Source: an uncultured Bacillota bacterium (GTDB taxonomy: Bacteria; Bacillota; Clostridia; Christensenellales; UBA1242). Taken from it: DNA of 64,000 bases. The position numbers and the translations under genes are program-made. This document shows positions 1 to 64,000 of this stretch, one piece after another (position 1 is the first letter of the stretch; each line of letters begins with the position of its first letter). A model generated the notes under the pieces. The model was not told the origin of the DNA and did not search any database. It saw only the letters and a program-made list of their open reading frames with translations. The stretch spans positions 17,291 to 81,290 of the forward strand of contig CASFPO010000007.1 of NCBI GenBank assembly GCA_949296805.1. The letters are read 5' to 3'.

Positions 1-346
1 CTCTAACTCCGACAACGTGAACATTTACAGCATCAACAAGCATACCTGTAAAATATTCCACACTATACTTTACAGATTTACGCAAAGACTCAGCCACTGC
101 ACTTATTGATACACCATACTTTAAAATACAATACACATCAATATATATTCTGTTGTCGATATGACTAATCTTAATCCCTTTGGAATAAGATTCTTTTTTA
201 AATAATTCGTTAGCGCTATCTTTAACGGATTTAGAGACAAGGTCCACCACGCCATAACAATCGAGGGCGGCATAACCTGCAACAACCCTAATCGAATCGT
301 CTGATATGGAAATATTACCATAATAGTTATTGGTATCGACTGTCAT
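1..346 (-). CDS. Asp23/Gls24-family (alkaline shock, DUF322-like) protein; 3' end runs off the window
   Basis: Not in ORF track because there is no stop in the window. Manual translation from ATG (complement of 344-346): MTVDTNNYYGNISISDDSIRVVAGYAALDCYGVVDLVSKSVKD...NVHVVGVR. A GGGGGA RBS lies upstream. Divergent from rpmB, as yloU is in Bacillus. Confidence 0.75.
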   Translation of the reverse strand, partial: MTVDTNNYYGNISISDDSIRVVAGYAALDCYGVVDLVSKSVKDSANELFKKESYSKGIKISHIDNRIYIDVYCILKYGVSISAVAESLRKSVKYSVEYFTGMLVDAVNVHVVGVR

Positions 347-478
347 TTATCCCCCTAAAAATAGTTATTTCGCCTTATATATAATACAATATATCAAAAA
401 AAATTACAACCTTTTTTTAAACATTTACATAAATTTGTTACATATTTGCAAGGTTTGTAATATTTTTTTAAAAAAGAG

Positions 479-507
479 TTGATTTTTTTCTACAAAAATG
501 CTATAGT
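479..507 (+). promoter_or_regulatory. sigma-A-type promoter for rpmB
   Basis: TTGATT (479-484), 17-nt spacer, TATAGT (502-507). Confidence 0.5.
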
Positions 508-542
508 ATTATGCATAGAAAATTAAGTTAGGAGGCAAGATT

Positions 543-725
543 ATGAGCAAAATATGTGAAGTATGTGGCAGAGGCAAATTGTCAGGCAAACAAGTATCTT
601 TCTCTAATAAGAAATATAATAGAACTTATGAGCTCAACCTTCAAAAGACAACAATTGAGGTTGACGGAAAGCAAAAGACAGTCAAGGCTTGTGCAAGATG
701 CATCAGATCGGCAAAGAAAGCATAA
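543..725 (+). CDS. rpmB: 50S ribosomal protein L28
   Basis: 60 aa, MSKICEVCGRGKLSGKQVSFSNKK...ACARCIRSAKKA, which is the typical L28 pattern. AGGAGG 7 nt upstream. Confidence 0.95.
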   Translation: MSKICEVCGRGKLSGKQVSFSNKKYNRTYELNLQKTTIEVDGKQKTVKACARCIRSAKKA

Positions 726-767
726 AAACCGCTTTTTGCCAAAAAACAAAAATGGTATACTGTTTTT

Positions 768-1071
768 AACACACTTAGTGTGTTTTTTTGTTTGTTTGAA
801 CTATACCTAACTAAAACTACAAAGCGATTTGTTCTATAGCACAGCAAGATTTTTCTTATTAGCACACTTAGTGTGTTTTTTTTGTTTTGATAATATCCTT
901 AGCTTTAGCAAAACGAATAAACCTAATAAACCTACAGCAACATAGACTACTTTTTAGCACCATTAAGGTGTTTTTTTGTTATAATATGTAAAAGCTTAAC
1001 ATAATGATTAGGTCAAATAGGCTAGCAAGCTATAATGCAAGAGCCTTTTTAACATCTGAGATGTTTTTTTT
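768..1071 (+). repeat. Array of four terminator-like hairpins, each followed by T7-8, spaced 93-95 bp
   Basis: Stems: AACACAC/GTGTGTT (768-784), CACAC/GTGTG (863-875), CACC/GGTG (958-970), AACATC/GATGTT (1051-1065). Each is followed by an oligo-T run. Stems differ but stay complementary. Confidence 0.8.
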
Positions 1072-1113
1072 GCTAGGATAATAAAAATTTTAACAACCTC
1101 ACCCCCACTCACG

Positions 1114-2457
1114 CCCACACGGGTGCGTTGTGGGAAAAAGGATTAGGTATATTGAGTAGATGTAAGGGAAAAATACAAGGATAAGATAATAGGATAAGGA
1201 AAAGAGATTACTACAAGTATTAGATATAAAGATACAATAACAGGATTTGGGAAAAGGATTAGGTAAAAGACTTAGGTAGTGAGATTGAGTTAAGAGATTG
1301 AGTAGAACCTTTTAGCAGTACCTTTGATGTTGGTTTGTTTGTGTCGACTATCCTCACTCTCCTACTCCTAACCCACTACTTTTAATCAGTGACGCTTAAT
1401 TATCTACTTTTAATAAGCCTACAAAAAGCGTTCCTAAATTTATAGTACACCTATCTTTTACCCATTACGCCCACACGGGTGCGTTGTGGGAAAAAGGATT
1501 AGGCATATTGAGTAGATGTAAGGGAAAAATACAAGGATAAGATAATAGGATAAGGAAAAGAGATTACTACAAGTATTAGATATAAAGATACAATAACAGG
1601 ATTTGGGAAAAGGATTAGATATAAAGATTGGATATTTAGCAAATCATAATAAAATACCTTAGCTCGCACCAGTCTAATTTTTTCTAGGATATATAAATTT
1701 TAGCTAGCCTACCACCACTCACACTCACACGGGTGCGTTGTGGGAAAAAGGATTAGGTTGTTTTGTAAAATAGGTTACTCTGTAAAAAAGGATTAGGTTA
1801 TTGAGTAGATATAAAGAAAATATATAAGGATACAATAACAGGATTAGCTAAAAGGATTAGATATAAAGATTGGATATTTAGCAAATCATAATAAAATACC
1901 TTAGCTCGCACCAGTCTAATTTTTCTAGGATATATAAAATTTTAGCTAGCCTACCACCACTCACGCCCACACGGGTGCGTTGTGGGAAAAAGGATTAGGT
2001 TGTTTTGTAAAATAGGTTATTCTATAAAAAAGGATTAGGTTATTGAGTAGATGTAAGGGAAAAATACAAGGATAAGATAATAGGATAAGGAAAAGAGATT
2101 AGATATAAAGATACAATAACAGGATTAGAGAAAGAGATTACTACAAGTATTAGATATAAAGATACAATAACAGGATTATTAGGAAAAGAGATTGATATAA
2201 GTAGTAGATATAAGGATACAATAACAGGATTATTAGGAAAAGAGATTGATATAAGTAGTAGATATAAGGATACAATAACAGGATTTGGGAAAAGGATTAG
2301 GTAAAAGACTTAGGTAGTGAGATTGAGTTAAGAGATTGACTATTTAGCAAATCATAATAAAATACCTTAGCTCGCACCAGTCTAATTTTTTCTAGGATAT
2401 ATAAAATTTTAGCTAGCCTACTTCCTTTTTATCGCGCTCACACGGGTGCGTTGTGGG
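1114..2457 (+). repeat. Five-unit tandem array: conserved hairpin head plus variable purine-rich GGA subrepeats
   Basis: CCCACA-N9-TGTGGG (or CTCACA variant) hairpins at 1114-1134, 1470-1490, 1724-1744, 1966-1986 and 2437-2457. Bodies are nearly C-free on the + strand. GATACAATAACAGGATT occurs 7 times. No ORF >=60 aa on either strand. Confidence 0.85.
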
Positions 2458-2514
2458 GTTTTGTTTATCTTTTGTGCTATAATAAAGGTTTAAGACTATC
2501 TTTTATTCTATTGA

Positions 2515-3167
2515 TAAAAAAACAACTAAGTTAGTTATTTAGCTTAGTTGTCTGAGTCGGTTTTTTGCGTTAGCGTTCTAATTTTGCTATACAAAACTGC
2601 TTGTGTTGTGAAAAAGGCTTACAACTACCCTTTCCTCTATTGATAAAAAAACAACTAAGTTAGTTATTTAGCTTAGTTGTCTGAGTCGGCTTTTTGCATT
2701 AGCGTTCTTGTTTTGCTATACAAAACTGCTGTTGTGTGCTGTTGGGCATTAGCGTTCTAATTTTGCTATACAAAACTGCTTGTGTTGTGAAAAAGGCTTA
2801 CAACTACCCTTTTCTCTATTGATAAAAAAACAACTAAGTTAGTTATTTAGCTTAGTTGTCTGAGTCGGCTTTTTGCATTAGCGTTCTTGTTTTGCTATAC
2901 AAAACTGCTTGTGTTGTGAAAAAGGATTACAACTACCCTTTCCTCTATTGATAAAAAAACAACTAAGTTAGTTATCTAGCTTAGTTGTCCGAGTCGGCTT
3001 TTTGCATTAGCATTCTTGTTTTGCTATACAAAACTGCTGTTGTGTGCTGTTGGGCATTAGCGTTCTTGTTTAGTTATACAAAACTGCTTGTGTTGCGAAA
3101 AAGGCTTTAGTTTACTTTTGTCTATTGATACAAAAAAAAGACAACCAAGTTATCTAATTTAGTTGTC
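2515..3167 (-). repeat. Five tandem intrinsic-terminator units (minus-strand sense) downstream of cysS
   Basis: ACAACTAAG...CTTAGTTGT stems at 2522-2551, 2651-2680, 2830-2859 and 2959-2988, plus a degenerate GACAAC/GTTGTC at 3140-3167. Each is preceded on + by A7-8, which is a U-run after the stem on the minus strand. Spacing alternates 129/179/129/181 bp. Confidence 0.8.
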
Positions 3168-3279
3168 TAAAATTACTATTTTTGGATTAGCTTTCTTATT
3201 TAGCTTTGAAAAACTGTTATGCATTATTCAGGTTTTGATAGCTAATTCAACTGTTTTACATTATTTTAGTTGTCTATCT

Positions 3280-4641
3280 TTAATTTTTTACAATATCATA
3301 GCCATCTTTTTTGTCGTTGATGGTATAGCCTTGGCTTAAAAGTTCTCCTCGCAGTCTATCAGCCTCGGCATAGTTTTTATTCTGTTTTGCCTGCCAGCGT
3401 TTTTCTGCCAAGCTTTTTATCTCTTCTGGGATAGCATCATCCTCGTCAAGTTTGAGTCCTAGTATCTCGTTAAATTTAACTATCAGGTTATAAACATCCT
3501 TGCTTTTTGGCTCTTTCAACAGTTTTTGGCAAACCGCTAGTGCAATCGGCATATTAAGGTCATCATTGATAGCATTTAAAAATTCTTGACGGTAGCCTTC
3601 TTCTCTTTCTTTCGGCAAGCTGAAACTGCCATTTTTATGCTCTTTTACCGCATTCTTAAAATTTTTTAGCGAGTTGTGAGCTGACAGGAGTGAGTCATAG
3701 GTAAAGTTCTGCTGTTTTGAGTAGTGAGCGTTAAAGTAAAAAAATCTGAAATCTTCAGCAGTAAAGCCGTTGTTTTTTAAGTCCTCTATCGTAAAAACAT
3801 TGTGCAGGCTTTTGCTCATCTTTCCGCCATCTATCTGCAAAAACTCAAGGTGCATCCAAAATCTTACCACCTTATGTCCCTCAAGGCAGTCGCTTTGAGC
3901 AATTTCATTTTCGTGATGGATGGTTTTATGGTCGACTCCGCCAGTATGGATGTCAATATACTCGCCAAGATATTTCTTGCCGATGGTAGAGCATTCTATA
4001 TGCCAGCCCGGGTAGCCCATTCCCCAAGGGCTAGCCCACTGCATAATATGTTCTTTTGGAGCTTTTATCCAAAGAGCAAAGTCGGCAGGATGTCTTTTTT
4101 CGCCATCCACCTCAATCCTTGCGCCTGCTTTTTTGCTATTGATATCGTTTCCAAGCTGACCATATCCGCCAAACTTAGAAATATCAAAATACACACCCTT
4201 GCTGGTTATATAGGCATAGCCTTTATCTAGCAGACCTTGAACAAAGCTGATAATATCTTCAATCACGCTTGTTGCTGGTACGATATGCTCAGGCAGGTCA
4301 ATATTAAGCTCTTTTACATCCCTCATAAAGATATCTGTATAGTATTTTGCAATTTCATAAGGCGATTTATTTTCCTTTTGGCTGGCAACAAGCATTTTAT
4401 CCTCGCCCTCATCGGCGTCAGAGGTCAAATGCCCTACATCAGTGATATTCATCACGCCATCAATCTTATAGCCGTTATATTTAAGCGTTCTTCGAATATT
4501 ATCCATAAAAAGATAAGCCCTCATATTGCCTATATGAGGATAGCTATACACAGTTGGCCCGCAGGAGTACATTTTGACTGTATCTTGCAAGGGAGCAAAC
4601 TCCTCCTTTTTGCGAGTTAATGAATTATAAAACTTAAGCAT
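3280..4641 (-). CDS. cysS: Cysteine--tRNA ligase
   Basis: 453 aa with HIGN (YPHIGNMRAY), GWHIECS, HHENEIAQ and KMSKS motifs. Confidence 0.97.
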   Translation of the reverse strand: MLKFYNSLTRKKEEFAPLQDTVKMYSCGPTVYSYPHIGNMRAYLFMDNIRRTLKYNGYKIDGVMNITDVGHLTSDADEGEDKMLVASQKENKSPYEIAKYYTDIFMRDVKELNIDLPEHIVPATSVIEDIISFVQGLLDKGYAYITSKGVYFDISKFGGYGQLGNDINSKKAGARIEVDGEKRHPADFALWIKAPKEHIMQWASPWGMGYPGWHIECSTIGKKYLGEYIDIHTGGVDHKTIHHENEIAQSDCLEGHKVVRFWMHLEFLQIDGGKMSKSLHNVFTIEDLKNNGFTAEDFRFFYFNAHYSKQQNFTYDSLLSAHNSLKNFKNAVKEHKNGSFSLPKEREEGYRQEFLNAINDDLNMPIALAVCQKLLKEPKSKDVYNLIVKFNEILGLKLDEDDAIPEEIKSLAEKRWQAKQNKNYAEADRLRGELLSQGYTINDKKDGYDIVKN

Positions 4642-4726
4642 AAGTCTCCTTATTAAAATATTTATACGAGTAAAAGTTATGTTTTTCTAATAATATATAT
4701 TTTATTATCTTATAAAAAGATAATGG

Positions 4727-5110
4727 CTAAATTATCTTATTTAAAAAGGTATTTAAAGTGTCAATAGCCTTATCTACCTCTAAGCTGGTGTTACCGACAG
4801 CCTTTTCCACCTCTTGAGTAAACTTTTCAAGCTCCTTTTGACCTTTTTCGGTCAGCTGAACAAGTTTGCATCGTCTGTCTATATTAGACTGTTTGATAAC
4901 AACGTTCCCCTCTTTTTCAAGCTCGGCAATCATAAGGGCAAAGTTGGTCTTTTTAATGCCAAGTTTGTCTATAATCACGCCAAACGGGAGCGACTGGTAA
5001 ATCGAACAAAAAAGTAGCACTTTATTTTGAAGCACTGTGCGTTCTCCCCCTACTTTTAATAGATTGTCAAGCAGTCCGCTAATTTCAATAAGTTTTTCTA
5101 TATTCTTCAT
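4727..5110 (-). CDS. MarR-family transcriptional regulator
   Basis: 127 aa winged-HTH pattern: ...IIDKLGIKKTNFALMIAELEKEGNVVIKQSNIDRRCKLVQLTEKGQKEL. Confidence 0.75.
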   Translation of the reverse strand: MKNIEKLIEISGLLDNLLKVGGERTVLQNKVLLFCSIYQSLPFGVIIDKLGIKKTNFALMIAELEKEGNVVIKQSNIDRRCKLVQLTEKGQKELEKFTQEVEKAVGNTSLEVDKAIDTLNTFLNKII

Positions 5111-5268
5111 ACCCTTCTCTTTTCAAGTAAACCTAAAGGCAAAAAGTGCCTTTAAGCTAGCCAAAATGTTATCATTAAAGCATTTACTATATAAGTATAT
5201 ATAAAATTTTTATTAAATGCAAGCGATTTTTAGTTGATTTTGTTTGTCAATGAGATTAAAATATAAGT

Positions 5269-7500
5269 ATGCAAATTGAAGGACCTATCGAAGAAATCAT
5301 TTTTAGGAATGAGCAGAATGGTTATACCGTTTTTATTCTTGATTTTAAGTCAACACCTGTAACTTGTGTTGGCAAGCTTGTCAATGCAAATGTAGGCGAA
5401 AATCTTCTGCTAGAGGGCGAGTATGTAAACAACTCTAAATACGGCTATCAGTTTGCCTTTTCAAACTATGAGGTAACCTTGCCTACCACCCTTGCTGGAA
5501 TTGAAAAGTATCTTGCCTCGGGGCTTATCAAAGGCGTTGGACCTGTCACTGCTAGAAATATTGTCAAGCATTTTAAAGAGGCTACCTTTGATATCATTGA
5601 TATGAGTCCGTCTTCGCTTGCTGAGGTTAAAAATATCAGCCTTAAAAAAGCACTTGAGATTGGAGATAAGTTCAAAGAGCTGAAAAAAGTTCAAAACACC
5701 GTTATGTTTTTGCAAAAGTATAACATAACTACCAACACCGCCTTAAAAATCTATGAGACTTATGGTGGAAACACCATCGAAGTTGTTAAAAATAACCCCT
5801 ATAAGCTGGTCGAAGATATTGACGGCATAGGGTTTTTGACTGCCGACCGTATCGCTAAAAATATCGGTATACCAGAGGATAGTCAGTACCGAGTGAGAGC
5901 TGGGCTTCTGCACGCACTAAACAGTTCGGTAGAAAAGACCGGCAACACCTTTCTGCCAAAGCAGATGCTTTTGTCTCAGGCAGAAAATATACTCAACCTT
6001 GACCGCTCTAGCTACTCTGAGCTGTATGAAAATGCACTTGAAAACTTAACCCTTGACAAAACGGTTATCATTATGTGGAAAAACAATACAGAAATAGCAG
6101 TGCCTACCAAGTATTATTATTATGAATATTCAGTCTCCCAAAAGCTTGCTCTGCTCAACTCCTCTCAAGTGATTGAAAAGCAAGAGGTGGAGGATGAGAT
6201 AAAATTCTTTGAAGAGAAAAACAGAATTACCTTTCATCAAGAGCAGAAAGAGGCTATCAAAAGTGCCATCAATAATGGCGTGTCGGTCATCACTGGCGGG
6301 CCTGGTACTGGCAAGACCACCATTATCAAATGCATCATAGATATTGTAAAGCAAAACAACAAACGCTTTATGCTTCTAGCTCCGACTGGGCGTGCGTCAA
6401 AGCGGATGAGTGACAGCACAGGCGAAGAGGCAAAGACCATACACCGAGCGTTAGAAGTTGCCTCGGGCGACCTTACAAACCGCTTTATCTATAACGAAAA
6501 CAACAACTTTAAAACCGATGTGGTTATCGTTGACGAAGTGTCAATGGTTGACGTTGCTTTAATGAACCATCTGTGCAAGGCTCTGCCTAGAGACTGCAAG
6601 CTTATCCTTGTGGGCGACAAAGACCAGCTCCCTAGTGTTGGTGCTGGAAATGTGCTAGATGACATTATCAAAAGCGGAGTAATCAAAGTTACAATGCTTA
6701 CCAAAATTTACAGGCAAAGTGATGACAGTTTGATTATCACAAATGCCCACCTTATCAATTCTGGGAAGATGCCTTTGATTGACAACTCTTCAAAAGACTT
6801 CTTTTTTGAAGAAAAAAACAATCTAGACAGCATAAAACAATCTATCGTTGACCTTGTTGTAAAACGCCTGCCGAACTTTACCAAACTTGAAAGCACGCAA
6901 ATTCAAGTACTCGCTCCCCTTAAGGCTGGCGTGTGTGGAATTGACAACTTAAACAAATGTTTGCAGGCAAGCCTCAACCCACCCGCTATGACCAAGATGG
7001 AAATAGTGGTTGGCGAGAGTATCTTTCGAGTGGGCGACAAGGTTATGCAGACGACAAACAATTATAACCTTGTCTGGAAAAAACTGAATGGCTTTATTGA
7101 AGAAAAAGGCGAAGGTGTGTTTAACGGAGATATCGGCTATATTGAGCTGATTGATTTTCAAACGGGCGAAGTAGTTGTTGACTTTGAAGATGGTAGGCGT
7201 TGTCTATACCCAAGAACTGAGGTCAGTCAGCTTTCGCTTGCCTATGCCATCACTATACATAAAAGCCAAGGCTCTGAGTTTGACGTTGTGGTGCTACCTG
7301 CTATTGCTGGGCCTAGTATGATACTTACACGAAACCTAATCTATACCGCAGTGACAAGGGCTAAAAAGATGGTGGTAATAGTTGGCGAGCAGAAAAACTT
7401 AAAACGAATGGTTTCAAATAATTACACAGTGCAAAGATTTACTCTACTAAAAGATTTACTTATAGAATCGGATAAAAAAATAAAAGAATTATTTGAATAA
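5269..7500 (+). CDS. recD2: RecD2-type ATP-dependent DNA helicase (RecD/TraA family)
   Basis: 743 aa. Walker A GGPGTGKTT, DEVSMVD (Walker B), C-terminal AYAITIHKSQGSEF...YTAVTRAK. Confidence 0.92.
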   Translation: MQIEGPIEEIIFRNEQNGYTVFILDFKSTPVTCVGKLVNANVGENLLLEGEYVNNSKYGYQFAFSNYEVTLPTTLAGIEKYLASGLIKGVGPVTARNIVKHFKEATFDIIDMSPSSLAEVKNISLKKALEIGDKFKELKKVQNTVMFLQKYNITTNTALKIYETYGGNTIEVVKNNPYKLVEDIDGIGFLTADRIAKNIGIPEDSQYRVRAGLLHALNSSVEKTGNTFLPKQMLLSQAENILNLDRSSYSELYENALENLTLDKTVIIMWKNNTEIAVPTKYYYYEYSVSQKLALLNSSQVIEKQEVEDEIKFFEEKNRITFHQEQKEAIKSAINNGVSVITGGPGTGKTTIIKCIIDIVKQNNKRFMLLAPTGRASKRMSDSTGEEAKTIHRALEVASGDLTNRFIYNENNNFKTDVVIVDEVSMVDVALMNHLCKALPRDCKLILVGDKDQLPSVGAGNVLDDIIKSGVIKVTMLTKIYRQSDDSLIITNAHLINSGKMPLIDNSSKDFFFEEKNNLDSIKQSIVDLVVKRLPNFTKLESTQIQVLAPLKAGVCGIDNLNKCLQASLNPPAMTKMEIVVGESIFRVGDKVMQTTNNYNLVWKKLNGFIEEKGEGVFNGDIGYIELIDFQTGEVVVDFEDGRRCLYPRTEVSQLSLAYAITIHKSQGSEFDVVVLPAIAGPSMILTRNLIYTAVTRAKKMVVIVGEQKNLKRMVSNNYTVQRFTLLKDLLIESDKKIKELFE

Positions 7501-7680
7501 TTTGTTAAATTTTGTCGAAAACAGTTTTCAACTGTTTTTAACAGCTTTTTACAATTTTTGACAGCTTTTATCATATTTTTTACAGCTTTTATCATTTTTT
7601 GACAGTTTTTAACTGTTTTTTAGCAGTTTTCTACATAGTTCTACAATATTTAACAAATTTAAATAATTTTTACAAAAGGA
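7501..7680 (+). repeat. About 17 units of ~10-bp-phased ACAGnTTTT / T-tract repeats (predicted curved DNA)
   Basis: Visible in register in the 10-nt print blocks (acagttttca actgttttta acagcttttt ...). Contains an exact TGTCGAA at 7513-7519. Confidence 0.8.
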
Positions 7681-7685
7681 TGGAT

Positions 7686-8435
7686 ATGAAACATAGGTCA
7701 CTGAAGGAAATTTACAACAATTTTCTTGACAAACTTTTCCCTGTAGAAATTAGGTGTCTGCTTTGTGGCAAGGATATAGCAGAGGGCTCTTTTTTCTGCG
7801 AACAGTGCAGTGAAGAGGACATCTTTAATGAAGGCAATAAGTGTTTAAAGTGCGATGTTATGCTTGACGAGAAAGAAAAAATTTGTGACGATTGCAAAAA
7901 CAACACAAGGTATTTTGAAAGGTGCTTTTGTCCTTTAAATTACAACCAAAAGGTGCGAGGTGCTGTTGTAAAATTTAAAGATAAACACGCAAAATTTTAC
8001 GCCAAACCTTTTGCAAAAATTATATATAATAGGCTAAAAGAAGAAAAGCTTGAGTTTGATTTTATTCTGCCAGTGCCAGCCCACATCAATACCATAAAAC
8101 GCCGAGGCTATGACCCAGTAAAACTTCTTGCAGATGAGCTTTCACTATTAACAAAACTACCCGTCAAGCAAGCGATAATCAAAAAAGTGGACACAAGCAC
8201 ACAAAAGTTTTTGACCTACGAAACGAGGCAAGAAAACATAAGAGACAGTATTACCCGAGACCGAAGTATTGATATTACTGACAAGAGGATACTCCTTTTA
8301 GATGACGTGGTAACTACCTGTGCAACTATAAACTCATGTGCTATGCTACTTGGAAAGGCAAAGGTTGTTTACGCCTGTGCTTTAGCAAGAACTACAAAAG
8401 AGCTGGAAGAGCCAAAACTTGAAGAAGATGACTAA
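7686..8435 (+). CDS. comFC: ComF-family protein (ComFC-like phosphoribosyltransferase domain with N-terminal Cys4 zinc ribbon)
   Basis: CLLCG...CEQC...CLKC...CDDC, then LLLDDVVTTCATI (PRTase motif). Start chosen at ATG 7686 (AAAGG RBS 6 nt upstream); ATG 7680 or the track start 7599 are alternatives. Confidence 0.85.
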   Translation: MKHRSLKEIYNNFLDKLFPVEIRCLLCGKDIAEGSFFCEQCSEEDIFNEGNKCLKCDVMLDEKEKICDDCKNNTRYFERCFCPLNYNQKVRGAVVKFKDKHAKFYAKPFAKIIYNRLKEEKLEFDFILPVPAHINTIKRRGYDPVKLLADELSLLTKLPVKQAIIKKVDTSTQKFLTYETRQENIRDSITRDRSIDITDKRILLLDDVVTTCATINSCAMLLGKAKVVYACALARTTKELEEPKLEEDD

Positions 8436-8480
8436 AAAGCTAAAAATATTTAATTGATAAGATTTTTTTCAAAAAAACGC

Positions 8481-8509
8481 TTGACAGACGTATATTTATT
8501 TTATATAAT
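8481..8509 (+). promoter_or_regulatory. Consensus sigma-A promoter for tRNA-Glu
   Basis: TTGACA (8481-8486), 17 nt, TATAAT (8504-8509). Confidence 0.75.
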
Positions 8510-8545
8510 GAGGAAGTATCAAAAAATTCTCCCTTTTTGATATAT

Positions 8546-8620
8546 GGCCTCATGGTCAATCGGTTAAGACATCGCCCTTTCACGGCGGAGTGAGGGGTTC
8601 GACTCCCCTTGAGGCTACCA
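8546..8620 (+). tRNA. tRNA-Glu (anticodon UUC), CCA encoded
   Basis: Manual cloverleaf: acceptor GGCCTCA/TGAGGCT, anticodon stem TCGCC/GGCGG with loop CTTTCAC, T-arm GGGGTTCGACTCCCC, 3' ACCA. Confidence 0.9.
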
Positions 8621-9158
8621 GGAGGCGAAAACGGCATTGTTGCTTGTTTTCGCTTTTTTTAAAGCGAAAAGCTACGCCCTAACATTTGTTTTCGCCTCCC
8701 CGCACCAAACGTAAATTCTCGTTTCACTCGAATTTAGTGCGACTTCTTATGAGGATGATTATTATATACTGCGTTTCTGCCTAGGCTTATCGGGGTTCCC
8801 CGCAAATCGTGAGATTTGTGGGGTGGTTTTCGGGGTTCCCCGCAAATTGAAAATTTGTGGGGTGGTTTTCGGGGTCCCCAAAAATTGCATAATTTTTGGG
8901 GTAAAGGAGCAAACGAGCGTTGCCGCAATAGTTACATAGTAACTTTGCCTGAGCGTAGTTTGCGACGTGGCGGTGGCGCTTATTTTTTCTCTCCCGGGGT
9001 TCCCCGCAAATCGTCAGATTTGTGGGGTGGTTTTCGTGACCAAACGTGATTGCTAAAGCAATCAGTCACGACTTTTTATAAGGATGCTATTTTGATTTTG
9101 CATTGTTGCTTGTTTTCGCTTTTTTTAAAGCGAAAAGCTACGCCCTAACATTTGTTTT
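8621..9158 (+). repeat. tRNA-Glu-linked modular hairpin cassette bounded by a perfect 59-bp direct repeat
   Basis: DR at 8634-8692 and 9100-9158. 12-bp helix GGAGGCGAAAAC (8621-8632)/GTTTTCGCCTCC (8688-8699) abuts the tRNA CCA. Four copies of GGGGTTCCCC-GCAAATC-loop-GATTTGTGGGG-type hairpins at 8792-8831, 8832-8870, 8871-8907 and 8996-9035. Two ACCAAACGT internal-loop hairpins. Confidence 0.85.
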
Positions 9159-9200
9159 ACTTTTTTGTGTACCCCCAGAATATTTGGATTTTTTGACAAC

Positions 9201-9237
9201 AAAAAAACAGTTTAAGTGTTTGTTTAAACTGTTTTTT
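9201..9237. terminator. Bidirectional intrinsic terminator
   Basis: A7, ACAGTTTAA (9207-9215), loop, TTAAACTGT (9224-9232), T6. Confidence 0.7.
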
Positions 9238-9270
9238 CTTGTTCTTTTTATTTTGTTCAGTCTTTTATAC

Positions 9271-10296
9271 TTATGCTCGTTCTTCTTGTATCTCTTCTTT
9301 GTTTGCGTATTGACCGTCTATATTCTCTCGCTCTTGAGCCTTGATTTCTAAAAACTTATCTAATGCCTTGTTTGAATTCATTCCCAAAAGCATATCCATC
9401 ATTTTGTTATAACTAAGTTCAGCGTTGCAAGACATATACTCTTGAAATGTCTCTAAAGTGCCTTCTCTATCCTTTAAGTACTTATCATATAGCACAGTGG
9501 AAACAATTTCGCCTACAACATACCTCTCTGCGTAACGACGGCGTCTGCTTGTCATTTCTTTTAGTCTTTTAGCTAATACTTTGCTATTTTCATCCAATGA
9601 AATTTCGTACTCTAGTTCTTTTTTAGTCCTTTTGTCCAAAGGGAAAAAGCCCGCCATATCCAATATTTCGTTACACTGAAAACAATAATTAATTTCCCCT
9701 ACCAATGAATTATTCATATCAATAAATAGGTCTTTATATTCTTTTTGAGATATTATATTGTTTTCATAAAGATAGCCAGCAAACACCTTTATCATAAAAA
9801 GCGATTCTACCTCGCATATTAAAGTGTCGACTGCTCGTCTACTGCTCTTCATTCTTTGTGATGATGCGTGGGCTAGCTCGTGAACGATGGTCTGAAGTCC
9901 TATAATGTCATTTGTAGGGTTTATAACAATTTGTCTATATTTATCATTACAATAACTATCTTTATGGCGGTTGAAAGAAGATGGTTTGCTTACCTTTACC
10001 AAAACATTTTCATCATTTAAGACGCTATTTAAATTTTCGTATATTTTTGTCCCTAGTGATTTATAAAACTCAAAACATATCGTAAGCATATCCTCAAGGC
10101 TATAAGCCTTTTTTTCAAATTTTACCTCTTGTTTGCCGATTGTATTTTTTACCTTAGTCAACTTATCTCTATAACAATTTATGGCATTATATATTTTTAT
10201 TGATTTTGCATCTACATAGTTATCATTATACCTATCAATTGCTCTATTACCTATAACACTAAACATTATTTTTCTCCTATGCGGGTATTCTATCAT
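9271..10296 (-). CDS. Putative zinc metallopeptidase (HEXXH)
   Basis: 341 aa with IVHELAHASS and a downstream Glu (CEVES). The start overlaps the stop of the upstream transporter (ATGA), suggesting translational coupling. Confidence 0.55.
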   Translation of the reverse strand: MIEYPHRRKIMFSVIGNRAIDRYNDNYVDAKSIKIYNAINCYRDKLTKVKNTIGKQEVKFEKKAYSLEDMLTICFEFYKSLGTKIYENLNSVLNDENVLVKVSKPSSFNRHKDSYCNDKYRQIVINPTNDIIGLQTIVHELAHASSQRMKSSRRAVDTLICEVESLFMIKVFAGYLYENNIISQKEYKDLFIDMNNSLVGEINYCFQCNEILDMAGFFPLDKRTKKELEYEISLDENSKVLAKRLKEMTSRRRRYAERYVVGEIVSTVLYDKYLKDREGTLETFQEYMSCNAELSYNKMMDMLLGMNSNKALDKFLEIKAQERENIDGQYANKEEIQEERA

Positions 10297-11864
10297 AAAG
10301 GTTTATCTTTGTCAATACTTTTATTGCAGACACCAAGCATTATTTTTGTATTTTTTTCTTTTTGCAACATAGTCTCTGACATATTTTGAGAGGACTCTGC
10401 CTTTTCTCTCTCAAGCACCATCTGAACCTTAAGCACATCTGCCCGTTTAATTGAAAATTTAGAAAAAATCATAATTGCAAGCGACAAAAATATAGTGCAT
10501 CCAAAAAAGACAATTAGCCCTAAGCCGTTTTGTACGCTCATTGCTTGAACAGGCATAGTGGAATCAAATTTGATTAAGTCAAGCAGAAAACCGATTATCA
10601 GCAGTGCTACCGAGTTTGCAAGGTTATAGGTAAAGGTAAAGTAGCCGGTATATGCTCCAGCGTTACTTTGCCCTGTTTTAAAGATTTCAAGCGTTACGCA
10701 ATCGGCATACATTGAAAAAGGTAGAGAATACATAGCCCCTGCCCCAATTCCGCACAAGATTAGGCAAGGTATGGCTATAAAAAACATTGACTGGCTGTCA
10801 ATAAATTCACGGAAGAGAAAGGTTAGCACTGTTAAAAAAATCCCGAACACGATTGTGGAGAGAGAGATGATAAGCGCCCGCTTTTTATCCATCCGCTTTG
10901 AAGCGTACACCCAAAGTGGTTGAGAGGCTATCGCACCGCCAAAGAGAGCTATCAGCACTATTGATATTTGTGAAGAAGAAAAGTGGTAGCAATAGGTAAA
11001 AAGGTGCATACCAACTGACGTTAAAAAAGCTGAAGCGATGGTGGCAAAGGAGTAGCCAAGAATTACCGCTCTAAAATCCTTTTTCTTTAAAATATTAAAG
11101 TAGCCAGAGAGCAACTTTGACAAGTTAAACTTTTCTTTAGGCACTGCGAGTGAATAAATCTTATGTTTTTGTGTGTATCTTAGGCAAGAGAATATGGTTA
11201 TCAGTCCAAAAAAGATAAGCAAGGCTGAGTTTATGCAAGCGATGGTTATATATCCTTTTTGAGTGTACTGTTGTTGTATGCTAATGGAGATTGAGGACAT
11301 AAAAAAGTACATAAGGATACTTGGCAAAATCATACCTATTATATTAAATACCGTTTTAAAGCTTTGAATTTTTGACTGCTCGTTATAGTCGGGAGCAATA
11401 TCAATTGCAAGGGCTGAAAAAGGTGTGCCGTAGCAGGTGTTGGCAGTCTCGATAGCTAGCATACCGATTAAAAGCCAAAAGAACTTGCCAATCTCTGACA
11501 GTGAAGCTGGCATTGACCAAATGCAGATATTTAAAAAGGCAATTACAAAAATCCCAAAAAACATAAAGCCAAGGCGTTTGCCAAAAAACTTGTTTTTAGT
11601 ATTGTCAGATAGGTATCCAACAAGCGGGTCGCTTACCCCATCCCAAAGCGAAGAGATGGCAATAGCAATTCCGACAAGTGAGCCTGAAATACCCATTACA
11701 GCGGTAGCAAAAAACATTATAAAGTTGTTTAAAGTTTGCGACATAGAGCTATAGCCAAGTCCGCCTATTCCATAACATAATTTTGTGGTAAATTTTAGAT
11801 TTGTTTTCACTAACTTATTGTTATGTTGGACTTGCTGTAAATATGTTTTAAACAAAAAAATCAT
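10293..11864 (-). CDS. MFS transporter, glycoside-pentoside-hexuronide (GPH) cation symporter family
   Basis: 523 aa with about 12 TM segments. The GPH-type loop WDGVSDPLVGYLSDNTKNKFFGKRLGF is present. The exact start is uncertain. Confidence 0.75.
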   Translation of the reverse strand: MIFLFKTYLQQVQHNNKLVKTNLKFTTKLCYGIGGLGYSSMSQTLNNFIMFFATAVMGISGSLVGIAIAISSLWDGVSDPLVGYLSDNTKNKFFGKRLGFMFFGIFVIAFLNICIWSMPASLSEIGKFFWLLIGMLAIETANTCYGTPFSALAIDIAPDYNEQSKIQSFKTVFNIIGMILPSILMYFFMSSISISIQQQYTQKGYITIACINSALLIFFGLITIFSCLRYTQKHKIYSLAVPKEKFNLSKLLSGYFNILKKKDFRAVILGYSFATIASAFLTSVGMHLFTYCYHFSSSQISIVLIALFGGAIASQPLWVYASKRMDKKRALIISLSTIVFGIFLTVLTFLFREFIDSQSMFFIAIPCLILCGIGAGAMYSLPFSMYADCVTLEIFKTGQSNAGAYTGYFTFTYNLANSVALLIIGFLLDLIKFDSTMPVQAMSVQNGLGLIVFFGCTIFLSLAIMIFSKFSIKRADVLKVQMVLEREKAESSQNMSETMLQKEKNTKIMLGVCNKSIDKDKPL

Positions 11865-11909
11865 AACTGTTATTTTAGCTATGATTTCTATTCTGTCTAA
11901 GGCAAAACT

Positions 11910-12647
11910 TTACTCTTCTTCCTCATCCTCCCAAAGCTTATCTTCCTCGCTTGCTTCAGTTTTTGGATAGAGAAGTTTTTGTGCTATCTCAAAGCGAGAG
12001 TAGTTATAAAGGGCAAGCTCACAAACCTTGCCATCAATTATCTTTAAAAGTTCTTCGCTCTCTGGTCGTTCCTCTCTTGGCAGAAGCAAGGTCACTCCAT
12101 TTCTTACAATCTTTTTTCCTGTCTTGATGTCCTTATAGGTGGCTTTTTCGCAGAGTATATTTGCCCGATATCCTGTTCCGCAAATAACATTGTATTTTGT
12201 TGCCTCAATATCCACCTCTATCTTTGGGATAGTCTTTTTAACAAAGTCGTCAAGGTCAACGGTAAATGGCGTAGAAAAAGAGCTTTCAATCGCAGAAGAG
12301 ACCTGAAGAGAATAATCTTTTGGCTCTTCCCCCTCTTCAACACTGCCTAAAACATAGGTTTTTGGCGGTCTTTTCATATTTCCAACAAGCCTACTAAGTT
12401 TTCTTACCTTTAACACGTCTTTTCCCTTTTCTTCTTGAATTGAAATGACAATCCCTGCGTTTGAGAGCGTGTTATCTTCCACGTCATATACCACTTCTCT
12501 TGAAGAAATCTTACCTTGACTGACAATTCGATATTGTGGAAGCAGACCTGCCAGTTTTGAAATTATATCTTTAAACTTGCTATAGCCTAGCAAGACGAAG
12601 TGAAACTCCTTACTATTTTCAAGTTCAAGTTTGCTATTTTTATCCAT
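11910..12647 (-). CDS. Hypothetical protein with acidic C-terminal tail
   Basis: Start moved to MDKNSK (ATG at 12647), which has an AGGGGA RBS. No motif that I can assign. A weak CYTH-like impression is not supported by an ExExK motif. Confidence 0.5.
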   Translation of the reverse strand: MDKNSKLELENSKEFHFVLLGYSKFKDIISKLAGLLPQYRIVSQGKISSREVVYDVEDNTLSNAGIVISIQEEKGKDVLKVRKLSRLVGNMKRPPKTYVLGSVEEGEEPKDYSLQVSSAIESSFSTPFTVDLDDFVKKTIPKIEVDIEATKYNVICGTGYRANILCEKATYKDIKTGKKIVRNGVTLLLPREERPESEELLKIIDGKVCELALYNYSRFEIAQKLLYPKTEASEEDKLWEDEEEE

Positions 12648-12745
12648 AAATAATCCCCTATTAGTTATATAATACAATTTTTGTCTGCAAAAATCAAATG
12701 TTTAACCTTACTTTAAAATGGAATAATTAAAAAAGGAGGTTAAAA

Positions 12746-13339
12746 ATGCTTTTTAATGACAGTAAAACCAAAGAAAATCTAGCAAGAGCGTTTGCTGGGC
12801 TATGCCAAGACGGAGCTAGATACACTTTTATTTCAAAGAGTGCCTATAGCGAAGGCTACGCCTATATTGCAAATTTGCTTGAGCGACTTGCTAAAAATAA
12901 GATGGCTCACGCCTCGGCAATCTATCAGCTTATGCTTGACAATATAAAAAAATCTAAGGACAACGTATCCATTGAAGCAGGTTATCCTTTTGAAAACCAA
13001 CTACTTAAAACTAGCCTACTTGACTCTGCCGAGATAGAGGCATATCAGTATAAAAATGTCTATCCTCACTTTGCCAAGATTGCTAAAGACGAGGGCTTTA
13101 AAGAGATTGAAAAGTGTTTTTTGTGTATAAGCAAGGTTGGAGAAGAAAATTTTTTACTCTTAAAAACCCTTGCCGAGCGTTTTGAAAGCAAAAGCCTATA
13201 CAAGTCAGATGAAAAAGAACTTTGGATATGTTCTAACTGTGGCTATAGAGAAGCTTTAAAAGAGGCTTGGCAATCCTGTCCACTTTGCTCCTATCCAAAA
13301 GGCTATGTAATTGTGCCAAGACAGTATTTAAAAGGTTAG
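12746..13339 (+). CDS. Rubrerythrin-like protein (ferritin-like domain plus C-terminal rubredoxin CxxC...CxxC)
   Basis: 197 aa with an AGGAGG RBS. CSNCGY...CPLCS is present. By manual alignment to D. vulgaris rubrerythrin, most diiron ligands appear substituted. Confidence 0.8.
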   Translation: MLFNDSKTKENLARAFAGLCQDGARYTFISKSAYSEGYAYIANLLERLAKNKMAHASAIYQLMLDNIKKSKDNVSIEAGYPFENQLLKTSLLDSAEIEAYQYKNVYPHFAKIAKDEGFKEIEKCFLCISKVGEENFLLLKTLAERFESKSLYKSDEKELWICSNCGYREALKEAWQSCPLCSYPKGYVIVPRQYLKG

Positions 13340-13384
13340 GTTTGTAAATTTTAAAGGGTCTTTTTAATAATTTTCCTTACCAAT

Positions 13385-13415
13385 AAAAAAGCAACTTTAT
13401 AAAAAGTTGCTTTTC
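13385..13415 (+). terminator. Intrinsic terminator of the rubrerythrin-like gene
   Basis: GCAACTTT (13391-13398), ATAA loop, AAAGTTGC (13403-13410), then TTTT. Confidence 0.8.
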
Positions 13416-13669
13416 CTCTTTAGTACCTCATCTTTGCGAGATGTCTTTATCTTTTGTATGAAACTATTGCAAGGCATATTTTTATAAATTTTTTTGGAGT
13501 ATAAATAATTTCTCGATTACAAAAATAAGATTAATGTTTCCTACAAGGTCTTTTCTTTGTACAAGGATTGCCTTGCAATAAGCTTTTACACTGGGTCACA
13601 AAAATGCCTTTTGCGACCCAGTCTTTTGTACTGCTAATCTTTAACCTATGTAATTTATGTTAGAAGATT

Positions 13670-13948
13670 TTACTCTTTAGTAACAAGACTTTTAAAGCTT
13701 GCTCCAAACTTAAAAGTTGGGCAATAGCTAGATGGTATTGATATCTTCTCCTTTGTTTTAGGATTAATTCCCTCTCTAGACTCTCGTTTTTTCAGCTCAA
13801 ATGTGCCAAATCCGTCTATACAAATTTTCTCGCCCGCCTTTAATGCTTCAGCTATAGTTGATGCAAATGCTTCAAAGGCAATCCCTGCATCCTTTTGAGT
13901 GAAGTTTGCTTTATCTGCGAGTGCTTTAATAAATTGTTTTTTATTCAT
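13670..13948 (-). CDS. hup: HU-family DNA-binding protein
   Basis: 92 aa, MNKKQFIKALADKANFTQKDAGIAFEAF...GFGTFELKKRESREGINPKTKEKI. Confidence 0.93.
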   Translation of the reverse strand: MNKKQFIKALADKANFTQKDAGIAFEAFASTIAEALKAGEKICIDGFGTFELKKRESREGINPKTKEKISIPSSYCPTFKFGASFKSLVTKE

Positions 13949-14062
13949 TTAAAAAATCTCCTTTTAAAACAATAGGCTTCCACCTTGTGAACATTCTAGC
14001 ATATTTTAAGCGAATGTGCAAACTTTTTTACGCAATTTTACAAAATCTTTAAAATTAGCCTA

Positions 14063-14950
14063 TCAAGGTGTAAAATAAGCGATTATCTCTTTAAATATCA
14101 GCCTTAAATATTCGCCTAACACCTTTGCCCAGTTAAAGAAATCATTCTCGTGAGCCATTGCATTTCTTATTATAGATATAACCTTGCCTATCACTTTGTT
14201 AAGTTTGGCACTGCCAGTATCTCGGCTATCTTTACTTTCTGCCCGATTGTCGCCCATACAAAATAGAGCCTGCTCGTCAAGGTCACTGCCTACGGTAAAA
14301 AATCTAACTTGATAGGTCATTCCTCCTGCCGTTACAGGAATAATCTCTGTTGGATATTTGTTGATAAAGTTTTCAAGAAAGCCAACATCATAATAGCACA
14401 CCCCTTGAGCAAAGTTATCTTCGCTGTAGCTATACCCGCTCTCGCTTATCCCTAGCTCGTTCCACTCGTCATAGCTTTTGATATAGCTTTCATAGATTAC
14501 ATACTCGTCATCTTGCTCTGTGTAGACAATTTGGCGAGTGCTGTCGCCCTCTTTTATCCTAATAAGCCTCATCTCCATTGCACCGCCCTCGCCTACAGGT
14601 AGCATAACCAAGCTAATTTTATCTCCGCTAAAGGCTACCACCCGCTTGATAACGCTATAGCCCGGTCTCTCTTCACTTCGGTCAACAATAACAATATCGC
14701 CGTAAGAGAGCTTTTGCGTTCTTTCAATAAACACAGCGTCTTGTCTATCATCTGCTAAAGGCGAAGGGTTTAGGGTCGGTTGCATTGAAACATTTTCTAC
14801 CACTACATAGCCATACTTAAGATTAAATAATAGGTCGGTCACATTGACTAAAAGCAGTATAAACAAAATTGCACAAAAAAAAATGAAAAAACTCCCATTT
14901 TTTTCTTTTTTATGTTGTGAAAATTGCTCGTCAAACTCAAAGTATTCCAA
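14063..14950 (-). CDS. lepB: Signal peptidase I (S26) with enlarged middle region
   Basis: N-terminal TM, SMQPTL (catalytic Ser box) and GDNRAESKDSR box. At 295 aa it is longer than typical Bacillota SipS-type enzymes. Confidence 0.85.
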   Translation of the reverse strand: MEYFEFDEQFSQHKKEKNGSFFIFFCAILFILLLVNVTDLLFNLKYGYVVVENVSMQPTLNPSPLADDRQDAVFIERTQKLSYGDIVIVDRSEERPGYSVIKRVVAFSGDKISLVMLPVGEGGAMEMRLIRIKEGDSTRQIVYTEQDDEYVIYESYIKSYDEWNELGISESGYSYSEDNFAQGVCYYDVGFLENFINKYPTEIIPVTAGGMTYQVRFFTVGSDLDEQALFCMGDNRAESKDSRDTGSAKLNKVIGKVISIIRNAMAHENDFFNWAKVLGEYLRLIFKEIIAYFTP

Positions 14951-14991
14951 AACGCCCTCTCAATAGATAAATAATAACTTTTTTTGCCTAT

Positions 14992-15576
14992 TTAGTCAAC
15001 TTTTTTTAAGTCAACTCTTTTTGAAAATTCACATCCGCAATAATTTTGTCTATAAAGATTGTACTTTTTAGAAAGCTCGATGCTCTTTTTGTAGCCGTCT
15101 TGCTTTTTGTAATTGCCCTCTAAAAAGGTTATTCCCTCTTTCTCGCCAATCAAAAAGCCGAGTGCGTTGATAATCTCAGCGTTCTTGTGCGGGCTGACTG
15201 TCAAGGTTGTGCCAAACTTATCAAAGCCAAACGCCTTTGCCTTGAGTGCTGTCTTTTTAAGCCTCAGCGCAAAGCAGACAGAACATCGCCCGCCACCCTC
15301 TCTTTCATTTTCTAGCCCCTCAATTTCATTATAATACTCGCTTGGTGTATAGCCATCTTCAAGCACTGGGATATTTACAAGCTGGCAGTACCTTTTCTGC
15401 TCAGAAAGTCTATGCAAATACTCCTCTTTTGTATCTATATTAGGATTATAATAATATATAGTAATATCATAATCTTTAGAAAGCAAAGCTATAACCTGCG
15501 TGCTACAAGGTCCACAACAAGAGTGCAGAAGCAGTTTTTCTTTTTTGTTTTGAGGTAAACTATTTTGCTCTTCCAA
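14992..15576 (-). CDS. queH: Epoxyqueuosine reductase QueH (DUF208)
   Basis: LLLHSCCGPCS N-terminal Cys cluster and C-terminal YRQNYCGC. Confidence 0.85.
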   Translation of the reverse strand: MEEQNSLPQNKKEKLLLHSCCGPCSTQVIALLSKDYDITIYYYNPNIDTKEEYLHRLSEQKRYCQLVNIPVLEDGYTPSEYYNEIEGLENEREGGGRCSVCFALRLKKTALKAKAFGFDKFGTTLTVSPHKNAEIINALGFLIGEKEGITFLEGNYKKQDGYKKSIELSKKYNLYRQNYCGCEFSKRVDLKKVD

Positions 15577-15603
15577 AATTTTCTCCTTTTATTTTTTCAA
15601 AGC

Positions 15604-16068
15604 TTACTCCACCGTTCGCAAAAGTTTGACAAGGTCAGCAAAGGCGGGCTCTTTTTTTAGATAAGCTTTTATGTCACTATCAAAGTTTTTGGTGGTAATC
15701 ATAAAACAGCCAAGGCAGTCGCCACAATTGACAAAAACTTGAAGGGTGTAAAACAGCTCATCCTTAAACCCCCTTATCACATACAAAGGAAAAACAAAAT
15801 CCTTTATGCGAAGGTTGGTAAAAAAAATAAACTCATACTTGCCCGTCAAAACGCTATACTTTTCTGTAAGCTGTTGGTAGGATTGATAAAATTCTTCTGG
15901 GTCACGATGGACTTCAAAAAGAGAGATAACCCTGCCCTCTTGCGAAAAATAATTTTCTCGATTGATAAAACCTTGCCCGTTATCTAAAAAGTATCGGTCT
16001 TGGCTAACTTGATAGCCTTTAGGCAAGTCAAAGGACATTTCATTTAAGGTGCGAATAATTCTCTTCAT
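15604..16068 (-). CDS. Hypothetical protein
   Basis: 154-aa ORF in a compact minus-strand gene string. No recognisable motif. Confidence 0.5.
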   Translation of the reverse strand: MKRIIRTLNEMSFDLPKGYQVSQDRYFLDNGQGFINRENYFSQEGRVISLFEVHRDPEEFYQSYQQLTEKYSVLTGKYEFIFFTNLRIKDFVFPLYVIRGFKDELFYTLQVFVNCGDCLGCFMITTKNFDSDIKAYLKKEPAFADLVKLLRTVE

Positions 16069-16173
16069 CCTCTCTCCCCTTTTATGATAACTCTTTTAAC
16101 AAAAAAAGTCAAGGTTAAAGGATACTTAACTTCTGCTTGCTTAAAAAAATTTTTACAAAAGGCAAAACCATAT

Positions 16174-16509
16174 CTAAAAACTACTTAATGCATACATCAT
16201 CATATCATTAACGCTTTGGTCAGTTAGATAGTAGACTAAAATTTTGCCATCTCGCTTGTAAGCGACTATATTTTGGTCTTTAAGCTGTTTAAGTTGATGA
16301 GAGATAGTGGTCTGATTGATATTAAGCACATTTGACAGGTCATTGACGCACATATTCATCATAGAAAGACAGGTTAAAATCTTTATCCTGGTCGAGTCAG
16401 AAAAGTTTTGAAAATAGTCAGCAAGCTTGCTTATAGCCTTTTCCTCTGGAAGCGTGGAAAGAATTTCTTGTTTATTTCGCTCACTTAAAAGTAAAAATCT
16501 ATTTTGCAT
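16174..16509 (-). CDS. ArsR/SmtB-family transcriptional regulator
   Basis: 111 aa, FSDSTRIKILTCLSMMNMCVNDLSNVLNINQTTISHQLKQLKDQNIV (wHTH). It has a single Cys at the position of the ELCVCDL metal site. Confidence 0.85.
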   Translation of the reverse strand: MQNRFLLLSERNKQEILSTLPEEKAISKLADYFQNFSDSTRIKILTCLSMMNMCVNDLSNVLNINQTTISHQLKQLKDQNIVAYKRDGKILVYYLTDQSVNDMMMYALSSF

Positions 16510-16663
16510 AATTCCTCCTTGTAATCACAATTTTAAAAAAATAGTCATAAAAAATAACGTATCTCAATCTATATTTATTAAACCATACACAAAAGAAAAA
16601 GCAAAATAGAAAACTAAGCTATTTTGTCGAGCTTGTAAGATTTTTGTAATTTAAGGAGGGAAA

Positions 16664-16855
16664 ATGATTTCATCACAAAATATCTTATTTGTTCTACTTT
16701 TGTCAGTAATTGCAAACGCAACCGACACCAACCTTAACACCAACACCAACTTTTTGCTTTTGCTACTGCTCGCACTAGGCGGACAAAATAACTTTGGCAG
16801 TGGCTGTTGCCAAAACACCTGCCCAGGACAGTCATCTTTTAATACATTCTTTTAA
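16664..16855 (+). CDS. Small hydrophobic Cys-containing peptide (63 aa), divergent from the ArsR gene
   Basis: AGGAGGG RBS 6-7 nt upstream. MISSQNILFVLLLSVIANA...LLLLLLALGGQNNFGSGCCQNTCPGQSSFNTFF. Confidence 0.55.
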   Translation: MISSQNILFVLLLSVIANATDTNLNTNTNFLLLLLLALGGQNNFGSGCCQNTCPGQSSFNTFF

Positions 16856-17304
16856 TAGAAGATAAACCCAAACTCCTAAGTTTACTATGCTACCTACAAA
16901 AAGTGGATAATCCACCCAGGTCAGTCATCCTTTAACACATTCTTTTAATAGAAGATAAATTTAACCCCAAAATCCACTCCGATACCTACAAAAAGCGAAT
17001 AATTCGCCCAGGTCAGTCATCCTTTAACACATTCTTTTAATAGAAGATAAACCCTAGCCCCAAAGTTTACTATGCTACCTACAAAAAGTGGATAATCCAC
17101 CCGGGTCAATCATCTTTTAACACATTCTTTTAATAGAAGATAAACCCAAACTCCTAAGTTTACTATGCTACCTACAAAAAGTGGATAATCCACAAAAAGC
17201 GAATAATTCGCAAAAGAGGTTTGACATTTAGTAAAAATTTTTTAAAAAAGATAAAATTTAACCCCTAAGTTTACTCAGAAACCTATAAAAAGCAGATAAT
17301 CTGC
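16835..17304 (+). repeat. About 93-bp tandem units that reiterate the 3' end of the small ORF; each carries a covarying short palindrome
   Basis: CCAGGTCAGTCATCCTTTAACACATTCTTTTAATAGAAGATAAA repeated 4 times. Palindromes GTGGATAATCCAC (16903, 17088, 17181), GCGAATAATTCGC (16995, 17199) and GCAGATAATCTGC (17292). Confidence 0.85.
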
Positions 17305-17404
17305 ATTTTTTTGAAAAATTTATGAAAATTATTTTGACTTATTCACTTTTTATGCTATCATTGTCTTGTAAATTAATAAAAAGTAAACAAAAGGAGGGGA
17401 AAAA

Positions 17405-17836
17405 ATGTATTCATTACTAAATCTTGTATCTGATTGGGGTGGATTTATTAATAATATGGATGGTCTTACTAGTGCTCAAATAGACCTTTTGAACAGCGTA
17501 TTTAGTATTATCTCTACTGTATTATGGGTAGTACTTGCTATTGTTGGTGCAATTGGTGCAATCTATGCTATCTATCTTGGCGTTCAACTTGCAAAAGCTG
17601 ATGAACAAGGCAAGCGTGATGACGCTAAAAAACACCTTATCACAACAGTTATTGCCGTTGGTGTTACAGTGGCTTTAATCTTGGTATTTAATATCTTCTT
17701 ACCAATGATTTTGGATGCTTTCCAAGTAGGTCAATCTGGAGGAAGTGGTAACACAGACATAGGAAATGATGATGAAGGTGGTGGTATGATTACACTATTT
17801 TCAAACTTTGCTAATATGATAAAATGCAGTTTATAA
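17405..17836 (+). CDS. Small two-TM membrane protein, possible TrbC/VirB2-like (T4SS-pilin-like) fold
   Basis: AGGAGGGG RBS. TM1 (VLWVVLAIVGAIGAIYAIYLGV), charged loop QLAKADEQGKRDDAKKH, then TM2. The family assignment is from memory of the pilin pattern and was not searched. Confidence 0.6.
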   Translation: MYSLLNLVSDWGGFINNMDGLTSAQIDLLNSVFSIISTVLWVVLAIVGAIGAIYAIYLGVQLAKADEQGKRDDAKKHLITTVIAVGVTVALILVFNIFLPMILDAFQVGQSGGSGNTDIGNDDEGGGMITLFSNFANMIKCSL

Positions 17837-17860
17837 CCCCTGCTATTTGATAAAATATAA

Positions 17861-17886
17861 AAGCGGTAGAAATATCGCTTTTTTTA
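17861..17886 (+). terminator. Intrinsic terminator
   Basis: AAGCG (17861-17865)...CGCTT (17876-17880), then T7. Confidence 0.55.
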
Positions 17887-17967
17887 TTTGACAATAGGGC
17901 AAAATTCTTGCAAAAAAGTTTAAAATATGCTATTATGTTTTTAAGTTAATTGCTATAGGAGATAAAA

Positions 17968-18303
17968 ATGCAATCTTTATTGTTGATAGGAAATTATGTT
18001 TACACTGGCGGTCTTGCGTGGCTGAATAATGTCTATGAGGTTTTGCCACCGATTTTGTATACCATCCTTGCCCTGATTGGCGGGGCTGGAAGTATTTATG
18101 CCATCGTGCTTGGCGTCAACCTCGCCAGAAGTGACAGTGAAGATAAGCGAAAGACAGCCTCAAACAGAATGAAAAACACAATAGTTGGCGTAGTTTTGCT
18201 GTTAGTTTTGGTGCTATTTATTACCCTTGCCATCCCTGAAATTCTGCACGCTGTATATCCTGAGTATGTTATATCGCCCGAGCAGGCTAGTGAGTTAATG
18301 TAG
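17968..18303 (+). CDS. Paralog of 17405-17836 (two-TM, pilin-like)
   Basis: LIGGAGSIYAIVLGVNLARSDSEDKRKTASNRMKNTIVGVVLLLVLVLF aligns with the upstream protein's TM-loop-TM core. Confidence 0.6.
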   Translation: MQSLLLIGNYVYTGGLAWLNNVYEVLPPILYTILALIGGAGSIYAIVLGVNLARSDSEDKRKTASNRMKNTIVGVVLLLVLVLFITLAIPEILHAVYPEYVISPEQASELM

Positions 18304-18452
18304 GCAAAAGCTATAATTTAAAGCAACTTAGCAAGCAAAAAAATAGATACAAAAGGATGTATCGCAAAATACTGCTAAAAAAATACTTTTGCCAAAAAAA
18401 TTATCAACATTTTATAGACTTAATCATAAAAATTTGTGTAAGGAGAAAAGCT

Positions 18453-18923
18453 ATGCACAAATTTTTTTGTAATTACAACAGCTTGACCGAAAGGTATGAG
18501 CTAGCACTAAACCGCAACAATCCTTTTAAGAGTAATGTAAATATCCAAGCACAAAACACCTTACTCCCACAACTGCGTGAGCTTTTGCAAGTCGTCTATG
18601 ACAATCTGCAAATTTTAAAAGAAATACCCGCCCTTGAAGAAAATTTACAAAAACTTTCTGAAAGTGAGTTACTTCTGTCAAACCTTTACTACTCCCTCTT
18701 TGCAAGTCCGCTAGAGCTAAATGACAAACAAACTACTCTCTCCCCTGCCGAGCTTTTGACTGAAACACTAGAAAAACTAACCCAGCTTGAGCAGAAAATC
18801 AATATCCCAGAGTACAACCGCCTTGCCAGGATGATTAAAGACACTTTGCAAGACATCCTAAACGCCCTTATCTCAACCCCAAACGCACCCTCGCCAACCT
18901 CAACCGCTCCCACTAGCAAGTAA
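18453..18923 (+). CDS. Hypothetical helical protein ending in a Pro/Thr/Ser-rich tail
   Basis: Start moved to MHKFF (ATG 18453), which has a AAGGAG RBS. The C-terminus is ...ISTPNAPSPTSTAPTSK. Confidence 0.55.
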   Translation: MHKFFCNYNSLTERYELALNRNNPFKSNVNIQAQNTLLPQLRELLQVVYDNLQILKEIPALEENLQKLSESELLLSNLYYSLFASPLELNDKQTTLSPAELLTETLEKLTQLEQKINIPEYNRLARMIKDTLQDILNALISTPNAPSPTSTAPTSK

Positions 18924-18929
18924 ACACAC

Positions 18930-20040
18930 AAATCGTACCCCACCACTGCTAGCTGAAACACTGTACAAAAAACATAAGCTCTACAACTTCCACCACTGCT
19001 AGCGGAAATACTTTAAATCACACCGCCGACACGCTAATCTTATTAAAACTATCCCATCCCCCCACCTACTCCCAGCTACAGAAAAATGTACTCTCGACCG
19101 CCAAATCTATTCAAAACTACTCCAAGTTACCTCAAAATCTACTCCCACCTACTCCAAATCCACTGCTACCTACTCCAAGTTACCTCAAAACTGCACCACC
19201 GACAAGCCTATTCAATCAAAGCTACTCCAAATCTACTCCCACTACTCCAAATCCACTCCCATCTACTCCCACCTACTCCAAAATGTACTCTCAACCGCCA
19301 AATCTGCTCTAAAATTGCTCCGAGTTACCTCAAAACTGCACCACCGACAAGCCCATTCAATCAAAAAACTATCTCATCCACTCCAAATCCACCTCAACCT
19401 ACTCCAAGTTACCTCAAAACTGTACCACCGACAAGTCCATTCAATCAAAAACTATCTCGTCTACTCCAAATCCACCTCAACCTACTCCAAGTTACCTCAA
19501 AACCGTAACGCCGACAAGTCCATTCAATCAAAAAACTATCTCATCTACTCCAAATCCACCTCAACCTACTCCAAGTTACCTCAAAACTGTACCACCGACA
19601 AGTCCATTCAATCAAAAACTATCTCATCTACTCCAAATCCCCCTCAACCTACTCCAAGTTACCTCAAAACTGCACCACCGACCAGCTAACCTACTCTAAA
19701 ACTGCTCCAACCTACAGCAAAATGTACTCTCGCACGCTAAATCTACCCTAAAACTACTCCAAGTTACCTCAAAATCACACCACCGACAAGCCCATTCAAT
19801 CAAAAACTATCTCGTCTACTCCTAGCTAATCCAAATCTACTCCTACCTACTCCAAAATGTACTCTCAACCGCCAAAGTCCACCCCCAAAACCGCCACCAA
19901 GACCACTTAAACTACTCCAAATGTACCCCACCTACTCCTACCTACTCCAAATTGTACTCTCACACGTCAAATCTGCTCTAAAACTGCTCCCACCTATTCC
20001 AACCTACTACAAACTACTGTAAAAATGACCGCTCGCTACT
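18930..20040 (+). repeat. G-depleted (plus strand) repeat region with a core 83-84 bp tandem array
   Basis: AAGTTACCTCAAAA anchors at 19124, 19177, 19322, 19406, 19489, 19573, 19656 and 19761. About 4 G per 60 nt in sampled lines. Confidence 0.85.
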
Positions 20041-20099
20041 TTTTATCTCACAAATGACAGCTTTTTTTAATAACCCACTAGCCAAACTTTTTGTAAACC

Positions 20100-20300
20100 T
20101 TTTGAAAAAAGTTTAGAAATATAAACTTAAGTTTAGAAATATAAACTTAAATTTAGAGGTTAGTTTAGAAGTGCGAGATTAGGTTAGAGGTGCGGGGTTT
20201 AGGTTAGAGGTGCGAGTTTAGGTTAGAGGTGCAGGCTTAAGATTAAAAGTATGGGCTTAAGTTTAGAGGTGCAAGTTTAATTTAGAGGTGCGAGTTTAGT
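20100..20300 (+). repeat. C-depleted tandem array of ~19-20 bp units (GTTTAGGTTAGAGGTGCGA-like), about 10 copies
   Basis: gtttagaaatataaacttaa x2, then (a/g)tttag(a/g)ggt(g/t)... units. About 3 C per 60 nt. Confidence 0.85.
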
Positions 20301-20317
20301 TTTCTTTAGAAAAGTAA

Positions 20318-20346
20318 AATTCCCGAGAAAGCCCGGGAATTTTTTT
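20318..20346. terminator. Bidirectional intrinsic terminator after the collagen-like gene
   Basis: AATTCCCG (20318-20325)/CGGGAATT (20334-20341), flanked by an A-run and T6. Confidence 0.75.
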
Positions 20347-20399
20347 AAGCTTGTGTAAATTTAAAATTACAATAAAAAGCTTTAAGGTGTTAACTTGAT

Positions 20400-21572
<1,173 letters not shown>

Positions 21573-21633
21573 TTAAACCTCTCTTAGAGCAATCGCTCCA
21601 ATTCACTATATGTGAAAAAAACAAAATTTGCTA

Positions 21634-21662
21634 TTGATTTTTACCTGAAAAGTTGTTATAAT
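21634..21662 (+). promoter_or_regulatory. sigma-A-type promoter
   Basis: TTGATT (21634-21639), 17 nt, TATAAT (21657-21662). Confidence 0.6.
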
Positions 21663-21722
21663 ATATAAAAATAAAGTTTGAAAAATAAGAATAAGCTTAA
21701 AATAATTACAAAAGGAGGCTAT

Positions 21723-22271
21723 ATGGAACAAAAAGAAATTGATGAAATGGGCGAATTTTTAAGCAATAAAATTAGTAGAGAACTTAAAACTCTATCTCGT
21801 TGCAAAAAAGCGTTAAAGTTGTATACTGCTTATCACGTTGTAAGATATAACAGAAAACCTGACCCAAATCCAAAGATTGAAATTGATAAAGAAAATTACA
21901 ATATACGAATGTCTGTATTTAAAGAAGACCAACTTAGCAAACTGGAACTTATGAGAAAAATTGATAAGGTCAGCCTTGACGAGCTAAATGATAGCCTTAA
22001 AAAACTTCAAGCACGAGAACCTGCAGACAATACAATCTTTATAGACGACTTACTGTCTGTGCTAAAAACCTATCCAAGTCTCCATTCAGAAGAACGCATT
22101 ATCGCCGGCATAGCTTTAGAAACCTTTTACCGCTTTGTACTAGACCAAAGATTTATTTCTCGTTTTAACTATGCCTTTTATGCCTCAGTTAAAGACACTT
22201 ATTTAACACTTCTTGCCGAAAAAGAAAAACCTAAACAGCAAGAAGATGACCTAGAACAAGAAGAAGATTAA
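21723..22271 (+). CDS. Hypothetical protein with acidic C-terminus
   Basis: Start moved to MEQKEIDEM (ATG 21723), which has an AAGGAGG RBS. No recognisable motif. Confidence 0.55.
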   Translation: MEQKEIDEMGEFLSNKISRELKTLSRCKKALKLYTAYHVVRYNRKPDPNPKIEIDKENYNIRMSVFKEDQLSKLELMRKIDKVSLDELNDSLKKLQAREPADNTIFIDDLLSVLKTYPSLHSEERIIAGIALETFYRFVLDQRFISRFNYAFYASVKDTYLTLLAEKEKPKQQEDDLEQEED

Positions 22272-22280
22272 TATCAAAAA

Positions 22281-22500
22281 TTGTTGAATTTTGTTGAAAA
22301 ATATGAATTTTTGTTGAATTGTCTGAATTATTGTAGAATAGTGTTGGATTGTGTTGAAATATTTGTATTTTTGTTGAATTGTCTGAATTATTGTAGAATA
22401 GTGTTGGATTGTGTTGAATAGTTTGAATTTTTGTTGAACTATTTGAATTTTTGTTGGAAATTGTTGGAAAATGTTGAATATGTAAAATTTTGTTAGAAAA
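22281..22500 (+). repeat. 22 units of an exactly 10-bp-phased repeat, consensus (T/G)TGTTGAAT(T/A)
   Basis: The units stay in register with the 10-nt print blocks for 220 bp. TGTTGAA x8, TGTTGGA x4, TGTAGAA x2. A 60-bp higher-order repeat links 22311-22370 and 22371-22430. Confidence 0.9.
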
Positions 22501-22743
22501 AACATAAAAATTGACAAAGTTTTTATGTTTTTTTATTGCTTTATATATTTTTATTCAAATGCAACCTTTTTTATTAATATTTGCATTTACAACTATTTTT
22601 TTAAGAGTTTAATCTTTATCTTTTTAACCTTTTCTGTAAAAGTGATAGGTTAGGCAAAATTCTTCGGCTTTAAAAACTTAAGGTACAAAAAATGCTAGCA
22701 AGCTTACAATTTTTTGCATAAGTAATTTTGTAAAGGAGAAACT

Positions 22744-23775
22744 ATGGCTAACGAAGATTTTTATATCGGTGCAAATGATGAGCATGGGGTAAATCCACCT
22801 ACTCCTGGCAAACGCACCCCATTTATTACCGAGCTTGGCAGACAAATTTATGAAAATGAGTTCAATCGCTCTGCCAAAAACAAATTTATTGAGGCTTGTA
22901 TGCGACAGGATTTTTCGGTATTTGATGTGAAGAGTGAGCTTCAAGACATTTCTATTTCTGAGCGAGTGAGGAGGATAAACTCGCAAAATTTGACCTTGCT
23001 TGTAACCTTTGCCTACAATGCCTTTGGCGAGGAATTTAATTCGGCTTCGGGGCTAGAGGTGTATTACTCTCTACTCAATCCTCAAGTGAACGCAAGCAAA
23101 ACGCTCTCAGAAGATGTTTACAACCGTTTAATTCAAGGTACATATCAAGTGGGAAGAGGGGTAAAAACGATAGATGTTGGAGTGCTTTCAAGTGTAAACT
23201 GCCCGTCAACGCTGATCGAGGCTGGCTTTATGACCAATTTAAGAGAGGCGGGACTTATGCTCAATCCTCTTTTTGTGACCGAGGTTGGCGAAGAGGCGTG
23301 CCAAGGCGTTTGTGACTTTTTGGGGGTAAGTTATCTGCCCCGAGACAACTTGTCGCTCTACCCTCTACTCAGAACGGGAAGCTCAAATAATTTTGTCTAT
23401 CTTCTGCAATTTATTTTAGCAAATCAGTATGGCTATTCCCTTGCAGTTGACGGAATTTTTGGCAGTCGAACTGCAAGTGCTGTGAGGGATTTTCAAGCAA
23501 ACAACTCTCTTTCTGTTGACGGGCTTGTGGGCAACAACACCTGGAAAACGCTGTTAACTCTGCCTCAATATCCACTGCTTAGAGAGGGCAACCGAGGAGC
23601 TTATGTAAGGTTTTTGCAACAACTGCTAGAGAGCAAACTCTATCCACTCGGCAACATTGACGGAATTTTTGGCAGTCAAACCTTGAATGCTGTATGCTCT
23701 TTTCAATCGGCAAACAATCTGGCAGTTGACGGAATTGTTGGACCAAATACTTGGGGCGTGCTTGCAACAACTTAA
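22744..23775 (+). CDS. N-acetylmuramoyl-L-alanine amidase (Amidase_3-like) with two C-terminal PG_binding_1 repeats
   Basis: EHGVNPPTPGKRTP...ENEFN...TFAYNAF...GLEVYYS. Two repeats of GIFGSxTxxAVxxFQxxNxLxVDGxVGxNTW. AAGGAG RBS. Confidence 0.8.
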   Translation: MANEDFYIGANDEHGVNPPTPGKRTPFITELGRQIYENEFNRSAKNKFIEACMRQDFSVFDVKSELQDISISERVRRINSQNLTLLVTFAYNAFGEEFNSASGLEVYYSLLNPQVNASKTLSEDVYNRLIQGTYQVGRGVKTIDVGVLSSVNCPSTLIEAGFMTNLREAGLMLNPLFVTEVGEEACQGVCDFLGVSYLPRDNLSLYPLLRTGSSNNFVYLLQFILANQYGYSLAVDGIFGSRTASAVRDFQANNSLSVDGLVGNNTWKTLLTLPQYPLLREGNRGAYVRFLQQLLESKLYPLGNIDGIFGSQTLNAVCSFQSANNLAVDGIVGPNTWGVLATT

Positions 23776-23850
23776 AGTTTTTGCAAAATTGTATTCGCCC
23801 TTTTGGTTTTATCCCTTACGCTGATACTGACAAGTAAAGCCTAATTAATC

Positions 23851-23882
23851 GCTCTATTTTTAGCAAAAGTAGAGCTTTTTTA
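23851..23882 (+). terminator. Intrinsic terminator of the amidase gene
   Basis: GCTCTA (23851-23856)...TAGAGC (23870-23875), then T6. Confidence 0.7.
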
Positions 23883-23957
23883 ATAGAGCTAGGTTCTGTT
23901 TTAAGACTAAGCTTTTGGAAAATACCCTCTTATTGCAAGCGAAGTTTACAAAACTCG

Positions 23958-25001
23958 TTAAAGGTCAAATTTTTTATTGCTAAAAACCCGTTTTTGATTT
24001 GCCCGACTTAAGCACGCTCCCAAGATATAGGAATTTCTGTCGTTGATGGTGTCGTTATTTGTCAATTGCCAAACGATTTTATGCACATCCTCTTCGTCAA
24101 GCAAAGAGATATGATATAGCAGTTTGTCTTGGCTAAAGTCTGTCTGATAAAACCGCAGTTTGCCCTCTTTGGTTTTTTTGATAGCTTGAGAAAGCACACT
24201 CATTATCTCGCTAAAGCAAGCCTTTTCTTCACTGCTATACCCCCAATAGTTAAAAAACACCTTAAAATTTTCACTTAACAGAGTTTTTATCTCCGCCTCC
24301 TCCCCGCACGCACGCACTTTTGAAAGAATTTTATTTTCATTGATGGACTGACTAAAAGTTAGTTCATCAGTATCAGTATCAGTAACAGTATCAGTTACAG
24401 TATCAGTAACAGTATCAGTATCAGTATCAGTTACAGTATCAGTTAGGTTATGGTTAGGTTTTTCTAGGTTATGGTTAGGTTTCGTTAGGTTTTGGTTAGG
24501 TTTTTCTAGGTTATGGTTAGGTTTCGTTAGGTTTTGGTTAGGTTTCGTTAGGTTAGGCTCCGGTTTTTCTAGGTTATTGTTAGGTTTTGTTAGGTTTTGG
24601 TTAGGTTTTTTTAGGTTTTGGTTAGGTTTTTTTAGGTTAGGCTCCGGTTTTTCTAGGTTTTGGGTATTTTCATCGTTTAACAAGTCTTTTTCGTCAAAAT
24701 TTTCCTCTGTTTCTAATTCATTTTCATTTGTTGGAGGCGTGTTTTCTTGATATTCTTGCTTTTTTGGTCTTCCACCCTTCTTCCCGTTTTCTATGCGTGC
24801 GTCATATCTCATATTATTTAATTCCAACCCAGTAGAAAAACACAACAGCATTGCGTTGACGACTGGCGAGAGGTTCTCGGGCATCTGTCCGCTAAAGCCA
24901 TATTCTACTAGTGCTTTGTAGGTCTCAAGCTGATTTTCCTCTGGAAGTGCATTGATGGCGTTTGTCCAATTTTTAAAGATTATAAAACTTTCTCTTGACA
25001 T
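23958..25001 (-). CDS. Repeat-containing protein with a small phage/plasmid-type N-terminal helical domain
   Basis: Start at MSRESF (ATG 25001), AAGGAGAA RBS. The N-terminal ~85 aa end in NGKKGGRPKK (recalls DUF6291-type proteins; unverified). Then KPNxNL(T/E/K) octapeptide x ~11 and (D/V)T repeats. Confidence 0.6.
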   Translation of the reverse strand: MSRESFIIFKNWTNAINALPEENQLETYKALVEYGFSGQMPENLSPVVNAMLLCFSTGLELNNMRYDARIENGKKGGRPKKQEYQENTPPTNENELETEENFDEKDLLNDENTQNLEKPEPNLKKPNQNLKKPNQNLTKPNNNLEKPEPNLTKPNQNLTKPNHNLEKPNQNLTKPNHNLEKPNHNLTDTVTDTDTDTVTDTVTDTVTDTDTDELTFSQSINENKILSKVRACGEEAEIKTLLSENFKVFFNYWGYSSEEKACFSEIMSVLSQAIKKTKEGKLRFYQTDFSQDKLLYHISLLDEEDVHKIVWQLTNNDTINDRNSYILGACLSRANQKRVFSNKKFDL

Positions 25002-25126
25002 AATTTTCTCCTTTTGCAACATTATTTTATCATTACAAAAAAAGCTTTTTCAATGTTTACTGCCACTTTTTTTTGAAATTAAGCCCTCAAAAAAGAAATA
25101 TTTTTTATTTTAGTTGATAAAAAAAA

Positions 25127-25155
25127 TTGATTGTGATAAACTTTAATGGTAAACT
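25127..25155 (+). promoter_or_regulatory. Candidate promoter for tRNA-Ser
   Basis: TTGATT (25127-25132), 17 nt, TAAACT (25150-25155). Confidence 0.45.
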
Positions 25156-25166
25156 ACTTCTCTCGT

Positions 25167-25257
25167 GGAGACGTACCGAAGAGGTCGCAACGGGACGCAC
25201 TCGAAATGCGTTTGTCGAGTAATCGGCACGTGGGTTCGAATCCCACCGTCTCCGCCA
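25167..25257 (+). tRNA. tRNA-Ser (anticodon CGA), long variable arm, CCA encoded
   Basis: Acceptor GGAGACG/CGTCTCC, anticodon stem ACGCA/TGCGT with loop CTCGAAA, variable arm TTGTCGAGTAATCGGCAC, T-arm GTGGGTTCGAATCCCAC. Confidence 0.9.
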
Positions 25258-25577
25258 TAGAGAAAAAAACTGCGCTATTGTTTCTGTTCACGCTCTGCGT
25301 GAAAATGAAACCCTTTCGCTTGTTTTTTTCTCCCGGGGTTCCCTGAAAATCGTAAGATTTTTAGGGTGGTCATCGGGTTCCCTGAAAATCGTAAGATTTT
25401 TAGGGTCACTTCCGCACCAAACGTAAATGCTTGCCTAAAAGGGTACCCATAAAATTGTCAAATTTTATGGGATAAAAAATAAACGAGCATTACCGCAAAT
25501 ATTGTGAAACAATTTTGCCTGAGCGTAGTTTATTTCGTGAGTTAAGACTTTCTACAATGAAACCCTTTCGCTTGTTT
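25258..25577 (+). repeat. tRNA-Ser-linked modular hairpin cassette bounded by a 22-bp direct repeat
   Basis: DR AATGAAACCCTTTCGCTTGTTT at 25304-25325 and 25556-25577. Hairpins CCCTGAAAATC-GTAA-GATTTTTAGGG x2 (25335-25413) and CCCATAAAATT-GTCA-AATTTTATGGG (25441-25477). Shares the CCGCACCAAACGTAAAT and AAACGAGC..GCCTGAGCGTAGTTT modules with the tRNA-Glu cassette. Confidence 0.8.
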
Positions 25578-25631
25578 GACCTTCTGCGTAAAAATTTTGA
25601 CTTTGTTATTTAACAATTAAAAGGATATGTT

Positions 25632-26576
25632 ATGAAAAAATTTAAGGTTATAGTTGATACTGACCCTGGCGTTGATGATACCGCCTGCATCGTGTTTATG
25701 CTTTTTGATAAAAAACTTGATATCAAACTTTTTACTACCGTCTCTGGCAATGTTAAACTTAAGTCTGCCACGAGAAACTTGCTCCATATCCTTGAAAAGT
25801 TTGGCAAAGATTATCCCGTTGCGATGGGAGCTAGCAAGGCTATGTATAGAGAAACGCCGACCGCTGAAAATGTTCACTCTAAAGAAGGTATGGGTGGATA
25901 TATCCCGCCAAAGAGTGTAAAGCTTTCCCCTTTAAAAGAAGATGCAGTTTCGGCAATGTATAAAGTTTTGATGGAGGGCGATGGGGATATCATCCCTATT
26001 GTTCTTGGCCCGCATACAAATATGGGACTACTTTTAACCAAACACCCTGAGGTTATCAAAAAGATACCAAAGATAATCTTTATGGGCGGTTCGCCTTTTG
26101 GCGTTCCTGGCTTTCCTGACCACATTTCCTTTAATATCCGCTCTGACCCTGAAGCTTTTAAGATTGTGCTTGAAAGTGGTATCCCTCTTGTGATGGTTCC
26201 CTCTGATATGGGAAGAAGAAAGGCATACCTAACCGAAGAGCTTGTCTATCAAATCAGAGACACAAACGATGTGGGAAAATTTTTGTTTACAATGTATGAC
26301 AAATACTGGGAAAGATTTTTCCCAGACAAGCGAATTGCCACCAACGACACCTGTGCCTATATCTATCTTACCCACCCTCATCTTTTTAAATGCAAAAAGG
26401 TTGAGGTTAAAGTTGACCTTGAAGAAACTCCCGGCAAAACCTTTGTTAACTTTAACAAAAAAGGTCATATAAAATTGACGATAAGTGTAAAGCGAAAAAG
26501 ATTTTTAAAATTATATATGAAAAAATTAAAAGAACTTTCTTTTATCAAGTTTGACATGCCACAGGATAATAAATAA
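25632..26576 (+). CDS. Nucleoside hydrolase (inosine-uridine preferring, IUNH family)
   Basis: 314 aa. N-terminal VIVDTDPGVDDTACIVFML (DxDxxxDD Ca-binding motif). Confidence 0.88.
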   Translation: MKKFKVIVDTDPGVDDTACIVFMLFDKKLDIKLFTTVSGNVKLKSATRNLLHILEKFGKDYPVAMGASKAMYRETPTAENVHSKEGMGGYIPPKSVKLSPLKEDAVSAMYKVLMEGDGDIIPIVLGPHTNMGLLLTKHPEVIKKIPKIIFMGGSPFGVPGFPDHISFNIRSDPEAFKIVLESGIPLVMVPSDMGRRKAYLTEELVYQIRDTNDVGKFLFTMYDKYWERFFPDKRIATNDTCAYIYLTHPHLFKCKKVEVKVDLEETPGKTFVNFNKKGHIKLTISVKRKRFLKLYMKKLKELSFIKFDMPQDNK

Positions 26577-26582
26577 TGTTAA

Positions 26583-26630
26583 AAAAAGACTTAAAACTTG
26601 GCTTAAATATTGCTAGTTTATAAGTCTTTT
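26583..26630 (+). terminator. Intrinsic terminator (long bulged stem flanked by A7/T7)
   Basis: AGACTTAAAACT (26587-26598) pairs with AGTTTATAAGTCT (26615-26627) with one bulge, followed by T7. Confidence 0.6.
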
Positions 26631-26930
26631 TTTGTCGAATAATTTGAATTTTTGTTGAATTTTTTGTATTTTTGTTGAATTATTTGAATTTTTTTGTATT
26701 TTTGTTGAATATTTTGTATTTTTTTGTAATTTTATGTATTTTTGTTGAATTTTTTGTAAAATTGTTGATTTTTTTGTATTTTTATGAATTTTTGTTGAAT
26801 TATTTACAATTTTCGACATTTTTTTATATTTTTTAAAATAATATTTTCTACAATATTTTTTATTATTTTACATTATTTTTTATTTTTTGATAATTTTATT
26901 TATTTTTTGACAAAATTTGACAAAGTTTTT
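26631..26930 (+). repeat. About 30 units of the same exactly 10-bp-phased repeat family (TTTGTTGAAT / TTTTTGTATT), grading into phased T-tracts
   Basis: In register with the print blocks. TGTTGAA x5, exact TGTCGAA at 26633-26639 and inverted TTCGACA at 26812-26818. Confidence 0.9.
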
Positions 26931-28002
26931 ATTCTTTTAAGTTATTAAAAAAGTTTTCATTATAAAGCACGCTAGCATTATCTGGCTTAAATTTTTTGGA
27001 AAGCTTATGATAAAACTTTGACCGCTTTTTATCCCCTAATCTATAATAACATACGCATAGCTCAAGGGCTGGCAAAAATTGGTAGCAGTCAAGGTTTACA
27101 AATCCGCCACCTGCCACATTTGGTTTTGCTTGCAAGGCTTGTTCGTACCAATATATTGCCTTTTTATATTCTCCGCTCTCCTCAAAGATTTTACCAATTT
27201 CAAACAGTACTTCCCCTCTTGGCAAGTCATAGACGAAGGAGCCAAAGAGTGCAGTTAAGGCATTGTTCTTTTCCTTTTTAAGTTGATAACATTTTGAGAG
27301 ATTTAAACAGGCTTCTATATTATTCTCGCTCCAGCCCTTGCCTTGCGAGAGAAAGACGGCAAAGGTGTGGATTGCCTCATCGATGAGATTGTTATAGTAT
27401 AGCTCCCTTGCATAGTAAAATTGTTGCCGTGGCGTAAAGGTTTTACCAGAGCTGAGCATTCTACGATATATATTTAAGTTCCTATCAGTGTGAGGTTTAT
27501 CTTTTCGGTTATGAAAAACAGATATATCCTCTCGGTAGATAACTTTGCCTTGAAGAGAGATAACTTCGTGAATTGGGTCTTGAAAGCGAAAGAGCGGGCT
27601 GTTTTTGACTATTCGCTCTCGCATAAATTTAAAGGTCGGCTCAAAGTTTTTTGTATAGGCAGTGACGTAGGAGCACATAACTACATCAAAATCCTGCTCG
27701 CTTGCTTTTAGCTCCTTTATCTTTTCCACGCTGTCCTTTAAGACAAGGTCATCGCCATCAAGCCACATAATATAGTCACTTGTTGCCTTATCAAAAGAAA
27801 AATTTCTTGCCTTTGAAAAGTCGTACACCCATTCAAAAAAGTAGACTTTATCGGTAAACTGCTTTGCTATCTCTACCGTTTTGTCTGTAGAGCCTGTATC
27901 GACTACAATTATCTCGTCTACGCAGTCTTTGACGCTTGTTAGGCACTCGGCTAGAGTTTTTTCTTCATCTTTTACTATTAGGCATAGTGATAGAGTTTTC
28001 AT
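26929..28002 (-). CDS. Family-2 glycosyltransferase fused to TPR repeats
   Basis: LSLCLIVKDEEKTLAECL...VVDTGSTDKT...WLDGDD (GT2 DxD), then a TPR-like C-terminal half (YYNNLIDEAIHTF..., EYKKAIYWYEQALQ). Confidence 0.82.
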   Translation of the reverse strand: MKTLSLCLIVKDEEKTLAECLTSVKDCVDEIIVVDTGSTDKTVEIAKQFTDKVYFFEWVYDFSKARNFSFDKATSDYIMWLDGDDLVLKDSVEKIKELKASEQDFDVVMCSYVTAYTKNFEPTFKFMRERIVKNSPLFRFQDPIHEVISLQGKVIYREDISVFHNRKDKPHTDRNLNIYRRMLSSGKTFTPRQQFYYARELYYNNLIDEAIHTFAVFLSQGKGWSENNIEACLNLSKCYQLKKEKNNALTALFGSFVYDLPRGEVLFEIGKIFEESGEYKKAIYWYEQALQAKPNVAGGGFVNLDCYQFLPALELCVCYYRLGDKKRSKFYHKLSKKFKPDNASVLYNENFFNNLKE

Positions 28003-28193
28003 AGTTTAATATATGTTTTTTATTTTATATTTGATAATTTCTTTTTAATTTATTTTTTATAAATATTTTTATAATTTACGCAAATAATTATTTTATATAT
28101 ATTTATATAAATTAATATATATTTCGTCAAAATATTTTGATTTTTTCCATCACTATGATAAAATGCTTATATATGAATAAGAGGTGTAAAGTT

Positions 28194-31100
28194 ATGATTA
28201 GTAAAAGATTATTTAACGGATTTATAATTTCTTTTATTTTAATTGGTCTTCTAGCTTGCGGTATGTTTTTTTCGAGTAACAAACTGCCTAGTACCTTTGC
28301 TGAGCCACCAACCTATCAAATGATTGAAAATACTCAGTATGACTATCTTGATGTTAACCAAAACAATACTACTGGCAATTATCAAGATACCATCTTTCTT
28401 ATGCAAGGCGGTCAGACTGGTAGCTCGATTGATGTAAGCATAGCGAGAGGAGACCTTATATCCAACTCACTTGGCAATCAAAACTATGCTTACATTTCAG
28501 GTTTGGATGAAAGCGGAACGCCAAGAGAATATTATTACTTTAGTTTTCCTAACAACCTTTCACTTTACTATAACTTGACCAACACCCAGGTTGAGAGCGG
28601 ACAGAGTGGCACCAACCTTTTGCAAGAACAACTTATCAGCACTTATGCAACCTCTAATGGAGATAACGCTTTTGCTATTGAAAGTATTGGACTTACTCCG
28701 CAAAAGCTGGAAATTTCCTTTCTACTTAACACTCTTGAAAGTCAACCTCAGTTTTCTGGCAATCAGGTAATTTTAAATCAAGAGGGAATTTACACCTTAG
28801 TCATCAACGTCAACCTTTACTTTACAGATAATGGCGGAATAACCTTTACTCCTAGTGTTGCCACCATCTACTACACCTTTATGGTTTTCAACTCGGAAAC
28901 TTACTTTAATTTCTCCTCTGGTCTGCCTAACCTTACACCTTCTTCCAATATGCAGTCTACGGCACTACCTTCTTCAAACAGATTTTCAAGATATTATTTT
29001 TATAACTACTCCTATAGTGGAGATTCATTAACTGACCCAAATGCCCTTGCTACAATCTCTTACAATCCAAACCTTTATCAGCTTACCATAACCTATGTTG
29101 ACTTAAATAGTAACAGTTACACCTCTACTTTGGTTTATAGTAATGGAGAGTTCTCGCAAGTGGACGACAATGGAAATGTTATTGACGAGAGCGAATACTT
29201 TGTGCAAAGTTATCTTGAGGGCGAAGATGGAAAAGTTGTATTTTTAAATCTTGGCTACTATGATATCTCTTTGCAGTACCTTTACACTTCTGAGCAAAAT
29301 GTATACGAGCTTCCACTTGACCAGCTTGAGAACACCACCCTTTTAAATAAAGACCAACGCTTGTATATCTATGGCTATCAAGCAGTATATTCTGACTATG
29401 CAAGCATTGACCCTGTAACTAATCAGCCTGAGGCAGTGGAGCTAAAAACCTATAACTTAGAGGAGCTTGTTCAAGAAAACAGCGCTGATATTACCGCTTC
29501 TGTAAACAACTATTTGGTAAATCATCCAGATATTATAGGAAGCTCGGCAAACAATACCAGCAATCCTATAAGTTATGTTGGAGTAAACTACAAGACGGTA
29601 AGTGCTCCTATGCCTTTTGATAACGACCTGATTGAAACGATGGCTTTAACTTATCTAAATGAACTTGAAATAAGCCCTGCCTCTACCAATCAAACGCCTA
29701 TCAAGTTTATCACAAACGGCAACCTTTCAGCAGTTAACAGTAGAATTTATAGGCTTACCACCACAAGAACTGATGGAATAGTAAGTTATCAAACTGATGG
29801 CTATTCTAACTTTGAAGGCTTTAACCAAAACGAGCCAGGAATTTACCTTTACCTTATTCAATACTCCTATGACAATTACCTTTCTACTACTGGTACTTTG
29901 CAAAACTCTTACTATCACTATCAGATATTCTTCTTTGAAATTACCAACACACTGCCAACTGTAACTGTGCTAGATGAAGAGTTGAATGAAGTTTACGCCT
30001 CTGGCTTTACTAACAAAGGTGTGTACATAATAAATGACTCGCAAAGCAATAATTATGACGCTGAGGTCACTATCACACTTTCTGCCTATAACTATAACAG
30101 AGAAAATGATAACGATAACAGAGAAAATGATAACTATAACAGAGAAAATTATTACTATTACGACCAAGATATAACTACCCTTTCAAATTATGGCATATAC
30201 TACACCTACTTTGAGTATTTATCGGGCGAAGAAAATAGCCTTTATAACGAAAAGCTTGGTGGAAAGTATGGAATTTATATTGACCCGTCTAACCCTTACT
30301 CAAACGCCTACTATACAATCAATGTTTACTCAGCTAACACCACCCAGCCAAGTACCAAATATTTTACTATAGACACAAGTGAAATCAGCGGAATAAGTGC
30401 AAGAAGTGTAAGCTTTTCTTCAAACAACACCTACAGAATAGGCTCAGCCCTTTCTTCCTATAACACAAATCAACCTACTGTATTTTCTTGGAATGAAAAG
30501 CCTAGCGGAGCTAGAACTTATGGCTATGTAAAATATATACCGCTTTCTAGCATCAATTATTACTCCTCTCAAACAAATTCGGCAAGTTTGACTCAGCTAT
30601 TAAATTACTGGCTAGATGAGGGTATACTTCCAGTTTCTTATAAGATTGACTTCTCGCAAACAAATCAATCGTCGTGGTCAGAATATCGCAACTCACTATC
30701 CTTTACCTCGACCATTGACGCCACCTATGTTAAATCTAATGCTGGGTTCTATATTCTAGAAGTCTATGACCAGGCTGGAAACTCAAAATTTGAGGTATTC
30801 TTGCTTGACACCACACAGCCACTCTTTGTTCAACATACCCAGTATAATAGCGAAATTAGACAGATTATGACCAACAATCAAAGCATTTCAGTCCCTGAAA
30901 GTGGAACAAGAATGTGGATTGAGTGGGGAAGCCAAAAAGCTATCTATCTAGAAAGTTTAGAAGCTTATCAGTTAATCACTCCTTACCGCTACAGTCCTGA
31001 CTATCAAGCTGACGCTGTAAGGCTAAGCGAAAAGCTAAATGAATTTTTCTCCTCTAGCAGTGAGGATATTTACAGAGCTACTACCATTACAGTTGGTACT

Positions 31101-34100
31101 GTAAATTCGACTACAGAAAGCGGTCAAGTGACTACAGGAATAAGTAGTTATAACGGCAACTATCTTTTGATTGACATTGATGAGGTTAGCTTTATACGGG
31201 ATACCACTTCAAGCACCTACTCTCGCTGGCAAGGAATATATAGCTATGAGCTTACCTTCCTTGACGAAAATAATGAGGCGATTGAAGGCACTTACCGAAT
31301 ATTGATTAGAGATAGTTCTAACAGCTATATAACAGGCAATGAGACCTATGACTTTTTAAATAATCCAAGTGCCTTTTTAACCTTTAATGTTACCTCTGAT
31401 GACGCAAAGCTTTCTGTCTACCGAGGCGAAGGCGAACTGCTTGCCTTTTCAAGCTTTAACAATTCTGGCAACCTTTACTATTATGAAGAGAACGGCGAAA
31501 CTATCTACACCCACCTGCCTGTTATCAATGAGACAGACCTAGAGCAAAGTGAACTGACTTATCGCTTTGCCTACTACTCGCCTGTCAACGCTGATGAAAA
31601 CTTGATTGTTTCCTTTATTCCACTTGCTGAAAACGGCTCAACACTTGAATATGTTACGGTAACTTACTACCCTTACATAAAATCACAATATGTTGTAGAT
31701 GGTGTATACTATTACTATTATGATATATCAGATAACCCTCAAGATATACAACAAATACCTATCTTTACCTATTCAAGCAATGACACTTATGAACCTGGTG
31801 CCGTAGTTACCTTTGACTTATCTCTTGGAAGTGGTACCTTGCCATCGGCTGGGCGTTATGTGCTTGAAAGACAATATATAGAAGGCAATGAAACTGACCA
31901 ATATGACTACTTTAGAAGAACTATTACCTTTGATGTAGACGAGTTTGGCATTATCTCTCCACTTGAAACGGTAGATAACGGAGAAAGCTCTTCGCTTGAG
32001 AGCATAGTTGGTGGAGATATCATCCTTAGTATGTATAGTGGCGAGGGCAATTCGTCAATTGAGGTTTCCTTCCCAAGCTACAGTCAAGATACCGGGCTTA
32101 ACAGTGGCTCTTTCTACACCCAAGAGGAGTTTGTAAGCGAGGATATCGTGCCAAGTTTTAGCGTTTCTGGAAACAAGCTACCTATGAGCTTGTATGTTCC
32201 AAAGTACAAGTTTACCACTCACGCTGTATATGACGAGGCAACAAATAGCTACTCGGTAAATTACAATAATGGACTTTCCTATTATGGCAACAGCTACTAT
32301 AGCTTAGGCAGTGACAATCTTTGGCATGTCTACTCAGAGGGCGTAGAGATTAGCGAGCCTTTTAATAGCGAAAGCGAAGCCCTTGCCTTCCTTCAAGACA
32401 AAGCTTCGATTGCTGAATATGTTCTTCAAGCAAAAATTGTTGCTTATGTTACAGAAAATGGCATAAGCACCACTAAATATTACTACTCTGACGGAAGCAC
32501 AACAAATGGATACCTAAACTTTTTTGAAACAGCAGAAAATGGTATTATAACTTCTACCTCTCCTGCGGTAGACAACTTCTACTTGCAAGGAAATTATGTT
32601 GTAACTTTATATCAATCCTATAACGACCCGCAAAGCTCCTTCTATTCTTTCTACAAGTTTGGCTTTGTGATAGAATCAGATGAGCCTGAGTATAACCTTC
32701 TTGATAGTGAGGGTTATCAGCTTAATGAGGTAACTCCTGGGGTATATTACACCAACAGTGACAGCATAACTGTTCAGTGGGAAGTGCCTACTAGCAACTA
32801 CCAAGCAAAAATTAATGAGGACTTTGATTATATCTATATAACCTCTTCGGGAAGTTTTTCTCACAGTGGCGAAGTTATAGCCGATGGCAATACGAGGTCA
32901 TTTACTATAGACTGCTCTGATTTAATCTTGACAAATGGCTCTTCACTTTCTATCACTTTGGAATTTGAAGGTCATAACTCTTCCTTCTACAGACGAACAA
33001 CTAAAACTATCTATTTTGATAGGTCTGCACCGCTTGAGAACCTAAATAACCTTATGGCAAACACCGAGAGTGCGACCGAAATCTTTACAACAAACTATCA
33101 ACAGCTAGAGTTTAGGTCTTATCAAGACTATCAAGGAGAGGCGCTTGAGGTTACTGCCTCGAACCTAAGCGAAATAGCAAATGCTAGCTACTCTTACACT
33201 ATCTCTACTGGAACCTTTAGGTATTTTAGCTATAATGTTACAACTTCTTTCTTTAATGATGTGCTTATGCAAAGCTTAAGAAATGCTTCTACTAATACCT
33301 TTGGCACACAGGAAATATATTATAGGCAAATACCAGCACTCGACTCCTACACACAAGTGGATAGGCATTCCTTTGCAGAAAACAGTTACTTCTCGCTTAT
33401 GGTTGATGATAATCTGTCGCTCAGCTGTGGCTATTATGAGATTGTTGAGCGTGACCACGCTGGCAATATGACAGTGTATCTTGTCTATGTAATCGACTCT
33501 ACCTTTGAGGTAGACGAAAACGTTTCAGATATTGCACTAAGCTATATAAACAATAATCATACCGAAAGTAATTATGTTTACTCAAGTCAAATTTCCAACG
33601 GCTATAATATCTATTCTAACAGCGGATTTACCCTTGAGCAAGTTTCATATAAATCTGACCCTTGGAATATCTTCTACGTTCAACTTTACGGGCAGAGCCC
33701 AGTAAGATATTTGACTTCGCCTTGGCTTGAAGAGGGTTATGTTTATAGGGTTACTATAAGCTCCTCTGCAATAGATTTTCAGCAGATTGCCCTTTCTACC
33801 ATCTTTGCTAGTGTTGAATCTTCTAGCAACAAACATATCCTTACTTTGACGGATAGAACTTCTGGCAGTATGCAAAATGTTTATCTAGCTATAATGGACG
33901 CCAATATCTACACCGAAAAGGTTGAGGACCCGCAAAGAACATCGGCAATATTAAATATTTCAGTGCCGACGCTCGCTCAATACCAAAGCACTACCACCGC
34001 TTATGTATTTCCTACAAATATCAAGATTTATCAGTTTAATCCACTCTCCTCTCAAGAAGATGGCTATGATATCTTGATGGAAGCAAATCAGCTGACCTAT

Positions 34101-36650
34101 GGCACTTGGACTCCGCTTGATATCTATCAGCCAGCTCTTAGCTATATTAGTTTTAACTATATAAATAACGGCGCTACCCTGCAAATTGTTATCAATCTTG
34201 GTGCAAATGCCCCACAAAAGGTTAAGTTTGAAATTTTAGACAACTTTGGCAATACCACCACAATTATTCAGCTTGCAAATGAAGTTGCCTATGACGAGAT
34301 AAGCGGAACCTATGCCATCTACACCCTTACCGAAAGTAATGGCGATGTTACCTATCTATCACAAAATGATATTACCTTTACTTACAATGAGCTACTTTAC
34401 ACAATCGATATCTTTGATATAGACGGCACTTCAATAATAGACAGCCTTAACGCTACTCATCTTGCAAATAATCTTGCCACCTATACTTTCTCGGCTGAGG
34501 AAGGTTTGAATATATGGAATGACTACTATAGAATCGATATTTTTGACAGCGAAAATGGAGATTATTTAAGAACACTCCACCTTCGTCTTTACTATCAACT
34601 GCCATACTTGACTTTCCAAACAAGCGAAGTTGAAAATGGCGGTATAGCCTTCTTTGATAGAAACCTTGTTCTATTTGAGAGAAATGACTTTGGTCAAGAG
34701 ACTGGAGTAACTGTAAACTTTAACGGAAACTCATACTCGGCTACTGCAACGGTGCTGACCACCTATTCTCCTACTGTTCGTGTGAGGTTTAGAGATGGTC
34801 AAGCCTTAAATTATAACGGTGTTTACTCCTATCAAGATAGCTATGGATACAGCGTATATCTTTCTAGCAATGGTGGTCAATCTTGGACAAACATCAACGA
34901 TAGATATTCTGCAACAAGCGGATACACTATCTCGGGAGTAAATGATTATTTGATTTTAATCATATATGACTCCGACCAAGTATTTACCGACCTATGCCAG
35001 ATTTATAAAATTAGTATTCTTGACTATACTGCCTCTTACTATTATATTACAGTAGACGGGCTGGTTATCGAGCCAAGCGATATGATTTATAAAGATAGTC
35101 AAGGCAAGGAATATCACACAAGCTATCTAGTAGCTGTTGACATTGATGACAAAGATAACAGACTTCATGTAAATCCTAACACAGAGCTAAATGTTGTAAT
35201 AAGCTCGCCAGTTGTTTCTAGCACAGGCACAGATGTTTCTGTTGAAACTTATTCCTATTCTTGCAATCAATCACGTGGCGATTTTGCAATAATCTATATC
35301 CCGCCATCTGATAATATAGTAACCGAGTTTACAGCTGAAACTACCTCTGGCGGTGTTACTAACTTAAGATTAAATTCTGGCTCAGTAGCTACTGTGGTGG
35401 ATGGCGAAGATGAACGCCAATATGACAGAATTAAAATTAATTTTACCTCTTATTATGGAATCAGCCAAAACTTAGTTAATATTGAGGTATTAAAATACTT
35501 TAATGGTCAATATGTTCAAATTACCCCACAGGTATACACTTCTGGCACAACAAACTATATTTATCTTGAAAAAGCTGGCTCTTATAGGTTAAGACTTTAT
35601 GACTCCTGCCAACCTGCCAACGAGCAGAGTTTTAATGGCAATCGCTACTTTGACCTTATCTTCTTAAACGGAGTGCCTTTCACTATAACCTATACCGACA
35701 CTATAACAGGCGAGCAAGTAATCTCTGAAAGAGTTGACAGGGCTGTATATAACGGAAGTGTTATCCTTTCGCTTTACAACCTTTCTACCTACTATCAAAT
35801 TGGTCACTATCCAAGAATTTCAGTTACTCGAAATGGTGCAAGTTACACGGGTTATACTTCTTCTAATAACACTTACACCTTTACAAGTCCTGGCTACTAC
35901 ACTGTAACTTTTGTGGATGCTATATCTTCGCTTGAGGGCGAGGCAAAAGAGTTGCGACAAGACCAATTTAACTTTACTATCATAAATGAAAATGAATCTC
36001 GCTATTCTTATACCTTTAGTCCATATAAAAATTACTATGTTGAAAGCGTTATTAAATATAATGGAGATAATGAAGTTGATATCACTCAAGATTTGATAGA
36101 TATAGGCAACTTTGAAACGGTACAGATAAACGGCAGGACTTACCTTTCGGAAGTGTCACTTAGCTACCTTGACAACAAAACTGGCAGTGGTAAATACAAA
36201 CTAACTATCAACACTAACGATTTAACCTATGCAAATTCTACAAGTAGCTCTTACACCTTTGAGTTTTGGCTTAACAATCAAGTTCCGCCTTTGAATATAT
36301 CTTTAAATGAAGGCGATTCAACAACTGGCTCTATCACAATAACCTTTAATGTACAAAACTTCTACAATGCTATGGGCGATTGTTATATCCGCATTGGCTC
36401 TGACTACTACTACTTTACAGCAGACACGCTTGCAAGTTATGGCGATGTTTATACAATAACCATTAATGAGACTGGCACTTATTATGTACAAGTCTACACG
36501 ATGAGTAACAACCTGCTCTACTCAAGCAAAATTGTGAGAAACGAGCCACTAAATGCCTTTGCTATAATTGCTATAATTATTGGTGTAATTGCTTTAGTAG
36601 CTATCATCTTAATAACAATCAGACTTAGAAAGAGGCAAAAGGTTAAATAA
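28194..36650 (+). CDS. Giant (2818 aa) N/Y/S/T-rich surface protein with N-terminal signal (possible lipobox LLAC) and C-terminal TM anchor
   Basis: Start moved to MISKRLFNGFIISFILIGLLACG (ATG 28194, AAGAGG RBS). The C-terminus is LNAFAIIAIIIGVIALVAIILITIRLRKRQKVK. No LPXTG, and no catalytic motif recognised. Confidence 0.8.
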   Translation: MISKRLFNGFIISFILIGLLACGMFFSSNKLPSTFAEPPTYQMIENTQYDYLDVNQNNTTGNYQDTIFLMQGGQTGSSIDVSIARGDLISNSLGNQNYAYISGLDESGTPREYYYFSFPNNLSLYYNLTNTQVESGQSGTNLLQEQLISTYATSNGDNAFAIESIGLTPQKLEISFLLNTLESQPQFSGNQVILNQEGIYTLVINVNLYFTDNGGITFTPSVATIYYTFMVFNSETYFNFSSGLPNLTPSSNMQSTALPSSNRFSRYYFYNYSYSGDSLTDPNALATISYNPNLYQLTITYVDLNSNSYTSTLVYSNGEFSQVDDNGNVIDESEYFVQSYLEGEDGKVVFLNLGYYDISLQYLYTSEQNVYELPLDQLENTTLLNKDQRLYIYGYQAVYSDYASIDPVTNQPEAVELKTYNLEELVQENSADITASVNNYLVNHPDIIGSSANNTSNPISYVGVNYKTVSAPMPFDNDLIETMALTYLNELEISPASTNQTPIKFITNGNLSAVNSRIYRLTTTRTDGIVSYQTDGYSNFEGFNQNEPGIYLYLIQYSYDNYLSTTGTLQNSYYHYQIFFFEITNTLPTVTVLDEELNEVYASGFTNKGVYIINDSQSNNYDAEVTITLSAYNYNRENDNDNRENDNYNRENYYYYDQDITTLSNYGIYYTYFEYLSGEENSLYNEKLGGKYGIYIDPSNPYSNAYYTINVYSANTTQPSTKYFTIDTSEISGISARSVSFSSNNTYRIGSALSSYNTNQPTVFSWNEKPSGARTYGYVKYIPLSSINYYSSQTNSASLTQLLNYWLDEGILPVSYKIDFSQTNQSSWSEYRNSLSFTSTIDATYVKSNAGFYILEVYDQAGNSKFEVFLLDTTQPLFVQHTQYNSEIRQIMTNNQSISVPESGTRMWIEWGSQKAIYLESLEAYQLITPYRYSPDYQADAVRLSEKLNEFFSSSSEDIYRATTITVGTVNSTTESGQVTTGISSYNGNYLLIDIDEVSFIRDTTSSTYSRWQGIYSYELTFLDENNEAIEGTYRILIRDSSNSYITGNETYDFLNNPSAFLTFNVTSDDAKLSVYRGEGELLAFSSFNNSGNLYYYEENGETIYTHLPVINETDLEQSELTYRFAYYSPVNADENLIVSFIPLAENGSTLEYVTVTYYPYIKSQYVVDGVYYYYYDISDNPQDIQQIPIFTYSSNDTYEPGAVVTFDLSLGSGTLPSAGRYVLERQYIEGNETDQYDYFRRTITFDVDEFGIISPLETVDNGESSSLESIVGGDIILSMYSGEGNSSIEVSFPSYSQDTGLNSGSFYTQEEFVSEDIVPSFSVSGNKLPMSLYVPKYKFTTHAVYDEATNSYSVNYNNGLSYYGNSYYSLGSDNLWHVYSEGVEISEPFNSESEALAFLQDKASIAEYVLQAKIVAYVTENGISTTKYYYSDGSTTNGYLNFFETAENGIITSTSPAVDNFYLQGNYVVTLYQSYNDPQSSFYSFYKFGFVIESDEPEYNLLDSEGYQLNEVTPGVYYTNSDSITVQWEVPTSNYQAKINEDFDYIYITSSGSFSHSGEVIADGNTRSFTIDCSDLILTNGSSLSITLEFEGHNSSFYRRTTKTIYFDRSAPLENLNNLMANTESATEIFTTNYQQLEFRSYQDYQGEALEVTASNLSEIANASYSYTISTGTFRYFSYNVTTSFFNDVLMQSLRNASTNTFGTQEIYYRQIPALDSYTQVDRHSFAENSYFSLMVDDNLSLSCGYYEIVERDHAGNMTVYLVYVIDSTFEVDENVSDIALSYINNNHTESNYVYSSQISNGYNIYSNSGFTLEQVSYKSDPWNIFYVQLYGQSPVRYLTSPWLEEGYVYRVTISSSAIDFQQIALSTIFASVESSSNKHILTLTDRTSGSMQNVYLAIMDANIYTEKVEDPQRTSAILNISVPTLAQYQSTTTAYVFPTNIKIYQFNPLSSQEDGYDILMEANQLTYGTWTPLDIYQPALSYISFNYINNGATLQIVINLGANAPQKVKFEILDNFGNTTTIIQLANEVAYDEISGTYAIYTLTESNGDVTYLSQNDITFTYNELLYTIDIFDIDGTSIIDSLNATHLANNLATYTFSAEEGLNIWNDYYRIDIFDSENGDYLRTLHLRLYYQLPYLTFQTSEVENGGIAFFDRNLVLFERNDFGQETGVTVNFNGNSYSATATVLTTYSPTVRVRFRDGQALNYNGVYSYQDSYGYSVYLSSNGGQSWTNINDRYSATSGYTISGVNDYLILIIYDSDQVFTDLCQIYKISILDYTASYYYITVDGLVIEPSDMIYKDSQGKEYHTSYLVAVDIDDKDNRLHVNPNTELNVVISSPVVSSTGTDVSVETYSYSCNQSRGDFAIIYIPPSDNIVTEFTAETTSGGVTNLRLNSGSVATVVDGEDERQYDRIKINFTSYYGISQNLVNIEVLKYFNGQYVQITPQVYTSGTTNYIYLEKAGSYRLRLYDSCQPANEQSFNGNRYFDLIFLNGVPFTITYTDTITGEQVISERVDRAVYNGSVILSLYNLSTYYQIGHYPRISVTRNGASYTGYTSSNNTYTFTSPGYYTVTFVDAISSLEGEAKELRQDQFNFTIINENESRYSYTFSPYKNYYVESVIKYNGDNEVDITQDLIDIGNFETVQINGRTYLSEVSLSYLDNKTGSGKYKLTINTNDLTYANSTSSSYTFEFWLNNQVPPLNISLNEGDSTTGSITITFNVQNFYNAMGDCYIRIGSDYYYFTADTLASYGDVYTITINETGTYYVQVYTMSNNLLYSSKIVRNEPLNAFAIIAIIIGVIALVAIILITIRLRKRQKVK

Positions 36651-36878
36651 AACAAAAAAAGGCTTTACTTAATTTGAAAAAATCAATTTTGTAAAGTCTT
36701 TTTTATTTTAAAATCTACCTATAAAAACACACGACAAAAGCAATAACTTAAGGCTAGAAATATTAAAACGCAATAACTACAAAAGTAGCTTAGCAAAAAT
36801 TATCCAAACAATAAAAACACTTTGACAATATATGGCTTGACAGAAAAGCCTAAGGCAATCAAAAAAAGTTTTATAAAC

Positions 36879-36926
36879 AAAAAAGTAACCTTTTTCAAGT
36901 GTAAAATGCACTATTAAAGGTTACTT
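36879..36926 (-). terminator. Intrinsic terminator of the rplK-rplA operon (bidirectional shape)
   Basis: AAGTAACCTTT (36883-36893)/AAAGGTTACTT (36916-36926), with an A-run on + before the stem (U-run on the minus strand). Confidence 0.7.
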
Positions 36927-36976
36927 TTATTAATTTGTAAATTGTTAATTTTATAAATTGCTAAAAAGCAATAAAA

Positions 36977-37657
36977 TTACATTACAACATTGATTTTTAT
37001 ACCTGGGCTCATAGTTGAGGCAATGGTAACATTTTTAAAATATTGTCCTTTTGCCGCAGCTGGTTTTGCCTTTGAAAGAGCTTCAATAACTGTGTTAAAG
37101 TTTTCAAGCAATTTGTCTTTGCCAAAGCTTACCTTGCCGATAATTACATGAACGTTATTGGTTTTATCAAGTCTATATTCAACTTTACCTGCTTTAGCGT
37201 CATTGATTGCCTTAGTTACGTCCATAGTAACTGTTCCGCTCTTTGGGTTTGGCATAAGTCCTTTTGGTCCAAGAACTCTTGCAACTCTACCAACAAGTCC
37301 CATCATATCTGGGGTTGTGATTGCAACGTCAAAATCAAGCCATCCGCTTTGAATTTTTGTAATGATATCCTCTGCTCCAACATAGTCAGCACCTGCTTTA
37401 ACAGCCTCGTCTGCCTTATCTCCCTTAGCGATAACAAGCACCTTTAAGGTTTTGCCTGTTCCGTTTGGAAGAATACAAACTCCTCTAACCTGTTGGTCGG
37501 CATTTCTACCGTCAACACCAAGTCTTACGTGAAGCTCGACAGTCTCGTCAAACTTTGCCTTTGGAAGAGAAAGAAGTGTATCAAATCCGCTAGCAACATC
37601 GTAGGACTTTTGTGTAATAGCTTGAGTGCTTTGAGCATATTTTTTACTTACCTTCAT
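36977..37657 (-). CDS. rplA: 50S ribosomal protein L1
   Basis: 226 aa, ...[24 protein letters not shown]...[15 protein letters not shown]. Confidence 0.97.
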
Positions 37658-37667
37658 TTTAGCCTCC

Positions 37668-38096
37668 TTAGTCTACTACAGTTACGCCCATACTACGAGC
37701 TGCGCCCTCTACCATAGACATAGCCGATTCAATAGATGTGCAGTTAAGGTCTGGCATCTTAGTTTCTGCTATCTGTCTGATTTGAGCTTTGGTTATACTT
37801 CCGACTTTTGTTTTGTTTGGTACTGCTGAACCCTTTTCAAGCCCTAATGCCTTTTTAATAAGAATAGCTGCTGGTGGGGTTTTGAGTACAAATGAGAAAC
37901 TTCTATCTGCATAGATAGTTACCACAACAGGAATCTTAAGTCCTGCCTGCGATGCGGTCTTCTCGTTAAACTCTTTGGTAAAAGCACCTAAGTTGATTCC
38001 GTGAGGTCCAAGTGTTGAACCTACTGGAGGTCCCGGGGTGGCTTTACCTGCGTCAAGTTGCAATTTTACAACTGCGCTAATCTTCTTTTCTGCCAT
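37668..38096 (-). CDS. rplK: 50S ribosomal protein L11
   Basis: Start moved to [26 protein letters not shown] (ATG 38096, AAGGAGG RBS). The track's longer start is upstream of the RBS. Confidence 0.97.
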
Positions 38097-38245
38097 TTTA
38101 ATCCTCCTTAAGTGGTAAATTGAGTGGTTGCAGTTCCGCTCTCCCACAATATTTGTATATTTATGTTATACCAACATGGTAGTTTTGTGTCTTGCCAAGG
38201 ACAATATTTATAGCCTTTTTGCCATAAAATCTTTTTAAACTGCTC

Positions 38246-38983
38246 TTAAGAATTGAGTTTGCGAAGCTGAGCTAGCCCTACATCCACAGGAGTTTCTCGG
38301 TTGAACATTTCTACATTAACAGAAACAATTCCGCTCTCCTTATCTATAGCTGTGACAACGCCAAATTGTCCGTTAAGAGCACCGTCAATAATTTCTACCT
38401 TATCGCCTGGCTCAAGGTCAACGTCTACCTTGATTTTTTCAAGTCGCAATTTCATAACTTCTTCATCTGTCATTGGCAAAGGTCTACCTTTTGGCCCTAC
38501 AAAGCCTGTTATACCTCTTGTTCTTATCACGTTATGCCAGATATCGTCAGCATACTTCATCTTAACTAAGATGTAGCAAGGCATTGACTTTCTTTGAACA
38601 AGTCTTTTCTTGCCATTTTTTTCTTCAACAACATCTTCCATTGGAATGATAATATCAAAAATTCTATCTTGAAGATTAAACTTTTCAATAACGGTCTCTA
38701 AATTTTCTTTTGCAACATTTTCATAGCCTGAAAAGGTGTGAAGTACATACCACTTTGCTGGCAAGCTATCCACAAACTCCCTATAGCTCTTTTCATCATC
38801 ATATAAAACAGCACCCTCTTGGCTATTTTCTTGTTCTGTTGAAGAGTTCTCATCTTCCTTGTTCACATTTTCGCTAGAGTTCTCTGTTTTATCCTGCTCT
38901 AAAGCTTGATTGTCAAGGTTTGCCTGCCCTTCTGTAGCCTTTTCTACATTATCGTTTGGGGTAATCAATTCTTTATCTTCCAT
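38246..38983 (-). CDS. nusG: Transcription termination/antitermination factor NusG with ~75-aa acidic N-terminal extension
   Basis: The NGN domain starts at AKWYVLHTFSGYEN. KOW: GDKVEIIDGALNGQFGVV. Confidence 0.93.
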   Translation of the reverse strand: MEDKELITPNDNVEKATEGQANLDNQALEQDKTENSSENVNKEDENSSTEQENSQEGAVLYDDEKSYREFVDSLPAKWYVLHTFSGYENVAKENLETVIEKFNLQDRIFDIIIPMEDVVEEKNGKKRLVQRKSMPCYILVKMKYADDIWHNVIRTRGITGFVGPKGRPLPMTDEEVMKLRLEKIKVDVDLEPGDKVEIIDGALNGQFGVVTAIDKESGIVSVNVEMFNRETPVDVGLAQLRKLNS

Positions 38984-38997
38984 AACTTAAACCTCTT

Positions 38998-39390
38998 CTA
39001 CCTTAATAAGTTCATCAATTGACCTAAGCCATAGTCGATGCCAAATATAACTACAGCAAAAATCAAAACGACAACAAGTACTACTCCAGTTTTTTTGCAA
39101 ACATCAGCAAACGATGGCCAAGTAACTTTTTTAAGTTCTGCAAAAGTCTCTCTAGTCTTTCGCCTAAGTCCACCCTTTTCTTTGCCGTTTTTCTTTTTCT
39201 TATCAACTTTAGCCTTTTGTTTTTCTTGGGCTTTATCTTCTTTTGAAGGTTTTTTCTCTTCCTCTTTTATTTTTGCTGGGCTTTTAGCCTCATCTTCAGA
39301 AGCAAAGCTATCAACCCTAACAGCTTTATCGCTTAGAACAGGTTGAGAAGAGTTTTGCTTATTATTTTTTGCCTTTTTCTTTTTAGACAT
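38998..39390 (-). CDS. secE: Preprotein translocase subunit SecE with ~75-aa Lys/Glu-rich N-terminal extension
   Basis: C-terminal FAELKKVTWPSFADVCKKTGVVLVVVLIFAVVIFGIDYGL. GGGGGAG RBS. Confidence 0.9.
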   Translation of the reverse strand: MSKKKKAKNNKQNSSQPVLSDKAVRVDSFASEDEAKSPAKIKEEEKKPSKEDKAQEKQKAKVDKKKKNGKEKGGLRRKTRETFAELKKVTWPSFADVCKKTGVVLVVVLIFAVVIFGIDYGLGQLMNLLR

Positions 39391-39404
39391 AACTCCCCCT
39401 TAGG

Positions 39405-39566
39405 CTATTTTGTTTCTTTATGAACAGTTCTCTTTCCACAACGAGAGCAGAATTTTTTGATTTCAACTCGCTCTGGATTTGCTGTGGTGTTCTTGCTTGT
39501 AGCATAGTTTCTCTCTTGACACTCAGTGCAAGCAAGGATTATATTTTTACGTTTTGGTGTTGCCAT
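39405..39566 (-). CDS. rpmG: 50S ribosomal protein L33 (53 aa; below the ORF-track cutoff)
   Basis: Manual translation: [64 protein letters not shown]. Sits directly upstream of secE, as in Bacillota. Confidence 0.93.
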
Positions 39567-39605
39567 TTTACTTCTCCTAACAAAAAACTAACACCTCGTC
39601 TGAAG

Positions 39606-39634
39606 TGCTAGATTAATATTATCATATCTATTAT
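39606..39634 (-). promoter_or_regulatory. sigma-A promoter of the rpmG-secE-nusG operon
   Basis: Minus strand: TTGACA (39634-39629), 17 nt, TAATAT (39611-39606). Confidence 0.65.
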
Positions 39635-39722
39635 GTTTTGTCAACAATTTATTAGATATTTTTTATTGTTTTTTAAATATTTTGTCTTTTTTGCAAAGCT
39701 TTTTTGCCGTCTTTAATTGATT

Positions 39723-40004
39723 TTACTTTTGCAAGTCCTTTTTTGACACGCTTGCCTCAATCAGCATTACGTAATCCTCTGGGTTTGACGCTTTTTTTAC
39801 GCTTTCAAAATCGGTCGGAGCATTAAAGTCAAGGTCATACTTTTCTATATAAACAAAGTAGGCTTTTAAAAACTCCTTTGCGTACAGAAAAGCTTCCTCA
39901 ACAACAGTGCCATCGGTAGTCAGTTCAATATCTGGAAAAAGCACACGATATATATCGTTTTCTTTATCTTTTATAAATACCGCAGGATAGACATAATTTT
40001 TCAT
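39723..40004 (-). CDS. hicB: HicB-family antitoxin-like protein (N-terminal domain only, no DNA-binding domain)
   Basis: 93 aa, MKNYVYPAVFIKDKENDIYRVLFPDIELTTDGTVVEEAFLYAKEFLKAYF. This is the HicB-type pattern YxYxxxx...FPDxxxxxTxGxTxEEAxxxAKEaL. Confidence 0.65.
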   Translation of the reverse strand: MKNYVYPAVFIKDKENDIYRVLFPDIELTTDGTVVEEAFLYAKEFLKAYFVYIEKYDLDFNAPTDFESVKKASNPEDYVMLIEASVSKKDLQK

Positions 40005-40005
40005 T

Positions 40006-40137
40006 AAAAATACTCCTTAAACAATTAGCATTTTTATCTCTAATATTAATTTTAACACAAAACCCTTCTTTTTCCAAGTATTTTAAACACTTTTTATCAA
40101 GATTAACCTTTTCTCCTCGAATAGTTAGCAGTAAATA
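40006..40137 (-). pseudogene. hicA: Possible decayed hicA toxin remnant upstream of hicB
   Basis: The minus-strand frame opening after the TGA at 40140-40138 reads ...GEKVNLDKKCLKYLEKEGFCVKINIRDKNANCLRSIFNE. The HicA-like ends (K..LK.LEKEGF and ..LRSI..) are present but there is no ATG and the central GSH segment is missing. Confidence 0.3.
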
Positions 40138-40264
40138 TCAAATATTTCCTAAGTAACATACTTTCCTTTGTGTTTTAAACACTTTTTAATTATATTTAAC
40201 TTTTTATATTTATGTTTTTAAACACCGAGTTTCAAACACCGTGTTTTAAACACTTTTCAAACAC
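40081..40264. promoter_or_regulatory. Six TTT(T/C)AAACAC motifs including two perfect 13-bp palindromes GTGTTTTAAACAC
   Basis: Palindromes at 40170-40182 and 40241-40253. Half-sites at 40081-40090, 40213-40225, 40231-40239 and 40254-40264. Confidence 0.6.
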
Positions 40265-40265
40265 T

Positions 40266-42995
40266 TTAAGCGGAGTGGTCGGCATCCCAACAGCAATTTT
40301 TATATTTCTTCCCACTTCCGCAAGGGCAAGGGTCATTTCTGCCCGCTTTTGGCTTATCGTTATATACGGTTTTTTGCACTTGAAGTTTTTGCTTTTTAGC
40401 TTTTTCGGCTCGCTCCTCTGGAGAAAGTTCTTTGCCTGTAAAGAGAATTTTAACTGGCTCTGGTTGTTTTGGCACTTCTCGTCTGATTCTGGCATTGAGC
40501 AGAGTTTTACACGTCATCTCTTTAATCTTTTCTACCATCGAGTCGAACATATCAAAGCCCTCTTTTTTATAGGCAAAGATTGGGTCTTGTTGACCAAATT
40601 GACGAGAGAGGATTTCATCCTTCATAATCTGCATATTTTCAATCTGGCTCATCCAATTTATATCTACCATACGAAGAAGAACATTCCGCTCAATATCTTC
40701 AAAGTTTATGCCAAGCTCTTTTACCTCTTGCACTCGCTCGTCATAGCGTTTGTTTACCTCAGCTAGTACCTTTTCTGTAAGCTCATCCACATCGCAATCT
40801 TCAACAAATTGTTCGTCTATAAGATTGCTTTCCTTTTCAAGAAAGCCATTTTCAAGCTCTTTATTGAGTGCTGGCAAGTTCCATTCATAATATGGGATTT
40901 CGTCAGAGATTATTTTGTTTATGCTAGAGCGTAGCACCTCTGGAAGCATCCTCATAATTTGGTCATGCACAGGCTCGCCATCAAGGACTTTATTTCTCTC
41001 GCTATAGATAATCTCACGTTGCTTATTCATAACATCGTCAAATTGGAGAACAGTCTTTCTGATTGAGAAGTTTTGAAGTTCTACCTTACGCTGAGAGTTT
41101 TCTATCTGTTTTGAGAGTTGTTTAAGCTGGATAGGTGTTGAATCGTCAAACTTAAAGAAGGCTAAGAGCTTACGCAGTCTATCAGTTGCAAATCTTTTGA
41201 ACAGGTCATCATCAAGCGATAAGAAGAACACGCTTGAGCCAGGATCGCCTTGACGGCCTGACCTTCCTCGAAGCTGATTGTCAATTCGCCTAGACTCGTG
41301 TCGCTCAGTTCCGATTATATGAAGTCCGCCTAGAGATATAACTGTTTCCTTTTCTTTATCTGTGATTGCTTTATACTTATTAAATAAGTTGTTATACTCT
41401 TCTCTTGCTCTGTTTAACGCCTCATCTTCAAGGTAGTTAAAAGCGGTTGCATAGGATATCTCCTCATCACTAAAGCCCTTGTCTTTCATCTCCTTTTTAG
41501 CCATAAACTCAGGGTTTCCGCCAAGCAAAATATCAGTACCACGCCCTGCCATATTTGTTGCAATGGTTATTGCACCAACTCTGCCTGCCTGGGCTACGAT
41601 TTCGCTTTCCCTTTCATTATTTTTAGCGTTTAAGACTTGATGTTTGATGCCCTCTTTTTTAAGTTCCTGCGAGAGCATTTCTGACTTATCAATATTGATT
41701 GTACCAATAAGAGCTGGCTGACCTGTCTTTTCGCAGTCCTTTATCTCTTCAATGATTGCCTTAATCTTGCCTTTTTCTGAGATGTACATAATATCTGGGT
41801 AGTCAACTCTCTGCCTTGGTTTATTGGTTGGAATTATAACTACGTCAAGGTTATAAATTGTTCTAAACTCGCCCTCTTCGGTCTTGGCAGTACCTGTCAT
41901 ACCTGAGAGTTTTTTGTACAGCCTAAAGAAGTTTTGGAAGGTTATTGTAGCAAGCGTTTGGTTTTCATCACGGATGTCGACACCTTCTTTAGCCTCAATT
42001 GCCTGATGCAAACCCGAGCTAAATCGTCTACCCGGAGACAGACGGCCGGTAAACTCGTCAACTATGATAACCTCGCCATCTTTGACGATATAGTTTTCAT
42101 CTCGGTGCATAATAAAGTTGGCACGAAGAGCGTTGTTGATATAATGGCTAAGCTCAATATTTTCAATATCAGAAAGGTTGTCTATATGGTAAAAACTTTC
42201 TGCCTTTTTGATACCTTTATCGGTAAGGTTGATTTGTTTGGTCTTGATATCTATTTCAAGATCTACCCCTGCCTTTAAGGTTTTTGCAAAGTTTTGTGCT
42301 ATCTTATAGCCATCGGTTGACTTATTGCCTCTGCCACTGATGATAAGCGGAGTCCTTGCCTCGTCAATCAAGATACTGTCCACCTCGTCGACTATGGCAA
42401 AGTTGAGCCCTCGCTGAACACGAGCGTTTTTGTTGATTGCCATATTATCTCTAAGATAGTCAAAGCCCAGCTCGTTATTTGTTGTATAGGTTATGTCGGC
42501 ATTGTATGCCTCTTTCTTTTGCTTATCATTTTGACCGTTTAGTGAAACTCCAACCGTCAATCCTAAAAATTTATAGACCTTACCCATCCACTCGGCATCA
42601 CGTTTTGCAAGGTATTCGTTTACAGTAACTACATGCACGCCCTTGCCAGTGATAGCATTAAGATAGGCAGGCAAGGTTGCCACCAAGGTTTTACCTTCTC
42701 CTGTAGCCATCTCAGCAATTCTGCCTTGATGGAGAGCAATACCGCCCAAGATTTGCACGTAGAAGTGCCTCATATTTAAAACTCTTGCCGAGGCTTCCCT
42801 TACAACCGCATAGACCTCTGGAAGAAGGTCGTCAAGGCTTTCGCCTACCTTGTATCTATTTTTAAATTCCTCAGTGCAAGCACGCAGTTGGTCATTGGTA
42901 TAATTTTTATACTTCTCTTCAAGAGCGACAACCTTATCTGCAATTTTCTTGAGTTTTTTAACTTGTGCTTTATTTTCATTACCAAAAAGTCCCAT
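40266..42995 (-). CDS. secA: Preprotein translocase ATPase SecA
   Basis: 909 aa. MATGEGKTLVATLP (Walker A), DEVDSILIDEARTPLIISG, C-terminal zinc motif CPCGSGKKYKNCC. Confidence 0.98.
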   Translation of the reverse strand: MGLFGNENKAQVKKLKKIADKVVALEEKYKNYTNDQLRACTEEFKNRYKVGESLDDLLPEVYAVVREASARVLNMRHFYVQILGGIALHQGRIAEMATGEGKTLVATLPAYLNAITGKGVHVVTVNEYLAKRDAEWMGKVYKFLGLTVGVSLNGQNDKQKKEAYNADITYTTNNELGFDYLRDNMAINKNARVQRGLNFAIVDEVDSILIDEARTPLIISGRGNKSTDGYKIAQNFAKTLKAGVDLEIDIKTKQINLTDKGIKKAESFYHIDNLSDIENIELSHYINNALRANFIMHRDENYIVKDGEVIIVDEFTGRLSPGRRFSSGLHQAIEAKEGVDIRDENQTLATITFQNFFRLYKKLSGMTGTAKTEEGEFRTIYNLDVVIIPTNKPRQRVDYPDIMYISEKGKIKAIIEEIKDCEKTGQPALIGTINIDKSEMLSQELKKEGIKHQVLNAKNNERESEIVAQAGRVGAITIATNMAGRGTDILLGGNPEFMAKKEMKDKGFSDEEISYATAFNYLEDEALNRAREEYNNLFNKYKAITDKEKETVISLGGLHIIGTERHESRRIDNQLRGRSGRQGDPGSSVFFLSLDDDLFKRFATDRLRKLLAFFKFDDSTPIQLKQLSKQIENSQRKVELQNFSIRKTVLQFDDVMNKQREIIYSERNKVLDGEPVHDQIMRMLPEVLRSSINKIISDEIPYYEWNLPALNKELENGFLEKESNLIDEQFVEDCDVDELTEKVLAEVNKRYDERVQEVKELGINFEDIERNVLLRMVDINWMSQIENMQIMKDEILSRQFGQQDPIFAYKKEGFDMFDSMVEKIKEMTCKTLLNARIRREVPKQPEPVKILFTGKELSPEERAEKAKKQKLQVQKTVYNDKPKAGRNDPCPCGSGKKYKNCCWDADHSA

Positions 42996-43270
42996 TTAAA
43001 ACAAATTCTCCTTAAAAAATAATCTTACTATAATTTTAACCATTTTTACCTAAAAGTCAAATTTTTTATTGACTTACTATAAAAATTAATGTTACAAAAG
43101 GGCTTTTTTGAAATAAATTCAAGATATTTTAGCGGATTTTTTGCTTATCTTAACTAATTAATTAATTTTATTTTGAAAAAATCAGCCAATTTATTAAAAC
43201 TGCTATTGACTTAAAATAATTATTGTTGTATAATAAACATAAGATATTTTTAGTAAAAAAAGGAGATATT

Positions 43271-45646
43271 ATGGGATTTCTATCAGCAATAAAAAAGAAG
43301 ATTAGCTCTCTTTCCGCTAGCATAAAAGACAGCAGAAGATACCGCCCTGCTTATCTTAAAGAAGCGGTAAAATCTGCCGACCTTAAGAAAGATACTTTTT
43401 CTGGCTACAACGCAGTCAACGGCTTTCAGCTTAGAACAGGCGAGAGCAATTTTATAGAAAAGACAGCCTATTATGAGGACTTTTCTACCGCTCATTTTGA
43501 TAAAAATTTTGCTAAAAAGCACAAAAATATTGATGATGTGCTTGCTTTTGTAAAAAATTTGGCGAATTTTATTCCAGAAAGTGAATACCGCACGCAAATT
43601 AACACTGCAAATAGGCGAAGAAGAGGCTCTTCTTCAAACCCTACTCAGCTTTCGGTAGAAGGGCTATTTGAATACTTTTCGGGCGGGCAGAATTTGAGCG
43701 AAGAGGACATTATCGCCTACTCAAACATTGCCAAAAACACTCAAGCAAAAGCTAGAGCCCTTGCCTATATCAAAGCTAACTTTGTTAGCATTTGCAATAT
43801 GCGTTCTTTATCGGACAAAGACGAAAAGGCAAGTCTTGACAAGTATAAGGAGCTATTTTCTATCATCAAAGATTATTGTGATGAGGACATCAACAAATTT
43901 AATATTACCGAGTTTAACCCAGAAAATATCAATAGTGAAATATTATCTTCAGAGAACAACCTTTTAAAAGGTGCATATTTTGCTCAGATTAGGTGTGACG
44001 AGCTTGTTAAAACAAGGATTAATCAAGAGCTTGCCAAGGCAGAAAAGCTTAACCAGTTTGCCGAGGAGCTTTCTAGCAATATGCAAACTTATGATAAAAG
44101 CATTGAGGCAATTGACAATATAAACAATGCAAAACTTGCAAGAGAGCAAGCCCTCGCCCTTAAACTCGAGGAGACTGACGAAAAGTTAATTGAAGCCCTT
44201 GACTACTTTAGAAGAATGCCTTCTTGCAGTGACAAAACTCTTGAAAAATTATGGATTACTGGCAAGAGAGATGCTAAAAAGGCAGGCACACTTAGACAGC
44301 AAGAGCTACTTGACTCGCTTGAGCGAATGGTTAGGTCAAGTGCCTTTGATATGTATGATGCGATTAGCCAAAAACAAATTGACGCTTTAGACAAGCCTTA
44401 CAGTCAAGAAGAAAGACTTGTAACAGTTTTTGATAGTAATAGTAACGAAACTGACAAAATAGCAAATCTTAGTGCTAAGGACTTTTCTATCTTTGGCGGA
44501 GAAGATGGCGACTATAACGCTTTTATTAATACTCTTGTTTCATATAATGAATATGACGGAGTTGACCACAGTGGCGACATTTTAAGAGTGCGAGTTGATA
44601 ATAGCCAAGACCCACCTATGCTTTACACTGACAGACAAGAAAAGGTGCTTAAAAGCATCTATCTTAAGCTAAACAATTATGCAAAACAGATGGTCAATTC
44701 TGCTGACTTTGATGGCAATCCGCTTAAAAACCTTTGCTACAGCTCACTTAGAAAGTCTATTGACGATAACGCTTTAGACAAACTAGCAACTATTCTTTAT
44801 GGAGACAATGTAAAGCAAGGTCAAATATTTACCTACCCTACTTTTGCCAAGCTTTCAGTAAAACAACTTGAGGCGATTGGCGACTTTGTAACCACTTACA
44901 AACCAGTAAAATCTTTCTTGCAAGACACTGGGCTTAAAGAAAGCGACCTTGACAATTATGAGATTGACAGACAACTTGTTGAGCAACTTTCGCCAGAAAA
45001 ATCTCCAAGATACTGCAAACTTAAATATGTGATGAACTCTATGCAACGCAGTGCCCTTGAGTATAACCGAGAAACTTTAAAGCAAAGGCAGGAGCAGAAT
45101 GAAAAAGCCATCAACTCAAATCTTGTAGACAGCGAAACTTTATTTGAAGATGCAAAGATTTGCTTAGAAAATATTCAAGATATATACGATGAAAACAAAA
45201 CGATTGAAGAAAAAGAAGAATATGAAATTGCACCTGACACCGTAGCCCAAGGTGCTGACAGCAACAATGACGCTAAGGATAGAATTGACACCTTTGCATA
45301 TGGTATGTTACAAAGTGCTTTCCTTCCTGATGAGCCAGAACAAATCAATCAAAACACCGTACGTTTGGGCAAAATACAACCAAGCAACAGATTAGCCTTT
45401 GAAGAGAAAACTTTTGAAGAGAACATTGACGAACTTGTACAACTAACCAAAGATACCCTAAAGGATTATTCAAATGACCTTAAAAAATTGCCTAAACTTA
45501 CTAAAAAGCAAAAGGCAGAGCTTTACGCAAAGCATATAACCGCTAGCGACTATAAAACTATCAGCAATTGGACAAATTTTATTAGTGAGACGGTTAAAGC
45601 GTTGCAAACTAGTGAAAACTTCCAAGAAAATGAAAGTTCAATTTAA
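43271..45646 (+). CDS. Large hypothetical protein (791 aa), predominantly helical, N-terminal amphipathic MGFLSAIKKKISSL
   Basis: Start moved to ATG 43271 (AAAGGAG RBS). No TM segment, signal peptide or catalytic motif recognised. Confidence 0.7.
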   Translation: MGFLSAIKKKISSLSASIKDSRRYRPAYLKEAVKSADLKKDTFSGYNAVNGFQLRTGESNFIEKTAYYEDFSTAHFDKNFAKKHKNIDDVLAFVKNLANFIPESEYRTQINTANRRRRGSSSNPTQLSVEGLFEYFSGGQNLSEEDIIAYSNIAKNTQAKARALAYIKANFVSICNMRSLSDKDEKASLDKYKELFSIIKDYCDEDINKFNITEFNPENINSEILSSENNLLKGAYFAQIRCDELVKTRINQELAKAEKLNQFAEELSSNMQTYDKSIEAIDNINNAKLAREQALALKLEETDEKLIEALDYFRRMPSCSDKTLEKLWITGKRDAKKAGTLRQQELLDSLERMVRSSAFDMYDAISQKQIDALDKPYSQEERLVTVFDSNSNETDKIANLSAKDFSIFGGEDGDYNAFINTLVSYNEYDGVDHSGDILRVRVDNSQDPPMLYTDRQEKVLKSIYLKLNNYAKQMVNSADFDGNPLKNLCYSSLRKSIDDNALDKLATILYGDNVKQGQIFTYPTFAKLSVKQLEAIGDFVTTYKPVKSFLQDTGLKESDLDNYEIDRQLVEQLSPEKSPRYCKLKYVMNSMQRSALEYNRETLKQRQEQNEKAINSNLVDSETLFEDAKICLENIQDIYDENKTIEEKEEYEIAPDTVAQGADSNNDAKDRIDTFAYGMLQSAFLPDEPEQINQNTVRLGKIQPSNRLAFEEKTFEENIDELVQLTKDTLKDYSNDLKKLPKLTKKQKAELYAKHITASDYKTISNWTNFISETVKALQTSENFQENESSI

Positions 45647-45653
45647 TAACTTT

Positions 45654-45681
45654 AAAAAAGCATAAATTTTATGCTTTTTTT
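45654..45681 (+). terminator. Intrinsic terminator between the two large hypothetical genes
   Basis: GCATA (45660-45664)/TATGC (45670-45674) core within AGCATAAATTTTATGCT, then T7. Confidence 0.75.
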
Positions 45682-45724
45682 GTTGACCCAAAAGTATTAA
45701 AATTTTGCCCTTCCGCCATTTTTC

Positions 45725-45753
45725 TTGACAAATAACTTATATAATGATATTAT
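45725..45753 (+). promoter_or_regulatory. Candidate promoter of the 1765-aa gene
   Basis: TTGACA (45725-45730), 17 nt, TATTAT (45748-45753). Confidence 0.5.
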
Positions 45754-45785
45754 TATACTATAATACTTTATACAAAGGAGTAAAT

Positions 45786-48700
45786 ATGGCAGTAGAAAAT
45801 TCTGTTTCTATTAACGTAGATGTTAACGCACAAAACTCAGAAGGCAAACCGCTTAGTCAAAAAATAACAATGCACAACAAGCATTTTTGGGACGAAGACT
45901 CTTATTTTGCTTGTAGCGATGGCAGTGATAACCTTTTGCAAGTGGGACCTAAAAAATTAGTTCACTATTTTACCCTTAGCGGACTTGACAAATTTTTATC
46001 AGAGGATGGGCGATCGCTTTCAGCTGACAGCACACTTGCCTCTATCCTAACAAAAGGTATTTCCCTTGGAATGCACTCTTTGCAGGTAAGCCAAAATGGT
46101 AAAGACCTTAATATTGATATTGACGCCTCGGGCTACCATATCTCTGTTACACCAAGACAAATTACTTTAACTTATTCTAGTGGCGAGGAGAAGAAAAGCT
46201 ATTCTTACTCGTCAGAGGGCTGTGTTGATGTATCTTTTAATGCCATTGTAGTTATAAATATGCTGCTTTCTGAGCGAGCTACCACTGTAAAAAGTGCTGA
46301 AGATATTTATGACATACCACCTTATTTGCTTGGAATGTATTTTAAAAATCACAAAGATGACTTTACTAACAAGATAGACAAAACAAAGCTTACAAAAATC
46401 ACTTTTACTGAAGATGGACAGCCTTACTGCTTTGTTACCCACGTCAATAAAAAAAATGAAAGAGAAGTTTTGCTTTTTACAGGCGGAAAACTAGTACCTT
46501 TACAAGATATTATGGAGCCTCAGTATGACCCGTCTACCAACAGCTATAACCTTGTTGCTACTTCAAAATCGGCTGAGCATCCAGAACACTTTGCTATACC
46601 TATTGAAGTAGACGAAGAGGGCTTTATTTCTGACAAAACTTTAACAGGACTTTCTGTTCTATTTGTTGAAACCAGACTTGATTATGATGTTACCGCACCA
46701 GATGGAACGTATATAGACTTTATTAATGAGGTAGATGGCAAGGAAAAACTAAATAAAGACGCTTTTGTTGAAAAAGGCACTATAGAATATACCCCAAACT
46801 TTTTTGCCATAATGCCAGTAGAGGCTGAAGGTAACGAGGCTGAGGGTGACGCTAGTAGCACAAGTGGTAGCGAAGAGGCAACAGGAACTGGTGGCGAAGA
46901 TCCAGCAGGTGCTGGTAGCGAAGAGCCTACGGGAGCTGAAAGTGAAGAGTCGGCAGAAACCAGTGGCAGTGCGTCAGCAGGAGAACCAGCAGGAGCTGAT
47001 GGTGGAGAGCCAGCTGGTGCGGGGGCTGGTGGCGGAGCTGGTGCTAGTGCGTCATCTGGTGCGGGAGATAGAAGCGGAGAGGCTTCTGGCAAACCACATG
47101 CCAACAATCCATACCTTAACTACTACAATTATCAAAACAGTGCTGAAGCCAAGCAAGAGCTTAAAGAGAGAAATGCTCAATTTAAGGCAAATATGCAAAC
47201 TTTTAACACTGCAATGGGCGACAGTTTGTTCGGAGTTGGTGCTATTATGACGCTTGTTTCACTTATACCAGGGGTTGGGCTTGCAGTAATGATACCTGGG
47301 TTGATACTATCTTGCGTAGGACTTGTGCAAACAACTTTTGCCGATGACCTTGTATTTAGTCCTTTTAAGGTTGCAAAACACAAGATAAGAGATTACCGAT
47401 TTGAAGAGGGAGAAGAATTTGAGTACCGTAGCAAGTTTTTAGAGCGAGAGAAGGAGCTTGACAGACTGCACGAAAATTCGCAGGAGGCGTTAAGTGAATT
47501 TCTTTCAATATACTCAAATTTAGGCGAAGGCGAAAATACCTTTGCCCTCACTTTGGCAGAGCTATTTAACAGCAATGGTGTGGGCATAGCTATAGACGGC
47601 GACAAGATGTCACAACTCCACTCGCTTGACCATTTAGACCAAAGTATAGCTATGGCGTCTATCCTTGAGCAGATAGCGAGCGAAACGTCAGAAGAAGAAA
47701 AAGCCAAGCTTATTGAAAGTTTTGCAGACAATTATTTTCAAGACTTAACCGAGGAGCAGTTAAATTTAATTAATACCACCCTCTTCAGTGACAGTAACAA
47801 AGAAGGGCTAAAGGCTTATTTAAGGCAACTAAACCAAACAAATACCGTTTTAGCACAAGAGAGAACACTGTTTAACTCTCAGCAACAGGAGCTTGATAAT
47901 GCGACCATCTATCGAATAAAGTTTTTTGCTAGCACGCCACAGCTTTCTGAGGAGCAGAGAGTAAAATTATTTGAGAGATATGGCGAAGATATTATAAAAT
48001 TTGCCCTTACTAAATATAACGGCTCTGCGCAGATTCTAGAAAGTATTGTATCCTCTGCGCCAGAGGGCACTCAAGCTCAGCTTAACGAGATACTTGACAA
48101 CGCTTTTGATAGGGTTCAAGCCAAGTTTGACTCAATAGATAAGCAAGCGTCTGACAATGTTGCAAAACACGAGCAAGTAGAGGTTTTGCGTGGGTTTGCT
48201 GGTGCTATATCACAGCTTGAAAATGTGGGCGACAATCTTGTGACAATTGACCAGCTTAGCCAATCGGTAAAGGAGTTTACAAATGGTTGCACTCAGCTCT
48301 TGCATCAAGACAGCAAAGCAATGGAAAGCCTTGGCGCAATTGCTGATGCATTAGTTCGAGGCAAGTCTCATCTTGACGCTTCGCATAGAAATGAACAATC
48401 TATTCTCAATCAAATTGCTAGCTATTTTGCAGGGTTTGAGGATACTTCGGCTGAGGCTACAAGTTTGACTGACAAGCAAAAGGAATGTTTTGAAAAACTT
48501 GAAGAGGCAGGCTTTTATAAAGAGATTGCCACTTTGTATCAGCATCAATCGACTCGCACTTTGCTTCCAGCTTTATCTGGCAAGGTAGAGAGCGAGGAGA
48601 GTATAATTAATATTGTAGACATTTTGGCAAAGGAGAGGTTACTCTCTGTTATTGAAGAGGCTAGCAAGAGCAGTGGCGCACGAACACTGCTGAGCAAAAA

Positions 48701-51083
48701 GACTCCTCAAGAGCTTGCCGAGATGATAGAGGTAGCAGACGATGGCACAGTAACTGTTAATTTTGGCGGAGTAAGTTTTGAGTACACAAACGAAGATAAG
48801 CAAGAGTGCTTGTCCACTCTTGACTATGTAAATGCAAGAGCCGAATATGACAAGGAGAAAAATAAAACTGCAATAAACCTTATAGATGACAATTTTGTTA
48901 AGCTTGCCTTGACCGATGTAAATAACTCTAGCTCGCCTATTGCAAGGTTTGACAGTGCAAGCGGAAGCTATATAGTTGAAAATTATAATGACTCTGAGCA
49001 CCCTACGATAACAACAGAGGCAGAATTATTTGCAGACCTTGAGCGAAGATACCCTAGCTTTGCCTCTTACGATGAGGAGACTAAGCGAAGGTTTGTGCTT
49101 ACTAAACTTGGTCTAGAAGGTCAGCAAGCAAGGCTTAAACATATGACAGAAAAGCTTAACCTAATCTCAGAGCGAGAAGAGTTAAGGCTTGAGAGCGAGA
49201 TTAAAAAGGGCGTAAATGTTGAGGCTAATAAAACCAAAAAGGCTGAGCTTAATGCAAGACGCACGGCAAAAGAGCAGGAATACGAGGTGTTATCTGCCAT
49301 CTACAGTAATGCGGAAGAGCTAATAAATGCTATTTTAAGTGGAAAGGTTGACCGCTTGTATGATGACCTAACTATCAGAAAAACCTTAGAAGATGAGGTA
49401 GACCTTGACTCTACTACCCTCTCCGACCTTGGCGCAGAAGTGAGCAAAAAGGTTGTGCAGTACACTGCGTTTGAAAAGCTTATCACTGACTTGCCATTAT
49501 CGGAGCAAGAGAAAAAGGATATAACTCAAGCTATCAAGACCAACCTTTCTACTCACAGTACCACACCACTTGACCAAATAGTTAGAGAGGAGCTAAAACC
49601 TTATCTAGAGAGTGCTACTGTTGACGGAAAAACTTGTCAGGCAATCTTGACACCTTTCTTTGAAGATGGCAAGCTTGACGGCAAGAAAACCGAAGAATTT
49701 TGTCAAAGCAAGGACGAGTTAATCGATAAGAGAACAAAATTAAATCTGACTTCAGCTAAATTCCTCTTTGGCGATAAATACACCAAAAAGCAGTATAAAA
49801 CTAGCAAAAATAGAGCCAAGGCAACAGAGCAGACCTATACTGACTATGTTGACTTCTTTGCAAAAAATAGCAAGTTTGACAGCAGAACTAAAAAGACCCC
49901 ACTCTACCCTGACAAAACTTTTGAAAGTGAAGAAGAGCTAAAAGAGCAAATTATTAGCGACCTAGCAAAAGCTAAAACAAAAAGAGCGCAAGATAAAGTT
50001 ATCTCTGGCTTTGCAATAGCGTTGGGCTGTGAAAAAGAGTACAAGTCTGCTAAAAAACTTATTGCCGATAAAAATATACAAAATGACGACAATAGAACTT
50101 ATATTAAGGCTACCGCAACAAAGAGCAAACGCCAAAGGGCTCACGAAAAGGTAGAGTCGTTTGTTCAAGACCTACTTAGCTCTGATTTGACAACTGCTGA
50201 CAAAATTGAAGAAGAAAAGCTTAGACAAAAAGTATTTGACCATCAACAAGCGTTTGACGCTATGGGTGTTTCTGCAAAAACACTGATTGAAACTTTGCAA
50301 AATGACAAATTAACCCAAGAGCAGAAGGAAGAAAAAATTAAAGAATGGCAAGAGCAGTATAACCTTAATAGAGAACTTGACGATATGCAACTTGATGACA
50401 TCATTGCAGTTGCAGATGAGGCAAGGTTTGGCGCAACGGAAGAAGATAGAGCTAAAATAAGAGCAAAAGCTATATACAAGAGGCAAAAAAGCGCTTATGC
50501 AATATACAGCAAAAAGAGCAAGTTGATAGAAAAGTTTTTGACCGAAAACCCAACCTATCCTTATGCACAAGAACTTATTAACGCCTTTGCAAAGGGCGAC
50601 CAAAGTTTCTTTGATTTGCACCCTGAGGCTAGGCAAGAAGGACTTTCTTTTGACGTAAACGATTTACACTATATGCAATATCTTGGCATAGATAGTTCTT
50701 CCTTTACAGGAAAAACAGTAGGAAAAAATCCTTCGCTTTCTGATAAAGAGAGAAAGAAGTTTGAAAAGACCTTAAAGAAAACTGCTCAAAAACTGACAGA
50801 AAAATTGCAAGAAGAAAGAGCAATGGCAACCGTTAGAATGGAGCAGAACTATAAAGCTTTTAGCAATCAGACCAAGGATGTAAATACCACTTATGGACGT
50901 GACAAAACAAGAAATAGAGATGCACGTGATGAAAATATAGTGCCACTATCTATCGCCCTGCAAAGACTTAAACTTGCAAGACAAAAAACCACTGCTCAAG
51001 AGCATACGCCGTCTGCTCCTAGCGCTGAAGCGACTAGAGTAACAGCGTCAGCACGTGAAGATGAAGGACGAGAAAGCGAATAA
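45786..51083 (+). CDS. Very large hypothetical protein (1765 aa): N-terminal globular region, acidic G/A/E/S disordered segment, TM hairpin, ~1250-aa E/K-rich helical region
   Basis: Start moved to MAVENSVSINV (ATG 45786, AAAGGAG RBS). TM hairpin FGVGAIMTLVSLIPGVGLAVMIPGLILSCVGLV. No P-loop or other catalytic motif seen. Confidence 0.75.
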   Translation: MAVENSVSINVDVNAQNSEGKPLSQKITMHNKHFWDEDSYFACSDGSDNLLQVGPKKLVHYFTLSGLDKFLSEDGRSLSADSTLASILTKGISLGMHSLQVSQNGKDLNIDIDASGYHISVTPRQITLTYSSGEEKKSYSYSSEGCVDVSFNAIVVINMLLSERATTVKSAEDIYDIPPYLLGMYFKNHKDDFTNKIDKTKLTKITFTEDGQPYCFVTHVNKKNEREVLLFTGGKLVPLQDIMEPQYDPSTNSYNLVATSKSAEHPEHFAIPIEVDEEGFISDKTLTGLSVLFVETRLDYDVTAPDGTYIDFINEVDGKEKLNKDAFVEKGTIEYTPNFFAIMPVEAEGNEAEGDASSTSGSEEATGTGGEDPAGAGSEEPTGAESEESAETSGSASAGEPAGADGGEPAGAGAGGGAGASASSGAGDRSGEASGKPHANNPYLNYYNYQNSAEAKQELKERNAQFKANMQTFNTAMGDSLFGVGAIMTLVSLIPGVGLAVMIPGLILSCVGLVQTTFADDLVFSPFKVAKHKIRDYRFEEGEEFEYRSKFLEREKELDRLHENSQEALSEFLSIYSNLGEGENTFALTLAELFNSNGVGIAIDGDKMSQLHSLDHLDQSIAMASILEQIASETSEEEKAKLIESFADNYFQDLTEEQLNLINTTLFSDSNKEGLKAYLRQLNQTNTVLAQERTLFNSQQQELDNATIYRIKFFASTPQLSEEQRVKLFERYGEDIIKFALTKYNGSAQILESIVSSAPEGTQAQLNEILDNAFDRVQAKFDSIDKQASDNVAKHEQVEVLRGFAGAISQLENVGDNLVTIDQLSQSVKEFTNGCTQLLHQDSKAMESLGAIADALVRGKSHLDASHRNEQSILNQIASYFAGFEDTSAEATSLTDKQKECFEKLEEAGFYKEIATLYQHQSTRTLLPALSGKVESEESIINIVDILAKERLLSVIEEASKSSGARTLLSKKTPQELAEMIEVADDGTVTVNFGGVSFEYTNEDKQECLSTLDYVNARAEYDKEKNKTAINLIDDNFVKLALTDVNNSSSPIARFDSASGSYIVENYNDSEHPTITTEAELFADLERRYPSFASYDEETKRRFVLTKLGLEGQQARLKHMTEKLNLISEREELRLESEIKKGVNVEANKTKKAELNARRTAKEQEYEVLSAIYSNAEELINAILSGKVDRLYDDLTIRKTLEDEVDLDSTTLSDLGAEVSKKVVQYTAFEKLITDLPLSEQEKKDITQAIKTNLSTHSTTPLDQIVREELKPYLESATVDGKTCQAILTPFFEDGKLDGKKTEEFCQSKDELIDKRTKLNLTSAKFLFGDKYTKKQYKTSKNRAKATEQTYTDYVDFFAKNSKFDSRTKKTPLYPDKTFESEEELKEQIISDLAKAKTKRAQDKVISGFAIALGCEKEYKSAKKLIADKNIQNDDNRTYIKATATKSKRQRAHEKVESFVQDLLSSDLTTADKIEEEKLRQKVFDHQQAFDAMGVSAKTLIETLQNDKLTQEQKEEKIKEWQEQYNLNRELDDMQLDDIIAVADEARFGATEEDRAKIRAKAIYKRQKSAYAIYSKKSKLIEKFLTENPTYPYAQELINAFAKGDQSFFDLHPEARQEGLSFDVNDLHYMQYLGIDSSSFTGKTVGKNPSLSDKERKKFEKTLKKTAQKLTEKLQEERAMATVRMEQNYKAFSNQTKDVNTTYGRDKTRNRDARDENIVPLSIALQRLKLARQKTTAQEHTPSAPSAEATRVTASAREDEGRESE

Positions 51084-51089
51084 AAGTAA

Positions 51090-51125
51090 AATAAGGCAAT
51101 TTAATTTTTGCCTTATTTTTTTATT
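51090..51125 (+). terminator. Intrinsic terminator
   Basis: AATAAGGCAA (51090-51099)/TTGCCTTATT (51108-51117), then a T-run. Confidence 0.85.
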
Positions 51126-51420
51126 TTTATTATTTTTTTAATTTTTTAAACTTTTTTATTATTTTTTTATATTTTTTTAATTTTTTTGTAATTTATCATT
51201 ATTTTTTATTAATTTTACCTATTTTTAATTATTTTTTAATTATTTTTATTAATTTTTTATTATTTTTTTATTATTTTTTAGCTTTTTTTATTATTTTCTT
51301 ATTAATTATCATTATTTTTTATCATATTAATTAAAAAATATATTTTTATTTTAAAAAATAATTTTATCAGATAAATTTTATTTTATTTTTAAAGCACAAA
51401 ATTTTTAGTTTTGACTTTAC
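51126..51420 (+). repeat. About 300 bp of almost pure A/T with ~10-bp-phased T-tracts
   Basis: Print blocks repeatedly end in T-runs (ttatttttat tattttttta attttttaaa ...). Only a handful of G/C. Confidence 0.8.
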
Positions 51421-51435
51421 TATCGATATAAATCG

Positions 51436-51444
51436 TGGTATAAT
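51436..51444 (+). promoter_or_regulatory. Extended -10 promoter element for ychF
   Basis: TGgTATAAT at 51436-51444. Confidence 0.5.
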
Positions 51445-51470
51445 ATATAAGAATTTAAAAGGATGAGATT

Positions 51471-52562
51471 ATGAAGATTGGTGTTGTAGGTTTGCCAAAT
51501 GTTGGCAAAAGTACATTATTTAATGCGATTACAAATGCGGGAGCTCAAAGTGCAAACTACCCATTTTGTACCATCGAGCCAAACATTGGTATCGTGGATG
51601 TTCCTGACGAGCGGTTGCAAGTGCTTGGCAAGATGTATAATACTTTAAAGATTACCCCTGCCTCGATTGAATTTGTTGATATAGCAGGGCTAGTGGCTGG
51701 TGCGAGCAAAGGCGAAGGGCTTGGCAACAAGTTTTTAAGTCATATTCGTGAAGTTGACGCCATTGTACACGTGGTAAGGTGTTTTACAAATGAAAAGATA
51801 ATTCACGTAAACGGCTCAATTGACCCCATTCGTGATATTGAGGTTATCAATCTTGAGCTTGCCCTTGCCGACCTTGAGCAAGTCACAAAGCTCTATGAAA
51901 AAAACTCAAAGCTTGTCAAGACTGGCGACAAAAGTTTGGCTATGGTTGTTTCATTGCTTGAAAAAGTTAAAAATGCCCTTGAAAATAATATCCCTGCAAG
52001 GCGACTTTCTTTGCAAGAGGAAGAAGAGACACTACTTAAAAACTTTCAACTTTTGACTGCAAAGCCTTGTATTTATGTAGCCAATATTGCTGAAGAAGAC
52101 GTTGGCAAGGCAGACAACGACTTTGTCAAAAAAGTAAAGGAGTATGCAAGCAAAGAAAACGCCAAGGTCATAACCCTTTCTGCTAAGCTTGAAGAAGAAC
52201 TTGCCACTCTTGAAGTTGAAGAGCGAGAGGTTTTTAAAAGGGAGCTTGGCATTACAGAAAGTGGACTTGAAAAGCTGGTCAGTGCAAGTTATGATTTGCT
52301 TGGGCTTATGTCTTTCTTGACTGCTGGCGAAAAGGAAGTGCGAGCTTGGACAATCAAAAAAGGCACAAAAGCACCTCAAGCTGCGGGCAAAATTCACACC
52401 GATTTTGAAAAAGGATTTATTAAAGCTGAAGTGGTCTCTTATGAGGATTTGACCACTTGTGGCTCTTATCTTAAAGCCAAAGAAAAAGGCAAAGTGCGAA
52501 TGGAAGGCAAGGATTATGTAGTACAAGACGGCGATGTTATGCTTTTTAGATTTAATGTTTAA
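51471..52562 (+). CDS. ychF: Ribosome-binding ATPase YchF
   Basis: 363 aa, MKIGVVGLPNVGKSTLFNAIT, with the C-terminal TGS-like domain. Confidence 0.97.
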   Translation: MKIGVVGLPNVGKSTLFNAITNAGAQSANYPFCTIEPNIGIVDVPDERLQVLGKMYNTLKITPASIEFVDIAGLVAGASKGEGLGNKFLSHIREVDAIVHVVRCFTNEKIIHVNGSIDPIRDIEVINLELALADLEQVTKLYEKNSKLVKTGDKSLAMVVSLLEKVKNALENNIPARRLSLQEEEETLLKNFQLLTAKPCIYVANIAEEDVGKADNDFVKKVKEYASKENAKVITLSAKLEEELATLEVEEREVFKRELGITESGLEKLVSASYDLLGLMSFLTAGEKEVRAWTIKKGTKAPQAAGKIHTDFEKGFIKAEVVSYEDLTTCGSYLKAKEKGKVRMEGKDYVVQDGDVMLFRFNV

Positions 52563-52582
52563 AATATAAAAAATATTTTTTA

Positions 52583-52621
52583 AAGTGAGCCACAAAAAAT
52601 ATAAAAAAGGTTCACTTTTTT
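52583..52621 (+). terminator. Intrinsic terminator of ychF
   Basis: AAGTGAGCC (52583-52591)/GGTTCACTT (52609-52617) with one G-U pair, then T-run. Confidence 0.65.
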
Positions 52622-52755
52622 GATAAAATAATAATTATTTATGATTTTTTACTAAAAATAATAATTATTTAATAATTTTTGCAAGTATTTTTTGAAATTT
52701 ATTTTATTGCTTGAAATATTTTTATTTTTGCTATATAATTTTAAAAAGGATTATT

Positions 52756-53175
52756 ATGAAAGAAAATAATTTTTTAATTTCTCAAAGTGACAAGTTCGCT
52801 CTTCTTGATAAAATTTTAAAGACCAATCTTTTGCCTTTAGCATTCATTGGCGACAGCGTTCACACCCTATTTGTGAGAGAGTATGTTTTGAATAGTCAAT
52901 CGTCAAAAATGGCAAATTATCATTCTACTGCCTCGAGGTACTGCCAAGCCTCTATGCAGGCAAAAGTGCTACTTGCATTTCTGCCTAATTTATCGCAAGA
53001 GGAACAAGAGATAGTTAGGCGAGGTCGCAACGCAAAACCCAAGCATCACGCAAAAAATTCTAGCGTAACTGACTACTTTTACGCCACTGCCTTTGAGGTG
53101 CTAGTTGGTTATCTTTACTTAAAAGGCGACAAAAAGCGACTTTGTGAGTTATTAAACTTTTCGCTCACTTTATAA
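52756..53175 (+). CDS. mrnC: Mini-ribonuclease 3 (Mini-III)
   Basis: Start moved to MKENNF (ATG 52756, AAAGGA RBS). LAFIGDSVHTLFVREYV and RRGRNAKPKHHAKNSS motifs. Confidence 0.88.
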   Translation: MKENNFLISQSDKFALLDKILKTNLLPLAFIGDSVHTLFVREYVLNSQSSKMANYHSTASRYCQASMQAKVLLAFLPNLSQEEQEIVRRGRNAKPKHHAKNSSVTDYFYATAFEVLVGYLYLKGDKKRLCELLNFSLTL

Positions 53176-53205
53176 GGATTAAAAATTTTTTAAAAGAGGT
53201 TAATT

Positions 53206-53934
53206 ATGTATATAGAAGGAAAAAATGCAATCAAGCAAGCACTCGAGGCTGGAGTGACTATCAACAAGCTTATGATAGACAAAAATTATCAAGGCAGAAA
53301 GGATGAGATTATTAGCCTTGCTGTGCAGAAGAAAATTAAGTTTGAATTTGTGCCGAAGCTTGTGCTTGACAAGAAGTCGAAAACTGCTCATCATCAAGGA
53401 TATATTGCAGAAAGTGTGGACTTTAATTATTGTGAGGTTGAGGATATACTTGCAAAGGCTTTGACTAGAGGAGAAAGTCCATTTATTGTTATCCTCGACG
53501 GACTTGAGGACCCGCATAATTTTGGTGCAATCATCCGCTCGTGTGAATGTGCTGGTGTGCATGGAATAATCATCCCTAAAAACCGAGCTGTTCAAGTTAA
53601 TGAAACTGTTATCCGCACTAGCACGGGTGCGATTTCTAATATGCTTATTGCCAAAGTGACCAACCTTAAAGACGCCATAAAAGTACTTAAAGAAAATAAT
53701 GTTTGGGTTTATGCCTGTGAGGCAAAGGGCGAGAATATCTTCTCTTGCAACAAAGATTTTTCATTGCCAACCGCCATTGTAATCGGCTCGGAAGGGTTTG
53801 GAGTTAGGCAGTCGCTTATTGCTTATTGCGACGGCGTGTTATCGCTTCCGCTTAAAGGCAAGGTCAACTCTTTAAACGCTTCGGTAGCTTGCGGGATTGT
53901 TGTATTTGAAATTGTAAGAAGAAGGCAAGTTTAA
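53206..53934 (+). CDS. rlmB: 23S rRNA (guanosine-2'-O)-methyltransferase RlmB (SpoU/TrmH family)
   Basis: 242 aa. LDGLEDPHNFGAIIRS, IGSEGFGVR, NSLNASVACGIVVFE. Confidence 0.9.
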   Translation: MYIEGKNAIKQALEAGVTINKLMIDKNYQGRKDEIISLAVQKKIKFEFVPKLVLDKKSKTAHHQGYIAESVDFNYCEVEDILAKALTRGESPFIVILDGLEDPHNFGAIIRSCECAGVHGIIIPKNRAVQVNETVIRTSTGAISNMLIAKVTNLKDAIKVLKENNVWVYACEAKGENIFSCNKDFSLPTAIVIGSEGFGVRQSLIAYCDGVLSLPLKGKVNSLNASVACGIVVFEIVRRRQV

Positions 53935-53958
53935 AAAAATATGTTAAAAGGATTAGGC

Positions 53959-54053
53959 GGGCAAAAGTCCGCTCTGCCAAGCCCTTGGCAGAGCCTTTTC
54001 GCCCCTAGGCGAAAAGAAATTTTAAACGCAAGTTTAAAATTTGACTTTTGCCC
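53959..54053 (+). other. 95-nt near-perfect four-way-junction element (closing helix plus three tetraloop hairpins), 29 nt upstream of the sigH start
   Basis: P1 GGGCAAAAGTC (53959-69)/GACTTTTGCCC (54043-53). H1 CTCTGCCAA-GCCC-TTGGCAGAG (53972-93). H2 CTTTTCGCC-CCTA-GGCGAAAAG (53995-54016). H3 AAATTTTAAAC-GCAA-GTTTAAAATTT (54017-42). Confidence 0.85.
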
Positions 54054-54082
54054 CTACGCCACACTAAACAAGGAGAAAAAGA

Positions 54083-54667
54083 ATGACTGATGAAGAATTA
54101 TCGCAACAAGCTCAAGCAGGACAAGAGAGTGCTGTAAACCAGTTGCTTACAAAATACAAGCCACTTGTCAATCAGATAGCAAGAAGTTACTTTTTAACCG
54201 GTGGAGAAATGGAGGATATTGTCCAAGAAGGAATGATTGGACTATTTAAGGCTATAATGCACTATAATGGCAAGAGTGCCTCTTTTAAAACCTTTGCTAG
54301 CACTTGCATAAAACACCAAATTCAAAGTGCGGTACGAGTGGCAAGTTCGGAAAAAAACAAAATCCTCTCCTCCGCCCTGCCTATCATTGACCTTGTAAAT
54401 ACCGAGGAGGAAGAAGATAAGTCAGAGATTGTCTTTCCATCAGACTTACCTTCCCCAGATGAACGCCTTTTAGAGAAAGAACGCATTATGGAAATCGTTG
54501 AAAATATAAGAAAAACTCTCTCTAAGCTGGAATTAAAAGTGCTATCACTGTATTTAAAGGGCTTTAGTTATAATGAAATCTCTAAGCAGAGTGGGTTAAG
54601 CAAAAAAAGTGTTGACAATGCCCTTACCAGAATCAAAAATAAACTCGCCTTCCTAAAGTGTTGTTAA
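54083..54667 (+). CDS. sigH: RNA polymerase sigma factor SigH
   Basis: 194 aa, ...YKPLVNQIARSYFLTGGEMEDIVQEGMIGLFKAIMHYNGKSASFKTFASTCIKHQI... AAGGAGAA RBS. Follows mrnC-rlmB, as in Bacillus. Confidence 0.88.
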   Translation: MTDEELSQQAQAGQESAVNQLLTKYKPLVNQIARSYFLTGGEMEDIVQEGMIGLFKAIMHYNGKSASFKTFASTCIKHQIQSAVRVASSEKNKILSSALPIIDLVNTEEEEDKSEIVFPSDLPSPDERLLEKERIMEIVENIRKTLSKLELKVLSLYLKGFSYNEISKQSGLSKKSVDNALTRIKNKLAFLKCC

Positions 54668-54679
54668 GTGTCGTTGACA

Positions 54680-55190
54680 GGTGTTGTTAACACCTTTTTT
54701 ATTTAAGTGTTATTATAAAACTTATTTTTTTCTGCGATTTTGTTTAATTATGTATTTAATTTTATCTATTATTAGGTGTTGTTAACACCCTTTTTTATAT
54801 TTAAGGTTACTGTAAACCTTATTTTTCTCTGCGATTTTGTTTAATTATGTATTTAATTTTATCTATTATTAGGTGTTGTTAACACCCTTTTTATATTTAA
54901 GGTTACTGTAAACCTTATTTCTCTCTACGATTAAGTTTGATTGTGTATTTAATTTTATCTATTATTAGGTGTTGTTAACAGGTGTTGTTAACACCCTTTT
55001 TTATTTAAGTGTTATTATAAAACTTATTTTTCTCTACGATTTTGTTTATTTGTGTAATAAGTTTTACTTATTATCTAGTGCTAACAGCACATTTTTTATT
55101 TAAGTTTTTCTATAATCAAAGTTTTTTCTGCGAAGTAATTTAATTATGATACAAATTTTATCTGTTAATTAGTGCTAACAGCACATTTTT
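54680..55190 (+). repeat. Six tandem ~95-109 bp units, each with a terminator-like hairpin plus T-run, downstream of sigH
   Basis: GGTGTT-GTT-AACACC at 54680, 54775, 54872 and 54981 (with a partial duplicate at 54968). Covarying GTGCT-AAC-AGCAC at 55078 and 55172. Each is followed by T5-6. Confidence 0.85.
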
Positions 55191-55273
55191 AGTATATCAG
55201 TTGACTTATTTGTTTTTTTGATATATTATTAATCAAAATAGTTTTTTGCTAAGCTATTTGGCTGGCAAAGGAC

Positions 55274-55356
55274 GAAGGTCAAATTTTAAACTTTCGTTTA
55301 AAATTTCCTTTCGCTAAAAGCGAAAGGGCTTGCAAAGAATTTGCAAGCTGACCTTC
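55274..55356 (+). other. 83-nt four-way-junction element (second family member), 21 nt upstream of the metG start
   Basis: P1 GAAGGTC (55274-80)/GACCTTC (55350-56). Ha AAATTTTAAAC-TTTC-GTTTAAAATTT (55281-306). Hb CCTTTCGCT-AAA-AGCGAAAGG (55307-27). Hc GCTTGCAAA-GAA-TTTGCAAGC (55328-48). Confidence 0.85.
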
Positions 55357-55377
55357 CCCGCCTACAAGGAGAAAAGT

Positions 55378-57387
55378 ATGGAGAACAAATTTGTAAAACC
55401 AAGACCACAGTTTCCTAAAAAAGCTGTTATAACCTCTGGTATGCCCTATGGGAACAAACTTATTCACTTTGGGCATCTAGGAATGATACTGCGTGCTGAC
55501 GTATTTGCACGCTTTCTGCGAGACAGAATTGGCAAAGATAATGTTATCTATGTATCAGGGACAGACTGCTATGGCTCGCCAGCGGTCGAGGCTTTTAGAA
55601 AACTGCAAGAAGAGGGAAAATACAAGGGGCAAACTCTTCTTGACTTTGTTACCCAAATGCACGACAAACAAAAGGAAATCCTTGATAAATTTGAAATATC
55701 TTTTAACTTTTATGGTGGCTCTGCTATTGGTAGAGCCGGGCAGATTCACGAAGAGCTTAGCGAATGGTTTATTAAAACCTTACACCAAAATGGTATGGTG
55801 TCAAAGCATTCTTCCTACCAATTTTATGACAAAAAGCATAAGTGCTTACTTAATGGCAGACAAGTTATCGGCAAATGCCCTATTGATAATTGCCAAAGTG
55901 AAAAGGGCTATGCTGACGAGTGCGACCTAGGTCATCAATATCTTCCACAAGACTTAATCGACCCTATCAGTGCTTTAAGTGGAGATAAACCAGAGCTTGT
56001 GAAGATAGAAAATCTTTATTTTGACCTCGAAAAATGCACCGACCTTTTAAAAGAATGGATTAGCTCGATTGAAAAAAATAGCGACACCCCTCAATTTATG
56101 GTAAAGGAAATAAAAGAATTCTTTAAAAAGCCTGAGATTTATATCAAAAAGGAGTATTTTGAAGAATTCAACAAAATACAAAACCTTTTGCCACCTTTTA
56201 CAGAGCTTGAGCGTGGAGATAAAGCTCCTAAGACCATCGTTTTTGACAATCTTGAAGATAGAGAAAAGGCTTGTGAAATTTTGGCTTCAAAGGGCATTCG
56301 CTACCGTACAGGCAAGACGTTAACGCCTTTCCGCTTAACTGGAAATATCTCTTGGGGCGTGCCTTGTCCTACTATTGACGGCATTTCTGGGCAAACTTTT
56401 TATGTATGGCCAGAAAGTTTGTGGGCTCCGATTACCTTTACAAAAACCTATCTTGAGGCTAAGGGCTTTGATGACGAAGAATGGAAAAAATACTGGGCTG
56501 ACCCTGACGCCCAAGTTTATCAGTTTTTAGGCGAGGATAATCTATACTTTTATGGACCTGCACAGCAGGCTATTTGGCTATACACTCAAGGCAAAAATCC
56601 TGTGCTTAAGCCAGAAAAAGGACAACTGCAACTTACTAAAATCAATCCTATCAAATCAATACTTTATATGAACAAAAAGGCAAGTTCGTCTGGTTCAATC
56701 AAGCCACCTATGGCTATCGAATTTTTGGAGCATTACACTGCCGAACAAATCAGAATGCACTTTCTTGCTATGAATCTTGCCAATAACAATGTTTCACTTT
56801 CGCCAAAGGCTTTTGACAAAGATGACACCAGTGATGACATCGATCCAGTTGTCAAGGAAGGCAATCTGCTTACCAATGTCTACAATCGAATTTTGCGTAC
56901 TGTATTTTATTCAACTCAAACTCACTTTGATGGAATATTGCCAAAGTCCTCTATTGACGCAAGTACAATGGAAGAGTGCAGTAAAGTTATACTTAATGTT
57001 GAAAGATTTATGTATGATAAAAAATTCCATCAAGTTTATAACGCCCTTGATGTGTTTATTAGAAATATCAATAAATACTGGGTTAAAGAGATAAACAACT
57101 GCGTTACAGAAGAAAAGCTTGGGCATTTAACAGCAAACACTATGCAAATGATATTTGTTGCTAATGCCCTGCTCCATCCAATAGCACCAAGCGGAACAGA
57201 AAATGTGGCAGATTATATCGGCTTTAACAAAGACCTCTGTTTTAACTGGGAAAATATCTTTGGTAAATATGAAAGCGTGCTTGATAAGTCAAGAGGTGGC
57301 ACTATAAAAGAATTAAAACCAAAAGAAGATTTCTTTAAACGCCATCAGTCGCAACTTGACGAGCTTGCAAAGAAAATGAATGAATAA
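55378..57387 (+). CDS. metG: Methionine--tRNA ligase
   Basis: Start moved to MENKFVKPRP (ATG 55378, AAGGAGAA RBS). MPYGNKLIHFGHLG (HIGH-type), a zinc-knuckle region GKCPIDNCQSEKGYADECD, overall MetRS pattern. Confidence 0.9.
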   Translation: MENKFVKPRPQFPKKAVITSGMPYGNKLIHFGHLGMILRADVFARFLRDRIGKDNVIYVSGTDCYGSPAVEAFRKLQEEGKYKGQTLLDFVTQMHDKQKEILDKFEISFNFYGGSAIGRAGQIHEELSEWFIKTLHQNGMVSKHSSYQFYDKKHKCLLNGRQVIGKCPIDNCQSEKGYADECDLGHQYLPQDLIDPISALSGDKPELVKIENLYFDLEKCTDLLKEWISSIEKNSDTPQFMVKEIKEFFKKPEIYIKKEYFEEFNKIQNLLPPFTELERGDKAPKTIVFDNLEDREKACEILASKGIRYRTGKTLTPFRLTGNISWGVPCPTIDGISGQTFYVWPESLWAPITFTKTYLEAKGFDDEEWKKYWADPDAQVYQFLGEDNLYFYGPAQQAIWLYTQGKNPVLKPEKGQLQLTKINPIKSILYMNKKASSSGSIKPPMAIEFLEHYTAEQIRMHFLAMNLANNNVSLSPKAFDKDDTSDDIDPVVKEGNLLTNVYNRILRTVFYSTQTHFDGILPKSSIDASTMEECSKVILNVERFMYDKKFHQVYNALDVFIRNINKYWVKEINNCVTEEKLGHLTANTMQMIFVANALLHPIAPSGTENVADYIGFNKDLCFNWENIFGKYESVLDKSRGGTIKELKPKEDFFKRHQSQLDELAKKMNE

Positions 57388-57400
57388 CCTTTTAAAAAAT

Positions 57401-57450
57401 GCACCTTAAAATATGGATTATACTTCATATTTAAGGTGTATTTTATATTT
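57401..57450 (+). terminator. Candidate terminator of metG
   Basis: CACCTTAAAATATG (57402-15)/CATATTTAAGGTG (57426-38) with one bulge, followed by T-rich sequence. Confidence 0.55.
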
Positions 57451-57570
57451 TAAAAGTGACAGGAGCTAAAAAAGTGCGTTAAATTTTATCTTAATTTAAT
57501 AAAAATTAGCAAAAATATCTATAAAAAGCAGTTAGCGACAAAAAATGTCAAATATTTTAAGCAAAATATA

Positions 57571-57599
57571 TTGACAAAGGCTAAATAAAGGAATATAAT
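57571..57599 (+). promoter_or_regulatory. Consensus sigma-A promoter for initiator tRNA
   Basis: TTGACA (57571-76), 17 nt, TATAAT (57594-99); the tRNA starts 13 nt later. Confidence 0.8.
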
Positions 57600-57611
57600 A
57601 TATAATGTTAT

Positions 57612-57688
57612 CGCGGGATGGAGCAGTTCGGAAGCTCGTCGGGCTCATAACCCGAAGGCCGTTGGTTCAAATCCAACTCCCGCAACCA
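57612..57688 (+). tRNA. Initiator tRNA-fMet (anticodon CAU), CCA encoded
   Basis: C1-A72 mismatch (CGCGGGA.../...TCCCGCA-A-CCA). Three G-C pairs closing the anticodon stem (TCGGG-CTCATAA-CCCGA). T-arm GTTGGTTCAAATCCAAC. Confidence 0.92.
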
Positions 57689-57948
57689 CGTCGCAAACTA
57701 CGCTCGGACAAAATTGCTTTGCAATTTTTGTACTGACGCTCGTTTGCTCCTTTTCCCCACAAATCTCACGATTTGCGGGGTACCCCATATCTCCCCCACA
57801 AATCTTACGGTTTGCGGGGGTTTTTTGTAAGCCAGACTTTTTTATCGGTTTCGGGTTATATCAAGCTCAATGAAGTTGAGCGAAGATATAATCTCGTTTT
57901 CGGCTGTTAGTTCTTTTAACTCCCGCAACCACGTCGCAAACTACGCTC
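57675..57948 (+). repeat. 212-bp hairpin cassette bounded by a perfect 31-bp direct repeat that includes the last 14 nt of tRNA-fMet
   Basis: AACTCCCGCAACCACGTCGCAAACTACGCTC at 57675-57705 and 57918-57948. The interior holds the inverted B module and hairpins CCCCACAAATC-TCAC-GATTTGCGGGG (57755-80) and CCCCCACAAATC-TTAC-GGTTTGCGGGGG (57793-57820). Confidence 0.85.
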
Positions 57949-58010
57949 TGCAAAAAAAGTCTAGCTTTTGGAGTTCGCCTCATTTTGCCAGACTTTTTTA
58001 TTATAAATTT

Positions 58011-58679
58011 TTAGCTATAAAAATATATTGCAAGTACTAAAATTATCATTGCTATAATCTTAAATTGTGAACAAAGCACTGCTTTTGTTTTTCCCTCTTT
58101 TAAAAGATGGGAAAAAACTTCGCTTAGCAAAAGCATTACAATTGCCACAGCGGTAAGGATAGTGCTAAGCATATGTCTTGTATTTAAGATATTATTTATG
58201 CCAAAACCTATTCCTAGTCCAATTGAGGCAAAAGTTAAAACGGTTAGGATTATAGCACTCGAGTCCTTATATTTTTTTATTCCACAAATTATAAGTCCTA
58301 CTGCCATACCTAAAAGCAAGCCACCTAAAAGAGCATACATTTCAAACGAGGCAAGTGAGAGCAAGCTAAGAGCAATTGCAAGATAATATAGTATATTTGA
58401 AAAACCGCTTAAAAGTTGTTTTGCCTTTTGATTTTGGATATTATTTGTTTGAACACCTTCATTAAAAATATTGATTACCAAAGCTATAACGACAAAAAGA
58501 GAAAGGGCGTTTAAAATTGAGGTTAAGTTTATTGTAACAATTGCATAAACTAGCAATAAAAGCATTGTTAGCGACCTTACAAGGTAACCCTGCCAATCTC
58601 CCTTATCTTTAAAAATTGCATAAAATACACTCATAATTACACTTGCCAAGGCAAGCAAGATTATTGGAACTAATATCAT
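58011..58679 (-). CDS. Polytopic integral membrane protein (about 7 TM), function unknown
   Basis: 222 aa, hydrophobic throughout. No motif assigned. Confidence 0.6.
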   Translation of the reverse strand: MILVPIILLALASVIMSVFYAIFKDKGDWQGYLVRSLTMLLLLVYAIVTINLTSILNALSLFVVIALVINIFNEGVQTNNIQNQKAKQLLSGFSNILYYLAIALSLLSLASFEMYALLGGLLLGMAVGLIICGIKKYKDSSAIILTVLTFASIGLGIGFGINNILNTRHMLSTILTAVAIVMLLLSEVFSHLLKEGKTKAVLCSQFKIIAMIILVLAIYFYS

Positions 58680-58756
58680 AGTTATATTTTAACCGAAAAA
58701 TAAAATAAAACAAAGCAAATTAAATAATTTTTTTAAATTTGTAACAAAATAATTAT

Positions 58757-59320
58757 ATGTTTAAAATAAAAGACCTTTTGTTATATTTAAGTGCCTTTGT
58801 TCCGATGTATGTATTAATCCTCTTTAGGCTTATCATTGATATAATTAATGATAACCTTTCTTTTAATGTACTTAATACCATTAATCTTATTACCCTTTTG
58901 CTTTTAATTGCACTTGGAATAGCTGGTCTTTTTATCAATGTTTTTCATCAAAAGGATATAGAAAGAAAGGTTATCATTATTAAAAAACAAAACATTACTG
59001 ACAGGCATTTTTTAGGTTATTTTTCCCTTTTTGTGCTGTTTGCTTTGCAACTTGAACTCTCGCTTGTGAGTGACTATTGTTTGTTTATATTAATTTTAAT
59101 TTTTATAGGTGTAGTTTATATAAAAAATTCCCTTTATTATATCAATCCTCTTTTAAATATACTTGGCTACAACTTTTATGACATTGTCTATATTGAAGAA
59201 ACAAGTCACTCCAAAGGCGAATGCAAAATTTTTTACCGAGGCGAGCTTAAAACCAATCAAAGTTATTTAGTTAAATTTAAAAATGACAACTTTGCTTTTA
59301 TTGATAAAAATAAAAGATGA
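58757..59320 (+). CDS. Membrane protein (about 4 N-terminal TM plus small C-terminal soluble domain), function unknown
   Basis: 187 aa. No obvious RBS, so the start is uncertain. Confidence 0.5.
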   Translation: MFKIKDLLLYLSAFVPMYVLILFRLIIDIINDNLSFNVLNTINLITLLLLIALGIAGLFINVFHQKDIERKVIIIKKQNITDRHFLGYFSLFVLFALQLELSLVSDYCLFILILIFIGVVYIKNSLYYINPLLNILGYNFYDIVYIEETSHSKGECKIFYRGELKTNQSYLVKFKNDNFAFIDKNKR

Positions 59321-59586
59321 TACTTTTTGTAAAAAACGGCAACTTTTTAAGCTTTATAGAGTTATTTTCTATTGTCCTTTGCATAGTTCCTTTTGACAAA
59401 CTTCTTTATTTTTATAAGCCTTTTCTTAAAGCTTATTAAGCTTGTAATCCGCCCTTTCTTGACAAATTTTAACTGTAAAAAAGTTGTTAATTTTTAAAAA
59501 CACTTGCCTTTTTCCTTATATTTATATATAATATATTATATATAATATATAGGAGATAAAGGGAATTTTCCCGCTCGTCTTTTTAA

Positions 59587-61680
<2,094 letters not shown>

Positions 61681-61748
61681 AGATGGTAATTGCAATTCAG
61701 CTTAAAAAATTATTCAAATAAATTTGTTAAATAGACAAGGAGCTAAAT

Positions 61749-64000
61749 ATGGAAAGCAAAAAGTCACTTGATGAAATTTTCAAAGATGCGAAAATTGAAA
61801 AAGTCGATACTGTTGACAATCTAAAAAAATCTTTTATCTCATATGCGATGGCGGTTAATGTGTCAAGAGCCATCCCTGATGTGCGAGATGGACTTAAACC
61901 TGTGCACCGCCGTATCCTATTTGATATGGGCGAGATGGGCAACTTCTACGACAAGCCTACCAAAAAATGTGCCAGAATTGTCGGCGACGTAATGGGTAAA
62001 TACCACCCGCACGGAGATAGCTCGGTATATGACGCAATGGTAAGACTTGCTCAAGACTTTTCCATCCGCTATCCGCTTATTGATGGTCAAGGTAACTTTG
62101 GCTCTGTCGATGGCGACCCTCCTGCCGCTATGCGTTACACTGAGGCTCGCCTTTCTAAGATTGCCTCGCTAATGCTTGAGGATATAGACAAAAACACCGT
62201 TGACTTTTATCCTAACTTTGACAATACCTTAGAGCAACCTGCCGTACTTCCAGCCAAGATACCTAACCTACTTATAAACGGTTCTGACGGTATTGCCGTT
62301 GGTATGGCGACAAATATTCCGCCTCACAATCTAACAGAGGTTTTAAACGGTTTGCAAGCCCTTATTGACAATCCTGAGATTGATATTGACGAGCTTATTA
62401 AGATTATTCCTGCTCCTGACTACCCTACTGGCGGGATTATTATGGGCAGAACGGCTGTAAAACACGCCTACAAGACTGGGCGTGGCGGAATTGTAGTGCG
62501 TGGGCGTGCTGAGATTGAAGAGACTGCGTCTGGGCGAAGTAGAATTATTATTACCGAGCTTCCTTATCAAGTAAACAAAGCACAGCTTATTATACAAATA
62601 GCCGACCTTGTAAAAAACAAACGCCTTGACGGTATCAGTGACATTAAAGAAGAATCTGACCGAAAAGGTATGAGAATTGTTATTGACATAAAGAAGGATT
62701 TTAACGCACAGGTAGTACTTAACAGCCTGTATAAGATGACACAACTTCAAAAGAGCGGTGGAATAATCTTTCTTGCCTTAGTTAATGGCACTCCAAGAAT
62801 ACTTAACTTAAAGGAGATGTTATACTACTATCTTGAGCATCAAAAGGAAGTTTTGACTCGCAAGACTCAGTTTGAGCTAGCAAAAGCCAAGGAGCGAGAG
62901 CATATTGTAAAGGGTTTGGTAATCGCCCTTGCAAGCATTGATGAGGTAATTGCCATCATCAAGTCTTCTGAAGATAAGCAAGAGGCAGTAACAAGGCTTA
63001 CTCAAAACTTTGAGCTTGACGAAACTCAAGCAAACGCTATACTTGAGATGAAATTGTCAAGGCTTACCTCACTAGAAGTTGAAAAGCTCAATCAAGAGCT
63101 TCGTGAACTTGACGCCTTGATCATCGACCTTGAGGATATTCTTGCCACCCCTGCCCGCATCTTAAAAATACTTAGGGATAATTTTGAAGAGATTAAAAAG
63201 CAGTTTGGCGACAAGCGTAAAACAGAGATTAGTTTTGACGCTGGTGGCATTGATGTTGCCGACCTTATTGAAAAAGAGGATGTTGTTGTCTCTTTAACTA
63301 AGCAAGGTTACATCAAGCGAATGTCAACAAGTGAGTATAAGGCTCAAAATCGTGGAGGAGTTGGCGTAACCGCACACAAGACTAAGGAAGAAGATTATGT
63401 TACCACTATGTTTGTAACCTGCACGCACGATGACCTGTTATTCTTCTCAAGTCGAGGGCGAGTGTACTGCATTAAGGCTTATGAAATTCCAGAAGCTCAA
63501 CGCACGGCTAAAGGTAGGGCTATTATCAACCTTTTAATGCTCAGTGAGGGCGAAAAGATTACTGCTGTGATACCTAGAAAGGAAGGCGATAGTGGTAATT
63601 TAATTATGGTTACAAGAAAGGGACTTATCAAAAAGACTGCTCTTGACGAGTTTGCCTCTATCAGAAAGGCAGGCAAAGTTGCCATCCATCTAGTTGAAGA
63701 TGACGAGCTGATTGGCGTGGAGCTTTCTTGCGGAAGTGACGATATTTTGATTGCCTCTCATTTTGGCAAATGTATCCGCTTTAATGAAAGTGATGTGCGC
63801 TGTATGGGAAGAGAAAGTCAAGGCGTACGCAGTATGAGGCTTGCAAGTGGCGATTATATTGTTGATATGACTATTATTAAGCCAAATACTCAAATTATTA
63901 CCATTTCTGAAAATGGATATGGCAAGCGAAGTGATGTGAGTGAGTATAGACTTCAGTCTCGAGGCGGAAAAGGTATTAAAGCTGGCAACTTTAACGAAAA
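61749..64000 (+). CDS. gyrA: DNA gyrase subunit A (3' end beyond the window)
   Basis: Not in the ORF track because there is no stop in the window. Manual translation: [19 protein letters not shown]...[18 protein letters not shown]...[23 protein letters not shown]...[19 protein letters not shown]. Confidence 0.97.

Follow-up and report, generated by a model that had tools for sequence, protein, structure and literature searches.

A lineage-restricted palindromic element predicted to fold into a four-way junction upstream of metG in an uncultured Clostridia bacterium

The spacer upstream of metG in an uncultured Clostridia bacterium harbors a small palindromic element, E2, which consists of a closing stem and three abutting perfect hairpins. 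Our leading, still tentative reading is that E2 is a copy of a lineage-restricted family of structural palindromes in intergenic regions that is selected for DNA folding or for strand-symmetric recognition. P1, a perfect terminal inverted repeat of 7-15 bp throughout the family, would enclose the three hairpins in an almost linker-free four-way junction, and either strand could fold into it, be it as single-stranded DNA, as an extruded cruciform or as RNA. The element is probably not a strand-specific regulatory RNA. A second copy, the sibling element E1, is located in the same window, i.e. the whole stretch of 64,000 nucleotides that was analysed, and the features of the locus are as follows.

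53956-54060, plus strand (canonical orientation): sibling element E1 between rlmB and sigH; covariance model score of 100.5 bits
54083-54667, plus strand: sigH-like sigma factor gene with E1 and E2 on either side; NCBIfam SigH models match with 4e-46, below the cut-off
55201-55229, plus strand: promoter-like site of the sigma-A type, TTGACT-17-TATTAT, with 10 of 12 consensus matches; a consensus match only
55264-55362, minus strand (canonical orientation as set by the sigH copy): whole element E2, 99 bp; structure of minimum free energy (MFE) on both strands and match of the covariance model
55264-55266 (GGC) with 55360-55362 (GCC): three outer pairs, which stretch E2 to 55264-55362
55274-55280, unstranded: 5' strand of P1 of E2, GAAGGTC, pairing with 55350-55356
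55281-55306, unstranded: hairpin Ha of E2 (H3 of the family), arms AAATTTTAAAC and GTTTAAAATTT, loop TTTC; arms identical to 54017-54042
55307-55327, unstranded: hairpin Hb of E2 (H2), CCTTTCGCT-AAA-AGCGAAAGG; from sequence and fold
55328-55348, unstranded: hairpin Hc of E2 (H1), GCTTGCAAA-GAA-TTTGCAAGC; from sequence and fold
55350-55356, unstranded: 3' strand of P1 of E2, GACCTTC, preceded by a single unpaired T (55349)
55366-55371, plus strand: metG Shine-Dalgarno sequence AAGGAG, separated from the last outer pair by 3 nt; the predicted leader fold leaves it unpaired
55378-57387, plus strand: metG, methionine--tRNA ligase of 669 aa, divergent; NCBIfam PRK00133 with 1.2e-69 and 235.6 bits, below the 587-bit cut-off

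The positions and sequences that a first-pass annotation had given for E2 are all correct, and the four-way junction that it described corresponds to the MFE structure of both strands (RNAfold). The predicted RNA fold amounts to -46.3 kcal/mol on the plus strand (z -5.9) and -49.5 kcal/mol on the minus strand (z -7.1); the respective values with DNA parameters are -32.2 and -33.2 kcal/mol (z -8.3 and -8.7). The arm pattern of H3 matches twice in the window versus 0.03 matches expected by chance. Abutting perfect hairpins of at least 8 bp were absent from 100 dinucleotide-preserving shuffles of the 64-kb window, while the real sequence contains four abutting pairs and two triples, and these triples are exactly E1 and E2. 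The identity of the Ha arms with H3 of the sigH copy, which had been noticed before, is found at 54017-54042. The core, previously proposed to be inverted relative to the sigH copy, is indeed a true reverse complement of that of E1 (53956-54060), since a covariance model in the sigH-type orientation matches E2 (55267-55361) with 89.4 bits on the minus strand versus 23 bits on the plus strand. The supposed resemblance of the two 3' flanks in direct orientation mostly reflects the common Shine-Dalgarno consensus ACAAGGAGAAAA. The remaining CCCGCCTA directly 3' of E2 is the reverse-complemented form of TAGGCGGG, which E1 has at its 5' edge, so that the inversion includes the outer part of the element too. 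Three weak model matches elsewhere in the window (8621-8701, 9128-9246 and 20271-20356) were rejected because they show no four-way junction; the former two are a repeated H2-like hairpin.

The local order is ychF, mini-RNase III, rlmB, E1, sigH, a tandem array of ~520 bp, the promoter-like site, E2, metG and tRNA-Met, with co-directional rlmB and sigH genes on either side of E1 and a distance of 1.2 kb between E1 and E2. The Pfam domain tRNA-synt_1g was found in the metG ortholog. Contig L009, which harbors a counterpart of E2, has a homologous promoter-like site upstream of it (TTGACA-17-TATTAT, 11 of 12 consensus matches). The predicted promoter lies ~35 nt upstream of E2 and thereby places the element in the 5'UTR of metG, so that E2 would also be transcribed. 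The fold predicted for the metG leader contains the junction and leaves the Shine-Dalgarno sequence free; neither an alternative terminator/anti-terminator nor a fold that sequesters the Shine-Dalgarno sequence was seen in this predicted fold.

A T-box leader had been regarded as the expected regulator at this position, and at the same time the absence of T-box features from E2 had been recorded. The latter observation is supported by the profile check and by a search with the core pattern. The T-box family (RF00230) has no match at the gathering threshold in the window or in the loci of the relatives and none at E<=10 in the region 53800-55500, and the T-box core pattern, searched for with a tolerance of 3 mismatches, matches only within distant coding regions and nowhere near metG. 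No family of Rfam 15 matches the E1/E2 region, either at gathering thresholds or at E<=10; the only sub-threshold Rfam match, SraB with 16.8 bits versus a gathering score of 130, is due to chance. On the basis of these scans, gathering as well as permissive, and of the core pattern, a T-box or another known riboswitch was rejected. The expectation itself is not supported. The sigH-metG spacers of relatives contain neither a T-box nor the element: those of L029, L033 and L043 measure 9-46 bp, and those of L031, L040 and L042 comprise 140-260 bp of AT-rich DNA. At metG, a T-box is not in use in this lineage.

The homologs of E2 were retrieved by scanning for exact matches to the pattern of the shared hairpin H3. 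Elements of this architecture that carry the same H3 are present in L007, L008, L009 (two copies), L012, L014, L019, L021 and L022, all of which are metagenome-assembled genomes (MAGs) or metagenome contigs of related uncultured Clostridia. The order rlmB-E1-sigH-E2-metG recurs in L009, L014, L039, L021 and L022, L039 being the contig of the SigH homolog with 82% identity, and in these relatives E2 is located in direct orientation and ~120 nt further from the ATG. L007, L008, L012 and L019 have one copy each where a peptidase M1 (pepM1) gene and a dnaB/dnaD-like gene diverge, in the spacer between the two. Lineages with a SigH identity of 72-78% retain the rlmB-sigH-metG synteny and have the element in neither spacer. 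It is missing from the sigH locus in L029, L031/32, L033/34, L040/41, L042 and L043, and from the pepM1/dnaB-like spacer in L044, L045/46 and L047/48, which are relatives of the L012 group. Given that L044 and L042 come from one assembly, the groups defined by the sigH locus and by the pepM1 spacer can be tied into one clade. The lack of the element in the same spacers of relatives marks it as a lineage-restricted acquisition and not as an ancestral metG or sigH leader.

The copy number looks low, with two copies in the 64-kb window, one or two exact-H3 copies per representative genome and three to four diverse elements in the 8-kb loci of L008 and L012. The copies are diverse, and near-identical ones at distant sites were not seen. 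An origin from plasmids, phages or viruses (single-strand origins, ssi, packaging sites) was rejected, because a blastn search ('distant' mode) yielded no plasmid or phage match and the exact-pattern scan had no match in viral contigs. Exact H3 matches in Clostridium ljungdahlii, C. ragsdalei, C. lapidicellarium, Chryseobacterium, Chitinophaga and others consist of an AT-rich hairpin alone, with none of the other stems, and the out-of-clade loci (L001-L006, L010, L011, L013, L015-L018, L020 and L023-L028) were accordingly treated as unrelated. Those of the C. ljungdahlii group apparently lie in a stretch that is conserved and may be coding. In L033/L034, a 'two-hairpin' candidate (2684-2735) turned out to be an ordinary terminator next to an AT-rich hairpin.

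The design of the element is not bound to its sequence. A scanner for a closing stem plus three abutting hairpins detected sequence-unrelated elements of the same design in L008 (297-398 and 7160-7250), L012 (806-871), L045 (8130-8211), L019 (5340-5409 and 5638-5703) and L007 (~1723-1821). A differently sequenced element is located 3' of the pepM1 gene in four species, and elements B, D and F occupy this 3' position. Element C2 of L012 and L019 lies ~50 nt downstream of a promoter-like site (TTGACG-16-TATACT), and C1 is found at a distance of 230 bp from C2, between a terminator and the promoter of C2. The element at 7160-7250 in L008, which carries a variant H3 in the form of a different AT-rich hairpin, is preceded by two terminator-like hairpins. 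Copies just downstream of good promoter matches are thus represented by E2 in two species and by C2 in L012 and L019; others lie just 3' of stop codons.

The orientation of the family is free. The promoter and the leader up to P1 are near-identical in L012 and L008 but the core of one is the reverse complement of that of the other, clearly documenting an in-place flip of the core between related species in one species pair. The same has probably happened at metG, where the E2 elements of the window and of L009 have a homologous promoter and a left junction (TTTGGnCTG) in common and differ in the orientation of the core. The positional orthology of the latter two rests on this common promoter and left junction; an attempt to prove it by sequence failed to discriminate, as the identity to the ortholog is 65% versus 72% to the paralog. 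The earlier proposal that a palindromic core can invert within a fixed context has support from the comparison across species, clearly for L012 and L008 and probably for metG, but heterogeneity within a species was not observed. Every assembly of the same or a near species that covers E2, namely L035 (the source contig) and L036, has the orientation of the window, and E1 has it in L036, L037 and L038. Invertase genes are absent among the neighbours. An inverton or phase-variable switch is not supported, on account of this single orientation in same- and near-species assemblies, of the promoter-like site outside the core and of the lack of a neighbouring invertase gene. Fixed orientation in the near assemblies characterizes the flipping as an evolutionary event rather than as a demonstrated switch. 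Recombination or template switching between the arms of P1 would be the simplest route.

The sequence evolution of the elements documents that pairing is maintained. Since a MAFFT alignment of the copies was structurally poor, they were re-aligned with the covariance model; the resulting alignment of 13 distinct family-A copies is model-fitted and hence leans towards structure. In this alignment, 96% of the cells are paired, 23 of 40 pairs show double-sided change, and 66 changed cells are double-sided versus five single-sided ones, values that were reached in none of 500 shuffles. A second view is provided by the in-situ comparison of the window with the relatives L036 and L038, which are ~93% identical in DNA, and the differences are distributed as follows.

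Stems and P1: 0 of 236 positions differ (0%)
Flanks, mostly coding: 101 of 1383 positions differ (7.3%)
Loops: 5 of 34 positions differ (14.7%)

The difference between stems and flanks is significant (Fisher p = 1e-7). The loop of Ha differs in L036, and its Hc loop has the exchange A55338G. The structure is thus under strong purifying selection for pairing in situ, while the loops drift. The complete lack of stem changes counts against dead insertions as well as against neutral self-correcting palindromes. The latter, i.e. quasipalindromes repaired by template switching, would predict double changes at about the neutral rate, but there are none in 118 pairs of stems plus P1 at a background divergence of ~7%.

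Base pairs are replaced by double Watson-Crick changes, essentially without G-T/G-U intermediates. The 14 distinct elements contain 565 Watson-Crick versus five G-T pairs (5/570), and their folding energy is equal on both strands. G-T makes up 38 of 459 pairs in the terminator-like hairpins of the same genomes (8%; p = 1.5e-9 versus the elements), in a comparison of two hairpin sets that were ascertained differently. The most constant part is H3, with 22 arm bases that are identical in 13 of 13 distinct copies from at least five species, whereas every other helix varies; this invariance is inflated because the homologs were retrieved by an exact H3.

These observations have to be weighed against explanations that do not invoke DNA structure. 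Selection might act on the transcripts instead, where the junction, placed in a 5'UTR, an intercistronic region or a 3'UTR, would block 5'-3' (RNase J) or 3'-5' exonucleases or provide a processing site, and would thereby determine, whichever way it is oriented, how stable the sigH and metG messages are. Precedents for such an effect on message stability are the REP at E. coli malE-malF and 5' stabilisers in Bacillus. Placement after promoters and 3' of stop codons fits a role in RNA too: E2 and its L009 counterpart follow promoter matches of 10/12 and 11/12, C2 in L019 is located downstream of its promoter-like site, E1 lies between the co-directional rlmB and sigH, and B, D and F are 3' of pepM1. 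The very stable stems and a predicted leader that retains the junction with a free Shine-Dalgarno sequence are equally in agreement with it. However, the elements have almost no G-U pairs, which are common in the terminator hairpins of the same genomes, and RNA stability alone leaves the 0/236 stem changes unexplained, because one G-U among 40 pairs would hardly weaken an RNA of -46 kcal/mol. Furthermore, C1 is placed between a terminator and the next promoter, the element at 7160-7250 of L008 comes after two terminator-like hairpins, and E2 is not at the extreme 5' end of the predicted transcript. Selection in RNA is the main rival to the DNA-level reading, if on the unlikely side. Far less can be said for a dedicated cis-regulatory leader RNA of metG that senses tRNA-Met, methionine/SAM or a protein and replaces a T-box. 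It would suit the location of E2 in the predicted 5'UTR immediately upstream of the ribosome-binding site, but there is no Rfam match even at E<=10, no T-box core, and no alternative terminator/anti-terminator or Shine-Dalgarno-sequestering fold in the prediction. Loops, bulges and junction nucleotides are not conserved, and the loops vary even between near-identical relatives; E2 has the opposite orientation in a sister lineage; the same family occurs at functionally unrelated genes; and the element is missing upstream of metG in six related lineages. The unconserved loops and junction, the free orientation, the unrelated host genes and the absence from relatives make a leader that senses tRNA, a ligand or a protein very unlikely, to the point that we give it next to no weight. 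A gene-specific regulator conflicts with the presence of the same family in the pepM1/dnaB-like spacer of other species, and with the unrelated elements that have this architecture and are placed 3' of genes or in other leaders.

The scattered distribution could alternatively be the work of a selfish non-autonomous mobile element (MITE/REP/PATE-like) that inserted twice in opposite orientation near sigH and has no host function, with P1 as its terminal inverted repeat (TIR) and H3 as the hairpin recognized by a transposase. Presence or absence among close relatives, the occurrence of both orientations, the same family at the unrelated loci sigH, metG and pepM1/dnaB-like spacer, the TIR-like P1 and the close vicinity of paralogs (E1/E2 1.2 kb, C1/C2 230 bp), which fits local hopping, are in line with this scenario. 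But the strong purifying selection in situ (0/236 versus 7.3%) is unexpected of a dead insertion, a target-site duplication is not visible, and no near-identical copies were found, with only one or two exact-H3 copies per representative genome in whole-genome pattern scans. Neither plasmid, phage or viral copies nor a transposase among the few annotated ORFs were detected. A purely selfish MITE is disfavoured by the selection in situ and by the lack of target-site duplications and of near-identical copies, and we consider it rather improbable. Even more doubtful is the interpretation of H3 (AAATTTTAAAC-N4-GTTTAAAATTT) as the double-stranded operator of a dimeric DNA-binding regulator common to sigH, metG and the pepM1/dnaB-like region, with the other hairpins being accessory. 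H3 is a palindrome of operator-like dimensions and its 22 arm bases do not differ between any of the 13 distinct copies, in contrast to every other helix, yet the homologs were ascertained by this very hairpin, one member of the family (L008 7160-7250) carries another AT-rich hairpin instead, and there are elements of the same architecture without H3. An operator would also leave the compensatory changes in P1, H1 and H2 unexplained, and relatives regulate the same genes without the element.

DNA folding or strand-symmetric recognition is favoured, since the pairing is symmetric and has no G-U, since orientation does not matter and since some copies are located outside of obvious transcripts. 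The selected feature might be the extrusion of hairpins or cloverleaves, or the binding or processing of DNA by a structure-specific protein as in REP/BIME and REPIN, and the AT-rich conserved H3 may serve as an easily melted nucleation module or as a recognition module. With their 9-12 bp, the arms are short for a cruciform to extrude spontaneously in vivo. A protein partner (RAYT/HUH transposase, recombinase or structure-specific binder) was not found among the few annotated ORFs. In the metG mRNA leader, the predicted junction of about -46 kcal/mol would end a few nt before the free Shine-Dalgarno sequence, and the transcribed junction could plausibly act as an orientation-independent barrier for exoribonucleases, but not as a sensor of tRNA-Met or methionine. 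Stabilization or processing of RNA is likely to occur also, as a side effect, at metG and sigH, where the element is predicted to be part of transcripts. A more far-reaching version of the DNA-level reading, which we put forward as speculative and itself somewhat doubtful, is that the elements are DNA structures maintained by the host: perfect 'double-cloverleaf' palindromes that would extrude four-way junctions at transcription-unit boundaries of uncultured Clostridia, be recognised or used strand-symmetrically, for example as a supercoil sink, an insulator or the site of a structure-specific protein, and evolve by compensatory double substitutions, local duplication and flipping in place.

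If this host-maintained version were true, the elements would represent a sequence-independent, structure-only signal of the bacterial chromosome. If the DNA-level reading is right in general, a nucleic-acid structure is conserved purely as structure, with perfect stems, free loops, free orientation, complete sequence turnover between species and a purifying selection on stems that is stronger than in the neighbouring genes. The near absence of G-U pairs argues for DNA, or for both strands, as the selected molecule and not for one RNA. For annotation, the structured region before metG and sigH in these MAGs should be taken neither for a riboswitch nor for a T-box, and 'covariation' alone is no proof of a regulatory RNA. 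The elements would, moreover, offer a tractable test of the chromosomal functions of small cruciform and cloverleaf structures. In the literature, we found no matching description of a four-way-junction or cloverleaf intergenic repeat in Clostridia/Firmicutes; the family of perfect four-way-junction palindromes is apparently previously undescribed.

Among known systems, T-box leaders of aminoacyl-tRNA synthetase genes in Bacillota resemble E2 only in their position in the 5' leader of such a gene. They are defined by a Stem I with specifier loop, the conserved T-box 14-mer and an antiterminator/terminator. E2, in contrast, has no specifier loop, T-box sequence or terminator/antiterminator pair, its family is free in orientation and the element is missing in relatives. 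The attC sites of integrons act as folded single-stranded DNA, and long ones can be branched. They have R''/R' core sites (RYYYAAC / GTTRRRY), extrahelical bases and an imperfect stem, and they are located 3' of promoterless cassettes near an integrase; the E2 family has none of these traits. The E2 family shares with them the conservation of structure over sequence but differs in P1 ends of the type GGCGG.../...CCGCC, perfect stems and housekeeping neighbours in conserved synteny.

Structured MITEs, such as Correia/NEMIS of Neisseria, ERIC/IRU of enterobacteria, BOX of pneumococci and bcr1 of Bacillus cereus, are co-transcribed with their neighbours and can alter the processing or stability of mRNA (RNase III on Correia). 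Likenesses to these elements of ~100-150 bp are terminal inverted repeats (here the 7-15 bp of P1), very stable predicted RNA folds, a placement in 5' and 3' UTRs in both orientations, and polymorphic presence or absence between relatives. Structured MITEs, however, have target-site duplications, many near-identical copies and one long hairpin with imperfect, decaying stems, whereas the stems of the E2 family are perfect, under purifying selection and joined in a linker-free four-way junction. No direct repeat was found beside any copy, and the empty sites of the relatives are too diverged to define exact junctions.

The closest counterparts are REP/BIME/REPIN of Proteobacteria, extragenic palindromes associated with RAYT that form hairpins in single-stranded DNA or RNA. 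They are bound at the DNA level by gyrase, IHF, Pol I and RAYT, and alter mRNA stability when transcribed. The E2 family likewise represents an extragenic hairpin-forming palindrome that occurs in both orientations and in mosaic clusters in intergenic regions and at transcription-unit boundaries, with compensatory change that preserves pairing and with persistence at orthologous sites. A REP is a single imperfect hairpin of ~35 bp whose GTAG head is conserved, and it occurs in tens to hundreds of near-identical copies. The E2 family differs from REPs in its perfect palindromes, in three different hairpins within a closing stem, in the lack of a visible GTAG head and in its host, an uncultured Clostridia lineage, and differs from classical REP or MITE populations in its apparently low copy number and diverse sequences. 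A structure-only element of the REP/BIME kind is the best remaining reading, which, if right, would carry the REP/BIME concept over to Bacillota in the form of a new four-way-junction architecture. Structured extragenic palindromes are a known kind of element; the perfect four-way-junction design is what is unusual about this one.

In the spacer between sigH and metG, a tandem array (window 54679-55200) is located between sigH and the metG promoter, with a unit length of about 96-109 bp. Every unit contains a hairpin that resembles a terminator, GGTGTTGTTAACACC or GTGCTAACAGCAC with a subsequent T-run, and six of these hairpins succeed one another in the array. The spacer measures 711 bp in the window and 504 bp in L036, a close relative, thus indicating that the copy number of the array is variable. 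The array is missing in L009, a sister lineage with the order rlmB-E1-sigH-E2-metG, in which E1 and E2 are the four-way-junction elements upstream of sigH and metG, respectively.

A second accumulation of repeats is found in a zone of non-coding sequence, about 2.4 kb in length (window 780-3200), where several families are interleaved. One of them is the hairpin CCCACACGGGTGCGTTGTGGG; the others are purine-rich runs of GGATAAG/GGATTAG and units of 129 bp. Of the 12-mer AAAGGATTAGGY, the zone contains 10 copies versus 1.1 expected by chance, and one further copy (window 53947-53958) abuts E1 at its 5' edge. The 3' flank of E1, CTACGCCACAC, is similar to the motif CACGCCCACAC of the same zone, and the 5' flank is replaced by other sequence in L036 and L038.

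Two identical copies of a 59-bp repeat (window 8634-8692 and 9100-9158, spacing 466 bp) are located downstream of tRNA-Glu. Each includes a hairpin TTTTCGC...GCGAAAA, which resembles the second internal hairpin (H2) of E1, and a subsequent CTACGCC, which resembles the 3' flank of E1; these repeats may represent partial relatives of the four-way-junction element. A 42-bp hairpin repeat, CGGGGTTCCCCGCAAATCGTGAGATTTGTGGGGTGGTTTTCG, is present in three copies (window 8791-9036) downstream of the same tRNA gene.

The long leader shared by L019 (5600-5780) and L012 (760-900, minus strand) holds C2, an element of the same architecture. The 3' strand of its closing stem P1, GACATTCGCT, has a second possible pairing partner, AGCGAATGTC, about 45 nt downstream, which could either be left over from a third element or reflect an alternative pairing. 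The GCGAATG motif recurs in the neighbouring element C1, where it forms P1.

The following coding features of the window were recorded:

28137-36650: giant ORF of 2837 aa
45744-51083: giant ORF of 1779 aa, no Pfam match
58011-58679, minus strand: 222-aa protein without family match, divergent neighbour of the KwaA-like candidate
58757-59320, plus strand: KwaA-like (Kiwa anti-phage) candidate, NCBIfam 60 bits, below the cut-off of 100

A large ORF upstream of ychF is conserved at the same position in relatives, its length being highly variable (1517-2248 aa). Within the ORF 20400-21572, an imperfect inverted or tandem repeat of 33 nt, AACAGGACCGGCAGGGCCAGTTGGACCTGTTGG (window 21426-21492), has the appearance of a repeat that encodes collagen-like Gly-X-Y units. 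The KwaA-like candidate, beside which no KwaB was noticed, and its 222-aa neighbour are kept as a pair in L029, L040, L042 and L043, relatives that share the rlmB-sigH-metG synteny without the element. The methionyl-tRNA synthetase itself (MetRS, window 55378-57387) is divergent, with a top NCBIfam score of 235.6 bits versus a cut-off of 587 and a match in two stretches. The order rlmB-sigH-metG is found here in place of the sigH-rpmG-secE-nusG neighbourhood that is usual in Bacillota.

Follow-up and report, generated by a model that had tools for sequence, protein, structure and literature searches.

The DNA behind the initiator tRNA gene (tRNA-fMet) of the genome studied here is probably the fossil of a recombination-prone tandem array, rather than one inserted element. 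The window (the entire stretch of 64,000 nucleotides that was analysed) lies on contig C7 of this genome (G000), whose assembly comprises 1.12 Mb in 49 contigs with a G+C content of 33%. A 31-mer (AACTCCCGCAACCACGTCGCAAACTACGCTC) occurs at this locus in two copies that are exact, as the preliminary description had stated, and no match to it was found in 100 shuffles even when up to three mismatches were allowed, so that the chance expectation is none. Since the tRNA gene ends at position 57688, the first copy takes in the last 14 nt of the tRNA and 17 nt beyond it. The likeness of the two 31-mer regions extends further, to 39 nt with 92% of positions identical, and upstream of the second 31-mer tRNA positions ~46-63 are present as a degenerate copy. 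By comparison with related loci, the second 31-mer belongs to the end of a pseudo-copy, old and in part decayed, of the initiator tRNA's 3' portion ('unit A'), which consists of a long hairpin, a degenerate T arm and the acceptor tail. The 31-mer itself would then be the boundary of a 243-bp tandem period and not an att core or a target duplication around a 212-bp insert. Hence, of the att-like duplication proposed in the preliminary description one part holds, namely that the second copy stems from a duplication of a tRNA 3' end of the kind made by recombinases, while the notion of an att pair around a 212-bp element does not.

Table 1. Features at and behind the initiator tRNA gene of G000 (positions in the window).
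Feature	Position	Strand	Basis or remark
Promoter-like site (TTGACA, 17 nt, TATAAT)	57571-57599	+	12/12 consensus positions; 12 nt upstream of the tRNA
Initiator tRNA-Met(CAT), CCA encoded	57612-57688	+	ARAGORN; Rfam tRNA 62.9 bits
31-mer, copy 1: tRNA positions 64-77 and first 17 nt of trailer/B module	57675-57705	+	Exact match
B module: outer stem GCAAAC/GTTTGC, ACGCTC on both sides, inner hairpin ACAAAATTGC/GCAATTTTTGT	57690-57750	+	Folds as predicted
H hairpin 1 (CCCCACAAATCTCACGATTTGCGGGG)	57755-57780	+	Member of the 21-copy, 8-cluster hairpin family
H hairpin 2 with T6	57793-57826 (hairpin 57793-57820)	+	Fold; T-run read from the sequence
Right half of ancestral tRNA terminator (GCCAGACTTTTTTAT)	57831-57845	+	Direct repeat, second copy at 57987-58001
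Unit A stem-loop 1 (GGGTTATATC .. GATATAATCT), extended anticodon-arm-like hairpin	57853-57894	+	Fold
Degenerate copy of tRNA positions ~46-77 (GGCTGTTAGTTCTTTTAACTCCCGCAACCA)	57902-57931	+	Comparison with the tRNA and the perfect 32-nt copy of G010/L025
31-mer, copy 2: pseudo-tail and first 17 nt of truncated B module	57918-57948	+	Exact match
Terminator-like hairpin closing the array (AAAAAAGTCTAGC .. GCCAGACTTTTTT)	57953-58001	+	Inverted repeat; fold

The DNA between the two 31-mers (212 bp) is overlapped only by ORFs of a purely mechanical kind (43-56 aa), in agreement with its earlier description as gene-less. Neither terminal inverted repeats at its ends (57706 and 57917) nor a recombinase gene in or beside the cassette were found, and none of the 14 recombinase genes of G000 is located on this part of contig C7. 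A MITE was rejected as a reading of the cassette on account of the missing terminal inverted repeats and because the repeat, at 31 bp, exceeds a target duplication of 2-10 bp and is part of a tandem period that relatives share; an integron attC site was rejected since the hairpins do not contain a GTTRRRY core. The interior is a mosaic in which a B-H-H repeat is combined with one half of the ancestral terminator and with a pseudo-tRNA unit of greater age. The complete order in G000 is tRNA, B-H-H, the right half of the old terminator, unit A with its decayed T arm, the tail, the first ~23 nt of a further B module, and a terminator (Table 1). Within the degenerate tRNA copy, the T arm has decayed and the acceptor tail and the CCA are intact. 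The hairpin that closes the array faces a convergent 222-aa ORF. As reported in the preliminary description, two CCCC..GGGG hairpins are present, the second of which is followed by T6; this is the first terminator-like structure downstream of the tRNA, and it probably serves as the present terminator of the tRNA transcript. The trailer as a whole (57689-58005; 317 nt from the CCA to the closing terminator) is a row of hairpins (z = -6.4 vs shuffles). Searches of Rfam 15 with the window, with this region at a relaxed threshold and with six related loci returned nothing but tRNA matches.

For comparison, we gathered relatives via MetRS; these are uncultured Clostridia or Candidatus Onthoplasma with genomes of ~1 Mb from animal guts. 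The initiator-tRNA loci of about 35 genomes of the genus formed the comparison set, and about 25 of them were informative. Seventeen of these ~25 loci (15 recognized by tail match, and those of G021 and G006 by eye) contain one to three extra copies of the tail within 350 nt after tRNA-fMet, at spacings of 104-126, 169-170, 217 or 243 nt (104-243 nt overall). The repeated units are gene-less and follow one plan: a Rho-independent terminator right after the CCA, a short complementary arm, a loop, and a direct copy of the tRNA 3' part that runs to the CCA. The short arm pairs with the start of the tRNA-derived piece, and each unit ends in the tail of the host's tRNA, which is then followed by a terminator. 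According to where the copy begins in the tRNA, units of type C start at position 37 (arms GGGTTA..TAACCC; G011, G014), those of type A at position 46, or only at 64 when decayed (arms GGTTATATC..GATATAACC; G000, G010, L025, L028, L032, L055, G002, G398, G423, G426), and those of type B at position 52 (arms ATTTGAACC..GGTTCAAAT; G006, G007, G015, G023, G277). Copies that match the tRNA perfectly from position 37, 46 or 52 onwards are present among the relatives. Stem-loop 1 of unit A is present in G423 with an identical loop and has homologues in L025, G010, L028, L032, L055, G002, G398 and G426.

Copies inside one array are identical or nearly so, with full identity in L004, L055 and L044. 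Host-specific variants of the tail are common to a tRNA and its units (CCTGCTCCC, CCATTTCCTGCA, CCAACCCCC), and a T-to-C change specific to G000 is likewise present in both its tRNA and the pseudo-copy. As the tails match the host's own tRNA, the units would appear to swap sequence with the gene and to gain or lose copies by homologous recombination between tails. Empty sites, to which the preliminary description had pointed as a check, were sought and exist in the genus: a tRNA with its terminator and zero tail copies is found in L007, L021/L323, L039, L041, L046 and L047. A second full-length copy of tRNA-fMet was present at the locus in none of the relatives compared. In a pattern scan across 401 genomes of the order, tandem tails at this spacing were confined to this genus; the remaining matches look like chance, and a reversed control pattern matched at a similar rate.

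The layouts of individual relatives allow the locus of G000 to be reconstructed. In G010, a complete terminator hairpin (AAAGTCTGGCTTTTGCCAGACTTTTTT) stands directly after the CCA and is followed by unit A, a perfect 32-nt copy of the tRNA and the same terminator again, which yields a direct repeat of 61 nt. L025 carries, behind its tRNA, a terminator, unit A, the copy, B-H, a second terminator and a decayed unit A; G000 aligns to this locus once the first unit of L025 is removed, and the derived TGTTAG in the decayed T arm is common to the two genomes. The most informative relative is G423, in which the tRNA is followed by two terminators, unit A, the tail, B-H, three terminators and a further unit A, so that the terminators themselves are tandemly repeated. 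Positions 57851-57948 of G000 are ~97% identical to unit A, the tail and the start of B in G423, and the second copy of the 31-mer is orthologous to the G423 pseudo-tail with its full B module. G426 has three units, with B-H behind the second. In G424 and L320 the trailer motif GTCGCAAA stands after the true and the pseudo tail alike, and B is missing; L320 was the sole related locus obtained from a metagenome scan for unit A and is useful only as a further layout. Given that G000 corresponds to a G423-like array minus the first unit, the 31-mer falls on the boundary of the period. In G000, H hairpin 2 occupies the place that the left half and the loop of the ancestral terminator have in the relatives.

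These layouts suggest the following history. Site-specific recombination at the initiator tRNA in the ancestor of the genus would have left behind a small module in which a terminator is followed by a hairpin, with a 3' arm that forms the beginning of a tRNA 3' copy, and by this copy as far as the CCA. Comparison of the present loci shows that gene-less units of this sort have persisted at the tRNA-fMet gene of most relatives, as single units or in tandem sets of up to three, and that in the subclade of G000, G423, G426 and L025 a B and a hairpin module lie directly after one CCA tail of the array. As the layouts of G423 and L025 indicate, recombination between the true tail and the first pseudo-tail would then have deleted the first unit of G000, which would have placed B-H-H directly behind the real tRNA and left the next junction of tail and B 243 bp downstream. 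The downstream B module would later have been truncated, and the two junctions would be what is now seen as the 31-mer. A likely consequence is that the ancestral terminator was broken and that B-H-H took the place of its left half. An exchange of sequence between gene and copy would explain why the 31-mer is perfect while its counterpart in L025 has decayed. Both the gene-conversion and the deletion steps are reconstructed from the layouts. Since it is devoid of a T arm, the pseudo-tail would be dead as a part of a tRNA and probably also as an att site.

The modules that now separate the two 31-mers have relatives in many places of the genome. H hairpins (26-28 nt; CCCC..GGGG) occur 21 times in eight clusters of G000, and a pattern search for B modules yielded seven, each followed by H, to which two found by eye at the end of contig C11 can be added. 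B and H occur in both orientations; the B copy behind tRNA-fMet is inverted relative to those behind tRNA-Glu and tRNA-Ser, and its earlier description as their reverse complement is thus correct. Further hairpin modules (A, C and D) form mosaics with B and H: module A or D is found directly after the CCA of tRNA-Glu, Leu(caa), Pro and Ser, and at the tRNA-Glu and C28 loci an H-H-H-B block is located inside module D. For six of the eight H clusters, the nearest tRNA gene is no more than 250 nt away (P about 3e-5, even vs non-ORF DNA only), and the remaining two adjoin tRNA fragments. The stems of the modules vary in sequence while the pairing is kept. Other species have modules at the same tRNAs, namely G010 and G024 behind Glu-ttc and G022 and G003 behind Leu-caa. 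The direct repeats of 59 and 22 bp at tRNA-Glu and tRNA-Ser, which had been grouped with the 31-bp repeat as the borders of three tRNA-linked cassettes, are real; however, they are second copies of modules A and D and not tRNA ends, for they contain no tRNA sequence. GCGCCACCGCCA, found beside inverted B copies, was considered as the end of another tRNA; this was rejected because no tRNA of the genome ends in this way, and the sequence is the right arm of module D.

REP and BIME elements of Proteobacteria and BOX elements of pneumococci are mosaic intergenic palindromic repeats. The modules B, H, A, C and D resemble them as short imperfect palindromes in intergenic clusters whose structure is kept while the sequence varies; they are numerous, and variable in number and orientation. 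By this resemblance, B and H may be filed with the REP/BIME/BOX-like repeats. They differ from these in their strong link to tRNA genes and tRNA fragments and in that no RAYT-type transposase is associated with them: no RAYT gene flanked by modules was found in G000, and the sole intact Y1 transposase gene (contig C8) has unrelated flanking hairpins. A decayed Y1 transposase gene adjoins tRNA-Leu(tag). B and H constitute a separate genus-wide family of palindromic repeats that is linked to tRNA genes, and here they are lodged right after a CCA end. The mobile miniature family envisaged in the preliminary description is borne out insofar as the hairpin modules are tRNA-proximal, but the interior as a mosaic and the 31-mer as a boundary of a tandem period do not agree with it.

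With respect to their origin, the units most likely go back to attachment-site modules without cargo, used by recombinases that target tRNA genes, and they now expand and contract by homologous exchange. The starts of the tRNA copies (positions 37, 46 and 52) coincide with the integrase sublocations in tRNA genes as these are given in the account of Williams (2002) cited in PMC9897764 and in the Islander work (PMC4383910). Among 55 phage-borne partial copies of tRNA-fMet in IMG/VR, 22 are preceded by an anticodon-loop motif in inverted orientation, at a distance of 72-98 nt upstream from the T-loop motif GGTTCAAATCC, compared with 1/55 in the control; many of the 55 phages are related, and the 22 are therefore not independent cases. 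From these numbers, an inverted piece, a spacer and a direct copy would be a natural layout of an att site. If it arose by site-specific recombination, a unit would roughly correspond to a permuted attP (core, P' arm, P arm, core) from which all cargo has gone, and the tandem copies would result from unequal exchange between tails.

Integrases elsewhere in the genome, whose presence the preliminary description had proposed as a check, are found many times over, and so are classic partial tRNA copies. G000 is rich in recombinases for so small a genome, with 10 tyrosine integrase matches above the cut-off and four serine recombinases, many of them directly beside tRNA genes. Its classic islands are bounded by tRNA positions ~32-77, and partial copies of this classic kind lie in some cases kilobases from the intact gene (tRNA-Ala at 5.4 kb, tRNA-Ile at 2.8 kb), while those of tRNA-Lys, Tyr, Thr and Gly are on other contigs. 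Arm-type direct repeats adjoin these classic copies, and the hairpin layout of the units is absent there. In G009, a classic integrase adjoins a fragment of tRNA-fMet (positions 33-77). A serine-recombinase island is docked at the tail of a unit in G007 and at the true tail in G005; the right end of the G005 island was sought and not located.

No intact element that uses a unit as its att site was found in IMG/VR or in the genus. The scan of IMG/VR for type A units (GGTTATATC..GATATAAYC) gave generic AT-rich palindromes only, none of them near a tail of tRNA-fMet; that for type B units gave zero matches, as did a metagenome scan for the junction of tail and B. In a strain comparison made via the neighbouring 222-aa protein, the only long contig, from another assembly, was identical, and no polymorphic assembly was found. 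The repeat is also the point at which the short contig of this comparison breaks off, and the 31-mer coincides exactly with the end of a Logan contig. The absence of an intact element, repeats that often span the whole terminator, islands of G000 without the hairpin, and hairpins that are kept across species are the four points that speak against a recombination origin or leave it open, and because of them three rivals stay in play: duplication without a recombinase, an RNA with a function of its own, and an att site folded from a single strand.

Doubtful, although worth stating, is the idea that a unit is a cargo-less, self-propagating attachment-site module, either moved in trans by tRNA-targeting recombinases or inserted as a folded single strand, which would multiply docking sites in such a way that islands hit a dummy tail and not the essential single-copy gene. 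It seems unlikely to us that the 243-bp period of G000 is a living miniature of this kind, i.e., a non-autonomous integrative element whose gene-less att module is moved by a recombinase in trans. The perfection of the 31-bp repeat, the 14 recombinases that could act in trans, the identical copies in L004, L055 and L044 that point to a recent change in copy number, a unit size (104-243 nt) within the range of a complete attP, and the docking of a serine-recombinase island at a unit tail (G007) or at the true tail (G005) would all fit. However, neither the T-loop part nor the anticodon-loop part, at which the known tRNA integrases make their crossover, is present in the second copy, and the mosaic interior is composed of pieces that have had different histories in the relatives. 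Moreover, homologous unequal exchange accounts for identical tandem copies without an integrase, and neither an excised form nor a strain polymorphism nor a cognate integrase came to light.

That the hairpins of the units are kept across species could mean that they are under selection for a function. The units, and perhaps also B and H, might accordingly be regarded as a functional RNA, that is, as structured trailers or small RNAs whose transcription would accompany or follow that of the initiator tRNA, with possible roles as terminators, processing signals, or acceptor-tail minihelix mimics for enzymes that handle tRNA-fMet. We hold this to be improbable, even though the 317-nt trailer folds far better than its shuffles, stem-loop 1 and the tail hairpin are conserved from species to species, a terminator stands behind every unit, and modules directly adjoin the CCA of several tRNAs, with other species having modules at the same tRNAs. 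There is no match to an Rfam family, no promoter-like site was found for the unit, and either orientation with respect to the tRNA is seen for B and H; many relatives are without any unit, the one of G000 itself has decayed, and the stems exhibit mainly plain sequence conservation and little true covariation.

No recombinase at all would be required if the tRNA gene had simply been duplicated in tandem together with its terminator, and if the 5' part of the extra copy had then decayed, with slippage or unequal exchange to follow. Because the 31-mer reaches 17 nt past the tRNA and the repeats of G010 and G011 span the terminator, the data fit such a duplication as well as, or better than, a recombination of attP with attB, and the direct repeats that reach through the terminator (61 nt in G010), the regular period of the arrays and the tandemly repeated terminators of G423 are all in keeping with it. 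We nevertheless regard it as quite unlikely in view of the sharp starts of the copies at 37, 46 and 52, the integrase sublocations of Williams (2002) as cited in PMC9897764; each start is paired with an upstream complementary arm, as in the phage-borne partial copies of tRNA-fMet, and in no relative is a second full-length copy present at the site.

Very improbable, finally, is an integron-like array on the initiator tRNA, in which the units would be folded single-strand att sites like integron attC or the attP(+) of the CTX phage, with a hairpin that rebuilds a duplex copy of the tRNA target and cassettes inserted as single strands: the hairpin base of each unit does coincide with the 5' edge of the tRNA homology, the cassettes stand in tandem, and type B combines two 7-bp stems, one outer and one inner, with three extra-helical bases and a loop that varies, but the attC consensus GTTRRRY is matched at 6/7 positions and in type B only, the inverted arm of type C reaches beyond any partner in the unit, the spacing of the arms varies from 4 to 65 nt, the cassettes are gene-less, and no integron integrase was recognized at the level to which the 10 tyrosine recombinases were typed.

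The reading preferred here, a fossil tandem array, shares features with several known systems. Where islands or prophages with a tyrosine integrase occupy tRNA genes, displaced tRNA fragments (attL and attR) result (Reiter, 1989; Williams, 2002; Islander, PMC4383910), and these are likewise copies of a tRNA 3' part downstream of the intact gene; the copies in the relatives similarly start at the anticodon loop or the T arm, and G000 itself has textbook examples of such fragments together with integrases. In contrast to these, neither an integrase nor cargo is present between the repeats, and the perfect repeat consists of tRNA positions 64-77 and 17 nt beyond; furthermore, the units (104-243 nt) are in tandem and have a copy start that is paired with an upstream complementary arm. 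The tycheposon islands of Prochlorococcus (bioRxiv 10.1101/2020.12.28.424599) offer a parallel in a streamlined genome with many tRNA-targeting elements, stacked partial tRNAs and decayed remnants. The partial tRNAs of tycheposons are, however, kilobases apart among genes, whereas the arrays described here are gene-less with a regular period of about 115-243 nt. CIMEs, or cis-mobilizable elements, are remnants of ICEs that keep flanking att sites but no recombination genes; they are kilobases long and carry genes. They resemble the units as DNA that is flanked by att-type repeats and has no recombinase of its own, and they are thought to arise by deletion and to be able to grow by accretion (ICEberg 2.0, PMC6323972; PMC5704250). 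Mobility in trans has been demonstrated for CIMEs, while the units are known from their sequence.

Collectively, the feature would be a decayed member of an apparently undescribed combination of tRNA att scars with mosaic palindromic repeats; no description of the genus-wide pattern of tail-ending units and tRNA-clustered palindromic modules was found in Rfam or in the literature searched. The 31-bp repeat itself is a modest result, a scar inside a decaying array. Pseudo-tails of this type break assemblies and can be mis-called as att sites or tRNA fragments. The wider pattern is that a genus of gut Clostridia with genomes of ~1 Mb keeps hairpin-bearing units behind its initiator tRNA, and if these units are more than scars, they would represent mobile DNA of the smallest site-specific kind, or else a novel RNA linked to tRNA genes.

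In G000, the genome from which the window derives, tRNA-Leu(cag) and an 18-nt copy of its tail flank a 3.2-kb island that codes for a large serine recombinase. At the far end of this island are the short palindromic modules A and C of the tRNA-linked repeat family, together with an inverted T-arm copy and an H hairpin (the 26-28-nt CCCC..GGGG module of this family) that immediately precedes the tail copy. In the related genome G005 (tRNA-fMet locus L058), an island of ~5.5 kb is inserted immediately 3' of the tRNA-fMet CCA; its coding content includes a 598-aa serine recombinase as well as a GIY-YIG/T5orf172-like ORF. In the relative G007 (L014/L059), this island is inserted 3' of the CCA in the tail copy of a unit, that is, of a gene-less hairpin followed by a copy of the tRNA-fMet 3' part.

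The neighborhood of tRNA-fMet and metG has been inverted repeatedly among the relatives (loci L021-L055): the relative orientation of the two genes flips, and the distance between them varies from 0.2 to 2.5 kb. At the tRNA-fMet locus of G423 (L334), three 40-nt units, each composed of a GGGG-N-CCCC mini-palindrome and a terminator hairpin (GCGGGGGACCCCATTAGGCTGGCGTAAGCCAGCTTTTTTT), are arranged in tandem, with an H hairpin on one side and the next unit of type A on the other. The first unit of G006 (L018) is unreadable because of a run of N, which represents withheld or masked sequence, inside the locus. At locus L320, an IS200 remnant separates tRNA-fMet from its unit. The 212-bp cassette of the window itself is adjoined by a 187-aa ORF, for which PF28043 (KwaA, Kiwa defence) is among the precomputed Pfam hits and for which a Pfam scan gave no match at E<=0.001.

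Coordinates of tRNA-associated and neighboring features
Feature	Genome, contig	Positions
tRNA-Leu(cag) island	G000 C43	934-4224
tRNA-Leu(tag) pseudo 5' half	G000 C49	8661-8820
Decayed Y1 transposase frame	G000 C49	9128-9274
Intact IS200-type tnpA	G000 C8	20232-20597
tRNA-Thr(ggt) 5' halves	G000 C20	1528-1662
Further site given with tRNA-Thr/tRNA-Arg(acg) 5' pseudo-pieces	G000 C24	49298-49335
Further site given with these pseudo-pieces	G000 C41	13077-13410
Run of N, tRNA-fMet locus	G006 C1	around 145420-145650
40-nt tandem units	G423	300-440 (tRNA-oriented)
187-aa ORF	G000 C7 (window)	58757-59320 (+)

Immediately upstream of the real tRNA-Leu(tag) gene of G000 lies a pseudo 5' half that is split by a pair of H hairpins; after it, this piece recurs in inverted orientation. 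The layout upstream of tRNA-Leu(cag) on C43 is the same, with a different hairpin. An IS200-type transposase frame with six stops is located 200 nt downstream of tRNA-Leu(tag), and the genome also contains an intact tnpA of this type.

Upstream of the intact tRNA-Thr(ggt), the 5' half (positions 1-39) occurs twice in tandem, ~100 nt apart, and both copies stop within the anticodon loop. Comparable 5' pseudo-pieces precede a second tRNA-Thr and tRNA-Arg(acg). On the upstream side, these pieces correspond to the tail units that lie downstream of tRNA genes.
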